A stretch of 63,739 nucleotides of DNA, the filler included, from Folioceros fuciformis (Eukaryota), in the NCBI GenBank assembly GCA_049999805.1. It is 7 parts of 6 records of this genome, joined end to end, with 100 filler letters (N's around TTAATTAATTAA, not from the genome) between each part and the next. Parts side by side here need not be neighbours in the genome. Positions count along the whole stretch, not along the records: positions 25,418 to 42,740 come from JBNGIO010006088.1; 6 more parts are not named here. One strand, 5' to 3'. The position numbers and the translations under genes are program-made. How positions within the stretch are numbered: position 1 is the stretch's first letter; each line of letters opens with the position of its first letter. Under the pieces are notes generated by a model. It was not told the origin of the DNA, searched no databases, and worked only from the letters and a program-made list of their open reading frames with translations. Of this stretch, positions 1 to 63,739 are shown one piece after another.

Positions 1-130
1 CATGCCTTCGTTCAAACTTCCTTCCTCCGCGGCAGCGCATGGCCATTCATTATTAGGTAGGGCATGGCACGGCATATTTGTGGCCTGCACGCGCCAAGGC
101 ACACCATGTTTGACTGCCCTTTGCCACACC

Positions 131-175
131 CCTTCCTTCCTTCCTTCCTTCCTTCCTTCCTTCCTTCCTTCCTTC
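131..175. repeat. (TTCC)n microsatellite
   Basis: Tandem TTCC/CCTT units read directly in the sequence. Confidence 0.9.
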
Positions 176-216
176 TTTTCCTTCAGTCGTGACGCCTGGC
201 CACGCATGAGTCGTGA

Positions 217-262
217 CTCTCGACTCACGACTCACGACTCACGACTCACGACTCACGACTCG
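217..262. repeat. (CACGACT)n heptamer tandem repeat
   Basis: About five to six tandem CACGACT units. Confidence 0.85.
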
Positions 263-1212
263 CCACTCGCCACTCCTTCCTTATCCACCAGTGCCTCCTA
301 TCACCACTCCTGGCTCGTATCACGACTCGACTCCTCGACTCCTGCATGAGTCGCCGCTGTCGATGTGCTGTCCTGTCTCTTATACCTCACTCGCTCTTCA
401 TGTCTCTAAAATACTTTTATTTTCCTTCAAAAAATACTAATTAATTAAAAATAAATTCATTTCTAAGTTTAACAGAATGAAATACATTGAAGAATGAATA
501 ACAGCTTGCAGTAATGAGAGGGAACAATGCACTTTGAAATGCCAAGTCACAAATCCAAGGATAAGTGCAATGTATAACCATAGCTCAAGCCTAATTTTTA
601 CAAAAGTTATGAAGGAAGATTCTTAGAAATTTGAATCATAGTCCCACCATTTTTTGAATCAGCTTTACCTACTATGATGGGTACATACATGCAGAGATTC
701 AAAAACCCAAAAAAAAAGAAAAAAAATAAAATAAAAACTAAAATAATTAAAAATTTTATATTACATAATATACTTTTTAAAGAAATTAATTGAATTATAT
801 AATGATGTCCTCATAATCACTTAGTGGAAAATTTCTTGGGGAGGATGGGAGAATAACTTGGTGAGAATATTCATTTATGTTAGAAAAATATATATTAAAT
901 TAATCTTTTCTTTTCATTAACATCTTTTTTATTCTCTTGGAATTTTTCTTAATTACTTCATGTGTAGGACAATCTTTCATTTCATGTGAACGATTGGACA
1001 CACCGAAAACTTAGAAGTCCTTCCATCCATGCCTATATTATTTTTTTTGTGGTACAATTTATTGACAGGAAGATTGTAGTAGGTTAGTTTAGGAGATGAC
1101 AAGATCCTTGGAGATGATTCTTATAGGGCCAAGATGGTAGAATGTTAGCATCACCCACAATTGAATTCCTAGTGTCATATAGTTTTGTGAAGAATTTCAG
1201 GAGGAATGAAAA

Positions 1213-4144
1213 ATGGCCACCACGAGGCAAATGCTCGCTGTGTTGGAGACTTATCAGAAGAGCAGAGTCATTTTTGTGCAAACAATTGCAGAGCTTGCTA
1301 CAAAAGCCCAGGTTTTGATTCATAGCATCTTTTCCACAAACACATTCAAGTCAATTCAATTCAATTCAAGTCAAGTCAAATCAAGTTGTGAAACATGCAT
1401 CAACCTTGTCTAGCAAAAGCATAATTTGACCTACCCTAGAGTTGTGTGAGCATCTTTCAAGATTTCAACATGTATGAAACCCAAGATAGATGTAAATGAT
1501 GCACTTGTACATGGTTTTTTTTACTTGTGAAGAAGAATGTTTAGCAAGAACGGAAGGAAGGAGGGAGGAATAGAGTACTCGCAATGTCAAATAGTTTGCA
1601 TGTCTTTTTGATAGATAATAGTCTTATATGCATATGCTATGAACTTGTCCTGTTTTGTTATTGAATTGCACCAGGGGAAGGATGCAAGTGTCAGAGGTAG
1701 TAGGTAGGTCGGGGCATGGGAAGAGACACTTGGTATGAGTTTGTTTAGATCTTGAAATTTGAGATGGGCCAAGATGTGAACGATGGTGTCTTGGTGAGAT
1801 GGTGAACTCCGTTTACACAAGGTGGAGAGTTGGATGATGAGTCGTAGGGTGAATGACCTGTGACGACAGAGAGCTAAGTAATCGAGCAATTGAAACATGC
1901 TGGACTTTCTTGTTGCTGCAGAACGTGGAAGTGTTGCACTCAGCAGGGGTGATGCAACTGCTGAAACCACTACTCTTAGACATTGTCCCAAATATCCAGC
2001 AGACGGCTGCTTTGGGGTTGTCCAGACTTGCCAGTTACAATGAAGACCTGGCAGGAACGCTAGTGTCTGAGAATATACTGCCACATCTGGTCTTCTCTTT
2101 GAGGTGAGGATGCTCATCATCTGTCGACGGTCCACGCAGACCGGAGGGCCACGGCAGTTTGGTGGTTGCACGTGGTGGACAAAAAGGCACACAAGTACTT
2201 TTGCTGGCCCCTTCACACACATGGCTTTTCTCCTTTCAGGGAGCTCAACAGGTTCAACAAGAAAGCAGCTGCCTCGGTGTTACGGGCAACGGCTAAGCAC
2301 AATCCAGCTCTTGCCAAACATGTGGTGGATGCTGGGGCGGTGCAACCCCTTGTGCAATGTCTTGAAGAGTTTGACCCAGCTGTGAAGGAGACTGGAGCTT
2401 CTGCACTGGGCCACATTGCTAAGCATAATGCTGAGCTTGCCCAGTGCGTAGTGGATGCTGGAGCTATTGGCCTCCTTGTGCTTTGTGTTCAGGTATGACT
2501 GGAAACATGACTTGTCGGAGACCGTAGAATAGTGGAGCAGGGCACGCTGGTTCCGAACGGAAATGCATGCTCTCAATGCATGTTTCTGCTCTCAGGAACC
2601 TGAACTCCCATTAAGGCGGGTAGCAGCCTCTGCTCTAGCAGACATAGCGAAGCATACTCCAGAGCTGGCACAGGCTGTAGTGGATGCCGGTGCTGTGCCA
2701 TTCTTAGCGTCACAGGTGGTGCAGACGGACACCAAGCTCAGACGAAATGTATGTCTTCCTCTCTCTCACTCCCGACCCTGTACAAGTCATGAATGTTGTG
2801 CCTGCCCCGCATCGTCTGTGAGGAAAGCGAGATGCTGAGCCGTGCTACTGTCTCCGCAGATTTGCTTGGCCCTGGCCCAGATAGCGAAACACACCATGGA
2901 CCTGGCTGAGGTAAACATCTCCTCGCAAACCTGGTATGTCAAGGCACATCATCAGCACGGACGGCGAGGCATAAACTTGTGCACGTTGCCTGCCAGGTTG
3001 TCGTTGCAGCAGACATCTTCCCGAAGATTTTCCTCTGCCTCAAGGACATCGATCCTATGGTCAGGAGAAACTCGGCAACTGTTGTGCGTGAGGTTGCCAA
3101 GCATACACCAGAATTGGCTCAGCTGATAGTGGCCGCAGGCGGTGTTGCAGCCCTCATCGACAACGTGTCCGAGACCACCGGAAACGAACGCCTGCCTGGT
3201 GCGCCACTCCAACTGCCCTTTTTTACCACCCAGTCTGTAGCAGTTTGCACTCCTTTTCGTTGAGCAAAAGAGTCCTGAATCCGTGCCTGCTACTATCTGG
3301 CGCCTGTAGGAATCATGGCTTTGGGATACATAGCAGCCTTCGATGAAGCATTGGCCTTGAGTATCATCGCTTCCAATGGCCTTCCTCCATTGTTGCATGC
3401 CATCATCAATGAGTCGGAGGATCATATCAAGAGTGCCACTGCCTGGACGATAGGCCAGATTGGAAGGCACACACCAAACCATGCCAAGGCCATTGCTGAA
3501 GCTGGCATACTTCCACAGTTGGTGCTGGCCTTCATATCCAAAACCAGTAGCGAAGACCTGCAGAACAAGTGCAAGAAGGCCATCAAAGCCATTTGTGACC
3601 GTCTAACCTACTTCCCCGCCTTGGACTCCTTCATCCATGTAAGAATATCCCTCTCGCTTTGCTTGCACCACCATACCACTGGACATCAACCACTTGCATC
3701 CCGTGCTGAAGTGATGTATGGCCCGGCCATTCACCACCTTTCAACCCTGCCTACCTATGTACTGCATTTCCATGTGCCCAATGACTCTCTATTGACCGCA
3801 TCCTCGCAAACAACCAGGGACCAGCGCTGCCCGAAGGTATTCTCAAATACGTTCTTGGGCAAATTGCGAAGATCATACCCAACGATGCCGATGCCAAGAC
3901 CAAGTTTGTCACGTCCGGAGCATTTGAGAAGATACAAATTTTGGTGGAGAGCCTTGAGCCTGGCAGCGAGTTGCGAGAATTCGTGGATAACATCAACAAT
4001 TGTTATCCCATAGAGATCGTCCATTACTATTCTCCTGGTTACTCTGAAACATTAATCCAAAAGCTATCAGGTGGTAAATCAAGCAACACTCCTCCAAAGG
4101 GAGCTGCTCCAGCTGCTGGAGGAAAGCCTGTTGCTGCCCATTGA
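1213..4144 (+). CDS. PF16: Axonemal central-pair armadillo-repeat protein PF16/SPAG6 (multi-exon)
   Basis: Exon 1 (1213-1311, MATTRQMLAVLETYQKSRVIFVQTIAELATKAQ) splices to an exon at 1922 (NVEVLHSAGVMQLLKPLLLDIVPNIQQTAALGLSRLASYNEDLA). ARM repeats follow (IAKHTPELAQ.VVDAG) and the C-terminus reads INNCYPIEIVHYYSPGYSETL, all matching SPAG6/PF16. GT-AG introns; stop at 4142-4144. Confidence 0.95.
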
Positions 4145-5935
4145 AAGACATCCATGCAATATGAATGCAACTTTGATTGTTCTTATACTAAGAATGGTGT
4201 TGAATGTGTTGTAAAATGAAAGGTACAAACCTTGCGTGTTTATGGTCTACAATGTCATGATTGTTAGCATTTTCCCCTAATACAACACAAGATCCTCATT
4301 TGTTGAGGAAGCTTAGACCACAACTTGCTTGAGACATTTTGACGTTACATTGGTGGACAAGCTCCATATGATTAACACACTTTGAACCATGAAAGAATTT
4401 TCAGTGCACAATCAAACTTGCATTCCATTGGATTAGCCTCTTTGGATCAGGATGCATTAATTAATTATGTGAAAGACTCATAATCTAGTCCAACAAAGAC
4501 ATACAAAGTAAATCAAATCTAGTGTGGAGTTGAGCTTAAAAATTGGAAGACTTGAAGATTAAGCAGCTCCTAGGTAAGAAGTTCATCAATGCATAAACTA
4601 TCGGAGATCTTTCAATCATATTGATTCATAGGTATTCCTTCCAAGCAAAGGATGACAAGGGATGTGGTTTGTGAACTCCTCCCATATTTGTACGTAAGAC
4701 ATCAAGAGCATGTTCTAAATCCGTGGCTTTGGGATTGGTGTGCACATTGGCTGTGGAGAATTCGCATCGTGCCTAATGCACGTGTACCTTTTGGTGGGCC
4801 AAAGATATGTATGTTTGGGGAAACATCACTGGTTGGCGATGGACCTGATAGCGTTGCATGGGGCATTTATTGAGTGACGTCAAATGGCGGTCGTTACTTC
4901 GGTTACAGGAAAGGCCAGTGTCCGCAGAACACGCTCTGCGCTGCATTTGAAGCAACTGTTTGTGTGTATTTGTTGTGAGTGGTGACAGACGAGGTTGGGC
5001 CCAGTTCTTTCTTTGGACGCCTTTTTGCTTTAGCTTTTGCTTTTGCTTGACAAGTTGCATGCAATGACCAACGGAATCCCCTCGCCACACACAAGTCCAG
5101 GATTCCATGACCGCGGGTTTTCCACATCATTCGATGGGGTTGTTGGAGTCACTGTTACAAGGGACTGTCTTCATGGCAGAGAGAGTCTTGGAAGTTCGAG
5201 TGAGAGAGAGAGGTCGGCGACTGTACGCTTGTACAGCGTCCCTGCCCCACCCTGCTGCATCATCCAGACCTAGGATTTCAAACTCTGGGTGAGGAATAAT
5301 GGTTGGAGCAAAGGAGTTGACACGAAGTCCGTGGCCGATTCACTGGTCAAGGCTATGTTTGCGGAAGGATTCCCTCTTCCGGTATCTTCTGATTGCTTGG
5401 AGCCGCGGAAGAGTTGGGGCCTGCACATGGGGCACTGTCGAATGCAGAGCTGCAATCTAGGTCTGTTGTGGTGGAACCGCCCTGCCCATTCCTTTCACTT
5501 CATGGCACGCATTTCTGCCCAAAAAGCATCTTACGAATATTGAATCCCGGAATGACAACCTTTTAGGACAAGGGAGTTGCGGCAGCAGGTACCTGCAGCC
5601 CTCGCCACATCATTTGTTCAGCATTCCATCTGTGGAGGGGAATAAACATGGGCAGGCAATGTTTACAACGATGCCAGAGAAAGATGGTTCGAAGTACACG
5701 GTCTCACGAATTGGGTGGACGGTGGAAGATCTACATCTGCTTTCTAAAGTGATCGAGATCTGGTCATGTCCTCCTGCATCATACCCACTTGGCATCTCAG
5801 ATTGTGCTGGAGGAAGATTCTGATGTACGACAATGAGCCTGGTAGGTGCATGGTGCTGTGTCATACCTGAAGTGGAAGCAGCTTGATACGGTGAAGAGAA
5901 TCCTGAACAGGTTCAACAGCGAGGAACTGCCCCTT

Positions 5936-8900
5936 TCAGCACCGTGATTGATTCTGATTCATCCACGGTGTGATAGATACCCCACGTTCAAACATGGAGT
6001 GGCTAAGCAAGCCAGCGATGCTGTCCTCAGCAATTGAATTCGTGAAGTGGTGAAGGAATCCACGACCGCTACGTCTCGACCCTAACCCTGTTTCAGCTAA
6101 AGCCGTCTTTTGACGACGATGCTCCAGCTTGGTGATGCGCGCCAAGGTCATGCTGTAGTCATGTAAGCTGGATCCTGTTACTGCTGCATGTATGCGTGCA
6201 GGAACGAGGTTGAGCACGGTGCCCTTCAGCATCCCCCATCTAGCCTTCTTTCGGAGATTGTGATCAGGATCGCACGGGTTTGCATCTGTTCTGAGCCAGT
6301 CAAATGTACCAGGAACTAACTGCAGATCTCGCTGAAGCCCCTGCAATGTATCTGTTGAGTTGACTGCCAGCTTCCTTTTAGTTCCTAACTGCAGCAGATC
6401 TGAACAATGTCCTAGGCACAGCTGCACAGCGAGATCTGCGAGATATGCACCTTTGTCTTCCAAGCTGTTCAGATGGAAGCCCCATAATCTCCCCGCACCC
6501 TCCCATACCGAGTAGCTAGAAATTATGTCAAAGATCGCCATGACATCAGTCAATCTAGCGGTTGTCCTTGATAAGGACAGAGCAGGTTGTGAGACGAAAT
6601 CGACAGGCTTCCCTAATGCCACCGAGCTCTCATCCATATCCTCCCCAGAGGTTGCGCAAGTTGCCCTTAGGGTGTTTAAGACTGCCTCGTCAAATTCCAT
6701 CTGCTGGGAAGAGAGAGCTATTGAAACAAGAGGGTACACATCTTCACACGGCGGAAATGCAGCAGAATCAAAACCTTTTTCCTCAGCTGCCATATGTGTG
6801 TCGAAAACCGGAGACTGTATCAAATTCTTGTTCGCTTCAACATCTGGAGCGTCCAGGTCATCATGTGTGATTAAGTTTGCACCACCATGGGTGCATTCCA
6901 TGGCTGCCAACCTAGGGCTCTGATGCCTACTGTCCCTGCAATTCTCAAGTCTGCAGTGTTCTCTAGTGGATGGTTTTTCATCCACAATCACAGTTGCAAC
7001 TTGAGCTGCATGTGTAGATGCTGACAACCGATATTCAGAGCAGGGTACATCAGGGTTAGCATTCCTTGTGGTCGAGGCACTCTGCACACTCAGGATCACA
7101 GGCTGTGGATACAGTCCTGTTGCTTGAGAAAAATCTCTTGAGACCTCTTCGCAGTCCAGAGAAGTTAAGTCTCGGAAAGCATTCTCCACAATTAAATCCT
7201 TACAGGAGACCTGGGACAAACTCTGCATTTCCATGCCACCTGTCCGTGTTTCCACAGACTCACCATTGATGCCCAGGCCTAGACAATCATTTCCGGAGCT
7301 GGCCCTGTCGGTGCTCATGCAGTTCACAATATCTGATACTTGCTCTCCTAAGGCACTGTGAACACTCAGGATCACTGGCTGCGGATGCAGTCCAGCGGCT
7401 TGAGGCTCATTTCTTGAGGCCTCTTCATTTTCCCAAGACGTCAAGTCCGTGACAGCATCCCCTACAAAAAAACGATTACCGGAGTTCTGGAACAAGTTCT
7501 GCATTTCCAAGCCACCAGTCAGTGTTTCCACAGGCTCAACATTGATGCCCGAACCCAGACGATTATCTCCAGAGTTGGCCCTGTGTGTGTCTGCACGGTT
7601 CACAACACCTGATACTCGATCTCCTGAAACTATACAGATTTCTGCATCTGCCACAACAGTAGGGGCAGGGAACCCCACCTGCTGGCATCCAGTCTCCTCT
7701 TTCTCAATTTTCTCACACAATCGTCGTTTTCGACGAGCTGGAGGTGCTCCGTTCACAGTGTCTGAATTTTGTAACTCTGGAGGTATTTTCAGGCGAAGGA
7801 TCAGTCTCCTGCGTGTGGGTGCAGGAGGCGTAGGCTGAAAGTCGTCATACTCACAGTCCGTTGAACGGACATGGGCAGCTTTCATACTCCTCCCCATGGC
7901 ATTTACACATACCTGGTCAATCCCAAGGGATTGGGCTGGAGCCTTGCCCCAGCATACAGTTTTTCCAGATTGCCCAATATGGAGGGGCATGAGCTGGCTT
8001 TCACAGCTCTCTTCACCAACACACCCTGCCTCCTGCTTGTTCAGACATTTGGCTATTTCAGCTGCACCAGAGGTGTTGCTAGCTCCTTGGCAGCCTTGCC
8101 CAGAACGTGCTAATGCTCGGAGAAGCCTGACACTCTTTGCAGGGCTGACACAAACTGCAACTCGAGGAGCTGAAGCACCAGCTGGTTCACCTACTGATTC
8201 CTCTTTGTCCTGAAAACTAGTAACTTCTTGTACTTGCGCAGAGCTCAGAGTCCCAGCAAAGGCGGCACATAAATGAAGCTGCCTGACTGCCTCTGAAATC
8301 TTTCCAGCAACATGCTGCGACAGGCTGCATGGAAAACTCAGAGGTAGCAAAAGAGGCCGCAGTTGTTGTTGTAAATCACATCCTAAAGCCCTCGTTTTCA
8401 GGGGCCAATTCGTACCTTGTTCTGGAGTCCTAAGGTTCTCAGAATTCCGACAACCTTCCAGTAAATAAGCATCGTTGCCACTGCAATGGCCTGCTAGGCC
8501 ATTCTTATCTCTTGAGAATATTCCTGATCTACAGGATAACCCAGATGGACTGTTCCGCCCTTGACTCCAAAACTGGAGCAGCATCAGGACTTGTCTCATG
8601 TCGTGCTGACATTCTTTTATGACGCACTCCATAAGCTGAGGGCAACAAGCAACACCTTCAGCGTGAGCAGCCATACAGGCCTGCACCACCAGAGTCCGTG
8701 TGCATGGTTGTTTGAATTCTCTCCTTAGCTTCCTTAGCTCTGGGGGAACAGAAGGACACCGCTTGTTGCTTGTCAAAATTATTGGGCGCTTGGTTCTTGC
8801 TACCATCTTCACCAGAGCACCAAAGAAGCCCCAATCTTGCTCAAAAATGATGTCGACGTCTTCAAAAAGAAAAACAGTCAACTTCCTGCTCCTACCTCCT

Positions 8901-10873
8901 ACCCTATTAGTGTCATCTGCCGGATAAATAGAAGAACTGTCCGAAGCAGAAGGTGCTCGAAATTGTGGTTCAGGTGCGTCACACACTCCAGCAGGAGGGC
9001 CGGCTGCACTTTGCAGGCCCGAGTACCTTTGAAGTCCCTGTAATTCTGATGCTACTCCGAATTTTTGCCTGATTAGGGACCCATTGCGCAAGTCTGCTGT
9101 GTTTGATTCAATTACTGAAAAACCTTGCTTCAGAGCACACGCATAAACAGCAGCAGTTTTACCAGAACCCACAGGTCCAGTTAGAAGGAGCGTGTTTTCC
9201 AGTCCATCATCCTCCACCAACGAACTGTCTGCATCACTGTCACTGTCATCCTGAAACCAACCCTTGTCATCATCATCGTCATCACCATCCTCATGCAAAC
9301 GTACTTTCCCTTTTCCAGATGACCTCTTGCCACTCAAAATCTTCTTCTGCCAAGTCTCCAGCCAGGTATCCAGAAACCCAACCTCCTTGCTATTGCCGCA
9401 AACACCTTCCGGGCATTTTGGCTGGTAGATGTCTGTCCACAACGAGTTGGTCCCAGAGTTGCCAACATCAGTTCTGTCCCCATTCTCCACACTGTCCCGT
9501 GATACCCTGCAAGCCCTCAGGAGAGACGCTCTAGTTCTCACACTCTCACGAGAGAAGCTGCTACCAGACCCATCCTCCCTTAACCACACCCCGTTGTCTG
9601 TACTCTGCATGTACTTCAAAAGTTGATCCTCCAGCTGCTCTGCAGAACAGCCTTGACAATCACCATACTCAACTTTCTCATCCGGAACAAAGAAAGAGTT
9701 ACTGAATTCACCAAGCACTTGATCCATAGCAGGCAGGGGAGACCTCTCAGTTCTACACAGAACAAACCCAGCGGGCATCTCACAGAGGTCAGAGCTTTCA
9801 AACTTTTCACAGCAGGTCTCAACAAAGCTAATCCCCCCCCAATTAAGCTGGACTGCTTCGGCATGCTCACTCTGCGTTACATGCAAAGGCGGGCTAGGAT
9901 CAATCTCCAGCTTGGAAAACGGCGGGCAAGGATCACTTTCAAGCTTTCCAAGCTTTCCCGAAACTGGAATTTGACGTTGAAAAAAGGGATGGAGTCTTCT
10001 CCCAGCATTAAGCCGGGCATTCTCCTCGGCTGCCAGCCTGCTCTCAGTCCTCAAACATACGGGCAAATGACGAGGGGCTTCCTTCCCATAATCATCTGCG
10101 ATCTCTACCTTCGCCACCTGGGCCCGTTTTGGCAAACCCCCATTCACCCCACCAATTTTCCGTCCCTTGACAACCACTGTCTCCTTCCTGATCCTCTTGA
10201 CCTTCCTTTTGGTGGTTGGGACAAAATCCAGATCCGAGACAACCTTCTCCTCCTCTGTCTCCTCATCCACAGTCAGAACTTCTTTCTTCTCCAGCTTCTG
10301 CCTGGCAGATGTAGACGCAAACAAACGTGCTCCCTGCTTCTGTTTTGGCAAACCCCCTTCCGCCCCATCCACCTTCCCTCCCTTTGCAACCGCAGTCTTG
10401 TGTTTGCTTTCCTTGCCCTTCCTTTTCGTACTTGGCACAAAAGCTGGATCCAAGACAATCTTCTCCTCTTCTACGTGTGCATCTGTAGCCACAACTTCCT
10501 TCTTCTGCAGCTTCTGCCGGGCAGACACAGGCAGGAAGAAACTCGCTCCCTGGGCCTGTTTTGGCAAACCCCCATCCGCAGTCTTCTCTCTGCTACTTCC
10601 CTTGCCCTTCCTTTTCGTAGTTGGAACGAAAGCTAGATCCGACACAATCTTTTCCTCCTCTGCCTGTGGACCTACAGCCACAAATTCCCTCTTCTGCAGC
10701 TTCTGCCTAGCAGATGCAGGCAAAAAGAAACTCGCTGCATCCGCTGGCTTAGCCGCCTCACCCACATCTTTTCTTGGCCTGCCTCGTTTTTTCTTCACCT
10801 CGGCAGGCTCCTCTTTCCCACTGCCGCTCCCTGCAGCCGGTACAGGCCACTTGAAGACCTTCGGAGCTGCCAT
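5936..10873 (-). CDS. ELG1: ELG1/ATAD5-like alternative RFC large subunit (AAA+ PCNA unloader), single coding exon
   Basis: Continuous ORF with LWTDIYQP, Walker A TGPVGSGKT, FSVIESNTAD, Walker B-like FLFEDVD, TKRPIILTSN and a basic N-terminus. First ATG (MAAPK) at 10873. Confidence 0.85.
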   Translation of the reverse strand: MAAPKVFKWPVPAAGSGSGKEEPAEVKKKRGRPRKDVGEAAKPADAASFFLPASARQKLQKREFVAVGPQAEEEKIVSDLAFVPTTKRKGKGSSREKTADGGLPKQAQGASFFLPVSARQKLQKKEVVATDAHVEEEKIVLDPAFVPSTKRKGKESKHKTAVAKGGKVDGAEGGLPKQKQGARLFASTSARQKLEKKEVLTVDEETEEEKVVSDLDFVPTTKRKVKRIRKETVVVKGRKIGGVNGGLPKRAQVAKVEIADDYGKEAPRHLPVCLRTESRLAAEENARLNAGRRLHPFFQRQIPVSGKLGKLESDPCPPFSKLEIDPSPPLHVTQSEHAEAVQLNWGGISFVETCCEKFESSDLCEMPAGFVLCRTERSPLPAMDQVLGEFSNSFFVPDEKVEYGDCQGCSAEQLEDQLLKYMQSTDNGVWLREDGSGSSFSRESVRTRASLLRACRVSRDSVENGDRTDVGNSGTNSLWTDIYQPKCPEGVCGNSKEVGFLDTWLETWQKKILSGKRSSGKGKVRLHEDGDDDDDDKGWFQDDSDSDADSSLVEDDGLENTLLLTGPVGSGKTAAVYACALKQGFSVIESNTADLRNGSLIRQKFGVASELQGLQRYSGLQSAAGPPAGVCDAPEPQFRAPSASDSSSIYPADDTNRVGGRSRKLTVFLFEDVDIIFEQDWGFFGALVKMVARTKRPIILTSNKRCPSVPPELRKLRREFKQPCTRTLVVQACMAAHAEGVACCPQLMECVIKECQHDMRQVLMLLQFWSQGRNSPSGLSCRSGIFSRDKNGLAGHCSGNDAYLLEGCRNSENLRTPEQGTNWPLKTRALGCDLQQQLRPLLLPLSFPCSLSQHVAGKISEAVRQLHLCAAFAGTLSSAQVQEVTSFQDKEESVGEPAGASAPRVAVCVSPAKSVRLLRALARSGQGCQGASNTSGAAEIAKCLNKQEAGCVGEESCESQLMPLHIGQSGKTVCWGKAPAQSLGIDQVCVNAMGRSMKAAHVRSTDCEYDDFQPTPPAPTRRRLILRLKIPPELQNSDTVNGAPPARRKRRLCEKIEKEETGCQQVGFPAPTVVADAEICIVSGDRVSGVVNRADTHRANSGDNRLGSGINVEPVETLTGGLEMQNLFQNSGNRFFVGDAVTDLTSWENEEASRNEPQAAGLHPQPVILSVHSALGEQVSDIVNCMSTDRASSGNDCLGLGINGESVETRTGGMEMQSLSQVSCKDLIVENAFRDLTSLDCEEVSRDFSQATGLYPQPVILSVQSASTTRNANPDVPCSEYRLSASTHAAQVATVIVDEKPSTREHCRLENCRDSRHQSPRLAAMECTHGGANLITHDDLDAPDVEANKNLIQSPVFDTHMAAEEKGFDSAAFPPCEDVYPLVSIALSSQQMEFDEAVLNTLRATCATSGEDMDESSVALGKPVDFVSQPALSLSRTTARLTDVMAIFDIISSYSVWEGAGRLWGFHLNSLEDKGAYLADLAVQLCLGHCSDLLQLGTKRKLAVNSTDTLQGLQRDLQLVPGTFDWLRTDANPCDPDHNLRKKARWGMLKGTVLNLVPARIHAAVTGSSLHDYSMTLARITKLEHRRQKTALAETGLGSRRSGRGFLHHFTNSIAEDSIAGLLSHSMFERGVSITPWMNQNQSRC

Positions 10874-11711
10874 CCCTGCACAGCAGATCCGAGGAGAGGG
10901 GACAGGGACACACAAACTCCCTCCCCCTCCACAACCACTAAGGTCACTCCTGCCTGGTGCATAGGCTTCAATTGACGCCCAATTCGGTACCTCGAGTCAA
11001 CGCTCCTCCCCACTCCAGTACGATTTTGCCTGTGCCCAATTCACACAATCGCTTCGTCCCGTATTCACCCCCAAGAAATTCATGTTCCACCGAACTTCCC
11101 CTCCTTCGATCCTCCTGGGATGGTGACACACGACAATTGCTCACTCAAAAAGCTCCCTCCTTGACCACCAACTCCTCCTGAAAAATGCACTATCACTAAG
11201 TTCTACGTCAGACCGGTCTGCACCTGAACCCACAAGGCCCGGAGTCCCAGAAATTCTGGACAAGCCACTTCTGTGAGGTTGATAGAAACTGGAATCCCCA
11301 AGGCCATGAGCAACCGCAGCTTGTCGCCATGAGACGGGGAATTTGAAAACCATGTTGCAGCTACCCTCGGTTGGGAATGATCGAATCACGCGGGAACGTC
11401 CAGTTCGAGGATTGAACTCAACACATTTGAATCCCGATTAAGAAAGCCCGTCTACTGACCAAGTAGAGAGACACACGTATGAAGATAAAGAATAGGTTCT
11501 TCTACTGTATCCTTACCTGCACCTGTTTTACCCCTGGGCTGCTGCTGGACGTGAAAGGCTGTGACTGCGTTCTGCCGACGAGCCGACAGTGTCAATCCAC
11601 GCAGACGGAGGAAATTCTCGTGATGTGCCGCGAATTCTGATCAGCTGAAGGGAGCCGTAGGTTTCGGATTCTGCGGGAGGAGGGTACGCAGCTAGGAACT
11701 CGCAGTGAAAC

Positions 11712-14087
11712 ATGCCTGAGATCCCGCCTAAGGGTGGCACGCCTATGGCGGCTGAGGTATAACTTCTTTCTTGGATTTGATAATGATCGTGTGAAATGGT
11801 GTGGTGATCGAGGGCTTTTCGGGTGTGGATGTCAGGAGTTTGCGGATGACGAAGATGGGGGTCAAGAGGTCTATCTTACATTGGAAGACATCTTGCGAGA
11901 AATTCCCATCGATGAAGAAGGTGAGCTCTGAGATCTTGTGGTTGCTGCAGAGCCATCTTTTTCCTTCAGAGGTGGTTTCGAGTTACCTGTCTGTTTTCCA
12001 TATCTTGAGGAGTTTGAATGGTATCGCTGACTCTCCCCTTCTGTGTTTATGGACAGAATTGCCCGACTTCGAGCCTGAAGACTATGCAGAGCAAGAGGAG
12101 TCTGACATGGTTGAAGGCGAGGGTGGTGGTTTTTGCCCTCCTGTCTTTGTAAATCATTACTTTTCTTATGTGAATGGAAATCTAGGTACTGGTATGAAAC
12201 TCTCAGTCGTTTCACCTTGTCTATATTGTGCAGATGAGGTGGAAGAAGATGACTCCTCCCACACATTCACCGGTCATGGTGCGTTGGTACATACAAAAGT
12301 AATGAGTTTATCCCGTCGTGTAAGGTTGGCTTGAAGATTGTACCTGACTCCTCCTGTTTGGGGTACTCGACAGGAGATTCTGTCTATGCTGTCGCCTGCC
12401 ACCCCACTGAGGCTGGATTAGTGGCGACTGGTGGAGGGGATGATAAAGCTTTTATTTGGAAAGTCGGGCAGGCTGATGCTCCTATACCACTGAGCGGTAT
12501 CTCGTTTTTCATGTTTCAGTTATTTGATGACCCTTTAGGATATCTGTCGCACCGCAGCTAGCAATGTTTTGGCACTCCTTGATTGGTGTGCAGGTCACAC
12601 GGATTCTGTGGCAGCGTTAGCCTTCAGCTCGGATGGCTTTCTCCTTGCCTCTGGAGGGTTAGATGGTGTTGTTAACATCTGGGAATCTTCAACGGGGAAG
12701 CTGAAGCATAGACTTGAAGGCCCTGGTGAAGATATCGAGGTAACAGAAGATGAAGTCTGGTGGCCGTTTGGAGCTCAAGTTGTGGACTTTTGGTCTTAGC
12801 CAGTATATTTATCTTCCCTTTAAACACTTGCAGTGGGTGAAATGGCATCCAAGGGGACACCTAGTCCTAGCAGGATCAGCTGATTATACAGCTTGGCTGT
12901 GGAATGCAGACAGTTCGGCCTGTCTACACGTCCTCTCTGGACACAGAGGTCCTGTTTCATGTGGGGGCTTCACACCAGATGGTATGGAGACATCGGTCGT
13001 TTTTGGAGCTGTCTTGGGTGTTAAACTTGTGAGTACAAGGTAATCACGTACCTGTCGTGTGACGTAGGTAGAACAATCTTGACGGGATCACAGGATGGTT
13101 CGCTCAGAATTTGGAATCCCAGGACAGGGGAGACGGTCTATGTCATAGAAGGTTTGTTATAACATGGCTATTCTTTCTGGAGGAAACATGGTGATAAAGT
13201 AGTTGGATTGACCATGTAACTTATTACTGCAGATCATGGCTACCATTCAGATGGTCTAACTTGTCTCAGCATCAGTGCTGACTCACGTCTGGCCATTACT
13301 GGGTCAACAGACAAATGTGCTTGTGTAGTCAACATTCAGAATGGAAAGGTCGGAAAGAGACCTCTTTGCTTTTTGCAGGATCAGGTCAATTTACGTAATG
13401 GACTATCTGCCATGGGTCACTAATTCTATCCTGATCGTGCAGGTTGTGGGGACCTTGGCAGGTCATGAAGGATTTGTGGAGGCTGTGGGTCTGCCAATTC
13501 AGGATCCATCCACTAAAGATCCTTACAATAGGTAAACTGCCTAGGAACTTTATGCTGGCAGATTGCCGCCCGTGAAAGGCTGGTCTGATTCAATTAGCTG
13601 TGTGTCCTTCAAAGGCTGCGATTGGCCGCAACAGGTGGGATGGATGGGAAGCTGATCATCTGGGATCTCGATACTCTTTCTTCACGCAGCATCTGTCAAC
13701 ATCAGGTGAAACACGGATTCCATAAAAGGAGCTTGGAGGCGAGAATTTTTCACCACTGACCTGTTCTGTTTGTCTTCGTTCCGAACAGGATGGTGTTGTT
13801 AAAGTGGTGTGGTCGCAGTCCCTGGAACGCATCTACACTGCTTGTCTGGACGGCAAAATAAGAGTCTGGGACGCTCGGACAGGGACCTGCGAGCGAACCT
13901 TCAGCGGTCACAGGGACAGCATTCGTGACTTCGCAGTCACAGCGTATGTTTTCTCACACCTTCTGCAAAAGTATGTAGTGTATTTGTTCACAAATCCTGA
14001 CTGCCCTTTATTGGTTTTGCTCACAGGGATGGGAGGTTCCTTCTCACCGGAGCTGACGATGAAACTGCCAGGGCGTTTGAGTTGTGA
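11712..14087 (+). CDS. WD40-repeat protein of the AAMP/SQT1 type (multi-exon)
   Basis: Acidic N-terminus (EFADDEDGGQEVYL), then WD repeats across GT-AG exons: VATGGGDDKAFIWK, GHTDSVAALAFSSDGFLLASGGLDG, WVKWHPRGHLVLAGSADYTAWLWN, DGKIRVWDARTG. Ends ADDETARAFEL*. Confidence 0.85.
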
Positions 14088-14380
14088 CGTGGCTACATCC
14101 ATCGATCTTAAAGCTGGGCACTACATCCAGCGAGGGCCTTGCTGCGTAGGTGCTGTCCAGCTAGCTTATACACACAAAGGATAAAAAGAGTGTACAGCTC
14201 CTAGTGCTTTGTTCCAATGGCTATCGCAAACCTACCGGGACTTTTTCCCGACATTTTCCTGAGCAATATATCCTCCATCACCGCAGCATCTGCATTGGGA
14301 GAGGAGCAAGACCTGCTCAGAGTGCCAGAGATATCCAACACGCTTCGCCAGGTACGGATAGCAGCAGAAGAGGTGTCCAA

Positions 14381-15741
14381 CTACTGGCTACCCATTGGAA
14401 ACCTCTTCAGTGCGTCCACCTTGCCATCAACATAGCGCTCCACGATCGCCACCATTCGCTCATACTTGTCCGGATGGTAATTGACATGGATGCTAACTGG
14501 CCTCCAGTTGTACTGGAAAGGCTTCTCCCTGAATTCTTTAAAGAGAACCTTGCTGTTAAGGAACAGCCAGAAATCGAGAACCCTCTTAGAAGCATGCAGC
14601 CCCTCGTAACCGGGATGAGATGGGAAGAAGAGCTCTTCGTTGAAGACTGCCTGATCCCAGGCGTTCTCCCTGGAGAGCCTGGAAGTCACTCTATCAAGCA
14701 GCTCAATGGAGGGTCGAGTTGCCCGGATGTAGAACAGTCCAGAGTTGAACACCCAAATGCGCATGGTGTGCGCATATCTGGACCAGCCCATGCTCGGGTC
14801 GTCAGACACATCGTCGAACCCGTAAGCTGTGTTGTTGTCGAAACCGTCAGTCATGCCTTCCACATCACAGTCTCTCGTTAGGTGAGGCCATGGATTCTGC
14901 AAGAACAAGATGTCGACATCGGACAGGAAGACATTGTAACCCAGCACCAGAAAGTCCCGCAGCAGATGGAACTTGAGTCCAGACACTGCATGGTTGTGGC
15001 CAGCATTCTGTTGTGCCCCGGATATGGTAGCATCCCGCCTGTAGTAAGGAACCTGGTGGTCATCCGCAAATTTCGCCATATCATCGTCCAGAGCCACCAC
15101 AAGCAAGTTAGTCACACCTACTCTCTGGAGACTCTCGAACCACAGCTTCACCATACGTTTCACGTGGCTGTCACATATGCCCACGACCAACTCGTTGTTC
15201 ACTGCAACCTCCTTCAAGATCTTGGCCAGTTCCGGGTTCACAGACTCATCAGGCTCCACCAGAGGCTGCGTCCGGAGACCCTTGACCTTCCCCGGCGGCC
15301 CTGCCTTCCCGGTAGGCAGGGCTGTGTTCAGCTGCTCCAGCACGACTTCCCTCTCCTTCTGCACAACTCCCAGTTGCCTCTTCAGGTCCAAAACCATCTG
15401 CTGCGCTTGGAAGCGCTCCTCCTCCAATTTGCGAACCTCCGTCTCCAGTTTGACCAACTTCCGTCGAATGATGGGATTCTGCAACCACAAACAGACGTCT
15501 CTAATGCTCCGATCGACCCAAAGGGCTCAAGATAGTCATAATCGGATGACAGCTGCACGCACACAGCTAGGTCTACCTGCGCATCGCTGTCGTTGTTTAG
15601 CTTCACGCGGGAGCTGAAGGAAACCGGATCCGCAGGGTAGAGCAAGGCTACAATCAAGCCCAAGCCCAGGCCCACTCCAACTGCATACAACACCGCCCAC
15701 CTTTTCCCCTTGGCGGGGAGGGCCTCCTTCCTACCCTTCAT
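14381..15741 (-). CDS. RRA: RRA-type extensin arabinosyltransferase (GT77), type II membrane protein, 2 exons
   Basis: N-terminal TM segment (VLYAVGVGLGLGLIVALLYP), one intron at about 15480-15576, a coiled coil, then the DxD motif FLSDVDILFLQNPW and DGFDNNTAYGFDDVSDDPSMGWSRYAHTMRIWVFNSG typical of RRA1-3. Confidence 0.92.
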
Positions 15742-16719
15742 CGCTCTCAGCTGTGTCTAAGCCCGCGGCATTCCCTTCGCATCACAGAGCCCACCACACG
15801 AGACGCGGGGTACGTCTGAACAGGCTCATATGGGACTCACCAACTCCTGCATATATGCTACATTGGGGAGCTTCTTAGCCAGAAACCGAGGCATAACAGA
15901 AGCTGAAGTGGGAGCACTAGAGGCCTTGCAAGTTGCTGCTTTCTCGGTCGCCTACAACCCAAGTGCATCTCTATTGCGTGGAAATTTGAGCCCCTGTTTG
16001 AAACCATTGTTTATTGGAACAGAAAACCGTGGGGTTTTCTGGTTGTGACCAGGTGGGATCTTCCCATCACGGACCTCGGTGGTACCGATGTGCCAAGACC
16101 GATTGCTGGATGACTTGCAGAAGTGGTCTCTTGATGGCTAGCGACAAGTTCCTCTGAGTGACCTTGCGTGCAGATGTTTTCCGAGGTGGGTGGTTCGAGG
16201 AAGCGATGGGAGATGGAGGGGATGCTCATGGAAGAATTGTGTGTCGCTCGGACGAATTCATGACTCCGTCAGGTTGCTCCTCTTCAGAGATTTGAGATTC
16301 GGTTGCCTGGTTCCGGGTCGGGGATATGTGAGGACAGTGATCTGGCTCTCTCGTCTCGTAGCCTGATCCGGGAAGAAGGGATAGCCTGGTTTTGTGGGTA
16401 GCAGGGAATGAAGGGTCCGAGAAGAGAGCGCTGTGGTTTGGTGCATTGGGCTCGAGGGAATTGCGTCGGATAGATCTGGGAAGCTCGGGGAGTGACAGTC
16501 AAGGAATAGAATTGGTGCCGAGCTGGAGTTCGGGAAGGTTGTTTGGGCAGGGGAGTGACAGGAGGGTTGTGGACAGCTGCTGCCTCTAATCTAGCTAGGT
16601 TGCACAATTTTCAGCTTTCCAGTTGCGAATTGGGTGCAGTTCCAGGATCCCCGTTCCTTCGGAAGGACAGACAATTGGTGAGGATTAAGTCTGCCTCTTA
16701 TGAGCATCGACCTCTGGAC

Positions 16720-19700
16720 ATGGCAACCAAGCTCAGCCATGCATCTCCGAAGAGGAGTCCAGGAAGTTTTGGGAAAAGGCATTACACAGCTATAGATGTG
16801 GACGAGCGGAGGAACAGAGTGAAATGTAGCCTGGCGTTCCCAACCGGATTAGACATCGATGGTGCTGCCAGTCTGCTAGAGGACAGCCTGCACCTGGATA
16901 AGGTTGGCCCCGTGACTGCAGCGATTCATGGTGACCGGATCATCTGGAGCAAAGCAGGAGGGAAGAAAATGGTATCACGCTCTGCAGCTGTGACTTCCTG
17001 ATAAATACATATGACTAAATAGCTGAATGAGTCTGGTGTGATGAAGCGCATTTTGGCTCTGTAGCTTGCATCCGTCAAGGGATTTGCCAGTGGGATAGCT
17101 GTGTGTGTATTGCATCGAGTGGAGGAATGGTGGTTGAGAATTACACATGTTGGCAGGATTCTGGCATCTGGAATTGTTGTACTCCTCCCAATGTAGACGA
17201 AGGTGCCACTGAACTTCTCATATCAGATATCTATGGGGTCCAATCATTAGGCTTGGGTCCTATCTTTAACTTCTCGCCTCTCCCATCGGTTTGCGGCATC
17301 TTTGACAACTCTTTCCTTGAGGTTGGTGATTTTTGTGATCATGGCAAAACTAGCATCGCCCAAATTTGTGTTGTTCTGCGATCATAGAATTACAAGAGCT
17401 GACTACTTGAGAATCTTTGACTCTTCTTCAGATGCATCGGTTTGTGGTTTACACTTTCAGCAGATCACCATCAGACCAGTGTCAATGGATACCCAGAACT
17501 TGTATATTTGGGCACGCCAGCGCCGAGGTAGCCCAAGTCTGGGTGGAACGCATCCATCAGATGCTGGAGAGGGACTTGAGAAGGCCAAAGAACTTACTGG
17601 TTGGTGCCTTTCAAGTTCTGATTTCTGCACCTTCATGTTTAGCCGGAGTTGAAGTTTGTGACATGGCTGGTTGAGACCAGGTTTTTGTCAATCCGTATGG
17701 AGGCAAGAAGCAGGCTGTTGATATCTGGGAGCAACTCGTCCCGCTTTTTGAACGCGCTGCAGTGAGGACTGAGGTTCGTGATTGTGCTTCTGCCAGTCCT
17801 GAGTGTTCGAGCACCAGTTCCTGTGACCAGGGATCGAAAGAACTCGTTACGCAATGTCTTGTAGGTTGTGATAACCCAAAAACAGGGGCACGCCCTCGAG
17901 ATACTGCAGAAAGCATCTGACGAGGAGCTTGAATCACGAGATGGAGTAGTCATTGTGGTGAGAGAATATCTGCCTTATTGGTACTGGGTGCTTGTTGCGC
18001 TGTCTTTGAAGCTAGTCGCCAAGTCTTAAGAGGTGTTCTTGTTCAAGGGTGGGGATGGTCTCTTTGGAGAGGTATTGAATGGACTGCTGGCCCACCGTCA
18101 CAAGACTTCTCCCGCCCCAAAGCCCAAGAGTGTCACCGAAATGTTGTCGGCAGCTGCAACTCTCAATAAAGCCCAACCATCCCAAGATGCAAACATAGTT
18201 CTCCATGAGGAGACTGACTCTCGAGTGGTGCTGGACAGAGAAGGGTTATGTCTTCAACGCCACGATCTGCAACCTCTTCTTCACATGACACAGAGTGAAG
18301 TGAAGAGCAGTCTTGGTTCTAATCCAGCATGTGATCCCAGGAATAAAACATCCCTGGCTGCAAAGGGATATGCAAGTGCATCCACTGGCACTGGACAGTC
18401 TCCTATATTAGCTGAATCTCATGCCACCAAAACAGCAAGAGGTACGTACTCCATGCATACGGTCTGTTGATCGAAACACTCGTGACAGTGTTTGCACATA
18501 ACTTCATAGGCTGATTTTGCAGGATCTAGTGAATCCAAGAGAGCTCTGCTGTCTACCCATGACACCTACTCTTCAATGCCGAAGCTCCGAATAGGGCTGA
18601 TTCCTGCAGGATCAACAGATACTATTGTCATAAGGTTTGTGTTTTGTGGTAGTTTTGCTGCAGCCTCTGCATGTGCAGTGTTCTTTGGTTACAATTCATG
18701 TGGTACCCTTGATTCGTGACAGCACAACTGGCACACGGGATCCTGTCACTGCTGCACTGCACATCATACTGGGAGACAGGATGCCATTGGACATAGTCCG
18801 TCTATCAGGCTGGAAGAGACCTGATGATGATACCGAGGTCCCACGAGTCCTATACGCAGCCTCTTTTGCAGCGTAGGCAAACACTCACTGAGCTCTTTGA
18901 CAACTTGATTTCAGCAGAACCCTTTCTTTTGGCATGGGTGTAAAATGTCTCCATCTGTCTGTCCAGGTATGGATTCTATGGGGAGGTTGCACGTCAGAGT
19001 CAAGCACTTCGCTGGATGGGTCCAGTAAGATACGACTTTGCCGGATTTGAAGCCTTCATGCGGCACAGGTCTGGATGACCCATCCATGCTCTTGCTGCTG
19101 TGATTGTCTGACCAGTTTGACAGTTCCAGCACTGACGCCTTCCTGATTCTACGTCAGGAAGTTTGAGGCGGATATTTCATTTCTAGAAATGCCTGACAGT
19201 TACGCCAGCTCCAGCACTTTGCCTCACGGTCCTTGGCCACACCAAGAATCTGAGAGAATAAGGAGGTCTCTGAGGAAGGTTATATGCAGGATGAACTGCG
19301 GAATATGTGCCAAGGGGATGGATCTTTCCCATTTTGCTGACTACAGTGACAATGACACCGAAGAAAACAAAAACTACTCCTCTCGTCCAAGGTGGAGGAC
19401 ACTGGCACGAACTCACTTCCACAGCATCGGAGCTGCTGTGATGTCTTGTCGGAACGACAAGGCCCCTGCCGGTGTTTCAGCACACGCACACCTAGCAGAC
19501 GGGCTTTTACACCTCATCCTCATCCAGGACTGCTCACGATTCGACTACTTCCGGTAAGTCTCGTCTGGTGGCTTCAGGAACAGAAACCCTGAGCATTCTA
19601 AGCACTGGACTTGAGCCCAGCTGGAGCTTGCCGAAGTGTTGTGCTAACAATGAAGTGATACGACTCTCATTTCCCAACAGGCAACTTCTGAGGCTCACGA

Positions 19701-19986
19701 GAAAAACAGCTGATCCACTCAACTTCGGTTTCGTGCAACATTACAAGGTGAACTCCCGTCCAACACATGACTATGCTGCCTAGCAGAACTGACCTCAGTG
19801 GTACCCGGACAGAAGTCTCCAACCTCACTAACTCCTTGCTCTGTGCAGACTCCCGTTTTCACATTTGCTTCCCACGGCCGTGAAAGCGTATGGAGTGTAG
19901 ATGGAGAGATCTTTCGAGCCAATCAGCTCACAGCCCAGGTTTTCCGTGGACTGATTGATATTTTCGCCAGGGGCCCAGAAGTGTAG
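16720..19986 (+). CDS. CERK: Ceramide kinase (ACD5/CERK, DAGK-like catalytic domain; multi-exon)
   Basis: Exonic motifs RRPKNLL-VFVNPYGGK, GGDGLFGEVLNGLL, RIGLIPAGSTD, TTGTRDPVTAALHIILGD, GYGFYG, Cys-rich CRMNCGIC, SCRNDKAPAG..HAHLADG and the C-terminus IFARGPEV*. Confidence 0.92.
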
Positions 19987-20956
19987 GAAGCTTGGAATGT
20001 ATTGAACAGAGAGCCAGCACCCCAACAGTTGCCACCACCCTCGCCTCGCCCCGCACATCGCCAATTGGCCGTACAAAGACCCATATTTATCTTGTCTTCT
20101 GTGATTCTAGTGCTGTCACCACCTAACTTACTCATTCTCCATGTATCTACATCTTTCATCCCTGGAGCAAACCTGTTTGGAACATCGGCCGAACCTGTGC
20201 TGCAATCGAGACTTGTTCTCCGCTGCATGGTTACCAGATGTCTCTGTTCTTCCGGATGCATTAGCATGGACTGGTTCCTTAGGGCAGTGGGCAAGGACCG
20301 TCTCCTCCCCATCTCCCCAGTTGCGGGATAACAGGTCATCCGTATTCAGCAATCAAAGAACAGAGATCCCCTTATCGCTGATTCGCGGTGGAGATCCGAA
20401 AGAGATCACCTTATCGCCGACCACGCCTTTATTTCCTAGTGACTATAAGAACATATCAAATACACATTTGAAAGTGGACAACAACCTGACTCCCTAGACT
20501 GCGCCTCCATTGAAGGGCCTTTTTGGAGCCCTGGCCAGAAGCTAGGCTTGGGCACAAGCTCTAATCGAGCCGACATTCTCCAGGTTTTAATTCACCTTGT
20601 AAACCCCCCTTGTTGAGATCAAGGTACTAGTAATGTTATGCTTGTAAACCCCGCNNNNNNNNNNTTGTAAACCCCGCCTTGTTGAGATCAAGGTACTAGT
20701 AATGTTATGCTCCCTCGTTCAGGAGTTAATGAAGAAGCTTAATCTATATGCTTTCCTTGCATCATGGGTGTAGAAAACTTATCTATTTTAGAAGAACAAG
20801 ATGGCAAAACCCATCTACTTCCATAGAGGGAGATAAACCATGATAGAAACCTTTTATTTGATTCAAGACCGCAACATTCGAAGATGAGGCCACAAGAGAT
20901 CTTGAGGCTACAAGGCTCTAAGGCATGGCCTAGTTGTGAGTCTATGAGGCATACAC

Positions 20957-21326
20957 ACTACCAAGCATTGCTTGATTGTAAGGCATCCAAATTGCAAGGC
21001 TGCAAGGCATGGCTAAAGCATGTGATTCTAGTTACTAGAATGGGAGGCTTAGAGGGTGTTATTCAAAACAACAATGTGATTGCTATAGTGACATCTAGAG
21101 TTGGAAGAACAAATCAAAGCTTCAAAACTGGTTGGGTGCATACTACCAAGCATTGCTTGGTTATGAGGCATCCAAATTGCAAGGCTACAAGGCATGGCTA
21201 AAACATGTGATTCTAGTTACTAGAATGGGAGGCTTAGAGGGTGTCATTCAAAACAACAATGTGATTGCTATAGTGACATCTAGAGTTGGAAGAACAAATC
21301 AAAGCTTCAAAACTGGTTGGGTGCAC
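20957..21326. repeat. Tandem duplication, two ~185-bp units
   Basis: ACTACCAAGCATTGCTT...AAAACTGGTTGGGTGCA starts at 20957 and again at 21142. Confidence 0.85.
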
Positions 21327-21890
21327 ACAGGTTTGCTCACCACCAACATAGTCAATATAATGTAGCTAATTATAACTAAATATATAACTAAGTCATGTCT
21401 CCTTTAAGTCAATACACTTCATATTTGAACTTGTCTTTTCCAAAACTCTTAAATATATCATGAATTGCACAAAAGGTGATATCTAATTTAAGAAGCATGC
21501 TTGCAACGATAATTCCCTGTTAAAGGTTTTTTACATTGAATTATTCTCTTTTTTTTTGGGATGGATTTGTTTTTCTTTTGTTTCAAAACATAATTTTAAT
21601 ATTCTCTTGCAAGTGTAGCACGTGGAGTGATAAGGTTTTTGTTTTTCGAAACACAAAATATGCGCTGCGTCGCTGACGTCAAACTTGATATCCATTTGTG
21701 GAGGCAGGGAGATTTTATGTCGGATCTACCGGCCAAGGATGTATCCGTAGCAAACCAAATTTGAAAACACCGTAGACTACCTACGCGGCGGCGTTTTCTA
21801 TCTACCTCACCACACCGAGCTCGTTCGGAGCCAAAGTGGAGGTTTGCAATCGGGAAAGCGCAGGCCGGGTGCTGGACAAAGCAGCTGGCT

Positions 21891-24800
21891 ATGGCAGCGA
21901 TGGTTGCGGAGGCGGCAGCGGCAGCAGCGGCTGCGTCCACACCATCGCCGTGCCTGAGGAGCGCCTCTGCCAGTCCCGCCGCCGTGCTGCGCTCCTCCTT
22001 CCTCCCGCAGCTGCCGCCCCGGGGTCTTCGACCTGGTGCCAGACCCTGCGCCGATCCTTGGAAGCGATCCAGAGCTGTAGCGGCTGCGGGGGGGGCGGTG
22101 GAGGTCCTGGTGCGGGGAGCTGCGCAGATCGGGGCCGTGGGATGGGGCACCTCGTTGATTGTTCCAGCCGTGCTATGGTACGCCACAGCCAGGCCCGGGA
22201 GCGTGTCCGGGGTGCTGGATTTCGTCTACCAGCCGATTTATTCCCGAAATCTCGTAGTTTTCTCGGCGGAGGAGGTGCCATAAGTTTCCTTGTCCCTGTC
22301 TTGGATGAGACAATGCCGTAGGAAGAGTGTGGATGAATGCTTCGATTTGGCCGGCTTGAGATTTTACTTTCTTTTGTGCGAGATTGTGCAGCGGTTGTGG
22401 TTTTGGACTAGCTGATGGATGTGTTGTCGGTTTCTCAGGTGGAGCTGGGACGGCAGCTAGGGGAGGGGTCGTTCGGTGTGGTGTACGAAGGGTATGTCGG
22501 GAAGAACGAAAGGAACGGCAATGGGGAGAAGGATAGGCTTCATGTCGTCTTGAAGAAAGTGAAGGCCAAGGTGGAGGGAGCCTGTGAGGTGCACGATGCG
22601 GAAATGCACATGAACGAACGGGTGAAGCGGACCGCTCCTAACGCGTGTGCGGAGTACCTTGGGGCTATGCATGTGAGTGCGGATCAGGTGAAAGGACGCT
22701 TGACGGAGGGGTTGTGGCTGGTGTGGCGGTATCAGGGGGATCGGACCTTGCAGCATTACATGAGGCAGCGGAACTTTCCTGAGAACGTAGCAGAGGCAAT
22801 TCTCGGGGCGGGGGCCGTGGAGGGAAAGCGGGTTTCGAGGAAAGAGGTTGTGGAGTTTGAGTCGGCCATCGTGAGGAAAGTGATGTGCCAGATTTTGACA
22901 AGTCTGCACGAGCTTCACTCGTCGGGTGTGGTGCACAGGGATGTGAAGCCTTTGAACCTGGTGCTAGATCAGGAGAAAGGAGCATTTACACTGATAGATC
23001 TGGGTGCCTGCGTTGATCTGAGGTCGGGCTATAACTATCATCCGAAGGAGTCGATTATAGATCCGGTCTATGCCGCACCCGAACAGTATGTGATGCCAAC
23101 GTCTACTCCTCATCTCCCTCCTGATCCTCTCTGTTCCTTGATTTCCCCAGTTTTGTGGCTTCTCAATACCCCAGACAGATTCGATCTATATTCCACCGGC
23201 CTTGTTTTCCTACAGCTCTGCTTGAAGCCTCTCCGTAGTGACGTGGGACTGCAGGCCTTCAACATGGAGTTGAAGCGTGCGGATTATGACCTGGACGTTT
23301 GGCGAGAACAGGCTAGGATTCACAAAGATGAGTTCGCAATTCTGGATGCGGATAATGGTGCCGGCTGGGAGCTGGCGAAGGCCTTACTGCAGGAAACACG
23401 TTTCGAGGACGAGCTGGTTTGGCCCAGTCTTGGCGAAGATAGTAGGCCCTCTGCGTCGGGGGCGCTGAAGCACCGTTTCCTCAAACGCCATACGACTGCG
23501 ACCCGATTTTCTTTACCTAAAGCCCCCGCTGATGTGTTACCGCATTGGGAGTCTATCTTGCCACATCCAGGCGAAGCGAAGCGGCCAGAGCGAGGAGCCC
23601 CAGTTCATGCCGCCAAGGGGATTTCAGCGTCTGGGAAAACGGATGCCGGTCAAGTTCATTCGCGCGGGGCTGGGGTTAGCAACCAACGAGCTTCGGATGA
23701 TCACTGGGGTGCTGTATTTGCTGCAGCTGGGCTGGGCAAGAATGTGCCTGTCACTGTGGCTCGTGCCGAAGCTGAAGAGCATGCGGGAGGCAGCGCTAGC
23801 AGCAGTCAAGGTACGCACCTGATTTCAGGCGCGGTCTGGTCATGGTCTCCGGCTTCACAACGAAGGCCGTCAGAAGATGAGGATCTTGCAGCTGAGGCGT
23901 CTCGCAGTGGCACTGCTCAAGCGCCATCCTCAATTGCGAAGGATAGCAAGACTAAAGAGCATGTGGAAGGAATTGCGAGCAGTCATGGTCGTCAGAAAGA
24001 TGTGTTTGCAGGGTTGTTCTGGCCGTGGAATAGGATTTCACAAGAAAGCGTTTTGGCATCTCAAGATGGTGCTCCGAGTTCGGCATCGGGTGTTTCTGAC
24101 AGCAGCAGCGCCCACGTGCCTGCTCCAGGTCCTGCATGGCCGAGCGTAGGGGCACCAACAATTGCAGGTCCAGCTGTCGATATCGAGGATAGGAGTCAGA
24201 CAGTTCCGGCAGTGTATTCCCCTGTCGAAGACATGGACAAAGGTGCCGATGAGAAGGAGGCTGCACCTCCTGCCCCTGGCCAATTTGGTCCTGCAGGGCG
24301 GTCTGTTTTTGTTCCCGTAACCTCTGTTGCTGCAGGAGCAGCCGGTGTGGTTGCAGGCTGGTTGATGTTGGGAGCTTTCAAGACATCATCTGAATTCACG
24401 TTCGATATCGGTGGCCTTACTGATGCTGTGGGCATAAGCGGCTCCGCGTTTGTTGCATTTTTCTTTATAGTGAAGCCCCGGCTTGAGGATATGATGAAAG
24501 CAGAAAGAAAGGCGAAGTTGCGCAAGCAGAGAGCCGTTGCGACCGCAGGAGTGGTAGCAGAGTCGACAGCTATTCGGGAGATCATGGCAAGGAGTAGGCG
24601 AAACACAGGATCGCATAGCGCAGGACTGGTTGAAGCTATGCAGGCTCTGGATCAGCAGATGGCATCGTTGGAGGAGTCTATAGTTGCTGAACGACAGTAC
24701 GCTCTGGAGCAAATCCAAGTACTTTCCAAGGTGAAGAGTCTTTTGAATGGACGACCTCAGACCTTGTCCAGCCCCACAGAAAGCTTTCCGGACGAAGAGC

Positions 24801-24904
24801 GCCTTAGCAAGCCGTTCACAGACTTTCCGGACGGCGAGTCGCTTACCAAGCCATTCACAGAATACGTGGAATCGGCCGGAGTTACGGGCTACGTAGACCC
24901 ATAA
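21891..24904 (+). CDS. STN7/STN8 (STT7)-family thylakoid Ser/Thr kinase with long C-terminal extension, 2 exons
   Basis: Ala/Ser-rich transit-peptide-like N-terminus and a TM segment, intron at about 22276-22438, then kinase motifs GEGSFGVVY, VHRDVKPLN, IDLGACVDLRSGYNY, YAAPEQYVMP and SPVLWLLNTPDRFDLYS diagnostic of the STN family. Confidence 0.85.
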
Positions 24905-25317
24905 GTTAAGGGTTTTGTAGACCGTCCATCATAGTGCCCCTCACCCTCCCTAGTGTATTCCATCTCTCGGCTAACTTATTTGAAAGCCAAGTTGACTAGG
25001 ACCCGTCAACTTGGAACACTTAACCTTCAGATTTCATGCAGCGTCACTTTGTCCATGCACTTTCTTCTCCTCAGTTGAGATTCCCGATTGCCTACCGGCC
25101 CCTGCTTTGGTGCCAACCTTCACCCGCCTGCCGAGAGACACTGGAGATTGTCCATACCATCGACCAGCATATGTGATCATGTATAACGCACCTACAAATT
25201 CGCAAATGCCCGATTCAGGTAAACTTGTGATTCACACCGTCCCAATTCGCGCTTCTATGAAAGCAACGACGCAAGGTACAGGATTTTTCCGTTCCGTTTT
25301 CCAACAAAGTCGGGTTA

Positions 25318-25417
25318 NNNNNNNNNNNNNNNNNNNNNNNNNNNNNNNNNNNNNNNNNNNNTTAATTAATTAANNNNNNNNNNNNNNNNNNNNNNNNNNN
25401 NNNNNNNNNNNNNNNNN
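25318..25417. other. Artificial contig-joining linker N-TTAATTAATTAA-N (also at 42741-42840, 45584-45683, 57820-57919, 60135-60234, 62527-62626)
   Basis: The same 100-nt N block with a central six-frame stop cassette recurs six times. Confidence 0.95.
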
Positions 25418-28400
25418 AACGTGCCCTAAAACTCAAGTTTACTGGCGTGTGTGTAAAAACGACTACGCGTCAATACTCCCCCTCGACAGTGACTTGGTTC
25501 TAGGTTACGGGCTTAGATGGCGTCCATGCAGCATGCGATTCTCCGCCTTTTCTTAAGTGTGTTATCAAGCATCTGGTGGTTGCTTCAATCGTGAGCCACC
25601 TGATTTCAGCTGTGAGTGACGATATTGAAAAGCTGGAGAAGACCGACATTCGTAGGCGTAGACGGGATTCAGAGAAATCCAAGCTGGAGAGGCGTTCTGG
25701 AACATCGCGTGCAACTTGGAAGGAAGTCAATATGGAGGAATTTATGCTAGCTATCTCAACACCCTTGCCTGATTTAGAAGCAACGTGGAGTCGAGGTTTG
25801 CGGGAATTTTGTTGTTGTAGAAGCCATAGCTGCAGGTTGTTGCTGAACTCCCCCTGTTGCTGCGCCGGGCTGTGAGCTATGAAGACTGATGTAGGCTTCT
25901 CTACTTATAAGGCCGATGCCCTGCACATGTCTTTCATGCAAGTGCTTCGGTAACCCCTTGGTCATAAGGTCTGCAGTGTTGTCGTTTGTGCTCACATACT
26001 TCAGTGCCACTTGCTTACCAGCTACGATCTGTCTAATAAAGTGATGTTGTATCTCAACGTGTTTAGTCCGTGCATGCAGCACAGGATTCAGAGTCATTGC
26101 AATCGCGGACTGATTATCGCATTGAAGCACTGTAGGCTGATGCTGCTCCTCCCCGATATCTTTTAAGAATTGTCTGACCCACAGAATCTCCTTGGCTGCA
26201 AGTGAGGTGACTGCATATTCTGCCTCGGTGGAAGAGAGGCATAAGGTGGGCATCTTCTTACACGCCCATGAAACACATCCTCCGTTCAGCATCATGCAGT
26301 AAGCGGCTGTGGATCGACGAGCATCTGGGTCTCTGGCCCAGTCTGCATCGGAGAAGGAGGTAAGTGTGAGCTTCCGTTCAGGATCACTTCTATAAAACAG
26401 GCCAAGTGTTTGGGTTCCTTTCAGGTATCTCAGGATGCGTTTAACATGCGTCCAGTGTGCCGTCCTAGGGTTTGAAAGGTATCTGGACGCAATATTGATA
26501 GCCTGAGCCACATCTGGTCGAGTCCAGATGGCCTGATACAGGATACTTCCTACGGCCTCACTGTAAGGTACGTTGACCATCTCCCTTTGCTCCTCAGGTG
26601 TAGTTGGGCAATTTTCTGCTGATATTTTATCACCTAATGCTATGGGGGTTGCAACAGGCTTTGCATCCTTGAGATTGAAGCGTTCCAAGAGCTGCTCGAC
26701 GTAATGTGATTGATGTATGAAGAACGTGTGATTCTTTGAGTCACGCTCAAACTGCACGCCTAGGGCGTACTTCAGCTGTCATAGATCAGAGACTTCATAC
26801 TCCTTAGATAAAAGGTCTTTGATCTTCTGTATGTAAGTTGAATCGTTTCCGAAGATGAAGTTGTCATCGACATAGAGTGTCATAATTGCGAACGTCTCCC
26901 CCTCTCTCAAGAGGTAAACACTAGGATCAGCAGATAGTGGAGTGAATCCGCATTTCTTCAAATACCGATCTATGGTCTCATTCCAGACCTGAGCCGACTG
27001 CTTGAGGCCATACAGAGACTTCAAAAGTCGGTAGACCTTCTTGCTGTCCTTCACGAACCCTGGTGGCTGCAACATATAAATTTCCTCGTTCAGGGTCCCG
27101 TACAAAAAAGCTGTTTTTATGTCAACTTGATGAATGTCGAGGTGGTAATGTGCTGCGAAAGCCAAAAGAAGTCGGATGGAAGTCGACTTGACGACCGGAC
27201 TGTAAAGACGGTTCTCCTCATAATCGAAGCCGGGAGTCTGTGTGAATCCTCTGGCGACGAGCCGTCCTTTGTATCTGGATACAGTTCCGTCTGGATTAAG
27301 CTTCCTCCGAAAGGTCCACTTACAAGATATGGGCTTTCTGCCCGGGGGCAAATCTGTCAATTCCCAAGTCTTATTAGCAATGAGGGAGTTATACTCATCC
27401 TGTGCAGCGGCTGTCCATTCTGAGGATTTAAAGGCTTCTTCAATTGTGAGTGGGACTCCCTGCATTTCAATAGCCGACAGTGCTTGGTTAAGAGCCATTT
27501 GAGCTTCCTGCTGGTGAGTATCAACGGGTGTGTCAGCTGTGGGAAGCTGCTTTTGAGTAAGGGTATCACCTGGAGTGTATGGAGGTTCCTTCCATTCATC
27601 ACGAGGAGGCCTATAGCGAGATGACCGTCTGGGAAGTTCCCGTTCAGGTTCGACAGCTAGTGGGGAAGGTTCAGGGATACCTGGGATGTCACGTACCTTT
27701 GGCTGCTGACTTGGAAGAAGGGTTTAAGTGGGCGGTGATGTCTGTACAGGTGCTTTAGAGTGAAGATCGGAGGTAGAAGATTGATGATGTACCTCTTGAG
27801 ATTGTGAGTCATCGGGATCATATTGGGCCCCCTCAAGATCAAGAGGGGAATCAGCAAAAGAGTACCCGTAAAGACTGGCGTTAGGCAGGGGGGAAGAAGT
27901 GTGGGTACTGGTGAGGTAATGGGTAAGTACACTGGTTTCGTTAAACTGGGCACTTCTTGAGTAAACGACCTGACGACTGTGAGGGTCAAATAACCGGTAT
28001 GCTTTGACGTGATTTGAATATCCTATGAATAGGAGCTTACGACCTTTGTCATCCCACTTGCTACGGTTATCATCTGCAATGTGAGCGAAAGCGGGACTCC
28101 CAAATATACGTAAGTGTGAAATTCTGGGGGAACGACCTGTCCATCTCTCATAAGGTGTAGTGTTTGGGAGATCTTTAGTTGGGAGTCGGTTCTTAAGATA
28201 AATGGCGGTGGAGGCTGCCTCTGCCCAGTAGCCCTTAGTCAGACCTGCAAGTTTGAGAAGAGACCTGGAAATTTTTAAAATGGAACGATTGAGCCGTTCT
28301 GCGAAAGGGTTTTGTGATGGGGTATAGGGGACAGTTATCTGCCTAAGGATGCCTTTAAGGTTGCAGAAAGACTGGAAGGCTTCGCTAGTGTACTCACCTG

Positions 28401-30981
28401 CATTGTCGGTGCGCAAGGTGCCGACTAAGAAACCGGTTTGGCGTTCTACGGTGGTGAGAAACTCTTGGAAGTAATCGAAGGCTTCACTCTTGTGTTTCAA
28501 AAAATAGATGTGAGTGTACCTACTCCACTCATCCATAAAAGTGAGGAAGTAAGAGTGTCCTCCGAAGGAGACTGTACTCATAGGACCGCAAATGTCAGAG
28601 TGGATGATTTCCAAAAGTCTTCTAGCCCTAGTAGGTTGAGGATCTGAGAAGGGAAGCTGATTCAGTTCAGTGTACTTACAAATTTCGCAGAAGAAATCTT
28701 GTGACACCTGGAGTTTAATTGGGTCTCTGTACATTGAGGAATTAGTAAGGGATTTTAGATACCTCGGGTTGATGTGACCGGCACGGCAGTGCCATAGCAG
28801 GGAGTTGGTTTTATTTTGTTCTGAAGAATTGTTTACCACAAGAGATGAGTGGGTTTGGATGTTGAGCAGATATAAATCATTGTAAGGTAGGCCATGAGCA
28901 AGGGCAATATGGTCAGGATCTTTGACATGGCTGATGGTACAGTGGTTACCGACAAATGTGATTACGAGGTCATGCTCGGTTGCTAACTTCCGAACTGACA
29001 GCAGGTTCTTTGTCATCGTCGGGACATGCAGAACTCCGTTGATGAGAAGGGTTTCTCCATTTGCAAGCCGTAGTTTGATATCTCCTAACCCTTGAATGGG
29101 TAATGCACTGTCGTCTCCAAGTAGGACGTGCTGGTCAGATGTCACTTGGTGATATGTGTCGAACATATCGATACTACTACAAATATGCGTCGTGGCTCTT
29201 GAATCAAGGAACCATCGGTGTAGATCTGTTCTGGTAAGTGTAAGGCATACTGCCAATATGGAGCATGCTGCGGGCAGCCTGTTGATGGTAGTGATATGTG
29301 ATTCATTCCTGGGATTGTCTCGACGAGGTTCGCCTGCCATCTTCTTACGGCACTCGTGTTCATAATGCCCGATAATTTTGCACCAGTTGCATGCTCCCTT
29401 CTGTAGTCTGTTTTGTTGTTGCCTCGGACCTGCATTAAAAGAGGGTCTCTGAGACTGACCAGCAGGTTTCCGTGAGGAGAAACTGCCAGGTCTGAAACCA
29501 CCCCGCCTTGCACCACGGCCTCGTGATGCAAACAGCACTTGATTGGCTCCAGTATTGGAACGTGAGGTGCCTATGCGGCTGGATTCTTCTTCGAGGAGGT
29601 CTGCAACAACTTCTGAAAGTGTGCAAGGTGCCGAAACTCCTGCTTGGGCTGCCTGTCGAAGTGCCGTGTTTTGAGAACTGACGAACGTTCTGTATGAGCC
29701 AGGCAATGAGGTTAGAAGAGTAACCGCTGCCTGCAATTCTGTGAGAGTAGTGCCGCTGGCGGCCAACTTGGCTCTTGCGGATCTGAACTTGTGTATGTGT
29801 TGCTCAACGCTGTCAGATTCTTTCATTCTCAATGAGTAGAATTGACGTGTTGCATTTACAAGTGACATTGAGCTTTGGGCTTGGAACATCTCGTTGAAGG
29901 TGTTCCAAATACCGTTAGAAGTTGCCTAGCCGTGTGTATGTTGTAGCATGTTCGTATCGATTGCTGAAATAAGGATGTTGCGGGCACGTTTGTCGCTTTT
30001 CTCCCATGCTGCAATCTGGTCATGAGTTGCAGGCGGAGTTGATGTTGTGGATGGCTTGGGACATGTGCCATCGACGATGCCCATAAGGTCGTGCTCCTCA
30101 AGCAAGGCTTGAATTCTGATTTGCCATATGTCGTAGTCGCTCCCTGTGAAGCGATCGCGGTCTTTGAATTCCACCTTTGTGGTGTTAAAGGTTAATGTTG
30201 GGTTGGCTGGAGTGCTGACAGGTTGATGATGCGTTGCCATTACGCGGCGGCGGTGCCTGGTGCTGCTGGCTTGTGTTGCTAGGGGATCGAAATCGAACAT
30301 ATGCTGCAAGGATCAACAGATTAGTGATCCAGGTAACCTACTTGCGCTTACAGAAATTGTACAGTTCTCGGTAGAGGGCTTCCAGTTGCGACTCTATGCA
30401 GTTCAGCTGAATCTTTAGATACTCAGGACTTGCGACGACTGCAGAAGGAAAGGGAAGATGCGTAGGGTATGTGGAGAATTGCGCTTGAAGGTGACTCGAA
30501 ACTGGTGGGCGTGGTGGTGCTAATGCAGGTCGCGACTGTGGAAGATGGGATGGTGTCCTGTGCGCGGCGGCTGAGCAATCGTTGCAAAATTTTGTGGCTT
30601 GTGGAGCAAGTCTGCCTTGTGGCGCGAAGCACGCTGGATGGCGGCGCCGAGGCATGCTGAAATCGGAATTTCAAGTCAGGGTGTTGCAGAGTACGCCGAC
30701 CTTCATGTTGCGAGAAAGCCGGGTGGAGGCGAAGCCAGGCGGCGGTGAGCCAACCGGCTCTGATACCATGTAGATACGGTAATAGTAATAATCTCATATT
30801 AGAAAGGGGTATTAAGTGCCCTTATATAGGCTTACATAAAGCGGTTCGTAACTGCTGCTATATAAGTGTTTTAATAAAACTACTTAAACTGCTTAAACTG
30901 TTTTCTTATATCAGCCCTAGCGAAACGTGCCCTAAAACTCAAATTTACTGGCGTGTGTGTAAAAACGACTGCGCGTCAATA
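25418..30981 (-). mobile_element. Ty1/Copia LTR retrotransposon 'Copia-A', near full length
   Basis: 5' LTR 30769-30981; tRNA-iMet PBS TGGTATCAGAGC at 30757-30768. Gag with CNWC..GH...C knuckle, protease WFLDSRATTHIC, integrase (HSDICGP, LRTDNAGEY), RT (LYVDD), RNase H (SDADWA). PPT at 25476-25484 and a 3' LTR remnant at 25418-25475 cut by the linker. Nonsense codons at 29926 and 26779 plus a frameshift near 27720. Confidence 0.95.
30338..30655 (-). CDS. Small upstream ORF of Copia-A between PBS and gag (105 aa, C-terminal leucine-zipper-like segment)
   Basis: ATG-initiated ORF MPRRRHPACFAP...EYLKIQLNCIESQLEALYRELYNF. Both ends are homologous to the same position in Copia-B. Confidence 0.55.
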   Translation of the reverse strand: MPRRRHPACFAPQGRLAPQATKFCNDCSAAAHRTPSHLPQSRPALAPPRPPVSSHLQAQFSTYPTHLPFPSAVVASPEYLKIQLNCIESQLEALYRELYNFCKRK

Positions 30982-31164
30982 CCATTTGACAGCTGCAATG
31001 AGACATTGCCGGTGCCTGCTACAGCCAGGGCGCTATCGTCTCCCAGGAGAACATGTTGGTCATCTGGTGAGTCGTGATCTAACTCAAAGGCTTCCTTGCT
31101 ACTGCAAATGTGCGTGGTTGCACTGGAGTCCAGGAACCATCTGTTTTCATCTGTTTTGGTGAGT
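30982..31164 (-). mobile_element. Copia-B protease segment, continuation of gag 39123-40143
   Basis: Reads LTKTDENRWFLDSSATTHICSS...VLLGDDSALAVAGTGNV. Joins in frame to ...VLAICLTL once the DNA transposon and one TGAGT are removed. Confidence 0.9.
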
Positions 31165-31478
31165 ATCATGGTCTAACCCAGACGAGCGGATTCCACAAAG
31201 CCCCTTTTGCGCATTTCACATTTGTCGTGATTCACGTTCCTTATCTACTTTTGATCTAATTTCACAAACAATAACACCACCGACATGTATCCAAATATTT
31301 TGGTTGCTGCAAAGGTCAATAAAACCAAATTTACTGAAAAAAATAGTTTGAGTCTTCTATATGAAACTTGATATTTCGCAACGCTAAACTTGTGGTGCGC
31401 CAGTCAATTGACGCACAAATTTTCCAAAGTACTTCAAGTTTACGTTTATACCAATTTCAAATTAAGTCAAGTTTATTC

Positions 31479-34271
31479 TCAAACAAAAAAAGGGTCGTCC
31501 TGGTTGGCTTTGGAGTCCACAACTACATATAAATCATTCATCCGTTGTGCATCTGTATTGCCAAAGTCATTAGCACCCACTCGAAACACCGAGAAGTTGG
31601 GGTCCTCTGTAGTTTGAGGCGGCAAAGTGCAATTCTTATCCCAGACAGTGATGGCGTAAAGGTCTTCCGCAGGCTTATCATCAATTTGGTATATGACCTC
31701 TCCTTTCTTGCTCAACATAGTGAACACCATTAGTTTGCGGTCCACGCTCCCATCACCGCACACTTCCTTCGCCCAAAACTTTGATGGGCCTCGCGTAAAC
31801 GACTCTATCGTAATCTCCTCATCTAGGTCAGGCAAAGACCCTAGCCCGATAATCCGCTACATAATATATGAAGTGTACCTGACATCCACATCGATCGCAA
31901 CCGCATGCCTTCCGTGCTGAACAGCACTTTGGAGAAGAGATCCCAGACAACAGCGTATAGGGTCGTCTGACAAGAAAGGCCTTCATTTCCAGTACATTCC
32001 TTTGAATAACCTGGTATTTTACCTTTGAGTTACTCACCGGAACCTGAAAATCCAACAGCCCTACGTCCATATCCGCTGCCGCCAACTTCTGCTTCTCCTC
32101 TTCCATCCTTTTCCAGTTTTTCTCCGAATAAATGAAATCCTGGAATGGCTTCGGTAGGGACTCCAAGTCTGCTATCTTTGAAGGTTTCTACAACCAGAAT
32201 GGTACATGTTAGTTTGGCTACCGATAAAGCTACTTCAGCATGAACAGACATGAGTGTGCCAGTAGATCGGCGCACTGGGGCCTGCTGGAGCTGCAGTGCG
32301 CCGGTCTACCAGTGCACTGCTTTCGGCTAGAGTCCAGTGCGCCGGTAGACCAGCGCACTCTTGCCGGAAGCTGCTCGTGTGCGCCGGTCTACCGGCGCAT
32401 TGGGGCTGGCTCGGGGCCAAGTGCGCCGGTAGACCGACGCACTCCTGCTTAAGGAACCGGATTAGTAACACGAGAAATGATCGCAAAAACTTACCACTTT
32501 GGCGAAGGCTATCTGGAATTTTAAGAGATGACCATCTTCTGTGTGCTTCGGGTAGATCTCTTTGGCCTCTTCAAAGGTGCCGCACTTCATTGCCATTTGC
32601 AATGCATGTTGTATCAGGTGGATCTTCTTCGTCTTCCCCACTTCAGTGTCCATGTCCCACAATTGAAGCTTTCCCTGGATGACCTTCTGCATCACCGCTA
32701 TCAACATCTCCTCTCCCTTCACACCTGTTGGGACGCCTTGGAAGGCTCTCCATGGCCTGCCCTACATCGCTCCTGGCCTCCTGCTGCTGTCTTCGGTAAC
32801 CTGGGTAACAGAACTTTGCAGGGTAGAATCTCCTGTCTTCCATTTTGCCTTTGCCCTCTTTGTTGTCTCGGCTGTTACCATGCTCTTCTTCCCACATTCT
32901 AACGATCATGTCCACATTGTCCCAAAGAACACCTGAGCATCTGGCTACTTGACATGGCAAGGTTTGCCTGTCCACCATCTTCTACACCCAGTTCTGTGTC
33001 GTGGGGATCTCCACCTTCGTCAGTCATCCCTAGCAACCTGTATAGGTTAAACTTCCACTTGACTGGTGGCTTCTCTTCCCCTAAATGATTCCTGAAAAAA
33101 ATGTCGAGCTAGTCATGGATGTATCGCACCTACTCAATGAACCCCATCCTCTTCCACTTGTCTGCATAGACATTGTGGTTGACAGCGAAAACCCTCATCT
33201 CTTCCTCTGTCAACCCAGCATACACGTGCCCTTGCATCCATTCATACTTATCTTCTGCGGGGAACATCTAATGGAGTTTCTGCATGGCTGCAAAGCAGTG
33301 GTTGCCCCCTAAGACTCCCATATGGTACTGTTGCGCTGTGATCCTGTCCAAGGAAACCTCTTCCTTGCTCACTACTTGCTTAGGATCAAGCATACACAGG
33401 AGGGGCAAGATCCCTTCCTTAACAGAGCCAGCCTGCATCTGCCTCACTAAGCTTTTCATCCAAGCTTCGTCTACCAGCCTTATCTGTGCGTCAGAGGTGA
33501 TGAAAGATGCAGGATACAAAATATCCACATGTAGATCAAACGTTGTGGACCTAATCCTCTTGGCATGGGCCTTCTTCCTTATTCCATTCAGGTAGTCCTC
33601 ATCCTGTGCTAACCTCTCAAACCTCTCTACTACCCAAGTTAGCTCTGGCTGCACCTGCTGCACTACGCCGCCCTTCCGTCTCTTCTGCTTCGCTGCCTGC
33701 CCTCTTGTTGTAGTGCCTGCTGCTTTTCACCGCTTCGGCTGCGGAGATGTGGCTATGGAGACATACAGGAGGTGTAACATCGGGGTCAGCGGTCAGTGTT
33801 TTAGCAGTAGAATCAAGGTAGCCAAAAACAAACCCACAGCAAAATGCTCAGCTTGCACACAACAGCCTCACCGGATGTCATCTTCCGCTGTTTCGCAAGA
33901 GATGCTGATGCTCTCCTCTTCCGCTGCCCTAGTGCGCTGGTAGACCGGCGCACCTGGGTCACCCTCTTCCGTGGTGGAGTGACCTCAACTGGGGACTCCT
34001 CAGATGCATCTCCCTCGCAGGAATTGCGGGGCATCTCTAGAGCATCATTCAGACTGTCTTCAGCTGAGGAGTACTGAGCCATCTCCTCGACTTCCTCCTC
34101 TTCACTGTTGTGTTGTGGAACGTATGGTGCCTCCTCTTCTGAAACCTCAGGCTGCATATGAGGCATCTCCTGCTTGTCTTTCACGAATCCCACTGCACGA
34201 GTGTTGAGGACTCCGAATTCTGCTTGCACCGGCTTCCGCTGCCGCTCCCCAAGCCGCGCCACAAGAGCCAT
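31479..34271 (-). pseudogene. Transposon cargo gene with a ParB/Srx-like N-terminal domain; spliced, decayed by stops and frameshifts
   Basis: Acidic/basic disordered N-terminus, then IRLVDEAWMKSLVRQMQAGSVKEGILPLLCML...YHMGVLGGNHCFAAMQKL...HVYAGLTEEEMRVFAVNHN, which follows the ParB-N pattern. An in-frame GT-AG intron at 32188-32494 joins FAKV to KPSKIADLESLPK. Confidence 0.65.
32253..32443. repeat. Array of five 24-bp palindromes AGTGCGCCGGT-NN-ACCGGCGCACT, period 41-42 bp
   Basis: Copies start at 32253, 32295, 32336, 32378 and 32420, separated by 17-18-bp non-identical spacers. Confidence 0.92.
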
Positions 34272-34393
34272 ATTCTTCAGCACCGCGTCTCCTACGCACC
34301 GCAAAACTGTTCGACAAAACTGTTCTCCACCCTAATTAGCGTAAAAAAAAAACACAAAAGTTAGGGTTTAGGATAATTCTCAGTAATGACATT

Positions 34394-35230
34394 TTAACCT
34401 TTTAAGCTGATAAGACCACTTACATCCTTCAATAAAAGACAACCTCTTAGCGCGTTTTTCATCCACAGTGGTTCGCATCGGCGAGGTATGGCTTTCGCAA
34501 CATTCACAACCACTAAACTATGACTATCGTAGTCATCCATAATGTGGCTTGGTGGGTGTTGGGTGAGGATGAAATTCAAGTGAGTTTCGTCGTCTTCACC
34601 GTCCACTGATGCACAAAGAATCCATCCTGCCCTTCGTGCTTCGTGCTCCGCCAAGCCTTGAAACCCATTCACCCACAGAGCAACAAGAGGAATCCACAGC
34701 AAGTTCAAGTCATCAGGCTCATCTTCAGCTATCAAAAACCATTCCTTATCAGTGTTGAATCTTTTGGCCAAAGTGTCTTCTAACTTCTTCAGTCTCAATC
34801 TCTCTACAAAGTTGTAGGCATTCGGAATGTTGTAATTCTGATTGCCTCCTGTATTGCCTCCGTGATTCACATGCAGCAGAATGTCATTCAGAGGTCCTTC
34901 ACTTGCTTTTGAATTGGATGCTCTCATGCTCCCACTTAAGTTATCCTTTCTTCCTCCGGCGGTCTGGGCAATGGGAGTAGTTTCTTTGCCAGCGGGTGGT
35001 GTAGGTCGATGTCCATCCCTATCGGTGTTGTGACCAGACGACGCTCGCGAAGTTGCTTTCCCCGGATTCCTTTGCTTTCGTACTCGTGGAAGCGCCTTAA
35101 CATCCCTGTCCACAAGCTGAAGTTTGTTGACGACCAGATGCCATTGGTACATGCACCGGATTTGTACAAGAAAGAATTCGAAAACGAACTGTTCAGCTGA
35201 AACCAAATATCCACTGTTGCCAACCGCCAA
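34394..35230 (-). CDS. Uncharacterised transposon-internal ORF (up to 278 aa)
   Basis: Open frame inside the element. The C-terminal ~140 aa look globular; no motif recognised and the start is uncertain. Confidence 0.4.
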   Translation of the reverse strand: MAVGNSGYLVSAEQFVFEFFLVQIRCMYQWHLVVNKLQLVDRDVKALPRVRKQRNPGKATSRASSGHNTDRDGHRPTPPAGKETTPIAQTAGGRKDNLSGSMRASNSKASEGPLNDILLHVNHGGNTGGNQNYNIPNAYNFVERLRLKKLEDTLAKRFNTDKEWFLIAEDEPDDLNLLWIPLVALWVNGFQGLAEHEARRAGWILCASVDGEDDETHLNFILTQHPPSHIMDDYDSHSLVVVNVAKAIPRRCEPLWMKNALRGCLLLKDVSGLISLKG

Positions 35231-35787
35231 TGCATTTATAGCGTGATGGAGGTCGTATCAGGCGGAGATTCTTGCTGAACAGTTAGTTCTATTTTTACTC
35301 AAACATTCAAATCTAATTAGCGTGATGATGGTCGTTTCAAGCGTCAATTCTCGCTGAACAGATATTTTTATTTCTGGTCTAAGGTTCACATTGCATTAAA
35401 CACTCGTGCTTCGGGACTTGGTGGAGGGGCATTGTTACAATGCTGCACATTTGAAAGCCAGCCAAGCCGAAGGGTATACACACACTGTTCTTTCATGCTT
35501 CCATGGCAAACAAACCTTCATCATCGTGTCATGGTATGGAGAATTTTTGTGAAGATAGAAGCGACGAAGGTTTGGAAGAACGAACGATGCTTTGTGATCG
35601 TGGATTCACATGACTATGATTTGCTTCTGTTTTACTAATCTGTGGATGATTCTTATCCCCAGGAGACCATCCTTCCATACATCAATTTGAGGAGTTGAGG
35701 TCGTCGCCAATCCGTCTAAGTCTTCTGGACAAAGTTCATAGTTCTCTAAGCCCGTCATCTCCGCGACATTCATTTGTAGGCGCAGTG

Positions 35788-38595
35788 ATGAAGACTACAC
35801 CTCTACGAGGAAACGCCGATGTCCATAGGTTCTATGGAGGGAGTGGCGCAGAAGGTTGGGGCGTAGGTAGTGGAACACATATGCAGGAAGTGAACGATTC
35901 CATGAATGTGAATGAAGAAGGGCATTGCAGTCAAGAGAGTTCGGACTCAAGACATACACCTAGCCAGCGGTCGACCTTTAATCAGAAGCCAGCGTCGGAG
36001 TCAGTGATCAAAACACCCTTAGATCATCGACGATGTTGGCGGAAGAGACCTTCAACAATACCAGAGGCTAAGTGTTTAGAGCTTCGCATTTCTGTTGGTT
36101 ATAGAAAGATATGCTATGCGAGACAATGTCTGAGACTGCTTGGTAAACCAGGATTTAGAGAGTTGCGATATCGTTTTCTAAAGATGAGTAGGACAGAAAA
36201 AGAAACCTTTTTGCAGGCACATTTTGATGTCGAGAAGACTGAGAGCACACGTCCAATCGCGGAACCATTCTTACTTGGGTTGGGGAAAATAAGGTGTTGT
36301 CGAGACGCTTTCAGAAGAGTGTACTGTATTGGTTCAAATAGATATGAGGGAGCGAAAGAACGTGCTTGTGGGAACATTGTGTGGTCCGAAGCTATCCGCT
36401 CAGAGCCACAGGCTCCAGGGTACGTCGCTGCCGCGTGCGTATGGATGGATCAATTGTTTCTCCTCATTGCAGAGCGTATGCCAAATGTTGAACTGTACCA
36501 TTTGCCCAACTCTTACATAGAGGAGGAAATTTTCATGGGCTACAAGCGGCAAATGAGCTGAGCAGAACAATACAACATTTCGTACTCTTACTTCCGTCAA
36601 CTATGAGCCTCGCACTTCCCAAAAGTGCGCATTCCAAAAACGAACAGATTTTCCTTGTGGAAATTAGTTCTTTGGGTTATGTTTTTCAATTCCATGATGT
36701 TTGTTGCACATGTTCCTAGTCTGGTGCTGTTTAAGGTGACATAGGGAGTGCGCCGGTCTACCGGCGCACTCTCGGCGGGTCAGGACTAGTGCGCCGGTGT
36801 ACTGGCGCACTCCCGCCGGGTGAGGACAAGTGCGCCGGTCTACCGGCACAATTTTCCAGATGCATGAGAAAAGTGCACCGGTACACCAACACACTTCTGC
36901 AGCCAAAAGTTAGTGAATGCTGACTTAAGTTCCCGTTCATGGAAGAGGGTTTCGAAAGCGACTTGAAAGTACATCAACAAAGACTGAAGGCACAGCGAGA
37001 GAAGAGTATCAAGCATCGTGTAAAATGCTATGGCGATCCGGCTAAATACCTGGGGTTGTCTATAGATGGAATGGATCAGCAAAAAACTCAGATTCCTCAT
37101 TTTGTGCGACTTCCAAAGGACTTGGCAGACGTTGACCTTATTCACGTCCATGTTGTAGGATACATGGTGTACAATAGCACAATGTCGCTTGAGCTCTTCA
37201 TAGAGTATGAAAATATATGGAACGACACGAACTTAACAATTTCTATTATCCATAATGTGATTCATGTGTACATTGGACTTCTTCCAGGAGTTATGTACTT
37301 GCAGTTGGACAACACAGCAAGAGAGAACAAAAACGCTTTGCTGTTTTCATATCTGAATATGTTAGTGGAGAAAGGAATCTTCAAGAAGGTGAAGGTGGGG
37401 TTTTTACTAGTGGGCCACACGCACAACCACGTGGACCAGATGTTCTCCTGGTTTTCGATAGCTCTGGGAAGGAAAGAAGCACTGATTTTACCTACACTCA
37501 TCGCTGTTATGTAGAGTTCTTATACACCTATGCCAGCAGTGCATGAAGTGAAGGAGGTTCCAGACTTCCGGCAATTTGTGTGGCTTATACCTTACGGAAA
37601 AGCCGGTTATCAGAATGTATCAGCTGTTCACCACTGCACAATATTTCGTTCCAACACCAGTTCAAGATCACAAGGGAGAGCCGAGGTGAATAGAGCTTTA
37701 TAACAGTGATGTGCGGGAAGCAGTATTGTACAGACGAATTTTGGTCACCAGATGAGGGTATCGAGTTTCTGAAGCATATTCCGGACACAGATATCAAAGC
37801 TGCTCCATTTTTACATCTACAATCTAGGAGCAAAAAACAAAGGACAGTTTCGGACAATGTCGTTGAATATCATCTAGCACAAATCATATCAAAACTGGAG
37901 ATGCGATTACAACAACACTTAGGACCAAGCGAGAGCTTGTGGTGGGATGGGTTTTGGGTAGAGCAAGAGGCTATCGTGCATTCTATAAACTCCGGTGTAG
38001 ACAGAGACCTTGATTCTCCTTGGCGGTAGTATAATCGGGAGGCGGCAGAAATATTGAACACACCCGTTACTGTACCAGACGAAATGGTTGTTCACAATCC
38101 ACGCATCCGTGAGATTCCTAGAAGAAACATGTATGTGGGGGCATACCGTAAGGAGACGGACCTCAATGATGACCGCGACAATTTGAACGGGGATATAACC
38201 GAAATAGAAAAAGGGCATATGATTGCAGTCCCTTGCAAGACTGACGAAGACAATAGGCTGTTTTGGATTGCCAAAGTCTTAGAGGCAGATATTACATGCG
38301 AAAACCATATGTCAAAGTGCACTAGTGGGTAACCAAATGTTCATATGCTTTTGAGGGTCGTTACCAAGAAGAGATGATTTTACCACATGAAGCTCCGCCA
38401 AGAGGGTTACGTGGCGGTCGCAGACACAGGTCAAGCAGAAGACTTAGGAAGCATATAGATACGTTATTCATTGAAGACACGTTTATTCTAGCATATGGAT
38501 TTGACTTAACGCGCCAAAAACAGCTTCCCTCCCAAACGAGGACTCTCAATCGTGAACAGGATACACTGCCGCCTGAAAATAATGAAAACTTGTAA
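35788..38595 (+). pseudogene. DDD-type transposase of the DUF7869/Sola-like group, disrupted
   Basis: Cys-containing N-region (CCRDAFRRVYCIG), HFPKVRIPKTNRFS, core motifs LSIDGMDQQK, YLQLDNTARENKN and FLLVGHTHNHVDQMFS (36939-37514), and a C-terminal KGHMIAV...LFWIAKVLE segment. Several premature stops. Confidence 0.8.
36747..36895. repeat. Second array of four 24-bp palindromes, period 41-43 bp
   Basis: Copies start at 36747 (perfect), 36788, 36829 and 36872. They lie in a non-coding interruption of the transposase gene. Confidence 0.9.
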
Positions 38596-39122
38596 GACTT
38601 TTAGATAAAAGTGTTAAGTACAAACAAGTATGATAATTATTGTATATAGCGCCGGTCAAGTTCCGTTTTCCACTTGACATACATGTGCCTTTAGCAGTGT
38701 GCGCTGGTCAACCAGCGCACTCTCGCTTGTTCCGTGCTGGGTCACTGGTGTTCTATTTCGCCACTGTTTCTGAAAAATGCATATAGATATCAACATGTGA
38801 TAATTTTGAGGAATAGGGTCACCTGATATGAGGTATCGCTCAAACACCTACGACTTTACATGGAATACGATGACAAGTGAATTACGTGATACCCGCCATA
38901 TTATGAGGTTTTGTCATGTATTTGATTGCAATGACACCTGCAAATTTGCTAGTACTTTGGAAACAATTGATGATTAAGTTTATACTCAACACTCTTTTAG
39001 GCCACATTTCAGGTTCTCCTGACAAAAACAAGGGAAAATGTGGATATCTGACACGAGTTTTCAGCGTCAAAATCTCGCGAAGCCCAAAATGGCGGAATAC
39101 ACCCTTCTGGGTTAGACACTAT

Positions 39123-40904
39123 TGAGTGTTAGGCATATTGCTAGAACAGAGGTTGGGGAAGTTGACTTTGTGCTTGTATAGTGTGACTCGTTACGAGGTG
39201 GGTCGCGACGAGGTTTGCCAGCGAGCTTCTTCTTACATTCATTCTTGTAGTGCCCAGGAATGCGGCACCAACTGCACGAGCCCTTGGTTCTGCGGTCGAA
39301 TTGTTTGTCACCACCGGAGGATGGGTGAGAGGAAGGTCTTCGCATTCCAAAATTGCCACGGCCGCGTCCTCTTTCCGTGAATAGCACGTGAGTGCTAGAT
39401 TGGGTTGTCTTGTGACTTGCAAATCTGCTGGATTCCTCCTCGAGGAGAGCCGCTACTACCTCGGTGAAGGTGTAGTTGGGTGTATGTCCTGCTGCAGTTG
39501 TTTGGATTGCAGCACGGATTGCTGAATTCTGTGCGCAGATGACTGTTCTGTATGCAGGTGGCAAGGAGGTTAAGAGGGCAACTACAGCCTGCAGTTCACA
39601 TATCACAGTACCTCTTGAGGCTAGCTTTGCTCTGAGGGACTTGAACACGTTCACGTGCTGCTCAACACTATCCGAATCTTTCATTATGAGGGAATAAAAT
39701 TGTCTCGTAGCGTTGATGAGGGACATGCTGCTTTGAGCTTGGAACATGTCTTTAAAAGTCTTCCTGATTGCATTGGAAGTGGCTTGACCATTCGTGTGTT
39801 GCAGCATGCTTTTGTCAATGGTATAGATGAGGATAATTCTAGCGCACTTGTCCTTTTTGGTCCAAGCTGCGATTTGGTCAGAAGTTGTAGGAGGAACAGA
39901 TGAGGTTGATGGTATGGTGATTGTACCGTCAACGATCCCCATGAGGTCGTGCTCCTCAAGGAGCATAGTGATGCGCATTTGCCATATGTCATAATTGCTC
40001 CCTGTGAAGCGGTCTCGGTCTCTAAACTCTAATTTGGTTGTATTGATGATGTTGGTGGTCATTGCTATACGCTTTGCAAGACGGGTGAGTTTCTTAGCAA
40101 TCAGGTTGGTTGTGTGCTCACCTAGTGGATCATAACGAGGCATTCTTCTCTTTAGAGTGCTTCGGATTCATTGTTTGTGTGTACTGGTAAATTGGAGATG
40201 GCAACGAGAAGTGCCTCCATCTGCGACTTATCAAAACTAGCTGACTTTTAAGGTAATCTTCGGAGGAGGTAGCAAGGTTGCAAGGTGCTGGAGAGATCGT
40301 GCTGCTGTAGCGTGCAAGAAGGCTGTTGCTCTGTGGATTCTTGAAACGCTTCTTGCTTCAGGAAGATAGTATGGTCGGATGATAGAGGTGTCTCTGCAGT
40401 AGTTGTAGGTTCGCGTCCATGGTGGCATCACTGGTGGTGTGCGATGAGGCTGTGTGAGTGCGATGAGGCTGTGTGAGGGCGATTCGGCTTGGGGCATTTA
40501 TGCTTGGAGCATAGCTCGCCGGGGTGCGACGCTGAGGCATGGTAGATGGCCTAGGATCGTCAAAGCTTGCCTCCGTTGCTCCGGGTGCGTGCCATTACGG
40601 GTGGCTGAGAAGAGCAAGGTGCAAGGCGCGTGCGCGAAGCCAAAGGGGGCAGGTCTCTTCAGCTCTGATACCATAAACTGGAAGCAAGATTTATGGAAAG
40701 GATAATTACATTGATGATCAAGGGCTTAGTTATACAATTGTTTTCTGCAGTTATAACTGCTCGCTCTGATAACCGTATCTAAGTTATAACTGCTGAGGTT
40801 AAGTATAGTAAGTTCAGTCTACCATGTTTAATTAATGCCAAGTATCCATTCATGTGAACCATGCCCTAATCAACCAGTGTAGTCGGCGCATGAGGATTTC
40901 AACA
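39123..40904 (-). mobile_element. Copia-B 5' part: LTR, PBS, upstream ORF remnant, gag
   Basis: PBS TGGTATCAGAGC at 40662-40673; putative LTR 40674-40904 (TGTTG...TTTA). Gag (40143-39123) is clearly related to Copia-A gag (DRDRFTGSNYDIWQ, CSWC..GH...C). Confidence 0.88.
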
Positions 40905-41936
40905 GCTCGTGGCTTGGGGCCACTCGAGGCTAGACTACCCTTAGAGAGGATCGAGCTCATAGCTAGTCAGTTTTCCACACTAGCTGCATACATGAATGGT
41001 GTTAAAAAATAGCAAGCTTTGATGCCGTGCAAGGAACCCAACACCATAGATTCGATACCCATGCCCACATTTAAAATTTTCTATTCTAAACTTTCCCCAT
41101 GTCCTCAATGCTAGCAATTTGGCCATTTTCGTGGATGTCTTTGACTTTGTTGCAGGAGAGGACAAAGGTTGTTAGTAGGGGATAGAGGTTCTCAAGAGAG
41201 GAATGGAACTTGCCATCCGTGATCTCAGTTATGCATTATGGGTCTACCTGAAGGAATCAACATCAAGGAATTTGGCCTTCCAAGGATAAACTGCTGTTGT
41301 TGCAGCAGTTATGGCAAGAGCATTGTAGGATAGGGCTGTAGTAGACTATTCTTGTGTAGTGTCAACCGGCCGTGCAAGCAACAGCCGCTCTAGCATACAC
41401 ACTCATGGATTGGGATCCGGATCTACTGGAGATGGGTGGTGGAACAGATGACGGAGCTCACTCTTCTTCCACACTGCCTGTAACAAATGGAGTGCAGCCT
41501 GTAATTATGCCCTAAGGCCTTGCAAGGGGGGAATAGTCTCCAACATCCTTCACTTTTTGAGCAGAAGAGAACAGAGCTTCTCCAGTCCTGATCAAGGAGA
41601 AGAAGGGGACTTGTCAGCGCAAAGTACATAAGGAGTTGAGGATGAGCTGGTTCAGCACCCACTAAGGGGACATAGCATTTCTACATGTACTCCAAGAGCT
41701 CCATCGAAACAAGGTCAGACTGAGGCACGTCAGTTACATATTCGATGCTGCCAACCAAGAGATCGACTGCCCGACCCAAGCGTCGTTGCATAATCAAACT
41801 GTAAAGATGTTGGGCCCGCTTATTTAGGTCTCTCAGGGGTGAAATATATGCGATTATCGGTTATGTTACACGAGAGTGGCATATACTTACATAGACACGT
41901 ACATAAATGGGCATGCCACGTGGAACGAACGTGGGG

Positions 41937-42461
41937 CTCATAGTCATGGTGAGATGCTAAGGCTAAGAGGATCCCGAGTGAGGTTATTTTAAGTACGGGG
42001 CTAAAGGTTTCGTCGTAGTCAAAACCATATTTTTGAGAGTATCCCTTTACTACTAATCTAGCTTTGTATCTTTCTATGCTCCCATCAGCATTTAACTTAA
42101 TCTTAAAAGTCTACTTATAACCTAATAGTTTTCTATCCTTAGGTAAAGAAGTTAAGGTCCAAGTATTATTAGCTTGTAGGGATTCTAGTTCTGACCTGAT
42201 TGCCTGTTTCCAGTGTTTCTTTGGTGGGCAGGTGATCGCCTCTTGATAGCTAGCAGGAACAGATTGATCTATTGCTGCATTAAAGCAATAAGCTAGTGTA
42301 TTCTTAGGGTCTTTCCAGTTAGTAGGAGAGTACCTATTTATCTTGCCTGCGTTAGAACGCTGAGGACGTCTTCCTCTAGTGTTGTCAGTATTGCCGGGTT
42401 GTTGAGAGTCCTCGTGGGTGTCCTCATAGTTAGGGTCTTCATATATGGCATTATCTAGCAT
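41937..42461 (-). mobile_element. Degenerate Copia RT fragment
   Basis: VPASYQEA...WKQAIRSELESLQANNTWTLTSLP, followed by [32 protein letters not shown]. Confidence 0.8.
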
Positions 42462-42840
42462 ATTTGTGTTGAGTTATCGAGCTCTATATGAGCTAAACTC
42501 ATGTGGTGTTAGTTATCCCAGTTGGGTTCATACTAGACTAGTTCTAGTTATTAGTGAACTTAGGATAGTGTAGATTATCCCATATTGAACCTGGAAGTTG
42601 TGTAGCCCTAAATGTACTACTTAAATGGAGACCTCGGACCTCCATAGTAAGACAGTGGTGATGTGTATTGTTTTCATGGTTGTGATCACCAATACCACCC
42701 TCTCTTCTCTCCTCTCCTCTCCTACACTTACACGTAGACTNNNNNNNNNNNNNNNNNNNNNNNNNNNNNNNNNNNNNNNNNNNNTTAATTAATTAANNNN
42801 NNNNNNNNNNNNNNNNNNNNNNNNNNNNNNNNNNNNNNNN

Positions 42841-44195
42841 CTTCCCAGGTCTGGGACCAAACCTATACCCACTCTTATAACCAAACCAACTATTTCCTGG
42901 TCAATTAACTTAATTAGCACAAAGAAAAATAGGAAAAATGACCAGAAAATCAAGGAAAATTAGGAAAAATAAGTTGGAAAAGAAAACCAAACCATACCAC
43001 TATTAACCCTTTTTCAACCAAAACAAACTACTACCCCAAACTTTGGAGGTTCACAGTTCCACCTTTAGTGGCCACACTTATCCCACTGTCGTTGAGCCAT
43101 TGGGTTTCGTTCCCACGAAGGAGCGATGGGGTTCCTTGCTGCTGTGGATGGAGGGTCGGACTCAATCAACTCGATGATGGATTCGAGGGCTCCCCTCTAG
43201 CTCTCCGATCAGGCGTAGGACAGGCCTCGCTGTCCAGTAGTCAGCTGCACCTCTCTTGGTGCCCACAAACTCACTCCAATCACTACAACGACCCTAACCT
43301 CTCAGATCTGCGACTTCCCTCACTCACTTCACTCACTCTCTCGCTCCAGCACCAACACCAGCAACTAACAACGACACCACTACCTTCTACACTTCCCTCT
43401 TGACTCCTCCTACCCGGCAAGACTCACTAAACTAACCTCAAAGAAGAGAAAGAAGGGAACACACTCCCCCCACACCCCCTCGAATATCTCCTCCCCACAA
43501 CCTTACCAGACGCCATGAAACATGGCCTACAGCACTTGTCCAAACGGGGAACAAGAGTGGACAGGTCGAGAGAAAGACACATCCTTTACAATCAAGAGCT
43601 AGGGGCAAGCCCCTTCACCCTGGTCATTACACCTTGTGATCCTTGAAGGATCGGAAGGGAGCCACATGATGAAGGAGAAGAAGAGGGGAGAGGAGAGGAG
43701 GAGAGGAGAAAGAGAGGTCTCACAGTGTCTCTCACAACTCTCTCTCATCTCTCTTGCAAAGGGAGCTCAAGAGGGTATTTATACCCTCTAGAAAAGCTCC
43801 CAAGGAAGCTTCACAAGAAGGTCACAGGAAGCTTCCTAAAAATTAGCTTAAGCTAATCTAAACTAATGATACTTAATTAGACACTAATCTTAGACTAATC
43901 ACATTGGTTTAATTAGACTAATCACATTAGTTTAATTACATTGGGCTTTAATAATCCTATGGCCCTGTACCGGACCTAAACTTTCCCAGGTCTGGGACCA
44001 AACCTATACCCACTCTAATAACCAAACCAACTATTTCCTGGTCAATTAACCAATTAGCACAAAGAAAAATAGGAGAAATGACCAAAAAATAAAGGAAAAT
44101 TAGGGAAACGAAGTAGAAAAAGAAAACCAAACCATACCACTATGAACCCTTTTTCAACCAAAACAAACCACTACCCCAAACTTTGGAGGTTTACA
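42841..44195 (-). mobile_element. Non-autonomous LTR retroelement (two LTRs, ~460-bp non-coding interior)
   Basis: LTR 43516-44195 (TG...CA) and a partial second LTR at 42841-43055. PBS-like TGGCGTCTGGTAAGG at 43501-43515; PPT-like purine run next to 43056; no gag or pol inside. Confidence 0.7.
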
Positions 44196-45536
44196 GCTCT
44201 CCAACCACCAACGACATTGAGAGAGTTGAGGGGATTCCTGGGCATGGTGGGATACTACCAAAGGTTTATTAAAAACTTTGCCAAGAGAGCTGCCCCCTTG
44301 ACCAACCTGCTAAGGAAGGACAAAGAGTGGGAGTGGACGGCACCAAGGGAGGACGCTTTCCAAGATCTGCGAACAAAGCTCATCACAGCTCCAACGCTCA
44401 AGGGGTCGGACTGGAATAAAAAGTTCCATGTGTACGTTGACGTCTCTGCCTTTGCAATTGGGGTGGTACTCAGCCAGCGAGATGAGAAGAAAAGGGACTA
44501 CCCAATTTACTATGCTGGACGACAGCTCACCGAGGTAGAACGAAAGTACACCTCCAAGGAGAGAGAAGCATTGGGAATGGTATATTCAGTTAGAAAGTTC
44601 CGGCACTACTTGCTATCTTACGAATTCGTTTTCCATGTGGATCATTTCGTGTTAAAGCATCTGGTGAACAAGGTAGATTTGTCGGGAAGGATAGCCAGGT
44701 GGATTTTGTTGCTGCAAGAGTTTACCTTCATAGTGGAGACCAGGGAGGGACGTAAGCACGTCAACGCTGACTACCTTTCGCGGCACCAAACGGAGGAGGT
44801 AGCCCAGGATCAGGCGGATGAGTTTCCCGATGAAACTCTATTCGCAGTAGAGATGGAGGGCGAAGCGGCTATGCCTAACCGTAGACGACAAGCAGATGAG
44901 GGCGCAGCAAGGGATGAGAAGGGGAGGGTCAAGTTCGTCAGACCCACTTATCGGGAGGTAGCGGAATTCCTGGAGATGGGAGACATACTTATTGACTTGT
45001 CGAGACAACAGGTGCAGGCCTTCGTGCACTACACCAAGCCATTCACTCACAATGGGGGCGAGTTATACTGAACAGGACTAGATGGGAGACAACGACTATG
45101 GGTGACAGGGGAGAAGGTCGGAAAAGTTCTGAAGGGATTGCACGATGGGGAGGCAGGAGCCACTTTGCTACGCATATCACTTGCAGGAAAATACGGGAAG
45201 CGGGCTATTGGTGGCCGACTATGTACAGAGATCCGGTTGAGTTTATCAGAAGATGCGACGCGTGTCAGCGAGTTGGGAGGCCAACCCCGACAACACAGTG
45301 GCCCTTGGTACCGATCCTGGCCTTGGCTCCTTTCGAAAAATGGGGAATCGACTTTGTGGGGCCGATTCAGTCGAAAACCCGAGTTCGACAAAATCAGTAC
45401 ATTCTGGTCGCGACGAACTACTGCACGCGGATGGTGGAGGCGCAGCCACTCCAGGTGGATATTGCACATGTGGTAGCGAAGTTCTTGTTTGAGCAGGTAA
45501 TCGCCCGCTATGGCTGTCCGCTGGAGTTAGTGAGTG
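44196..45536 (+). mobile_element. Ty3/Gypsy pol fragment (RT end, RNase H, integrase N-part)
   Basis: LRGFLGMVGYYQRFI, YVDVSAFAIGVVLSQ, EREALGMVY, GYWWPTMYRD..RCDACQR and PFEKWGIDFVGP, with RNase H before integrase. Confidence 0.92.
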
Positions 45537-45583
45537 TGTGAACCTCCAAAGTTTGGGGTAGTAGTTTGTTTTGGTTGAAAAAG
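45537..45583 (+). repeat. Start of another LTR of the 42841-44195 family, opposite orientation
   Basis: TGTGAACCTCCAAAGTTTGGGGTAGTAG is the reverse complement of the LTR end at 43055. Confidence 0.85.
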
Positions 45584-45683
45584 NNNNNNNNNNNNNNNNN
45601 NNNNNNNNNNNNNNNNNNNNNNNNNNNTTAATTAATTAANNNNNNNNNNNNNNNNNNNNNNNNNNNNNNNNNNNNNNNNNNNN

Positions 45684-47453
45684 GTCTTCACCAAGATCGA
45701 GTCCTTGCACCATTTTCTTACGATCCATGAGCTTGATGTTTTGAACGCCAAGATGTCCTAGCCTTTGGTGCCATAAGAGCAACTTGTTAGTGTTCTTTTG
45801 TACCACATTTGCCTCCTCGATGCTCGACCTCGGCATGACAACGCTCCCACTCAAGCAATAGAGCTTGCCAATCTTTTCTCCTTGTGCCCTCACTTTTCCG
45901 TGCGCATTAGTGAAAGACACATTAGATCCTTCAAATCTCACTACCAATCCTAGAGAGGTGGCTGCACTCACGGAAAACAAGTTCTTCCCCAAGCCTGGTA
46001 CGTATAGCACCCTTTTCAACATCCCACGCACTACTCCGTTAGGTGTGGTCATATCCATTGCCACAACACCTTCCCCCTCACACATTTGGATTGAATTATC
46101 ACCCAAATAGATCTTGGTAGCAGCAATGGACTTGAAAGATTGGAACCACTCACGCCTATTGGTCATGTGCTCCGTAGCTCCCGAATCAATGTACCATTCT
46201 TCGACTTGCTTAGAGGGATGATGTGTGCACACAAAAGCTTCCTCATACTCTTCCACGAAGTTTCCTTGACTCTTTGCCTTCTCATCTCGATCTCTCTTGA
46301 AGCAATTCCTTGCAAAATGTCCAACCTTGCCACAATAATTGCAAGTGAGATTAGATCTACGATTTCTCCCCGTGAATGAAGAGGCCTCGGTTTGTTTCAC
46401 AAGGTTGGCTGATCCATCGCCAATCTTCTTGGTCACAAAGGCTGATTCTTCCGATGTCTTCCCCTTCTCCTTTCGTTTGGTCTCCTCATGGAGTAGTCTT
46501 CCCACAACAATCTCAAATGTAAGAGCATCTACTCTTGATTCTAAAGCTACAATCAAATTGTTATATGACTCCGGCAAGCTTGCAAGAAGAGTCATCACAA
46601 GGTTATCATCCGTCACAGGAGCTCCAATGATTGCGAATTGTTGGGAAAGACTCCTCACCTTGTCTACGTGCTCAATCACACTATCACTCTCACCCATTTG
46701 AATGGAAAAGAATCTACGCCTTAAGAACAAGCGATTCACAAGGCTCTTGTTCTCATACAAAGCCTCTAATTTCAACCAAGCCTCTCTTGCTGATTTGCAA
46801 GTGGTCACATGCATCAATTGTGCATCTTCTAAGTTGAAACAAATATTTGCAAAGGCCTTGCCTACAAGCTCATCCCACTTGGGCTGTCTCTCCACTTCAT
46901 TTGGACGCTCCTCGGTCCCCGACACAATTCCCCAAAGGCCTTTTTCAGCCAACAACATTTGCATCTTGAATTTCCACAAGTTGAAGTTGTCACCTCCAAA
47001 CTTTGAGATAACTTGTAGAGTGATGGTCCCTTGGGTGTGTGGGCCCATAACCTGTTGAGATGTCACCCCCGCCATGCTCAAAAGAGGTTAAAGCAAGTTA
47101 GTTGAAGCAAGATGCAGAATCCCAAAATAAGAGCACTATAACAAGGCTCTTAAACTCAAATAAAAGGAGAACTACAAAAACAACACAATACAAGTGAAGA
47201 GGGAGTTAGACTACAAATACTAGGTGGGTTCATCCCTTCTTTTATGGACCTATGGGTGGCACTCTCATTTCGTGCCCAATATGGGATAAATGACCCCAAA
47301 CCCTACAATACCTTTTTGCCTAACATAACAAAGTCTAATAAGCTATATATATACATATATTAATCATAACCTTAATCTCTCTTACCACTAATTAGTACAA
47401 ACTCAATAAGCTAGATTAGCACTAATTAATCTCAACATTAATCATGTTTAACA
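45684..47453 (-). mobile_element. Copia-C 5' part (LTR 47053-47453, half-tRNA PBS, gag-protease)
   Basis: TG...CA LTR; PBS GGTTATGGGCCC at 47041-47052. Gag NFNLWKFKMQMLL, knuckle CNYCGKVGHFARNC, protease WYIDSGATEHM, and LWHQRLGH. Confidence 0.92.
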
Positions 47454-48629
47454 CTGCCAACAAGTAGCCCTCCATGAAACAATGCATGAGACAGGGGAAG
47501 AGGGTGCGCTGTCAAAGAATGGTTCGCCAGCAATTCGTGGAGCAGAAATAGAGGGCCTTCTGCCTCAAGGAGGATTCTCGGCAGCACAAGTGATAGAGAA
47601 GGAGGTGACTCTGAAAGGAGTTTCTTCAACAGTGTCGGCAGGAGGAGCATAAGGTGTGTTGCTGGAGGGAGTCTCTTCAGCAGCACCGACACAAGGAATA
47701 GAAGGCACGCTGTTGGAAGGAGTCTCTTCAACGCACAAGCAATCGGGAAAGAAGACGTGTTGCCAGAAGGGGGCTCTTCAACAGCACACGCGGTGGAGGA
47801 AGAGGGGGCGCTGCTAGTGAAGGGTTCTTCTCCAGTGGCTATTCCTGCAGCTTCAGATGGCGAGGTGTTACCATTGGTGCAAGGAGGAGCTTTCTTGGCA
47901 ATGTTTTCAAGGCAGGGAAGCAGACGGTTGCTAGAATTCAATTCCTCCTCTCAAGAGCAGAGCAGTGACAATAGGGAGTTAGTGGGGAGTGAGTCGAAAA
48001 CGGTTACGAAACCGTATGCACCGCAAGTGTTTGAGCCGGGTATAGAGCAAGAGAAAGAGGTGGATAGACCAAGGTGGGAGGAAGAGTAGACGCGAGAAGC
48101 CGACATTGGAGAGGAAGGAGAACTTCGCAACGACAACCAAGATTTGCTGCGGCTTTAGTGGAATTTGCTGCAAACACATAGGTTTTCCAGAGAAGAGTCG
48201 CGATAATTGCGGGAGGAAACAGAACTTGAGGTGGAAGAGCTCATAGCAAAGATTACTGTGCGGACAGCGGAAAGGGCCAAGCTTTTAGTGCTACTGAAGG
48301 ATTTGCAGGCAAAGGAGGTAGAGAAGAGGCGCCAGCTGGAGGAGATTGTTTCTACAGAGTTGCTTTCTAAAGGGGGAACGACCTCTGTTTTCAGCACGCT
48401 CAAGGGCAAACAGCTGGATGTTGCATATGAAGTGATAACTAGGCAGTATTAGCAACTTAAGAAGGGTGAGTCGCCGCAGGTGAAAGGTGGAGTTGGAAGC
48501 AAGCGGAAAGCCACAGAGGAGCCAAGGCGAGTGGAAGATTATCACGAGAGAGATCCTCCCAGAAGGAGTTCAAGCTATCAAGCCAGAAGGGGAAGGACGT
48601 ATCGTAGAGGCTTCGCAAGATGGAAGGTT

Positions 48630-50500
48630 GGTTAATTCCCCTCATAGAGTGGCGTGGAATCATGTCATACAACAACAGCGAGTGGGTGGCTTACGGCTAG
48701 TGAACCCCTTGTGTAAGATGAAGGCTCTACATTTGCATTGGGCTATTAAAGCAAACAATCTAGCTCGCTATCCGTGGAAAAGCCTTTTGAGACGGAATCC
48801 TGATCACACTCAAGCGGTCCCGCAAGGTAGAAGGTCATATGACAACATCCTAGCAGAGGAACCGCTGTTAGACACTTAAGGCTGTTCCCCATTGTTCAGG
48901 TCCATTTGGAGCAGCTTCATGGAAGTGCAATTTCTGTTGATCCCGACCCCGCCTGCAAATAGTGATGATGTCTTAGGTACCCCCTTGTAAGGCTTTCGGA
49001 AGCTGTGGGTACCAGAGTTTGTACGCGAGTGTACTGCTCGCAAATTTTTAGGGCTGACAATTGCAAAGGGGTTTACCATCTAGGGCACCTATGGTGCAGG
49101 GTTGAAAGTTGCTGGAAAGAGGTCAGGGAGATTCGGAAGGAATTTGGCATCTTGCTGCAATATATTCGTCTTATGTTAACCTAGCTGCAAGAAGGAATGG
49201 AAGTGGTAATGAAGCAAGCTTTAATTCTGAAATCAGCAAAAGCTGAAGAGGAGTGGGGAGCCTATGGCATGGAGGAGTAGGGGGGAGATTCAGACACTAG
49301 AAACCAAGAGGGTTTTGTAGAACTTGATTGGGCAATATACACCTCGACACAAACAGGGGATGGAGGCTCAAGGTCCTTTAGGGTGGTGTCAACAGAGGGA
49401 TTCTTAGAGAAACAAGGTAGGAGTGAAGGACAACTTTCTCGATTGTCCCTGTTGCCCATTACAATCTTAACGAGGTCGACGCGAGCAGGACGGTGGCTTA
49501 CCCTGGAAGAGCAAAATACTCACTCAACTCCCATGAGCAAGCCATTGACCCGATGCTGGATTCGCCTGGTAGAGAATTGGCAACTAACTCTACACCCTGA
49601 TCTCTTCAGGTGGCCTAAGCGGCCAAGTGGCTAGCAAGGGAGCTCCAGGTCCTTTTTAAACTATCAAACGTCGGATATCTACCTTTATTTGGTTCGCTCA
49701 CAAAAAATCAGACAGCGGCAACCGTTGGCACATAGATGGAGCATATCCATAGGCATCAGAAGGCAGCCCTCCACCTTCTTTGGACAACGGTCGGAATTCC
49801 CCCTAAGGTTAGATTGGCGGTTTGGTGCCTCTTTCAGGCTTGTCTACCTAACGTAGATCGCTGGGATGGGCTGTTAGTTGCGGTAGGGGAGGAAACATGC
49901 AGACTATGCAGCAGTGGGGCCCCTCATAAAAGCCAACATATGTTCTTTCAATGTGGGTTTGCCCGAGAGGTCTAGCAGGAGGTGGAGGTCTGGATGCAAC
50001 TACTCTTTCCTTTGTTAAATCTGGTGCTCACTGAATAGTCCGCCCTCTTTGGTCTAGATCAAGCAATCTTGTAACCCATTGATGCCAAATCAATGGTGGG
50101 CTTTGGTGTGGAGTTCATGCATCTTTTGCCTCCCGTGCAATTGGACAGGTGTTGTTTATGGCGGCAAGTCTTCGACGACTAGGCAGTGCTATGGTGTGTT
50201 TGGGAACAAGTCTCAACGGCGGCAAAGAATCTTCAAGCAACCTCTCCCCGTAGATTTAAACGGAAGGATGGGAAGTTTGCAAGCGTTCTGTAGTCAGGGC
50301 GCGATGGTACGTGGATTTATAAATGCCCTTGGGGAGGCTAATGAGGAAATCAAGACGGACAATGCCCCCTCACTCGCTTTTAACTTAGAGTGTTGGGATA
50401 GTGTAAGTTCCCTAGACATAGTGTTGTAATCCTCTTAATAGGCTTTTGCTCTATAATTTGAACGCATTTTTGCGAAAATGTGATCGAGGCTATTAACAAA
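48630..50500 (+). mobile_element. Degenerate L1-type LINE ORF2 3' remnant
   Basis: RVAWNHVIQQQRVGGLRLVNP...ALHLHW and a zf-RVT-like LWTTVGIPPKVRLAVW...CRLC...HMFFQCGFAREV. Many stops. Confidence 0.75.
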
Positions 50501-52858
50501 AGAGAGAAGTGCATAATCAACTTAAAGTGTTTGTGGGGGAGTGAGAATGGAATTCTTTCCATGAAGCAAAGCATCCGGGAGATGTCCAAAGGTGGATATG
50601 TTCAGACTACATGATTTAAGACTTTTTCATGGAGAGGAAGGTTCTATATGGTTTGACAATGTTCTTACACAATGGATAGTGATGAGACCTAGAGGAAAGA
50701 TGAAGTTGGCATAAGGTAAGGTGCAATTGAGAGCGCATCTGCTTATAGTCTACATCAAACCAAGGGTGGCAAGGGTTCCTCAAATTGCAGGTAGGGTAAG
50801 AGAATCTAAAAGGGAAAACTAAGCGAGTAGGGGAGAGAAAAAGCAGAAGCAAAGGTGGTAGCAGGAGAAAAGAAAGGGAGGTTGGCGGGAATAGAAGTGA
50901 TGAAAATATGAGATAATTGAGGAGCAAGATCATGTGAGAGAGCAAACCTAGTAGTGAGGCTGGTTAAAGGAGGAGAAGAGAGTTTATGCGTAAAGAAAAT
51001 AATAAAATCTAGATAGTCAGCAATCCACTCTATAGAGACAAAGTCAAAGATCTTTCACATAAAAAGGTGAGAAGGAAGATGAACATCACCAGTAATGTAA
51101 TCCAGCTTAAAAGTCTATGGAACTGAATTTTTTTTTACCAAAACTATGGGCCAATAAGATAAACTATTAAAGATAGAAAGCCAGGAACCAAGAAGTGCCA
51201 AAAACCTTGAGGAGCCCTTGAGACTATGGCTTGGGATAAGAAAAAATTGCAACACTCCCTTCCTTACACAACATAAAAGGAAAAAACAGCCTCGGATCTC
51301 ATCTATTCACTTCGCAACGCTCTACTTACAGTGCACTCAACTTCCTCTCACATGACTCAACACTAGGCTCCAAGACGAGCTCCTCTAGATGCTACTCTTT
51401 CTTCAAGATACTTATAAAAGAGTCTGGCAATCTACACCGCACTAGTTATTGCCCTAAACTCAATCTAACAGGCTTGCTCCTCAAGCCCTCCACAACTATC
51501 TCTCAATATTAGACTTCTCACTGTCTATCTCTCTTTGTCTTCTCAAGGCCTCAACATTGGCCTATTTATACTCCACAGCTAACACTACTAAAGCTAGGAA
51601 TCATACACACCTCTCATCTTATAATACTAGTGGTCCTTACAACTCCATCCTTCGACACCTCTCATCTTATAATACTAGTGGTCCTTACAACTCCATCCTT
51701 CTGAAGAGGTTTGCTTGGAACACACATCTTGTTTCCTAAGGCAGCAAGATGCATACTTGCTTCTTCATCAAGACGACTCTAGATTTAACTTTCATTTTTT
51801 TACTTTTAAATTTTACCTTATTTCACTTGTGTTAGATGAACTATTAAAAATAAAAGACCAGGAACCAAGAAATGACGAAAACTTGAGGAGCCCTTCAAGA
51901 CTGCGGCTTGGGATAGGAATGACCTAGGGGTTTTGCAATGTGTGCGTTTTGACACCTTTCACCCGAGACGTTAGCTCCCTACCTAGGCTGGGTGAACCTA
52001 AATATGCACGAGTGTACGTGAACTTGAAGCGAGCGGCTATCGTTCTCCGTACCTGCTATCTTCCGGCGCTGTCGCCAGTGGGTGGCTGGATTTGTCGGGT
52101 ATGGTCTACATAACTCACTTAGGACGTCAAGATTCCGTTCCTGCAGCAGCAGTAGACACCGAGTCGATCAGCAGTCTGTTCTCGGATCTGTTCGGGAGCA
52201 GATAATCCTAAGCGTTATCGAGTATCGGAAGACCTTTCTTCTCACGGAGGACTCGCACCGCCGCCCTGGCCCTTGGGGCTGTCTTGGGACGGCCTCACTA
52301 CAAGCGGCTACACATCAGCGGATGTACATTTTTATGCGAGTAGGCCTGAATTTCAGTGTCGGCACAGGATTAGTGGGGGCAGGCGGGATGGCATGCGTGG
52401 AGCTTGGTGAGGAGCTCTGATGATTTGTGGATGCAGCGTCAAGCATCATCTCGCCCTCTCGTGTTATTTTGACTCCCTCACCCAGCTACATATTACCGTC
52501 AGCTTGAAAGCAGCCACGTGCTGCTGCAGTTTTGGTAGGAAAGGCGAAGTTGCAGCATTTCTAGTTTCCAGTTTGTCCGTACCAGATCGGCTCCACGTGC
52601 AACTTTTGTGCATTCCGGATTGTGAATTTTGGGCCTTCCAATGTTGGCGAGCCTGCTGGATTCGCTGATCTCGCACATTGGGCTTTCAGCACGAATCTTA
52701 ACTCCACAACCGCGCGCCAGCCTTTGTTCAGTATGACCCGTGCACAGTTCCTCATGATCAGCCTGAGCCTGAGGCCTCCTATTCCGACTTTCTAAACACG
52801 AAGTTAGCCAGAGGTTAGACTGCCGTGCGGTGCTGTGTGTTGCCGTACCTGTGTGTAA

Positions 52859-55131
52859 ATGGCTGGCAACGAGGGATTCAATCCTCATGGTCTTAGGATA
52901 CTCGTGGTGGACGACAATGAAGTTGAACTTTTTATTCTAAAGCACATGCTCGTAGGATGCTGCTACAATGGTTAGTAGCCCATGGGTTTTTGTAAGTTAT
53001 TCAGTTGGTTGGGCCTCCGCATTGTGCAATTGCGTTACGGTTGTTTTTGCTATCCTTGTCTAGAAGGTTGCTGTTGCTGTTTCTCTGACTCTTCCAATTG
53101 GCTTTTTGCACTTATCTTGCCCATGCTTTAATGGTGTGCTCTGGCCTACTCTGCTGCCCTGGGACAGTTACGACAACTAATCGGGCGGAGGAGGCTCTAG
53201 CAATGTTAAGAGAGCATCCCGACAATTTTGATTTGGTCCTCAGTGATGTGATGATGCCAGACATGGACGGGTTTAAGTTGCTGGAAATGATAGGACTCAC
53301 CATGGACTTGCCTGTAATCAGTGAGTCTGACTGGCTTGCAATGTTACTCCCTGCAATTGTGAATGTTAGCCTTCTCGTAACATGCCTAATGTTTTGTTGG
53401 TTTTGTCGTGTATCCTGCAGTGATGTCTGCTAATGCTGAAACAAGTGTGGTCATGAAAGGAATTACGCACGGGGCATGTGACTACCTGATAAAGCCAGTA
53501 AGGATAGAGGAGTTGAAGAACATCTGGCAGCATGTCATTAGGAAGCGAGTGAGAGAACACTTAAAGGATGAAACTGTGGGGGATACAGATGATACCGCAA
53601 GGACCCTAGGGGAACAAGATCAGTTTCCGAAGAAGAGGAAAGAAAAGTTCACTGTGCTGGATGAACCGACAGAAGACTTAAATAGTTTGAAAAAGGCTAG
53701 GGTGCTATGGTCCAAGGAGCTTCATGAGCAATTTGTTCAAGCTGTCAACCACATAGGAATTGACAGTATGTGGACACATTTTTTTTTTATGCATTTCCAT
53801 CTTTTTAAGTCTCCCGTCGCATTAGGTGTGGTTCACTGTATGTGGTGGTAGGATGACTGCTATCCGATGCTGCAAAATAACAGTGTGCCCTTCAATTGTT
53901 ATGAACAGAAGCAGTGCCAACTCGAATTTTAGAAGTCATGAACGTTCAAGGACTCACTCGAGAAAATATTGCCAGTCATTTGCAGGTTAGTTTGATGCGC
54001 CCTGAGTGTTTATTTACCATGTCACACTAGGAGTGCAAGCTACGTTTGATTGGTTGTGTTGTACGTGAACGCCGAAATGTCCTAGTTGGTTCTGGTGAAC
54101 GTTATAGTTTCATAAGCAAGTGGCTTAAGGGCAAACTTATGTGGGTGAGGCTTTATGTTTCTAGGCTGTGCCAGTCACTGCCGTTAAGGCCGATGGTTGA
54201 GTCATGTTGCACCAGAAAAAAGCTTTATTTGGACGGGTGTGTACAGAAATATCGAATGTATCTGAAGCGGTTGAGTGGCATACCATTGCAACCGCACCCT
54301 GTAGCCTCATTCAAGGCTTCTGGATCTGGAGGTTTTGGAGGCGTAATGCACATCCAACCTGGAGGAAAGATATCATCTGTTTCGTCTGGAACCAAAGGAG
54401 TGAATCTTGGTTCTGGGCTGAACTCTAACCTGGGAAGGGGGGCAGGCGGTAGTGGTCCAATTGATCGATCTACTTTACTCACCTTATCCCAGCTGCAAGA
54501 GAGGCAGAGGGCAGTTGCCCCAACTACGACAGCAACAAATGTAGGGCAGATAAGCGGGGGAACGAATGTACGATCCGCAGCTAGCTGGCAGTTCCATCCT
54601 CTTCAAAGAATGAGCTCTGCCGAACTGGACAATCTGATGTTTGCAGCTCACGAGGATTGTGTTGCACAGCAACGACTAAACTGCATTCCAGTGATAAAAG
54701 ATGATTTGGGATCGTCGCCAGGGTTAAGAACTATGAGGATTGGGGAAGAGATGAGCGTATTGGCAGGCCTGGGGAACGTAGGTTCTGGGGAAATGGAAAC
54801 TTTGGCGGACTTGAGGACCTCGAAAATGGAGCACGTAGAAGTGGCAGATGTAGGTGAGCTTGGCTTGGATAAATTTAGAGATTTTGGAAGCCCGTCCCCT
54901 TTGTCGACGGTTTCAACTATGAGTGGCGGAGTAGGGTCGGAATCCAGCTTTGGTACGTACACGGAATTTGCCGCGGGTAGAGATTTTTTGGCTTCTTCAC
55001 CGCCAGAATTTGGTCTACCTGCTGAAGGTGGTCTCGTCCAGAGCAAAGGGGATAGGGGCCGAGCTGGTGGGGGTGTTCCGTATGGGTCACATTCCCTACA
55101 CGGCCAAGAAGAGTTTGCGCGTCCCAGTTGA
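52859..55131 (+). CDS. Type-B response regulator (receiver + GARP/Myb domain; cytokinin signalling), multi-exon
   Basis: [29 protein letters not shown] (phospho-Asp), [42 protein letters not shown] and [15 protein letters not shown] across GT-AG introns. Confidence 0.93.
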
Positions 55132-55455
55132 TGCATGAACGCTTGGTACTGACCTCTCCCTGCTGCGGACGTCCTTTGCGCCGTGAATGTACAGTCCTAA
55201 GGAGGTTCCTGCGAACAGTCTGCTGCGTGATTGGGATAGTTTGTAAAGCTGAAATAGTGGTTGGGGTCCCTGTCAGATAAATTAGGTACTTATCATCGTA
55301 GGGAGAAACATCGGCTTCTCTACTATATTATGTTTGCTTTAATATATTAGTTCCCACCTGCCCTTTCCGGTTTTGGGACAGCTGGGCATACTAGCTATTC
55401 TTGTATTTATGTCAAAAGTTACATTAACACAAAGCCGGTGAGCACAGGTACTTGA

Positions 55456-56075
55456 CTATTAAGAGGGGCATTAGGCCAGTGAAGTGTATTTGTAGTGTTT
55501 AGCCTGAACATCATCTCCTTAGACATAAAGTCGGTGAGGGAAGTTAGTTGACGATTAAGGGAGGCATTAGGCCAGTGAAGTATATAGCTTGAATATTATC
55601 TCCTGAGAATTAAGGGAGGCATTAGGCAAGTGAAGTATATAGCTTGAATATCATCTCCTGAGGATTAAGGGAGGCATTAGGCCAGTGAAGTATATAGCTT
55701 GAATATCATCTCCTGAAGATTAAGGGAGGCATTAGGCCAGTGATTAAGGGAGGCGGTAGGCCAGTGATTAAGGGAGGCGGTAGGCCAGTGANNNNNNNNN
55801 NNNNNNNNNNNNNNNNNNNNNNNNNNNNNNNNNNNNNNNNNNNNNNNNNNNNNNNNNNNNNNNNNNNNNNNNNNNNNNNNNNNNNNNNNNNAAGGGAGGC
55901 GGTAGGCCAGTGATTAAGGGAGGCGGTAGGCCAGTGATTAAGGGAGGCATCAGGCCAGTGATTAAGGGGGGCGTTAGGCCAGTGAAGTGTATAGCTTGAA
56001 CATCTTAGCTTGAACATCTTCTTCTAAGAATTAAGGGTGGCATTAGGCTAGTGAAGTGTATATAGCTTGAATATC
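55456..56075. repeat. Minisatellite: ~59-bp units with an amplified 24-bp subunit ATTAAGGGAGGCGGTAGGCCAGTG
   Basis: Tandem units read directly; spans a 100-N gap. Confidence 0.85.
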
Positions 56076-56140
56076 ACCTCATTATGGGAAAAGCCACTAG
56101 GGGAAGGATGATGAATGCCCCGGCAAACAAACAATATAAG

Positions 56141-57151
56141 GAGCTATCAAGAGGGAAGGTCTTACCAGCCACGCTATCAAGAGGGAAGGTCTTAGGAGCT
56201 ACGCTATCAAGAGGGAAGGTCTTACCAGCCACGCTATCAAGAGGGAAGGTCTTACAAGCCACGCTATCAAGAGGGAAGGTCTTACAAGCCACGCTATTAA
56301 GTGGGAAGGTCTTACAAGCCACGCTATCAAGAGGGAAGGTCTTAGGAGCCACGCTATCAAGAGGGAAGGTCTTAGAAGGGAAGGTCTTAGGAGCCACGCT
56401 ATCAAGAGGGAAGGTCTTAGAAGCCACGCTATCAAGAGGGAAGGTNNNNNNNNNNCAAGAGGGAAGGTCTTAGAAGCCACGCTATCAAGAGGGAAGGTCT
56501 TACCAGCCACTCTATCAAGAGGGAAGGTCTTAGAAGCCACGCTATCAAGAGGGAAGGTCTTAGGACCCACAGGTCTTAGAAGCTCTTAGGACCCACAGGT
56601 CTTAGAAGCTACGCTATCAAGAGGGAAGGTCTTAGGAGCCACGCTATCAAGAGGGAAGGTCTTAGGAGCCACGCTATCAAGAGGGAAGGTCTTAGGAGCC
56701 ACGCTATCAAGAGNNNNNNNNNNNNNNNNNNNNNNNNNNNNNNNNNNNNNNNNNNNNNNNNNNNNNNNNNNNNNNNNNNNNNNNNNNNNNNNNNNNNNNN
56801 NNNNNNNNNNNNNCCACGCTATCAAGAGGGAAGGTCTTAGGACCCACAGGTCTTAGAAGCCACGCTATCAAGAGGGAAGGTCTTAGGACCCACAGGTCTT
56901 AGAAGCCACGCTATCAAGAGGGAAGGTCTTAGGACCCACAGGTCTTAGAAGCCACGCTATCAAGAGGGAAGGTCTTAGGACCCACAGGTCTTAGAAGCCA
57001 CGCTATCAAGAGGGAAGGTCTTAGGACCCACGCTATCAAGAGGGAAGGTCTTACCAGCCACGCTATCAAGAGGGAAGGTCTTACCAGCCACGCTATCAAG
57101 AGGGAAGGTCTTACCAGCTACTCTATCAAGAGGGAAGGTCTTAGGACCCAC
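56141..57151. repeat. 30-bp minisatellite ACGCTATCAAGAGGGAAGGTCTTAGGAGCC with 48-bp variants
   Basis: More than 20 tandem units with internal gaps. Confidence 0.92.
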
Positions 57152-57275
57152 ATAGGGAAGATAATAAGATATTTTGCATTGGAAGGAGGGGAGGGGTTTT
57201 CGGAGCTTTACAATGAAATACCTAGACTAGTAGAAAGTCATATAAAGCTTTGGCCTTCATGGCCATAGTCAAGCA

Positions 57276-57819
57276 TGTTGAGATGTCACCCCCGCCATGC
57301 TTAAAAGAGGTTAAAACAAGTTAGTTGAAGCAAGATGTAGAATCCCAAAAATAAGAGCACTATAACAAGGCTCTTAAACTCAAATAAAAAGAGAATTACA
57401 AAAACAACACAATACAAGTGAAGAGGGAGTTAGACTACAACTAATATTAGGTGGGTTCATCCCTTCTTTTATGGACCTATGGGTGGCACTCTCATTTCGT
57501 GCCCAATATGGGATAAATGACCCCAAACCTTACAATACGTTTTTGCCTAACATAACAAAGTCTAATAAGCTATATATATATATATATATATCATAACCTT
57601 AATCACTCTTACCACTAATTGGTGCACTAATTAATCTCAACATTAATCATGCTTAACACTCCCACTCAGCGCACTTGAGTTTGCTTCAGTCCAAGTAGTC
57701 CCCTGCATTTCTCAAACTTGAACTTACTCACTGCCTTGGTTAAGAAATCTGCAGCCATTTCCTCAGTGTTGCAATATTCAAAGGTAACCTCCAATAACTT
57801 CACCTTCTCACGTACAAAG
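57276..57819 (-). mobile_element. 3' end of another Copia-C-family copy (RNase H end, PPT, LTR 57276-57658)
   Basis: LTR closely matches 47053-47453 apart from small indels. PPT AGTGGGAG; RNase H tail YCNTEEMAADFLTKAV. Confidence 0.9.
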
Positions 57820-57919
57820 NNNNNNNNNNNNNNNNNNNNNNNNNNNNNNNNNNNNNNNNNNNNTTAATTAATTAANNNNNNNNNNNNNNNNNNNNNNNNN
57901 NNNNNNNNNNNNNNNNNNN

Positions 57920-60129
57920 ACACGGACTATGAGAGTAAGCAGAGACGTAGTCTTTGATGAAATGGGTAGCTGGTACTTTGAAGTACAAGGAAGTAGTGTA
58001 GGTGATGTGCTTGAAACTGAGGTAACAAGCAATGCAGGTCAACAATCACAAGTGTTGAGTGGACCGCAAGCGTCATCAAACTCGACAAATGTTCAGAATC
58101 CATGGAGTGGCAGATTGCGAGGTAGTGTGAGTCCTACGAGCTCCACAGCTGTGTCTCGCAAAGGGAAGGAAAAAGTCCAGGATTCAAAGATACCAGACCT
58201 AAGTGCAGGTGCGGATGATTCAAGCGACTCTGAGCAGAGCTTGGATGAGGGATTCGGTGTACCGAAAATCGAAACACCTGGTGCAAAAGAGGTTCAATCA
58301 GCCCCTGGAAGTGGTTCAATCCCACGGAGATCTGGAAGGCAGAAGGTTCCAATACAGCGGTTGACCTATGATAGCTATGTAGCTAGGCACCATGCCTATA
58401 TGGCAAAGGTTGTACAGGATGTGGAACCAAGAAGCTTTGAAGAAGCTATTGGAGACACAAAGTGGGAACATGCTATGGATGAAGAAATGAATGCGTTAAA
58501 TCGGAATGCAACATGGGATCTAGTACAACTACCTGAAGGCAAGAAACCAATAGGTTGCAAATGGGTGTACAAGGTCAAACACAATGCAGATGGTAGTATC
58601 AACAGGTACAAGGCAAGGCTTGTGGCCAAGGGATATGCCCAGACATATGGAATAGATTTTGAGGAGACGTTCAGTCCAGTTGCCAAAATGGCAACAATTC
58701 GAACCGTGATCGCACTAGCGGCATCGAAAGGTTGGGTCCTACATCATATGGATGTGAAGAATGCGTTTTTACATGGAGAATTGCTGGAAGAAGTATACAT
58801 GGACCAGCCACCAGGATATGAGGATTTGGATCATCCAAATCATGTGTGCAAGCTGAAAAGAACGTTGTACGGATTGAAGCAAGCCCCGAGGGCTTGGCAT
58901 GAGCGTCTTGCTCAGCATCTGATTCACATCGGATTCAACATGGCAGATGCGGATCATTCGTTGTATGTGTGCAAAAGTACAAAACGACTGGTCTTTGTGA
59001 CCATTTATGTGGATGATCTAATCATTGGAGGTAATCAGTTGGATCAAGTGGAGCATATCAAGGAACTTCTACAACAAGAGTTCAAGATGGCGGACCTAGG
59101 TGAACTGAGGTTCTTTTTGGGCATTGAAATTATACGAACCAACACAGGCATTTGGCTGTCACAGCGGAAGTATGCGTCGGATGTACTAACTAAGTATGGT
59201 ATGGTTGAGTGCAAGCCAATCTCGATTCCTTTGGATCAAAATCTAAAGCTCAGTGCTCATGATGGTGAAGCACTTGAAGATCCAACAATGTACAGGAAGA
59301 TTGTGGGTAGCTTGATATATCTCACTCTATCCCGACCAGATTTGAACTATACAGTGGGATTGCAAAGTCAGTTTATGCAGGCGCCAAGAAAGCCACATTT
59401 GGATGCAGTAAGGCGAACGTTGCGCTATGTGAAGGNNNNNNNNNNNNNNNNNNNNNNNNNNNNNNNNNNNNNNNNNNNNNNNNNNNNNNNNNNNNNNNNN
59501 NNNNNNNNNNNNNNNNNNNNNNNNNNNNNNNNNNNTTGCAAAGTCAGTTTATGCAGGCGCCAAGAAAGCCACATTTGGATGTAGTAAGGCAAACGTTGCG
59601 CTATGTGAAGGCAACTATGGATCATGCTCTCTTTTATGTTGCAGATTTAGAAATAAACCTGTGTGGGTACACAGATGCAGATTGGGCAGGCAGTGTTACT
59701 GATCGTAGATCTACAAGTGGATTCATTTTTTCACTTGGGAGTGCAGCAATTACATGGAGTAGCAAGAAGCAGCATACAGTGGCTTTGTCTAGTACAGAAG
59801 CTGAATACAGAGGCGCGGCAATGGCAGCATGTGAAGTGACTTGGATTTGTAAGTTACTCGGAGATTTTGGATTGCAGGTCAACGACAAGGTTGTTATCTA
59901 CTGTGACAATCTTAGCAGCATACAGTTGGCGCGAAACCCAGAGTTTCATGCCAGGACAAAACACATTGAAATACATTATCATTTTCTTCGCGAAAGGATT
60001 TTATCTGGAGCTATTGATCTTGTGTATGTCAACACAGACGAGCAGATAGCCGATATATTTACTAAGCCAATGGGAGCAGAGAAGCTGAAGAAATTCCGAG
60101 CTATGTTAGGCGTACAGATGCTATGTTGA
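57920..60129 (+). mobile_element. Copia pol fragment (RT and RNase H)
   Basis: [47 protein letters not shown] and HARTKHIEIHYHF. Confidence 0.93.
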
Positions 60130-62626
60130 GCTCGNNNNNNNNNNNNNNNNNNNNNNNNNNNNNNNNNNNNNNNNNNNNTTAATTAATTAANNNNNNNNNN
60201 NNNNNNNNNNNNNNNNNNNNNNNNNNNNNNNNNNTTATTGAATTCTTAGAGCTTAGGAACATGTAACCAAATAGAGCTAACAAACATTTAACCAAACTTA
60301 AACTTTGTATATTTGCAGCCAGTTACCTGACTTTTTGGGCGGTACATGTACATGTTCCAATGAAGGTGGCTGTTTAAAGTCTGACAAGGGACCATGGAAT
60401 GACCATGAGATCTTAAAAGTAAATCTTTTATTTATATATTAATTTTAAATTCAAGTTAGAATTGAAAGATCATTTTATCCTAAGTGATATGAGTCAAAAA
60501 TGTCTTTTATTTGCAGGCTGTAGTTGAAGGGAATGAATTGAATACCAAGATCATTTCAGTTTCAAATCCCTCTAACTTAGGGAAAGTAAGTTAAATGATT
60601 ATGAGAAATTATTATGAATTTTTTATTTATTTATCCTTCTTCCTAATCTAATCTAAACTAATGTGCATGTGTGTCTGTGTGTTTTTTTTAATCTTGTAGG
60701 GTAAGGAAGGGGAGACGTCAGGCAGTGCATCCGATGCAAGATTGCATCATGCTCCTGATCTTGGTTTGTCAATTTTTAGGAGCATGGAACAGGTTCGTGG
60801 ATGCAACTGATTAAGACAAGCCTATGTACAATTATGTCTCTTAAGATGACCTACGTTGCGTTTACGGCCCTGGCGGGCGAGTATTGTTGTGCATGTCATT
60901 GAAACAAAGTTTGCTGTACACTGCGCTTGTGTTCTATCAGGGTACTAGCAGTTCTTCAGGTATTAAGCACGATGGATCATACTCTGGCAAAGGTGAGGTG
61001 ATCATCTATCTCTTCCAAGAGCATTTGATTGCAAACAGAACTTCGCCTGGACTGTGAGAACAAGGCTGAATGCACATCTGGGATAATCTGTTTGCTGCAG
61101 ATGTCAAGGGCATTGCGCGGAGAGTCTATCAGTTTTTTGTCTTCGTCTACACCTATTTCATTTCCATCTTTCTGTCCCCCCTGATCCAACCTTGTCAGCA
61201 ACTTTGGAGAAAGTGGAAGGGGAGATCGCATTTGGAGTCCTCTGCAATCCGCCCAATTTTGAAGCCATCCGCCACTATCAAGACCAGAATCACAGAGCTG
61301 GAAGAGGAGGTCAAAAGGCTCAGCACCCAAGGTCCTCCTCCACACGAGAAAGAGAAAAACGATTCAAACGAAAGAATCCAAACTCTCGAAGCTGAGATTG
61401 CTGAAACCAAGAAGGTAACTACCACAACAACCCAATTTCAGGGGCTCTCACCACTTCTCTCTAGAAACTCACACAGCAACCTGCATCTGTCGCCAGACTT
61501 TGATCAAGGTCCTCAACAAGCAACAAGAACTTGCCGATAATATACAACAGTTGAAGTCGAACACATGGCTGGTAAAGAAAATTCGTTGCAATCTTTGTCG
61601 TTTGAATCGTCAAAATCTTGGCGAGTCTGAATCGCGGGTATTGGATCTTGCAGAAGAGGGCACAATGTTGGGCCTCTTGAGGAGATTTTGCGTTCCAAGA
61701 ATCCACTCGGGGATAACCCCGTCCTTGGGCTGGAGTGGAGAACACGGTTGCCCATGGTGCAACCTGGTAGGCAGCATGAATCCAGCAGCGAGGAGTTTCC
61801 CAGTACAATCCCTGTAGGACGACATCTCCATCATGATAACCCATCACTTGCAGGGACTTTGGTGCTTGGCTTGCACCCTGGATTATGGAGTCCCATCAAC
61901 CAGCTTACCATGCTGCCGCTTCCTTGTGCTGCCATTCACAGTCATTACCATTCTCAGCCGTCTAAAATGAAAGCTTTTCTCCTACTTCAGAGCCGGTTAG
62001 GATATATGCCCACAATGTACAACTGGCATTCAATGCTGACTGACGAGCAGGCTGGCAGCAATGCACTACTGCGCCCGTTAGGAATCGCAACCATGCTGCT
62101 TTCGTTTTAGAGTCACAGTCAGAGGTCCTCACATGTTGCTCCTTCATCACCTCCATGTGCAATGGCCCTGCCTAGGTCTTCAAAACGTCAACCCTGTTCT
62201 TTTAAGATCTGCCCCAGTTGAAATGTGTTGAAGCCCTGTCCCTGCAATTTTTCTGTGCGTGATTCCTGGAGCTGCATACGTTTCACCAACAAATTGAAAG
62301 AGACTCTGATGAACATCAGACAGACGGACGCTAGATTTGACACGCCAAGAAGTTCGCCATGATTCTTGGTTGTTCAATTAGAGGACTCATGTCCATCGCA
62401 ATTATCCCGTAAAAGGACGAGCATCGACAAGAGCTTACAAAACTACAAGCCGGCGTAGGCTGAAGGCAGTCCATTCCGGACCTAACCCTTGTGCTTCCCT
62501 TTGCCACCTCCCCTAGAACCTACTCNNNNNNNNNNNNNNNNNNNNNNNNNNNNNNNNNNNNNNNNNNNNTTAATTAATTAANNNNNNNNNNNNNNNNNNN
62601 NNNNNNNNNNNNNNNNNNNNNNNNNT

Positions 62627-63739
62627 GATGAGGTTCATGCTTTCCCTTCCTGAATCCTGGTCTCATTTCGTGACCTCACACACTGCTGCTCAAACTCAAG
62701 CAGCACTTCTAGCTCACCAACAAGGAGTAGAATTGCCAACCATGTCTTTCTCACAGCTTGTTAGTTCCATGCTTCAAGAGGAAGCTAGCAGGATGACTCA
62801 CAAGCGAGCACGAAAACAGCAGGCCTTGTATACCTCTAACCAAGGGAAAGGAGGTAGAAGATTTCCTCCAAAAGGAAGTGGTGGAAACTCTTCAAAAGCA
62901 GGCAGTTCGCAAGGATTAGCCTCAACTGGAAGGAAGACAAAAAGGACAGGTACCTGCAACTGGTGTAAGTTACATGGTTACTGGGAACGTGAGTGTCGCA
63001 AAAAGCAGGCTGGGGTCCCTCGCAAGGAAGGATCCAGCACTACGACACATGTGGTGGTGAAGAAACAGAATACACCATCAGCCCTGACAGTCGGGACTAG
63101 AATGTTTTCAAGTCCACTGTTGCTTCCCATTTGTCTTTCTACAAAAGCTGATGTTAAACACACATTAGAGTGGTACTTAGACACAGGTGCCACTGTGCAT
63201 ATTTGTTTTAACAGAAATGCTTTTAGCACATAAAGGTCTGTTCCAGATCAGTGTGTCTACCTTGGAGATGACAGATCTCTTGTTGCACCTGGTCGAGGCA
63301 CAGTTGAGTTGACAGTGCCTTCTGGCATCAAATTGCTTCTCAAGAATGTCTACTATGTGCTTGACATGACTAGAAACTTGATCTCAGTCAAGCGTTTAAA
63401 TGCTGATAACAACAGTCACGTTGTTTTCACTAGAACAAATTGTCAGATTGTAGATGACTTTAACCCTAGGAAGGTACTTGCCTATGGATCTTTAGATCAT
63501 GACCTGTTCCGTCTTCATCTTCATAGTGGACTAGCAGAGTCAGACTAGCCATCACCAGCTGTCTCCTTGGCCTCGGCACAACAAGTTGAAAAATCAGAAT
63601 TGTGGCATGCCCCGCTTGGTCATCCTCACATGGCAAAATTGCAGAAGTTGGCTGTGAGTACTTTCTATCAAGATGGCCCTATTGGCCCATTAGCTGCTAT
63701 TCCCCTATGTGAAGCTTGTGTATTATCTAAGAAACACCA
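62627..63739 (+). mobile_element. Copia gag-protease fragment related to Copia-A/B
   Basis: SLPESW...QEEASR, CNWCKLHGYWEREC, WYLDTGATVHIC and LWHAPLGH, with internal stops. Confidence 0.88.

Follow-up and report, generated by a model that had tools for sequence, protein, structure and literature searches.

A decayed DUF7869 transposon of Folioceros fuciformis with a ParB-like accessory gene and phased palindromes that are its candidate cognate sites

RESULTS

A transposon inserted in a copia element

We have studied a transposon copy that lies within a stretch of DNA of 63,739 nucleotides, filler included (the window), from Folioceros fuciformis. The element carries a transposase gene on the plus strand, an accessory gene with a ParB-like core in divergent orientation on the minus strand, and multiple copies of a 24-bp palindrome. 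Its limits and terminal features are listed here, with positions numbered along the window.

31165–39122, no strand: whole transposon copy of 7,958 bp, delimited by the empty-site alignment to Copia-A and a contig joint (31155 to 39125)
31160–31164, no strand: left target-site duplication TGAGT, from the Copia alignment and the contig joint
39123–39127, no strand: right target-site duplication TGAGT, from the Copia alignment
31171–31194, plus: left inverted repeat, 24 nt, 83% complementary to its right partner
39094–39117, minus: right inverted repeat, 24 nt, 83% complementary to its left partner
35239–35396, no strand: tandem direct repeat of 79 bp, two units with 73% identity, between the two divergent genes

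The insertion lies within a copia gag-pol. Copia-A (29115–29263) aligns without interruption through the insertion site, and the alignment of Copia-B stops at 31164 and restarts at 39125. Logan contigs, one in X1 and one in X2 (which are the same sample), join 31155 to 39125 with six letters between them. This joint is an insert-free paralogous copia, and the empty site is visible in two paralogous copias. The target duplication can be assigned a length of 3–5 bp, with 4 bp (GAGT) as good as TGAGT. The outermost six bases of the element can be matched between the ends only with an indel, so that "subterminal" is a fair term for the inverted repeats. An element with sharp boundaries, a target-site duplication, subterminal inverted repeats and an empty site had been proposed from the sequence alone, and the copia alignments, the contig joint and the 24-nt repeats bear this out.

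The element is a member of a multi-copy family. X1 contains 2,266 contig pieces at an identity of at least 80%, and these cover all 30 bins of the element; the cargo region is represented by many contigs, like the remainder. Both genes of the copy at 31165–39122 are disrupted by in-frame TAG and TGA stops and by frame changes. Judged by these lesions the copy is dead, and both genes are pseudogenes. A search of Rfam gave no matches.

The transposase gene

35788–38595, plus: transposase pseudogene, broken by TGA/TAG stops and changes of frame, from Pfam and homologue alignment
37116–37508, plus: DUF7869 core, within the transposase gene

When 14 ORFs of the element were compared with Pfam the sole match was to DUF7869 (PF25273, E = 3.1e-38), which identifies the transposase. 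Conserved Asp residues lie in the motifs IDGMD, LQLDN and HVDQMF and are retained in the window and in all five homologues compared; the three are likely to constitute a catalytic DDD triad. The DUF7869 match and the three Asp residues uphold the earlier placement of a transposase on the plus strand. ESM Atlas returned only "DUF7869" for the transposase, and no usable match for the upstream ORF of 287 aa. The relatives that carry names come from ferns and a liverwort, and no mention of DUF7869 was found in the literature searched. The element is probably of the Sola1 type, an assignment that we treat as a lead and for which there is a parallel in Ectocarpus. The Sola1 criterion of a 4-bp target-site duplication is compatible with the duplication of 3–5 bp (TGAGT) found here.

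The accessory gene and its ParB-like fold

31479–35152, minus: ParB-like/methylase-remnant accessory pseudogene, from family HMM matches and a deduced splice model
35152–34424, 34331–33872, 33752–32495 and 32187–31479, minus: proposed exons 1–4, with GT-AG introns, in phase, deduced from the sequence
32188–32494, minus: putative intron 3, carrying palindrome array 1, with GTAAGT donor, AG acceptor and phase 0 on both sides
33139–33561, minus: N-terminal domain of ParB (ParB/Srx fold), interrupted by three TAG stops in frame and carrying the motif VLGGNHC, family HMM E = 1.1e-36
32483–33020, minus: ParB-type DNA-binding and helical middle region, in three reading frames, HMM pieces with E = 6.6e-8, 2.4e-8 and 1.9e-7, fold assigned in P0135
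31881–32187, minus: DNA-methylase remnant, family HMM positions 331–399, E = 1.9e-5
31881–31943, minus: motif-I-like stretch in another frame, by eye

The minus strand had been read as two genes. Two putative in-phase GT-AG introns join these, so the strand probably carries one gene rather than two. One contig spans 34256–34514 without skipping the proposed intron 1, but its run is RNA by guess only and the contig is uninformative on splicing. The window has no significant match (i-E = 1.2) to an HMM built from the beta-domain at the N terminus of fern homologues, so that exon 1 is at most a candidate counterpart of that domain.

Does the protein encoded here adopt a ParB fold? An AlphaFold2 (AF2) model of the ParB-like domain of the window has a pLDDT of 84.3. 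The top 10 rows of a Foldseek search with this model are all ParB, Noc or PadC, the best being ParB (6sdk, E = 5.9e-4). In VIA the model matches CDP-bound ParB (7bnk_A) with Z = 10.4 and an rmsd of 2.2 Å over 95 aa, at 20% identity, and 23 of 237 chains give Z ≥ 8. The intact fern homologue P0135 gives Z = 11.2 for its ParB N-domain; its residues 204–495 are collinear with 181–191 of the approximately 195 residues of the ParB N-domain plus DNA-binding domain, with an rmsd of 8–9 Å, and its DNA-binding domain alone matches weakly, with Z = 5.7 (4umk) and 5.2 (6y93). Over this region the window matches the family HMM in two frames, with E of about 1e-8. At the level of predicted structure, the core of the window protein is confirmed to have the fold of the ParB N-terminal domain. 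The structural ParB-N match whose absence would have counted against the sequence-only reading was thus found.

The sequence of the family is another matter. Its consensus is VLGG.HS..A and ..HN, with near-invariant G, G/H and N and without an Arg pair. The motifs of ParB for CTP binding and hydrolysis are GERRxR and ENLQR. The GG[N/S/G/T]H and HN of the family stand where ParB has GERR and EN, the correspondence of the boxes being set by their position at the strand-helix junction in the AF2 model. As the GERR/EN signature is lost, a CTP-dependent clamp is not the default reading of this protein and has been set aside as less likely, and with it the analogy to a bacterial-style clamp that the sequence-only reading had drawn. 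Pfam gave no family for the window ParB-like protein at E ≤ 10, PF02195 (ParBc) matched none of 39 relatives, PDB sequence and profile searches with the family found no ParB, and hhalign of the family profile with F SopB gave a probability of 0.1%. The ParB/Srx-like motif set noted earlier has therefore survived as a fold, but neither as a match to Pfam or PDB sequences nor as CTP-binding motifs.

No ParA-type ATPase was matched by Pfam in the 14 ORFs of the element, and a partition system was rejected on this ground. There was also no Pfam match to a 2OG-dependent oxygenase in the window ORFs or the 39 relatives. Relatives longer than P0001 were sought by a word-indexed search and not found, and the 131 pattern matches of a metagenome protein scan included no relative. 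In other plants the ParB-like relatives fall into clusters with several members, up to 40 sequences in size. Among named matches, Riccia (a liverwort) accounts for 27 of 94 transposase relatives versus none of 92 ParB-like relatives, a weak comparison from a heuristic search; some carriers of the transposase may be without the cargo.

A remnant of a DNA methylase

In two of the 39 relatives PF01555 (N6/N4 DNA methylase) lies 3′ of the ParB-like region, and DxPYGF motifs (catalytic motif IV, (D/S)PP(Y/F)) can be read in further relatives. The match of the window to the family HMM ends at position 399, immediately before motif IV (IADAPYGF). The catalytic core with motif IV is absent from the window copy, which gives no Pfam match here. 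By eye only, ..LGSLLQSAVQHGRHAVAIDVD.. in another frame resembles D.F.G.GST..SA...G..V.G.E.D of the relatives, and is a candidate for the AdoMet-binding motif I (FxGxG) with its acidic strand. As aligned to the HMM, the window copy retains just the flanks of the methylase domain.

The fusion of relatives with an N6/N4 DNA methylase makes self-directed DNA modification the most likely ancestral role. The fern relatives listed, of about 500–600 aa, contain no Pfam domain and seem to be without a methylase altogether, so methylation would not be a universal role. With its low adenine content the palindrome would not suit an enzyme that modifies adenine at N6.

Phased palindromes within the element

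31394–31417, no strand: palindrome copy 12, degenerate with six arm mismatches, left subterminal, from a half-site match and by eye
32253–32443, no strand: palindrome array 1, five copies starting at 32253, 32295, 32336, 32378 and 32420, from site counts
33931–33954, no strand: single palindrome within proposed exon 2, from the site search
36747–36895, no strand: palindrome array 2, four copies starting at 36747, 36788, 36829 and 36872, from the site search
38698–38721, no strand: single palindrome, right subterminal, 3′ of the transposase stop, from the site search

The palindrome AGTGCGCCGGTCTACCGGCGCACT is 24 bp long and consists of two arms of 11 nt around a center of 2 nt. There are 12 copies, in two arrays, singly near each end and once in an exon. 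At three or fewer mismatches 10 sites were observed versus 0.00 expected (100 shuffles); at six or fewer there are 11, every one within the element. The twelfth was traced from a half-site match at 31395 and then read by eye. The half-site GTGCGCCGGT, allowing one mismatch, occurs 19 times within the element and not at all in the remaining 55,781 bp of the window, in agreement with the earlier count of 12 copies with none elsewhere in the window.

In array 1, where the center dinucleotide alternates between AG and CT, successive copies begin 42, 41, 42 and 42 bp apart, and in array 2 these distances are 41, 41 and 43 bp. A phasing of 41–43 bp corresponds to about four helical turns. Array 2 is located in a 276-bp gap that separates the transposase homology blocks, and the gap is probably an intron. 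The mean pairwise identity is 0.85 for the palindromes versus 0.41 for the spacers, and contigs of other copies of the family link palindromes via unrelated spacers of 9–39 nt. Over 11 copies of the palindrome the arms have 21 mismatches, of which 18 are transitions; this points to a single perfect consensus from which all have decayed.

The summed contig depth in X1 is 223–352 over the arrays versus 353–434 over the neighboring segments. Since the arrays do not rise above their neighbors, the palindrome is not an independent genome-wide repeat, which is what the sequence-only reading had named as fatal to its proposal. A metagenome scan with the palindrome pattern gave five contigs, each with a single isolated site and no related genes, and we have taken these to be chance or unrelated.

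DISCUSSION

What do the palindromes do? The reading that we prefer, to which we would give roughly an even chance, is that of a dead, multi-copy DUF7869 cut-and-paste transposon with a ParB-like accessory gene, the palindromes being its likely cognate sites. The accessory protein would comprise an N-terminal region and a ParB-like module (N-domain and DNA-binding domain of the helix-turn-helix type), and its ancestral form would also have had a beta-class N6/N4 DNA methyltransferase. The ParB-like DNA-binding domain is the likely partner of the 24-bp palindromes, whose arrays would be intronic in both genes, with a further copy towards either end of the element; the layout is like that of F sopC. 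By binding them the protein could recognize its own element, and the bound protein might then modify the DNA of the element (by methylation where the enzyme is kept) and/or regulate both its genes. The outcome would probably be to counter silencing by the host. The anatomy, the folds, the membership of the family and its multi-copy status are shown by the results above; the pairing of protein with palindromes, and this purpose, we infer and regard as plausible.

A much more specific proposal would be a working ParB/parS-like system of self-recognition in land plants, in which a dimer with a GGxH nucleotide pocket loads at the phased palindromes, spreads, deposits 6mA/4mC (in members keeping the enzyme), marks self and blunts silencing by host cytosine methylation. 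This we think unlikely.

The arrays might instead act as nucleic acid structures, that is, as intronic hairpins or cruciforms that lead to small RNA, affect splicing or expression, or serve as recombination hot spots. Array 1 folds as a single strand with −72.6 kcal/mol (z = −7.9), and none of 200 shuffles is as good; moreover both arrays fall within putative introns. One contig in X1 and one in X2 carry a junction from array 1 to array 2 (32276 to 36745) that skips 4,468 bp, and these look like deletion derivatives formed between the arrays. Such structures could coexist with protein binding, however, and they explain neither why an exact 11-nt arm has been kept at at least four separate places with the spacers free, nor the phasing of around four helical turns. 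We give this explanation a small share of the probability.

A smaller share goes to the palindromes as binding sites of the transposase, subterminal and as internal enhancers of synapsis, with the ParB-like protein acting elsewhere or non-specifically. Many DNA transposons use repeated subterminal motifs, and here the distance to the nearer end is 229 bp for the degenerate copy on the left and 425 bp for another copy on the right. Yet nine of the 12 copies are 1.1–2.4 kb inside the element, in the two arrays within putative introns, and the palindrome has no sequence in common with the 24-nt terminal inverted repeats. Finally, the arrays could be minisatellites without a function, and the ParB-like gene a passenger, captured from the host or acquired horizontally, that does nothing for the element. 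This would suit a copy that is a pseudogene throughout, but is very unlikely given cargo covered by contigs like the rest of the element, relatives clustered in other plants, introns in phase, and palindromes at five dispersed places rather than in one expanding array.

It is rare for a transposon to encode a protein that recognizes its own element and modifies it epigenetically, and a ParB-based kind was recognized only in 2025, in algae and on weak sequence evidence. To this the present locus contributes an example from a land plant, a ParB-like module whose fold is assigned much more firmly, and an explicit 24-bp candidate site whose arms have 11 nt and whose phasing is 41–43 bp. Together these make the protein-site hypothesis directly testable. 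If the pairing is true, the logic of bacterial centromere binding would have been reused by eukaryotic selfish DNA.

Comparison with known systems

The sopC site of the F plasmid (locus L006) comprises 10.7 units of 43 bp with a palindrome in each, directly 3′ of sopB. The element resembles SopB-sopC in the probable architecture of its protein, ParB N-domain plus DNA-binding domain, in phased palindromes (here 41–43 bp in arrays of five and four), and in sites placed in or beside the gene of the binder, which is a putative binder here. It differs from bacterial ParB-parS in having no ParA and in the replacement of GERR and EN by GGxH and HN, and its family has no similarity to F SopB at the level of sequence (hhalign 0.1%). 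The setting is also different, a transposon in a eukaryotic nucleus, so partition is not the expected role.

Fusions of ParB with DNA methylases in phages and plasmids, and eukaryotic adenine methylases fused to ParB-HTH, have been described (Iyer et al., 2016; PMC4738411). The likeness is in a ParB-type module that is joined, by fusion or linkage, to a DNA methylase, and prokaryotic or viral systems of this kind are the probable source of the cargo. As far as the available text of that paper goes, its eukaryotic family is of the Dam type (group 2) and comes from chlorophytes and chytrids, whereas the relatives found here match PF01555. VANDAL/VANC of Arabidopsis, in which a transposon protein recognizes its own short motifs and alters the epigenetic state (cited in Petroll et al., 2025; 10.1101/2025.02.11.637652), is a functional analogy only; the protein is unrelated, the carrier is of the Mutator type, and methylation is lost rather than a mark added.

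The combination of gene and sites had been thought undescribed. For land plants this holds in the literature searched, where we found no transposon with a ParB-like gene plus array. For transposable elements at large it does not; publications of 2025 describe algal transposons that carry a ParB-methylase gene (Sola1 of Ectocarpus; PMC12477816) or a ParB-like gene next to inverted repeats in tandem (PAG3 of red algae; 10.1101/2025.02.11.637652). In Sola1-1_Ec32 of the brown alga Ectocarpus, the transposase and a ParB-methylase gene are encoded on opposite strands (Dinatale et al., 2025; PMC12477816). The element is 21.5 kb long, with 282-bp TIRs, AACCG termini and a 4-bp TSD, and its authors have proposed that the accessory protein binds and modifies the sequence of the element itself. 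The opposed ParB-methylase accessory gene is the point of likeness, with the proteins compared by description. The accessible portion of that paper mentions no binding-site arrays, and the host there is a brown alga, whereas the present element is from a land plant and lacks the methylase core.

PAG3 (Plavaka accessory gene 3) of the red alga Bostrychia adjoins tandem arrays of inverted repeats and has a ParB-like N-terminal domain (Petroll et al., 2025; 10.1101/2025.02.11.637652 and Curr Biol). Its authors, too, suggested self-binding and self-modification, with cargo that shifts between transposon superfamilies. PAG3 as presented in the available text is fused to a 2OG-dependent oxygenase, where the present family has methylase remnants, and its carriers are EnSpm/Plavaka, Zisupton or Fanzor in place of a DUF7869 transposase element. 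The ParB-like domain and the adjoining tandem inverted repeats are both found in the present element, and the ParB assignment, made there by HHpred at E = 0.29, is made here by a fold match with Z = 10–11.

A minus-strand gene of the transposon encodes a ParB-like protein

The minus-strand ORF at 32902-33666 had been read as ParB-like from motifs. Translated with X at its three TAG codons, it gave no Pfam match and no PDB sequence match, and it has 39 relatives among 1.84 billion representatives. The structural comparison upheld the ParB-like identity. With the AlphaFold model (pLDDT 84.3), the top Foldseek matches were exclusively members of the ParB/Srx superfamily, the first ten being ParB, Noc or PadC and the best ParB-CDP (6sdk, E = 5.9e-4). 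The VIA comparison with M. xanthus ParB superposed 95 residues of this model with an rmsd of 2.2 Å (Z = 10.4, 20% identity).

A wider search returned 92 ParB-like relatives, none of the 92 with a precomputed Pfam domain. The best was Ceratopteris richardii KP509_1Z236600 (P0135, 594 aa; model pLDDT 82.8). Its residues 203-335 match the ParB N-domain (Z = 11.2), and 204-495 are collinear with 181-191 of the ~195 residues comprising ParB N-domain and DNA-binding domain. The DNA-binding part by itself scores Z = 5.7 against Spo0J-parS and 5.2 against the Noc DNA-binding domain. The N-terminal beta-domain of P0135 (residues 15-129) shows weak similarity to M18BP1 SANTA (Z = 6.5, rmsd 3.6, 93 aa) and to RFTS of DNMT1 (Z = 4.2); judged from the predicted model, it may be a chromatin-reader module.

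The sequence-only reading had counted two minus-strand genes. Putative in-phase introns, read by eye from the genomic sequence, connect the ORFs, which are thus probably one gene. The 287-aa ORF (34394-35257) ends GAT/GTAAGT, followed by a pyrimidine tract and AG, and the next ORF starts from 34331 in phase 0; this in turn ends G/GTGAGG, and an AG at 33754-33753 brings back the frame into the ParB ORF. The layout resembles that of P0135, with an N-terminal region, a charged linker and the ParB module.

Features of the minus-strand gene
33561-33139 (-), ParB N-domain; family HMM E = 1.1e-36
33020-32615 (-), putative DNA-binding region, in two frames; family HMM E about 1e-8
32614-32483 (-), helical part; family HMM E = 1.9e-7
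32494-32188 (-), putative intron 3, GTAAGT...AG, phase 0; contains all of palindrome array 1

The methylase family PF01555 lies downstream of the ParB-like region in 2 of the 39 relatives (P0003, P0019), and DxPYGF was seen by eye in P0009, P0013 and P0011. With an HMM built from the long relatives, positions 331-399 can be placed on window 32163-31951 (E = 1.9e-5), ending one residue short of motif IV. A motif-I-like stretch comes directly after, in another frame. This copy therefore keeps the methylase flanks without the core.

Phased palindromes are part of the transposon family

The palindrome AGTGCGCCGGTCTACCGGCGCACT has 10 sites in the window at ≤3 mismatches, with 0.00 expected (100 shuffles), and 11 at ≤6 mismatches. 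A degenerate twelfth copy was found by a half-site match and then inspection of the sequence by eye. All 12 lie inside the element, bearing out their reported confinement to it within the window; the 10-nt half-site (≤1 mismatch) occurs 19 times in the element and 0 times in the other 55,781 bp.

Palindromes in the element
31394-31417, single (the degenerate copy), 229 bp from the left end
32253-32443, array 1, 5 copies, spacing 42, 41, 42 and 42 bp
33931, single
36747-36895, array 2, 4 copies, spacing 41, 41 and 43 bp
Single, 425 bp from the right end

Arm positions depart from the consensus at 21 of 242 places (11 copies), and since 18 of the 21 are transitions, the copies have decayed from one perfect site. 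Mean pairwise identity is 0.85 for palindromes vs 0.41 for spacers, and in contigs of other copies unrelated spacers of 9-39 nt connect the palindromes.

Logan contigs from three sequencing runs of one sample (X1, X2 and X3) contain 2,266, 2,120 and 1,648 pieces at ≥80% identity, in runs that are not independent of the assembly, as they may derive from its own sample. All 30 of 30 bins are covered, so cargo and arrays belong to the family and were not captured privately by this copy. Contig depth at both arrays is not higher than at neighbouring sequence, which makes the palindrome a component of the element family rather than a separate genome-wide repeat. Contig joints at 32276->36745, 31215->36827 and 36722->36906 skip from array 1 to array 2, or leave out array 2 alone, which suggests that deletion derivatives and copy-number changes arise there.

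The contigs differ from the element mostly by C>T and G>A. In X3 these occur at 429 and 464 places respectively (31000-39300), far above X1 and X2, and many changes are X3-only. X3 may be a cytosine-conversion library or represent another set of copies; a true conversion library could report methylation across the element.

The transposase is a candidate Sola

The ORF at 36924-37514 matches PF25273 (DUF7869; E = 3.1e-38), as do 94 of the 94 transposase relatives in the database search. Those labelled by species comprise 27 from Riccia sorocarpa and one each from Ceratopteris richardii and Adiantum nelumboides. A full-text literature search found no mention of DUF7869. Full-length relatives (~870-930 aa) align to 35929-36666, 36942-37580, 37634-38284 and 38311-38559, with frame shifts between. 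This copy is a pseudogene, since in-frame TGA and TAG occupy positions of residues in the relatives. The homology has a 276-bp gap that houses array 2 and in which only 18 residues of the relative P0046 fall; the gap is most simply an intron.

The Asp residues of IDGMD, LQLDN and H.DQMF are conserved in the window and in 5 of 5 relatives compared. This DDD pattern, with a possible 4-bp duplication, fits a candidate Sola transposase, and analogy with an Ectocarpus element points to Sola1. A PFWIAKV ... VHWY block conserved at the C-terminus (window 38200-38290; P0041-P0053) might, by its sequence, be a small chromatin-binding barrel. The 636-bp interval between the divergent genes contains a 79-bp tandem direct repeat (35239-35396, two units, 73% identity), a candidate shared promoter element.

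The element interrupts a copia retrotransposon

The position first proposed for the element, 31165-39122, agrees with the flank alignment and a contig joint. Copia-B is on the minus strand, its gag (PF14223) at 39115-40167 running into the segment 30945-31172. The left flank aligns with the neighbouring Copia-A to 31164 and the right flank from 39125 on, Copia-A being unbroken there. In X1 and in X2, which share a sample, a single Logan contig links position 31155 with 39125 through six letters, matching a paralogous copia without the insert. TGAGT stands at both edges of the filled site (31160-31164 and 39123-39127); a target duplication of 3-5 bp is assignable, 4 bp being equally possible. 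The top inverted repeat is 31171-31194/39094-39117 (24 nt, 83%). Eleven X1 contigs lose the match at 31167, with unlike sequence leftward (agreement 0.48), as a left terminus common to many different loci would give.

A 59-bp direct repeat (25418-25476 and 30924-30982, 96.6% identity) flanks Copia-A, whose gag, integrase and RT span roughly 25.7-29.9 kb. Copia-A sits inside Copia-B just left of the transposon, and the insertions are therefore nested. Elsewhere in this repeat-rich stretch are an unbroken ORF of unusual length (1,686 aa, 5936-10996, minus strand), lacking any Pfam match at E ≤ 1e-5, and two apparent host genes, one for a Nucleotid_trans glycosyltransferase (14384-15526, minus strand, E = 1.6e-40) and one with a protein kinase domain (22412-24901, plus strand, E = 3.7e-18).

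The palindromes are candidate sites for the ParB-like protein

The palindromes are the best candidates for cognate sites of the ParB-like protein, because its ParB-type module includes a putative DNA-binding domain, because they have dyad symmetry with 11-nt arms, and because their regular spacing in the arrays corresponds to about four helical turns. The protein would bind the phased palindromes of its own element. Since relatives carry a DNA methylase, the ancestral use was likely modification aimed at the element's own DNA; control of the two divergent genes would be an alternative or added use. The CTP-binding motifs of ParB are GERR and EN. The element family has GG.H and HN at these positions, which weakens the reading as a CTP-dependent clamp.

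Alternatively, the palindromes could be bound by the transposase. The arrays might instead form intronic hairpins that also act as recombination points, consistent with the folding of array 1 (z = -7.9) and the joint 32276->36745. Finally, arrays and ParB-like gene could be functionless passengers.

Comparison with known systems

The ParB-like cargo has parallels. Ectocarpus Sola1-1_Ec32 carries, opposite to its transposase, a gene that joins a ParB-like part to an N4/N6 methylase; the element has a 4-bp TSD and a moss Sola1 as best blastp match (Dinatale et al., 2025, PMC12477816). PAG3 of red algae is a ParB-like plus 2OG oxygenase gene adjoining tandem inverted repeats, for which self-binding was proposed (Petroll et al., 2025, 10.1101/2025.02.11.637652). 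Adenine methylases fused to ParB-HTH occur in chlorophytes and chytrids, according to Iyer et al. (2016, PMC4738411). A new kind of system, as first proposed, is thus rejected, ParB-like transposon cargo being already published for Sola1-1_Ec32 and PAG3. The land-plant example itself stands as new within the literature searched: full-text searches found no land-plant case, though paywalled papers and unreadable supplements may contain more.

In the F plasmid (L006), the annotated leading region has a DNA methylase and, a few kb away, a large ParB/RepB/Spo0J-family protein (14167-14850 and 19539-20001), a prokaryotic instance of the ParB and methylase pairing. Immediately after sopB comes sopC, where 10.7 units of 43 bp, each holding a palindrome, form an array, the same design of phased palindromes as in the element arrays. 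The element is a new, well-resolved land-plant example of a kind lately recognised.

Follow-up and report, generated by a model that had tools for sequence, protein, structure and literature searches.

A ParB/sulfiredoxin-fold domain in a dead copy of a probable transposon accessory gene of Folioceros fuciformis

The stretch under study, on the minus strand of 63,739 nt of Folioceros fuciformis DNA (filler included; hereafter, the window), most likely (probability roughly 0.8) encodes the N-terminal domain of a transposon accessory protein, in a copy of the gene that is dead. The gene is carried by a 7.9-kb element, which has inverted ends and, on the other strand, a DUF7869 gene. The broken ParB/sulfiredoxin-fold domain was assigned to positions 33085-33789 (minus strand), based on relatives, a family profile, an AF2 model, and fold matches; its family-profile core corresponded to 33109-33474 on the same strand. 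The original prediction had placed a ParB/sulfiredoxin-fold motif at 33170-33490. This range was found to lie inside the domain and to cover only part of it, as alignments to relatives ran from 33789 to 33025 in the same frame. Re-translation of the minus-strand frame returned exactly the translation quoted earlier (...IRLVDEAWMKSLVRQMQAGSVKEGILPLLCML...YHMGVLGGNHCFAAMQKLH*MFPAEDKYEWMQGHVYAGLTEEEMRVFAVNHN...), with the TGC Cys codon at 33295-33297, as had been quoted (gca on the plus strand), and a TAG at 33268-33270 (minus strand) as the next stop. Beyond 33025, alignments to relatives showed that the gene continued in other frames, to about 31785.

In a database of 1.84 billion proteins, the read-through translation, of 214 residues, had 37 matches at E ≤ 1e-3, the best with an E of 6.3e-22. 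When the six-frame translated window was searched with a family profile built without the query, a single match was obtained (33474..33109; 116.2 bits, E 2.4e-37). As judged from these similarities, which are far beyond chance, the frame 33789-33085 is a member of a eukaryotic protein family, whose named relatives were ferns.

A search with ParB profiles had been proposed as a check of the original prediction; the ParB models of Pfam and NCBIfam matched neither the query nor its relatives. With Pfam, nothing was found for the query at E ≤ 10, PF02195 included, no ParB profile matched the 37 relatives at E ≤ 0.01, and none matched 47 family members at E ≤ 1, two of which had a match to DUF6551 (E 0.034). 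NCBIfam gave nothing relevant for 24 family members. The sole profile hint of ParB was the PHROGs family phrog_1033, annotated as 'ParB-like partition protein', in 1 of 24 family members (E 1.1e-3). Among sequences of solved structures, phmmer gave 0 matches to the query and the family profile gave one unrelated match (E 0.035), and a word-indexed search among longer proteins yielded 0 matches out of 553 candidates. Related loci were searched for with another family alignment (A3), the alignment A1 being too diverse to yield patterns; 0 relatives were confirmed among 184 candidate stretches of metagenome contigs and 0 among 21 of viral contigs. Because the family is invisible to standard ParB profiles, domain-based surveys will miss it.

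In a protein atlas, the relative P0003 lay near eukaryotic clusters without a name, a DUF3723 cluster (0.95) and, at rank 25, a ParB_N cluster (0.91), which we treat as leads only. No Pfam DUF3723 match was present in the relatives (37 and 47 sequences searched), and our literature search did not find DUF3723 together with ParB. A second, degenerate ParB-like domain, considered for the 34394-35257 frame because of a weak tblastn row, was rejected, as the family profile gave no match there at E ≤ 10.

The predicted ParB/sulfiredoxin fold was borne out by structure search of predicted models, of the query and of the intact relative P0015, and not by profiles. For the AF2 model of the query domain (pLDDT 87), the 31 Foldseek matches listed comprised ParB, Noc, PadC, KorB, sulfiredoxin, SerK, SbnI, and two structural-genomics proteins, the best E being modest (5.5e-4). 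A VIA search of the same model against 48,161 chains placed SerK, PadC, plant Srx, KorB, SbnI, pNOB8 ParB-N, human Srx, and Atu1540 in the top 8 (Z 6.8-9.0), with the next row at Z 4.4. We take these top 8, together with the listed Foldseek matches, to be members of the ParB/Srx superfamily.

The P0015 model (pLDDT 89.2) matched PadC at Z 10.8 and whole-chain KorB at Z 9.7, with 192 residues aligned. Foldseek gave 12 matches at E ≤ 1e-3 for this model, the best 10 of the 12 being two-domain ParB or Noc chains aligned over about 280 columns; ParB-CDP was matched at E 1.2e-5. As modelled, the query domain clearly belongs to the ParB/sulfiredoxin fold superfamily, its predicted core superposing on solved members. 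A Gly-Gly-x-His turn was observed at the start of a helix in the AF2 model of the query. The family columns were characterized by a conserved helix followed by x-L-P (P108 in 33 of 37) and by an H-N pair (H in 38 of 44, N in 40 of 44) at the place of the E-N of ParB; judged by motif position, these may correspond to Box I (helix plus loop) and to the Box III-like acidic/Asn motif of ParB, respectively.

The region following the N-terminal domain was assigned, by alignments to relatives, to a putative helical KorB/ParB-like DNA-binding module (32471-33084, minus strand) spread over three frames by two frame shifts. The alignment of P0003 reached 33025, and residues 110-142 and 187-282 of P0012 aligned to 32981..32883 and 32758..32471, respectively, the latter with 38.5% identity (E 2.6e-15). 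The frames of this module were worked out from the alignment coordinates, and its fold was seen in the model of the relative P0015. Residues 131-293 of this model gave Z 5.1 with the operator-bound DNA-binding domain of KorB (106/114 residues), and the helical domain gave Z 4.0 with SopB and Z 3.5 with parS-bound ParB; all these values (3.5-5.1) lie within the range that helical bundles reach by chance.

Weak remnants of a DNA methyltransferase tail, collinear with a methyltransferase profile and with the catalytic middle missing, were located at 31785-32124 (minus strand). The two best window matches of this profile, which was built from 11 segments of relatives, occurred in order: profile positions 9-67 at 32124..31951 (E 1.6e-3) and 175-250 at 32048..31785 (E 0.067), both in a search of 127,474 residues. 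Moreover, residues 326-381 of P0018 aligned to 31943..31776 (E 1e-3). The Pfam profile N6_N4_Mtase (PF01555) matched P0002 and P0018, with precomputed matches for P0018, P0050, and P0052, and the motif D.P[YCF]G was present in 10 of 55 relatives. Judging from their sequences, some relatives have a ParB-like domain and a DNA methyltransferase fused in one protein. A tblastn search of P0018 against 50,697 phage records found stand-alone methyltransferases only (E about 9e-3), and ParB is not mentioned in the available part of a preprint on 4mC in Marchantia (10.1101/2021.02.12.428880).

The gene was found to lie in a mobile element of about 7.9 kb (31171-39117), itself inside a copia element, as delimited by its inverted ends and by the split copia. 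The left terminal inverted repeat (31171-31194, plus strand) is 24 nt long and 83% complementary to the right one (39094-39117, minus strand), with which it pairs. The window contains just two occurrences of the 12-mer GTCTAACCCAGA, one at each end of the element and inverted relative to each other; 0 of 100 shuffles reached two matches. The flanks corresponded to copia Pol_BBD (30945-31172) and copia gag (39112-40167), which are on the same strand as each other. No target-site duplication was seen at the element ends on reading the sequence.

On the opposite strand, the element carries a DUF7869 gene (35929-38571, plus strand; Pfam PF25273, E 3.1e-38), which is broken too: its relatives mapped in four blocks, the first of which crosses a stop at 36559-36561. 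We infer that DUF7869 is a transposase, because its D/D/E-type motifs are invariant and because fern and liverwort genomes contain many copies of it. The DUF7869 profile gave 0 matches among sequences of solved structures, our literature search did not find DUF7869, and a ParB-like domain was carried by 0 of 94 DUF7869 proteins. The ParB-like and DUF7869 genes appear linked in one element, as read from the sequence of a single locus. Located inside a DNA transposon, opposite the presumed transposase, and represented by hundreds of diverged contigs, the ParB-like gene is probably a transposon accessory gene.

Sister copies were defined as contigs of three public runs (X1, X2, and X3) that aligned to the stretch at a likeness of at least 80%. 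Many copies were present in one organism, with 360, 363, and 215 contigs on the stretch in the three runs; a further run, presumed to be of RNA, gave none. Differences from the window copy comprised 40 listed ones, with 508 weaker ones besides. The derivation of the first TAG (33268-33270, minus strand; residue 153 of the translation) from CAG, as predicted, was confirmed: sister copies have CAG, with 33270 A>G in 297.3 of a depth of 297.3 in X1 (16 contigs) and 248.1 of 268.2 in X2. The second TAG (33130-33132, minus strand; residue 199) was at a position where relatives have K (27) or R (11) out of 43, and none of the 40 listed differences touched it. The third (33109-33111, minus strand; residue 206) corresponded to GAG in sister copies and to E in 20 of 39 relatives; 33111 A>C was found in 208 of 217.7 (X1), 268.8 of 280.2 (X2), and 70.6 of 70.6 (X3) depth. 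Finally, the alignments to P0010 and P0006 continued across an in-frame TGA at 33727-33729 (minus strand), at the upstream end of the open frame. The window gene, its frame interrupted by four stops and shifted twice and its methyltransferase core lost, is a dead copy. Reassignment of TAG was considered, as all three stops inside the domain are TAG; it was rejected because TAA and TGA interrupt the copia frame of the window, and because two of the three TAG positions have a sense codon in sister copies.

The element also contains arrays of a 22-nt palindrome. Array A (32254-32442), found by repeat and pattern search, consists of five copies of GTGCGCCGGTnnACCGGCGCAC, 41-42 nt apart and with centres alternating between AG and CT; folded as single-stranded DNA, it had a z-score of -7.9. 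Array B (36748-36851) consists of three copies, 41 nt apart, in a gap of the DUF7869 alignments (36667-36932). Single palindromes were identified by pattern search upstream of the ParB-like domain (33932-33953) and after the DUF7869 gene (38699-38720). In total, the palindrome had 10 matches in the window, all within 32254-38720, versus 0.00 expected.

It is an even bet whether these arrays are unrelated to the ParB-like protein. If so, they would be filler within introns, a short foldback repeat inserted into the element, or binding sites for the DUF7869 transposase. Both are located where the relatives' proteins are continuous: in the DUF7869 gene, 275 nt stand against 18 residues, and the corresponding stretch of the ParB-like gene is about 320 nt long. 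This fits introns or insertions. The arrays lie 1.1 and 2.3 kb from the element ends. No second locus was found to pair the palindrome with the gene, a family match being present in none of the 19 metagenome loci that have the exact pattern. These loci, mostly G+C-rich, had one perfect match each, two of them with an overlapping near-match as well; with a single match each and no family match, they were taken as chance hairpins and rejected as related elements. Against an unrelated origin, however, all 10 copies in 63.7 kb sit at four places of one 7.9-kb element, and the 41-42 nt period would be close to four helical turns. Moreover, ParB-type proteins bind palindromes in tandem, and red-algal elements are described as having this pairing too, in the part of the source available to us (bioRxiv 10.1101/2025.02.11.637652).

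Intact relatives probably comprise three parts: a ParB/sulfiredoxin-fold domain; a helical domain that would bind DNA as in KorB, SopB, and ParB; and, in some relatives, a DNA methyltransferase of the beta class, having D-x-P-Y-G as motif IV and F-x-G-x-G as motif I. In the mechanism that we propose for such a transposon accessory protein, the N-terminal domain would bring two subunits together, the helical domain would bind the element's own DNA, perhaps with the 22-nt palindromes, 41-42 nt apart, as candidate sites, and the methyltransferase may mark the element's DNA with 6mA or 4mC. A more far-reaching version, which we regard as improbable, is that ferns and other non-seed plants have DUF7869 transposons with a full ParB-and-site module, in which a KorB-like protein would load at the palindromes, set four helical turns apart in two arrays, and would carry the 6mA/4mC methyltransferase along the element. 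As the nucleotide-binding arginine would here be replaced by Ser or Cys beside an invariant His, such a protein would have to clamp or spread without CTP, or by new chemistry. If this were true, the transposon would write a mark on its own DNA.

The TGC Cys codon of GGNHC (33295-33297, minus strand) occupies the place of the Box II arginine, as located from the sequence, the relatives' column, and sister copies. According to the original prediction, GGNHR was the ancestral motif, a potentially active nucleotide-binding site (here, Box II), and deamination turned CGC into TGC in the window copy. Such a change is a single CpG transition, and the locus is CpG-poor (observed/expected 0.40 versus 0.60 in the window; TpG+CpA 1.33). 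When other copies were compared to the window copy (X1), C>T and G>A were found at 101 and 81 places, respectively, versus 43 for T>C and 46 for A>G; the neighbouring TAG is, moreover, truly derived from CAG. In addition, the Box II of canonical ParB-fold proteins is described as GxxR, with the arginine needed for nucleotide binding, in the part of the source that was available (PMC12704722).

The aligned domains of relatives argued against this history: Arg was found at the Cys column in 0 of 47, with Ser in the majority (S27 T6 C5 L4 G2 F1 V1 I1). Likewise, none of the 40 listed sister-copy differences fell in 33295-33297, at a depth of 329 (X1) and 307 (X2), while the private TAG changes at 33270 and 33111 were listed at near-full share; a minority CGC variant may be among the 508 weaker differences. 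Sister copies that never show Arg had been named as an outcome that would speak against the original prediction and, since Arg was absent from both the relatives' column and the listed differences, this is largely what we observed. An ancestral GGNHR is thus very unlikely, and the arginine proposed as lost was probably never present. As the column of relatives indicates, Cys at this position of GGNHC is among the normal residues of the family, native in 5 of 47 relatives, and not a deaminated Arg; by the same alignment, the whole family is without the Box II arginine, its Box II being GG-x-H-[S/C/T]. This family-wide loss raises the question of whether the fold still binds nucleotide. Without the arginine, nucleotide binding is doubtful, or would rest on a K or R four residues after the Cys column (37 of 48 relatives; Met in the window copy). 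The flagged Cys codon itself carries no weight for this question, because it is a normal state of the family, in a dead copy.

Sulfiredoxin is a single-domain enzyme with the motif GGCHR, in which the catalytic Cys precedes the His. The family described here shares its core fold (plant Srx, Z 8.3-8.4) and the Gly-Gly-x-His turn at the helix start, but is multi-domain and has no Arg after the His (0 of 47). Although both sulfiredoxins and ParB are among the fold matches, the idea of an enzyme of the sulfiredoxin type, or of a canonical ParB for partition of chromosomes or plasmids, instead of a transposon accessory protein, deserves hardly any credence, as the catalytic Cys column has Cys in 0 of 43 relatives (T18 N13 S3 G3 Q3 Y1 D1), relatives carry a DNA-binding domain and a methyltransferase, P0033 is the one sequence out of 56 with a ParA-binding-type motif (LG-R/K-GL), which lies within the domain and not N-terminally, and hundreds of diverged gene copies are present in one organism.

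Compared with the structures of KorB (RK2), ParB, Noc, and PadC, the models have a similar predicted N-domain fold, and the putative helical DNA-binding domain that follows it may match as well. In contrast, identity is 8-18%, the family has neither the Box II arginine nor the ParA-binding motif, the host is eukaryotic, and there was no sign of a partition system. Fusions of a ParB-CTPase fold with an N6_N4 methyltransferase in phages and prophages, as far as the available part of their description goes, are similar in domain order and methyltransferase family (PF01555); however, Pfam ParB models detect them and their GxxR arginine is retained (PMC12704722), whereas the present family escapes the Pfam ParB models and has Ser, Cys, or Thr at that position.

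The accessible parts of two reports indicate that ParB-like/methyltransferase accessory genes, and inverted-repeat arrays beside ParB-like genes, are already described in algae. A ParB-type module with a bacterial-type DNA methyltransferase, so far found in transposons of brown, red, and green algae, would also occur in a many-copy element family with fern relatives. In red-algal Plavaka elements, PAG3 is described as a ParB-like domain with a 2OG oxygenase, and PAG2 as PF01555 with a SET domain (bioRxiv 10.1101/2025.02.11.637652). As in our case, the ParB-like domain of PAG3 was unseen by InterPro and found by remote methods alone, and its best HHpred match, 7BNR, is also among our Foldseek matches; tandem inverted-repeat arrays adjoin the ParB-like gene, and a PF01555 methylase is present in the same element (bioRxiv 10.1101/2025.02.11.637652). 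Unlike the relatives identified here, which fuse the ParB-like domain to the methylase, Plavaka is reported to have it fused to an oxygenase, with the methylase separate, and the transposon superfamily differs.

In Ectocarpus, a gene of 1104 aa with ParB-like and DNA methyltransferase domains lies opposite the transposase of a Sola1 element, as described in the portion of the source available (PMC12477816). This accessory gene of Sola1-1_Ec32 resembles ours in what is described of it: in both, a ParB-like domain is joined to a DNA methyltransferase (predicted 4mC/6mA), on the strand opposite the transposase of a DNA transposon (PMC12477816). The differences from what is described of Sola1-1_Ec32 are the host, a brown alga versus ferns as the named relatives here, and the state of the gene, the window copy being dead and its methyltransferase gutted. 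The Sola1-1_Ec32 protein has been proposed to bind and modify its own element (PMC12477816).

The object analyzed here belongs to a kind of transposon accessory gene that has already been reported from algae, and this copy is dead. The original prediction had quoted a translation containing a ParB/sulfiredoxin-fold motif, GGNHC, and this translation proved exact in the minus-strand frame 33726..33085. The 214-residue read-through of this frame contains stops at residues 153, 199 and 206, all three TAG, and is closed upstream by a TGA (33727-33729, minus strand), which is crossed by the alignments of two related proteins (P0010 and P0006). Screening 1.84 billion proteins in full with HMMER, with the read-through translation as query, yielded 37 relatives at E ≤ 1e-3 (best 6.3e-22). 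A word-indexed profile search yielded 23, and the named ones were all hypothetical proteins of the fern Adiantum. When the relatives' profile was built without the query, a single match was found in the six-frame translation of the window (33474..33109; 116.2 bits, E 2.4e-37). The query also kept 11 out of the 11 near-invariant family residues (Y134, G140, G141, H143, A147, L151, G171, L172, E176, H184, and N185). These sequence comparisons show the frame to be a real gene remnant.

The search with ParB profiles suggested in the original prediction was negative in Pfam and NCBIfam, but the fold itself was recovered by structure prediction. In Pfam, the query had no match at E ≤ 10, and ParB models matched none of the 37 relatives and none of 47 members at E ≤ 1; NCBIfam and the sequences of solved structures gave no relevant match. 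In PHROGs, a "ParB-like partition protein" family was matched by 1 out of 24 members (E 1.1e-3). The structure model of the query, built from 47 aligned sequences, reached a pLDDT of 87.0 and a pTM of 0.77. All 31 listed Foldseek matches of this model were Noc, PadC, ParB, sulfiredoxin, KorB, the serine kinase SerK, SbnI, or two structural-genomics proteins (best E 5.5e-4). With an independent all-against-all aligner (48,161 chains), the top eight matches were ParB/sulfiredoxin-fold proteins, with Z values of 6.8-9.0, and the next was at 4.4. Modeling gave stronger results for P0015, an intact relative of 354 residues (pLDDT 89.2), which matched PadC (Z 10.8) and, as a whole chain, KorB (Z 9.7, 192 residues aligned). 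Of its 12 Foldseek matches at E ≤ 1e-3, the ten listed were ParB or Noc chains with two domains, and their alignments covered about 280 columns. Its helical second domain matched the operator-bound DNA-binding domain of KorB (Z 5.1, 106 out of 114 residues), SopB (Z 4.0) and ParB on parS (Z 3.5), all of which are modest values. A ParB/sulfiredoxin fold for the N-domain is well supported by the models of both the query and P0015, as originally predicted. A protein-language-model search with another relative, P0003, placed the ParB-like family near a fungal DUF3723 cluster (score 0.95; 11 out of 30 matches). DUF3723 may also be ParB/Srx-like; no supporting Pfam match was obtained, and no publication combining DUF3723 and ParB was found in the literature searched.

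In the query model, GGNHC forms the turn between a strand (residues 136-140) and a helix (142-151), which we take to be the place of ParB Box II and of the sulfiredoxin GGCHR motif. A recent survey (PMC12704722) gives Box II as GxxR and reports that, in the ParB-fold proteins tested, nucleotide binding was lost when this arginine was replaced by alanine. The expectation of an arginine after the histidine was therefore reasonable; the original prediction had derived the Cys codon TGC (33295-33297, minus strand) from CGC. To examine this column, 53 domains of 52 relatives were aligned to the family profile. Apart from 6 gaps, it held S (27), T (6), C (5), L (4), G (2), F (1), V (1), and I (1), and arginine in 0 out of 47. 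A native cysteine followed the histidine in P0002 (second domain), P0005, P0006, P0026, and P0032. Four positions further on, a basic residue was present in 37 out of 48 domains, and a methionine in the window copy and in three relatives.

Sister copies were taken from Logan contigs of three public DNA sequencing runs of one organism (X1, X2 and X3), aligned to 32462-33790 at a likeness of at least 80%. The three runs gave 360, 363 and 215 contigs, most of them 80-95% alike, so the ParB-like gene forms a family of many copies in this organism. At depths of 329 (X1) and 307 (X2), no change at codon 33295-33297 was among the best-supported 40 sister-copy differences (508 weaker ones were also recorded); a minority variant may exist among these copies. 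An ancestral GGNHR is hence unsupported by either the relatives or the sister copies. Across the aligned family, the Box II arginine has been lost, which is a new feature here.

The proposed origin of the adjacent TAG (33268-33270, minus strand) from CAG was confirmed: at plus-strand position 33270, sister copies carried G in 297.3 out of 297.3 of the depth (16 contigs) in X1 and 248.1 out of 268.2 in X2. The C that mutated belongs to a CAG (CHG) site rather than a CpG. At plus-strand position 33111, sister copies carried C (208 out of 217.7 in X1, 268.8 out of 280.2 in X2, 70.6 out of 70.6 in X3), giving a GAG codon that matches the glutamate found in 20 out of 39 relatives; GAG became TAG here by transversion rather than by deamination. 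The remaining in-frame TAG lies at 33130-33132 (minus strand). The CpG observed/expected ratio was 0.40 in the gene versus 0.60 in the window, other copies differed from the window copy chiefly by C>T and G>A, and deamination is plausible as a background process. A reading of TAG as a sense codon was ruled out, a nearby copia frame being interrupted by TAA and TGA. In X3, a run of the same sample, nearly all differences on 32462-33790 were G>A (at 114 places) or C>T (at 65), and they often reached full share; the pattern resembles conversion of the library by bisulfite or enzyme treatment more than real variation.

Downstream, the minus-strand frame shifts twice according to alignment coordinates. 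The P0003 alignment reaches 33025, and P0012 aligns at 32981..32883 (residues 110-142) and 32758..32471 (residues 187-282; 38.5% identity, E 2.6e-15), all on the minus strand. This stretch corresponds to the helical, DNA-binding-like module. In some relatives, the protein continues with a DNA methyltransferase: Pfam N6_N4_Mtase matched P0002 and P0018 and was precomputed for P0018, P0050, and P0052, 10 out of 55 relatives had a D-x-P-[YCF]-G motif, and 4 had a motif of the F-x-G-x-G type. The two best window matches to the methyltransferase profile, 32124..31951 (E 1.6e-3) and 32048..31785 (E 0.067), lie in the expected place and order. These weak matches point to putative methyltransferase remnants at 31785-32124, which lack the central part that bears the catalytic motif. 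Matches of P0018 to phage records were confined to the methyltransferase part, with stand-alone phage enzymes (E ~9e-3). P0002 (1825 aa) contains two complete ParB-like and methyltransferase units, with a long linker rich in Ala/Pro and Glu between them, and probably represents two adjacent copies fused by gene prediction.

The gene lies in a 7.9-kb mobile element. Its ends form a 24-nt inverted repeat, whose tips, at 31171 and 39117, carry the only two copies of the 12-mer GTCTAACCCAGA in the window, in inverted orientation (two matches in 0 out of 100 shuffles). On either side lie pieces of a copia, a Pol_BBD fragment (30945-31172) and gag (39112-40167), sharing one strand and in the correct order; the element has therefore split this copia, and the insertions are nested. 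No target-site duplication was seen at the element ends. On the plus strand, the element carries a DUF7869 gene (35929-38571; Pfam E 3.1e-38), with four blocks aligned to relatives of 870-1076 residues, which are multi-copy in the ferns and liverwort Ceratopteris, Adiantum, and Riccia. Among 28 relatives, D, D/N and H-T-H-x-x-x-D-Q motifs were invariant (seen as IDGMDQ, QLDN..ENKN, and GHTH...DQ). The DUF7869 profile matched no solved structure, and DUF7869 was not named in the literature searched. Its product is the putative transposase of the element and looks like an unclassified DDE-type enzyme.

With up to 3 mismatches allowed, the 22-nt palindrome GTGCGCCGGTnnACCGGCGCAC had 10 matches in the window, versus 0.00 expected, all inside the element. 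Five copies at 32254-32442 were spaced 41-42 nt apart with alternating AG/CT centres, three at 36748-36851 were 41 nt apart, and single copies were found at 33932-33953 and 38699-38720. The period of 41-42 nt approximates four helical turns. Because the relatives' proteins are continuous at both places, the arrays lie in introns or are insertions. The palindromes may serve as sites bound by the ParB-like protein.

According to a preprint on the red alga Bostrychia (bioRxiv 10.1101/2025.02.11.637652), the ParB-like domain encoded by the Plavaka gene PAG3 was recognized by HHpred alone (best match 7BNR), tandem arrays of inverted repeats adjoin PAG3, and PAG2 carries PF01555. Fusions of a ParB fold with an N6_N4 methyltransferase are described as common in phages in the survey (PMC12704722). 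In the literature searched, ParB-like accessory genes of DNA transposons were reported only from algae, and none from ferns or bryophytes. The new features are the host lineage and the family-wide arginine loss.

The window is eukaryotic in look (G+C 47%) and crowded with mobile elements; it contains copia and gypsy reading frames as well as a kinase and a glycosyltransferase. A copia polyprotein at 25774-29925 (minus strand) occupies a single frame interrupted by single in-frame TAA and TGA stops. For an uninterrupted frame of 1686 residues at 5936-10996 (minus strand), the sole match was a weak one to an RFC1-like AAA+ lid (E 1.9e-5, under the Pfam cut-off). The 848 N in the window fall in 17 short runs between 20655 and 62625, which are masked or withheld stretches; several are pairs of 44 with 12 bases between them, adjoining retroelement frames.

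Follow-up and report, generated by a model that had tools for sequence, protein, structure and literature searches.

Transposons that carry a ParB-like gene have been described in algae, and the closest counterpart of the element studied here is Sola1-1_Ec32 of Ectocarpus, which is 21.5 kb long and has AACCG-CGGTT termini, a 282-bp terminal inverted repeat (TIR) and a 4-bp target-site duplication (TSD) (PMC12477816). Its accessory gene lies on the strand opposite to the transposase and combines a ParB-like domain with an N4C/N6A methyltransferase, for which a self-binding or self-modifying role was proposed (PMC12477816). That paper cites Iyer 2011 for similar algal proteins and names no binding site, its main text being free of 'palindrom' and its Sola row of 'inverted repeat' (PMC12477816). 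In Bostrychia, the ParB-like gene PAG3 of a Plavaka element is adjoined by tandem inverted-repeat arrays proposed to be parS-like sites of self-modification (10.1101/2025.02.11.637652). Two algal genome papers of 2025 have proposed self-marking ParB-like proteins, as far as their text goes giving neither a site sequence nor a test. An accessory system of another kind is known from Arabidopsis VANDAL transposons, where VANC motifs form tandem repeats in introns, intergenic DNA and terminal DNA and each family has its own motif/protein pair (PMC5735166). In Marchantia, DN4MT1 is a 4mC methyltransferase encoded by a host gene and acting genome-wide in sperm (10.1101/2021.02.12.428880), and ParB-HTH Dam fusions of another class have also been reported (PMC4738411). 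Our literature search found no report of such a ParB-methylase transposon from a land plant.

The element in Folioceros fuciformis shares with Sola1-1_Ec32 the described gene layout, AAC...GTT-type termini and the 4-bp TSD. Unlike the brown algal element, it is 8-9 kb long with a short TIR, and it goes beyond that description in having a defined 22-bp site at five places, three clades and a D-x-P-R motif IV. It resembles the PAG3 element in pairing a transposon-borne ParB-like gene with palindromic or inverted-repeat arrays; there, as described, the transposase is of the EnSpm/Plavaka type, ParB is fused to a 2OG oxygenase with the methylase separate (PAG2), and the arrays adjoin the gene, whereas here they lie in the gene's intron. 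With VANDAL/VANC it has in common an accessory protein and family-specific tandem motif arrays in non-coding DNA. VANDAL elements, however, are Mutator-type with non-palindromic motifs of 8-9 bp, no ParB or methylase domain is reported for VANC in the sources seen, and the fold and Pfam matches obtained here point to domains unrelated to it; VANC anti-silencing is experimentally proven, whereas the present system is a predicted one. Like bacterial ParB/parS, Noc/NBS and KorB/OB, it has a ParB/Srx fold followed by a helical domain and clustered cis palindromes, but it is eukaryotic, intron-containing and methylase-fused, has no ParA found with it and reads GGNHC in place of the arginine patch. 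The site spans 22 bp, against about 16 bp for bacterial parS. The likeness to Marchantia DN4MT1, a bacterial-type beta-class amino-methyltransferase in a seed-free plant, does not extend to a ParB or transposon context, neither of which is described for that protein.

The design, a ParB-methylase marking its own element, is therefore already in print as a proposal for algae. New are an exact 22-bp candidate site, three protein clades that each have their own form of that site, and D-x-P-R as a conserved catalytic variant; the value lies in this family rather than in the dead copy analysed here.

The host transposon and its ParB-methylase gene

The analysed stretch (the window; 63,739 nucleotides, of which positions 25,418-42,740 come from record JBNGIO010006088.1) contains a decayed DNA transposon of 7,959 bp at 31165-39123, with termini and TSD read from the flanks. 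The TSD GAGT (31161-31164, plus strand) is repeated at 39124-39127, and imperfect TIRs lie at the left end (31165-31195, plus strand, beginning A(A/T)CAN-GGTCTAACCC...) and the right end (39093-39123, minus strand). In most copies the termini read AACAN...NTGTT. A 4-bp TSD was found at five of the seven loci with both ends matched (the window copy, L033, L034, L039 and L042), the two others being uninformative (L035 is flanked by N, and L074 lacks a true end at its right match). The TSDs of the four other copies, read by eye, are AGAG, CTCC, ATGA and CAAG, none of which is AWWT. By its TIRs, 4-bp TSD and AAC...GTT termini, the element appears to be Sola1-like. It is inserted in a Copia gag-pol, with gag (PF14223) to the right and Pol_BBD (PF22936) to the left. 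The genome has many copies of it; searches gave 111 matches with the element's DNA, 110 with ParB and 92 with DUF7869, all of them counts of matches rather than of copies. The short deletion derivatives L034 and L074 retain sites near their ends. A SPAG6/PF16 gene also lies within the window; this gene, the nearest named relatives of the accessory protein (Chara and Adiantum) and the CG > CHG > CHH ranking of motif decay suit a host among the seed-free plants or their close relatives.

A DUF7869 transposase gene (35650-38600, plus strand), broken by stops, is marked by a match to PF25273 (E = 3e-38 on 36924-37511); DUF7869 is a family that we take to be linked to Sola transposases. The accessory gene is on the minus strand. 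Its likely first exon (34424-35257) is a conserved ORF of no known family, with related ORFs in L036 and L042, and is followed by a likely GT-AG intron (34332-34423) whose GTAAG donor and AG acceptor are conserved in copies. The middle exon (32495-34331) encodes an acidic region, a ParB/Srx-fold domain (about 33000-33560) and a helical domain, and the last exon (31479-32187) a beta-class N6/N4 methyltransferase, as judged from motifs and a PF01555 match on sister copy L042 (E = 1.2e-7). The window copy is dead: its middle exon has in-frame stops, including three TAG in the ParB core, and about 505 bp spanning motif IV to motif I are missing at 31943/31952. Its palindromes now undergo the decay usual for methylated CpGs.

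The ParB domain is recognised by fold comparison alone, Pfam and PDB sequence profiles both missing it. In an AF2 model of sister copy L040 (pLDDT 85.6), Foldseek placed Noc first (7ol9, E = 4e-4) and ParB next, and structure comparison matched PadC (Z 9.8, rmsd 2.9, 99 aligned), KorB (Z 9.1) and also sulfiredoxin; because the model matches all of these, the ParB label holds. The gene had been called ParB-like in an earlier, sequence-only reading of this DNA, and the fold of the sister copy bears that out, although the methyltransferase half had been overlooked. The helical middle domain folds well in the model; it aligns weakly with the DNA-binding domain of KorB over 101-110 of 114 residues (Z 4.5-4.7, rmsd 3.9), a score within the noise range, and Foldseek gave no match for it. 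The ParB box reads GGNHC in clade 1 and GGNH[ST] in clades 2 and 3. The canonical CTP-binding arginine patch of ParB is GxxRxxA, so CTP clamping is doubtful with a GGNHC box.

The best PDB sequence match of the methylase is M.RsrI (E = 0.002). Motif IV (FADLPRG) precedes the SAM-binding loop of motif I (QKP...DACAGSG), which is the beta-class order. Motif IV is not DPPY: in each of the three clades most copies have D-[LVM]-P-R and lack the aromatic residue of the catalytic (D/N/S)PP(Y/F/W). Among the exceptions at this motif are a decayed copy and one with W. With an arginine conserved there, the domain may have an altered chemistry or be a pseudo-enzyme. The three ParB-methylase clades are only 30-45% identical to one another, and the nearest named relatives, in Chara and Adiantum, are ParB-methylase fusions that keep D-x-P-Y. 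A HMMER search returned 33 relatives, and Lineus, too, has a homologue. Word-indexed homologue searches with the ParB piece and the first-exon piece of the window copy returned nothing, which is weak evidence; the first exon had no credible Pfam, atlas or homologue match, and with the methylase as query a metagenome scan yielded no relative. The atlas recognised little, fungal DUF3723 clusters (0.91-0.92) being weak leads. No ParA ATPase was found among the 12 and 9 element ORF pieces scanned with Pfam. Comparison of subfamily AB with subfamily C gives the ParB-methylase gene a pN of 0.07-0.13 and a saturated pS of 0.80-0.86, and the gene thus evolved under purifying selection; the corresponding values for the transposase are 0.095 and 0.77.

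The palindrome arrays and their turnover

The array at 32253-32443 is confirmed as real. It consists of five 24-bp palindromes starting at 32253, 32295, 32336, 32378 and 32420, with the consensus AGTGCGCCGGT-NN-ACCGGCGCACT, steps of 42, 41, 42 and 42 bp and GC-rich spacers of 18, 17, 18 and 18 nt; the steps agree exactly with those given by the sequence-only reading. As that reading also held, the array lies wholly within a GT-AG intron, predicted to be phase 0 and 307 nt long (32188-32494, minus strand, GTAAGT...CTAAC...TAG). Joining the exons keeps the frame, and donor and acceptor are kept in other copies, where the intron measures 184-764 nt (six loci with both ends matched). A single 329-nt contig from one sequencing run matches the element elsewhere than at the intron.

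The window contains 10 matches to the palindrome pattern, whereas 100 shuffles averaged 0.00, and the whole genome has 208 exact degenerate sites against none with a control pattern. Seven further palindromes in the same element, overlooked in the sequence-only reading, bring its sites to 12: a decayed single site with a CA core near the left end (31395-31416), a single site within the coding exon (33931-33954), a second array of four (36747, 36788, 36829 and 36872; 36747-36895) in a likely transposase intron with splice sites that stand out clearly at both ends in copies of subfamily C, and a site near the right end (38698-38721), represented in many copies by a pair or run spaced at 33 bp.

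A scan of 62 loci, some of them near-duplicates, yielded 384 sites, and shuffles of the first 20 loci gave none against 180 in the real sequences. The intron arrays have 2-14 units among copies. Units are spaced at 41-45 bp in the window's subfamily and 62-63 bp in subfamily C, at 73 or 41 bp in the transposase-intron arrays and at 33 bp at the right end, and further spacings of 39, 45-47, 80-81 and 87-88 bp bring the overall range to 33-88 bp. Linkers differ in length (9 to about 65 bp) and in composition (GC-rich to AT-rich). Helical phasing had been proposed, with all units on the same DNA face. Spacings of 41-43, 62-63 and 73 bp do correspond to whole turns, whereas those of 39, 45-47, 80-81 and 87-88 bp do not; 169 of the 235 intervals up to 100 bp fall within 1.5 bp of a multiple of 10.5, but they reduce to about nine modes, roughly half of them off-phase, and for this reason helical phasing is left unclaimed as unproven.

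The four spacers of the window array resemble one another no more than expected by chance (scores 5.5-10), which agrees with the earlier view that they are free and differ from each other. Across copies this view fails: each of the four has relatives elsewhere (best scores 12-16, null maximum 11), and clusters of homologous spacers, at a score that no shuffle reached, hold 85 of the 104 spacers from 25 loci, with 131 same-strand links, 13 reverse links and 19 singletons. The spacers are 68% GC. Because the clusters contain tandem duplicates and inversions, slippage or duplication builds the arrays, which are shown by these sequence comparisons to turn over through duplication, deletion and inversion. 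Comparison among copies thus finds the unit sequence kept, while spacing and spacers vary and the spacers are duplicated relatives.

Two further features of the window array are incidental. Its central dinucleotides run AG, CT, AG, CT, AG, an alternation of orientation real in this copy but a chance feature of it, since it is strict in only 1 of 39 arrays with at least four units, and adjacent AG/CT cores have the same orientation in 88 pairs and the opposite in 61. Among the 384 sites, AG/CT cores number 301 and CA/TG cores 37, and CG and AT occur too. AG/CT, CG and AT fit GTMKAC, an AccI-type site; the 37 CA/TG cores fall outside this pattern. The other feature is mutational. Eight of the nine deviations from consensus in the window array are indeed C>T or G>A, as had been remarked, but without special meaning: the CpG transition rate in sites and exons is 0.157 and 0.120 in AB and 0.110 and 0.132 in C, and since it equals that of exon CpGs, the bias is ordinary 5mC decay. 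Decay of the motif by context ranks CG > CHG > CHH. Relative to exons, CpGs in the palindromes are unprotected from decay, all copies being old and broken.

Conservation of the 22-bp site and its clade variants

Homologous sites of subfamilies AB and C were compared at four places. Their majority sequences agree at 21 of 22 positions at the left single site, 19 at the exon site, 20 at the right site and 21 at the first array unit, against 3-11 of 22 in non-coding flanks and 6-17 of 22 in exon flanks. Single sites that lie kilobases apart could not be kept alike by slippage. The 22-bp palindrome is accordingly, as far as comparative sequence goes, a selected site, because it is kept at fixed, dispersed places while flanks and synonymous sites diverge. 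The sequence-only reading had set protein-binding sites against slippage; the sites do look selected and binding-site-like, but slippage and duplication nevertheless make the arrays grow.

The site also varies by clade. At loci of ParB clade 1, 182 sites were scored as M1 and 6 as M2, in a tally for which motifs M2-M4 had been chosen by eye from the loci later counted. The clade 2 palindrome is GGGCGCCGGC-NN-GCCGGCGCCC and clade 3 loci have TGGCGC-type 22-bp palindromes, both at the same relative places as the clade 1 sites. Loci devoid of a site number 5 of 10 in clade 3, 1 of 7 in clade 2 and 4 of 31 in clade 1. As a check that is independent in part, genome-wide patterns for the other-clade palindromes found 8 and 5 sites, with none in controls. 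Four of the 8 lie in clade-2 ParB-methylase loci, the other four showing no protein match, and all 5 of the second set either neighbour a DUF7869 gene or fall in DNA with homology to loci of that kind. L067 and L064 contain sites of a neighbouring element from another clade. No clean transposase-only family was found in the genome, and the DUF7869 loci that lack sites (L085-L087, L089 and L090) are old fragments placed within clades that carry ParB. As the clades of ParB and of the transposase go hand in hand in this genome, a phylogeny does not distinguish between the two proteins as readers of the site.

Candidate readers of the site

The element, the two domains of its accessory gene, the conservation of the site at fixed positions, its family-specific variants and the turnover of the arrays are established by the comparisons above, and the 22-bp palindromes are probably parS-like sites for the ParB-fold/methyltransferase protein encoded by the same element. 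This protein is favoured over others, since members of the ParB family bind palindromes and since in Bostrychia, where the transposase is of an unrelated superfamily, the arrays follow a ParB gene. A dimer would read the two 10-bp arms of the palindrome, and arrays would pile up in introns and subterminal DNA, where extra sites may cost nothing. Binding would bring the methyltransferase-like domain onto the element, which may then receive a non-5mC mark (6mA or 4mC); if D-L-P-R is inactive, the protein could instead bind and shield the DNA. The element would thereby stay expressed or mobile against host silencing, as VANC achieves for VANDAL. We infer by analogy a system that may work like VANC with parS-like parts; it does not belong to bacterial ParABS. 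Without an obvious DNA-binding domain, phage ParBs can activate enzymes that modify DNA (PMC13229309), and the fusion alone is therefore no proof of site binding.

A fuller version, which we put forward tentatively and consider rather unlikely as a whole, is a eukaryotic ParB/parS that would load at the 22-bp palindromes, spread, and through its D-L-P-R domain place a mark (6mA, 4mC or other) that blocks 5mC silencing, the three clades being orthogonal writer/address pairs co-evolved against cross-talk. With three clades and different site variants in one genome, a swap experiment can decide whether such a protein binds and marks its own element. If it does, transposons would have a second means of targeting their own chromatin, unrelated to VANC; plant genomes might owe some of their 6mA/4mC to it, and site and writer together would make a small programmable system.

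The main rival is the DUF7869 transposase, for which the palindromes would be sites of end pairing or transcription activation, the ParB-methylase having another job. We judge this unlikely, and it keeps its place because both genes co-segregate and transposases can act as activators. Transposase clades track motif type as well as ParB clades do, and there is a single site near each end, at a distance of about 230 bp in one case and 400 bp in the other, that the deletion derivatives keep. A transposase alone has been reported to bind and activate its cognate copies; in that same work, however, AtMu1 binding peaks at TIRs (10.64898/2026.08.24.746577), whereas most sites here lie well within the element, where they occupy introns and an exon, and have no sequence in common with the TIR. 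Moreover, in Bostrychia the inverted-repeat arrays follow the ParB gene in an element of EnSpm type (10.1101/2025.02.11.637652).

The palindromes could instead form a neutral minisatellite to which no protein binds, created and homogenised through fold-back replication and unequal exchange. Unit number ranges from 2 to 14, near-identical spacer runs and inverted spacers occur, decay equals the neutral CpG rate, and the palindrome arms continue for a few bases into the local sequence, an expected outcome of symmetrising repair. This reading is nonetheless improbable, as isolated sites kilobases apart are conserved despite saturated synonymous sites, the unit is kept while linkers range in length and composition as given above, and all positions change together in the other clades.

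That each unit could form an RNA hairpin had been noted before, and the intron does fold at -148.9 kcal/mol (z -8.0), as any palindrome array would. A long hairpin in the intron, giving small RNAs or controlling splicing of the ParB-methylase, is more improbable still. Rfam returned two miRNA-family matches, weak and far below the gathering score, but the palindrome is also present in subterminal DNA, within an exon and in an intron of the gene on the other strand, its cores are oriented at random, non-deamination changes in the palindromes are two-sided in 4 cases and one-sided in 208, and neither the spacing that would set the hairpin nor the spacers are conserved.

A CRISPR/TIGR-like guide array, or a shufflon with 11+2+11 recombinase sites, is largely refuted and barely credible: regularly interspaced palindromes with differing spacers of 17-21 nt recall the former, and the asymmetric 2-bp core, which resembles that of serine-recombinase sites, together with homologous spacers found inverted (13 reverse edges), recalls the latter, yet the GC-rich spacers are interrelated and mostly clustered, genome-wide searches with two of them gave no hits outside arrays (1 of 1 and 8 of 8 fell within), linkers vary from 9 to 65 bp, and no recombinase or Cas-like family was found among the scanned element ORFs. 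An independently mobile micro-element of the REP/MITE kind was likewise rejected, as 19 of 21 motif-picked loci show homology to the element; at the remaining two the array lies at a contig end.

The ParB-methylase gene and its wider family

In the methylase exon, motif IV reads D-[LVM]-P-R-G across the three ParB-methylase clades of the Folioceros fuciformis genome (loci L036, L042, L051, L058, L062 and L064), which share only 30-45% identity, whereas the Chara and Adiantum homologs carry D-x-P-Y-G, which marks a Tyr-to-Arg change that is old and conserved. The ParB-like domain also occurs in an animal protein, that of the ribbon worm Lineus longissimus (HMMER homolog P0009, E 2.8e-8), so that its family extends beyond plants and algae. 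The likely first exon of the gene, which is conserved, lies on the minus strand at window 34424-35257 and had no match in the family, atlas or homolog searches.

Palindromes at other loci

Symmetric letters that differ by locus prolong the palindrome arms by up to about 7-8 bp past the 24-mer (L072, L091, L095, L096 and L101), suggesting that the arms were made symmetric by fold-back or that the site is longer in element subfamily C. Further tandem arrays of the same palindrome are found at L041:156-740, L126:1501-1757 and L131:642-829, with periods of 87-88 bp (AT-rich), 39 bp and 33 bp. Palindromes are also retained in the deletion derivatives L080, L067, L074 and L075, in which the methylase end directly adjoins the transposase.

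Other content of the window

Exons of the flagellar gene SPAG6/PF16 (2103-4013, plus strand, E 1e-58) are present, as are host ORFs for a nucleotide-diphospho-sugar transferase (14381-15526, minus strand) and a protein kinase (22412-24904, plus strand). An uninterrupted 1,686-codon ORF (5936-10996, minus strand) contains internal repeats of 216 and 276 bp; its only match, a weak one, is to an RFC1-like AAA lid. The N runs around TTAATTAATTAA at 25318, 42741, 45584, 57820, 60135 and 62526 are assembly linkers and represent no biological feature. Nested tandem repeats with periods of 15, 24, 30, 46 and 55 bp occupy 55434-57211 and are flanked by Copia pieces.
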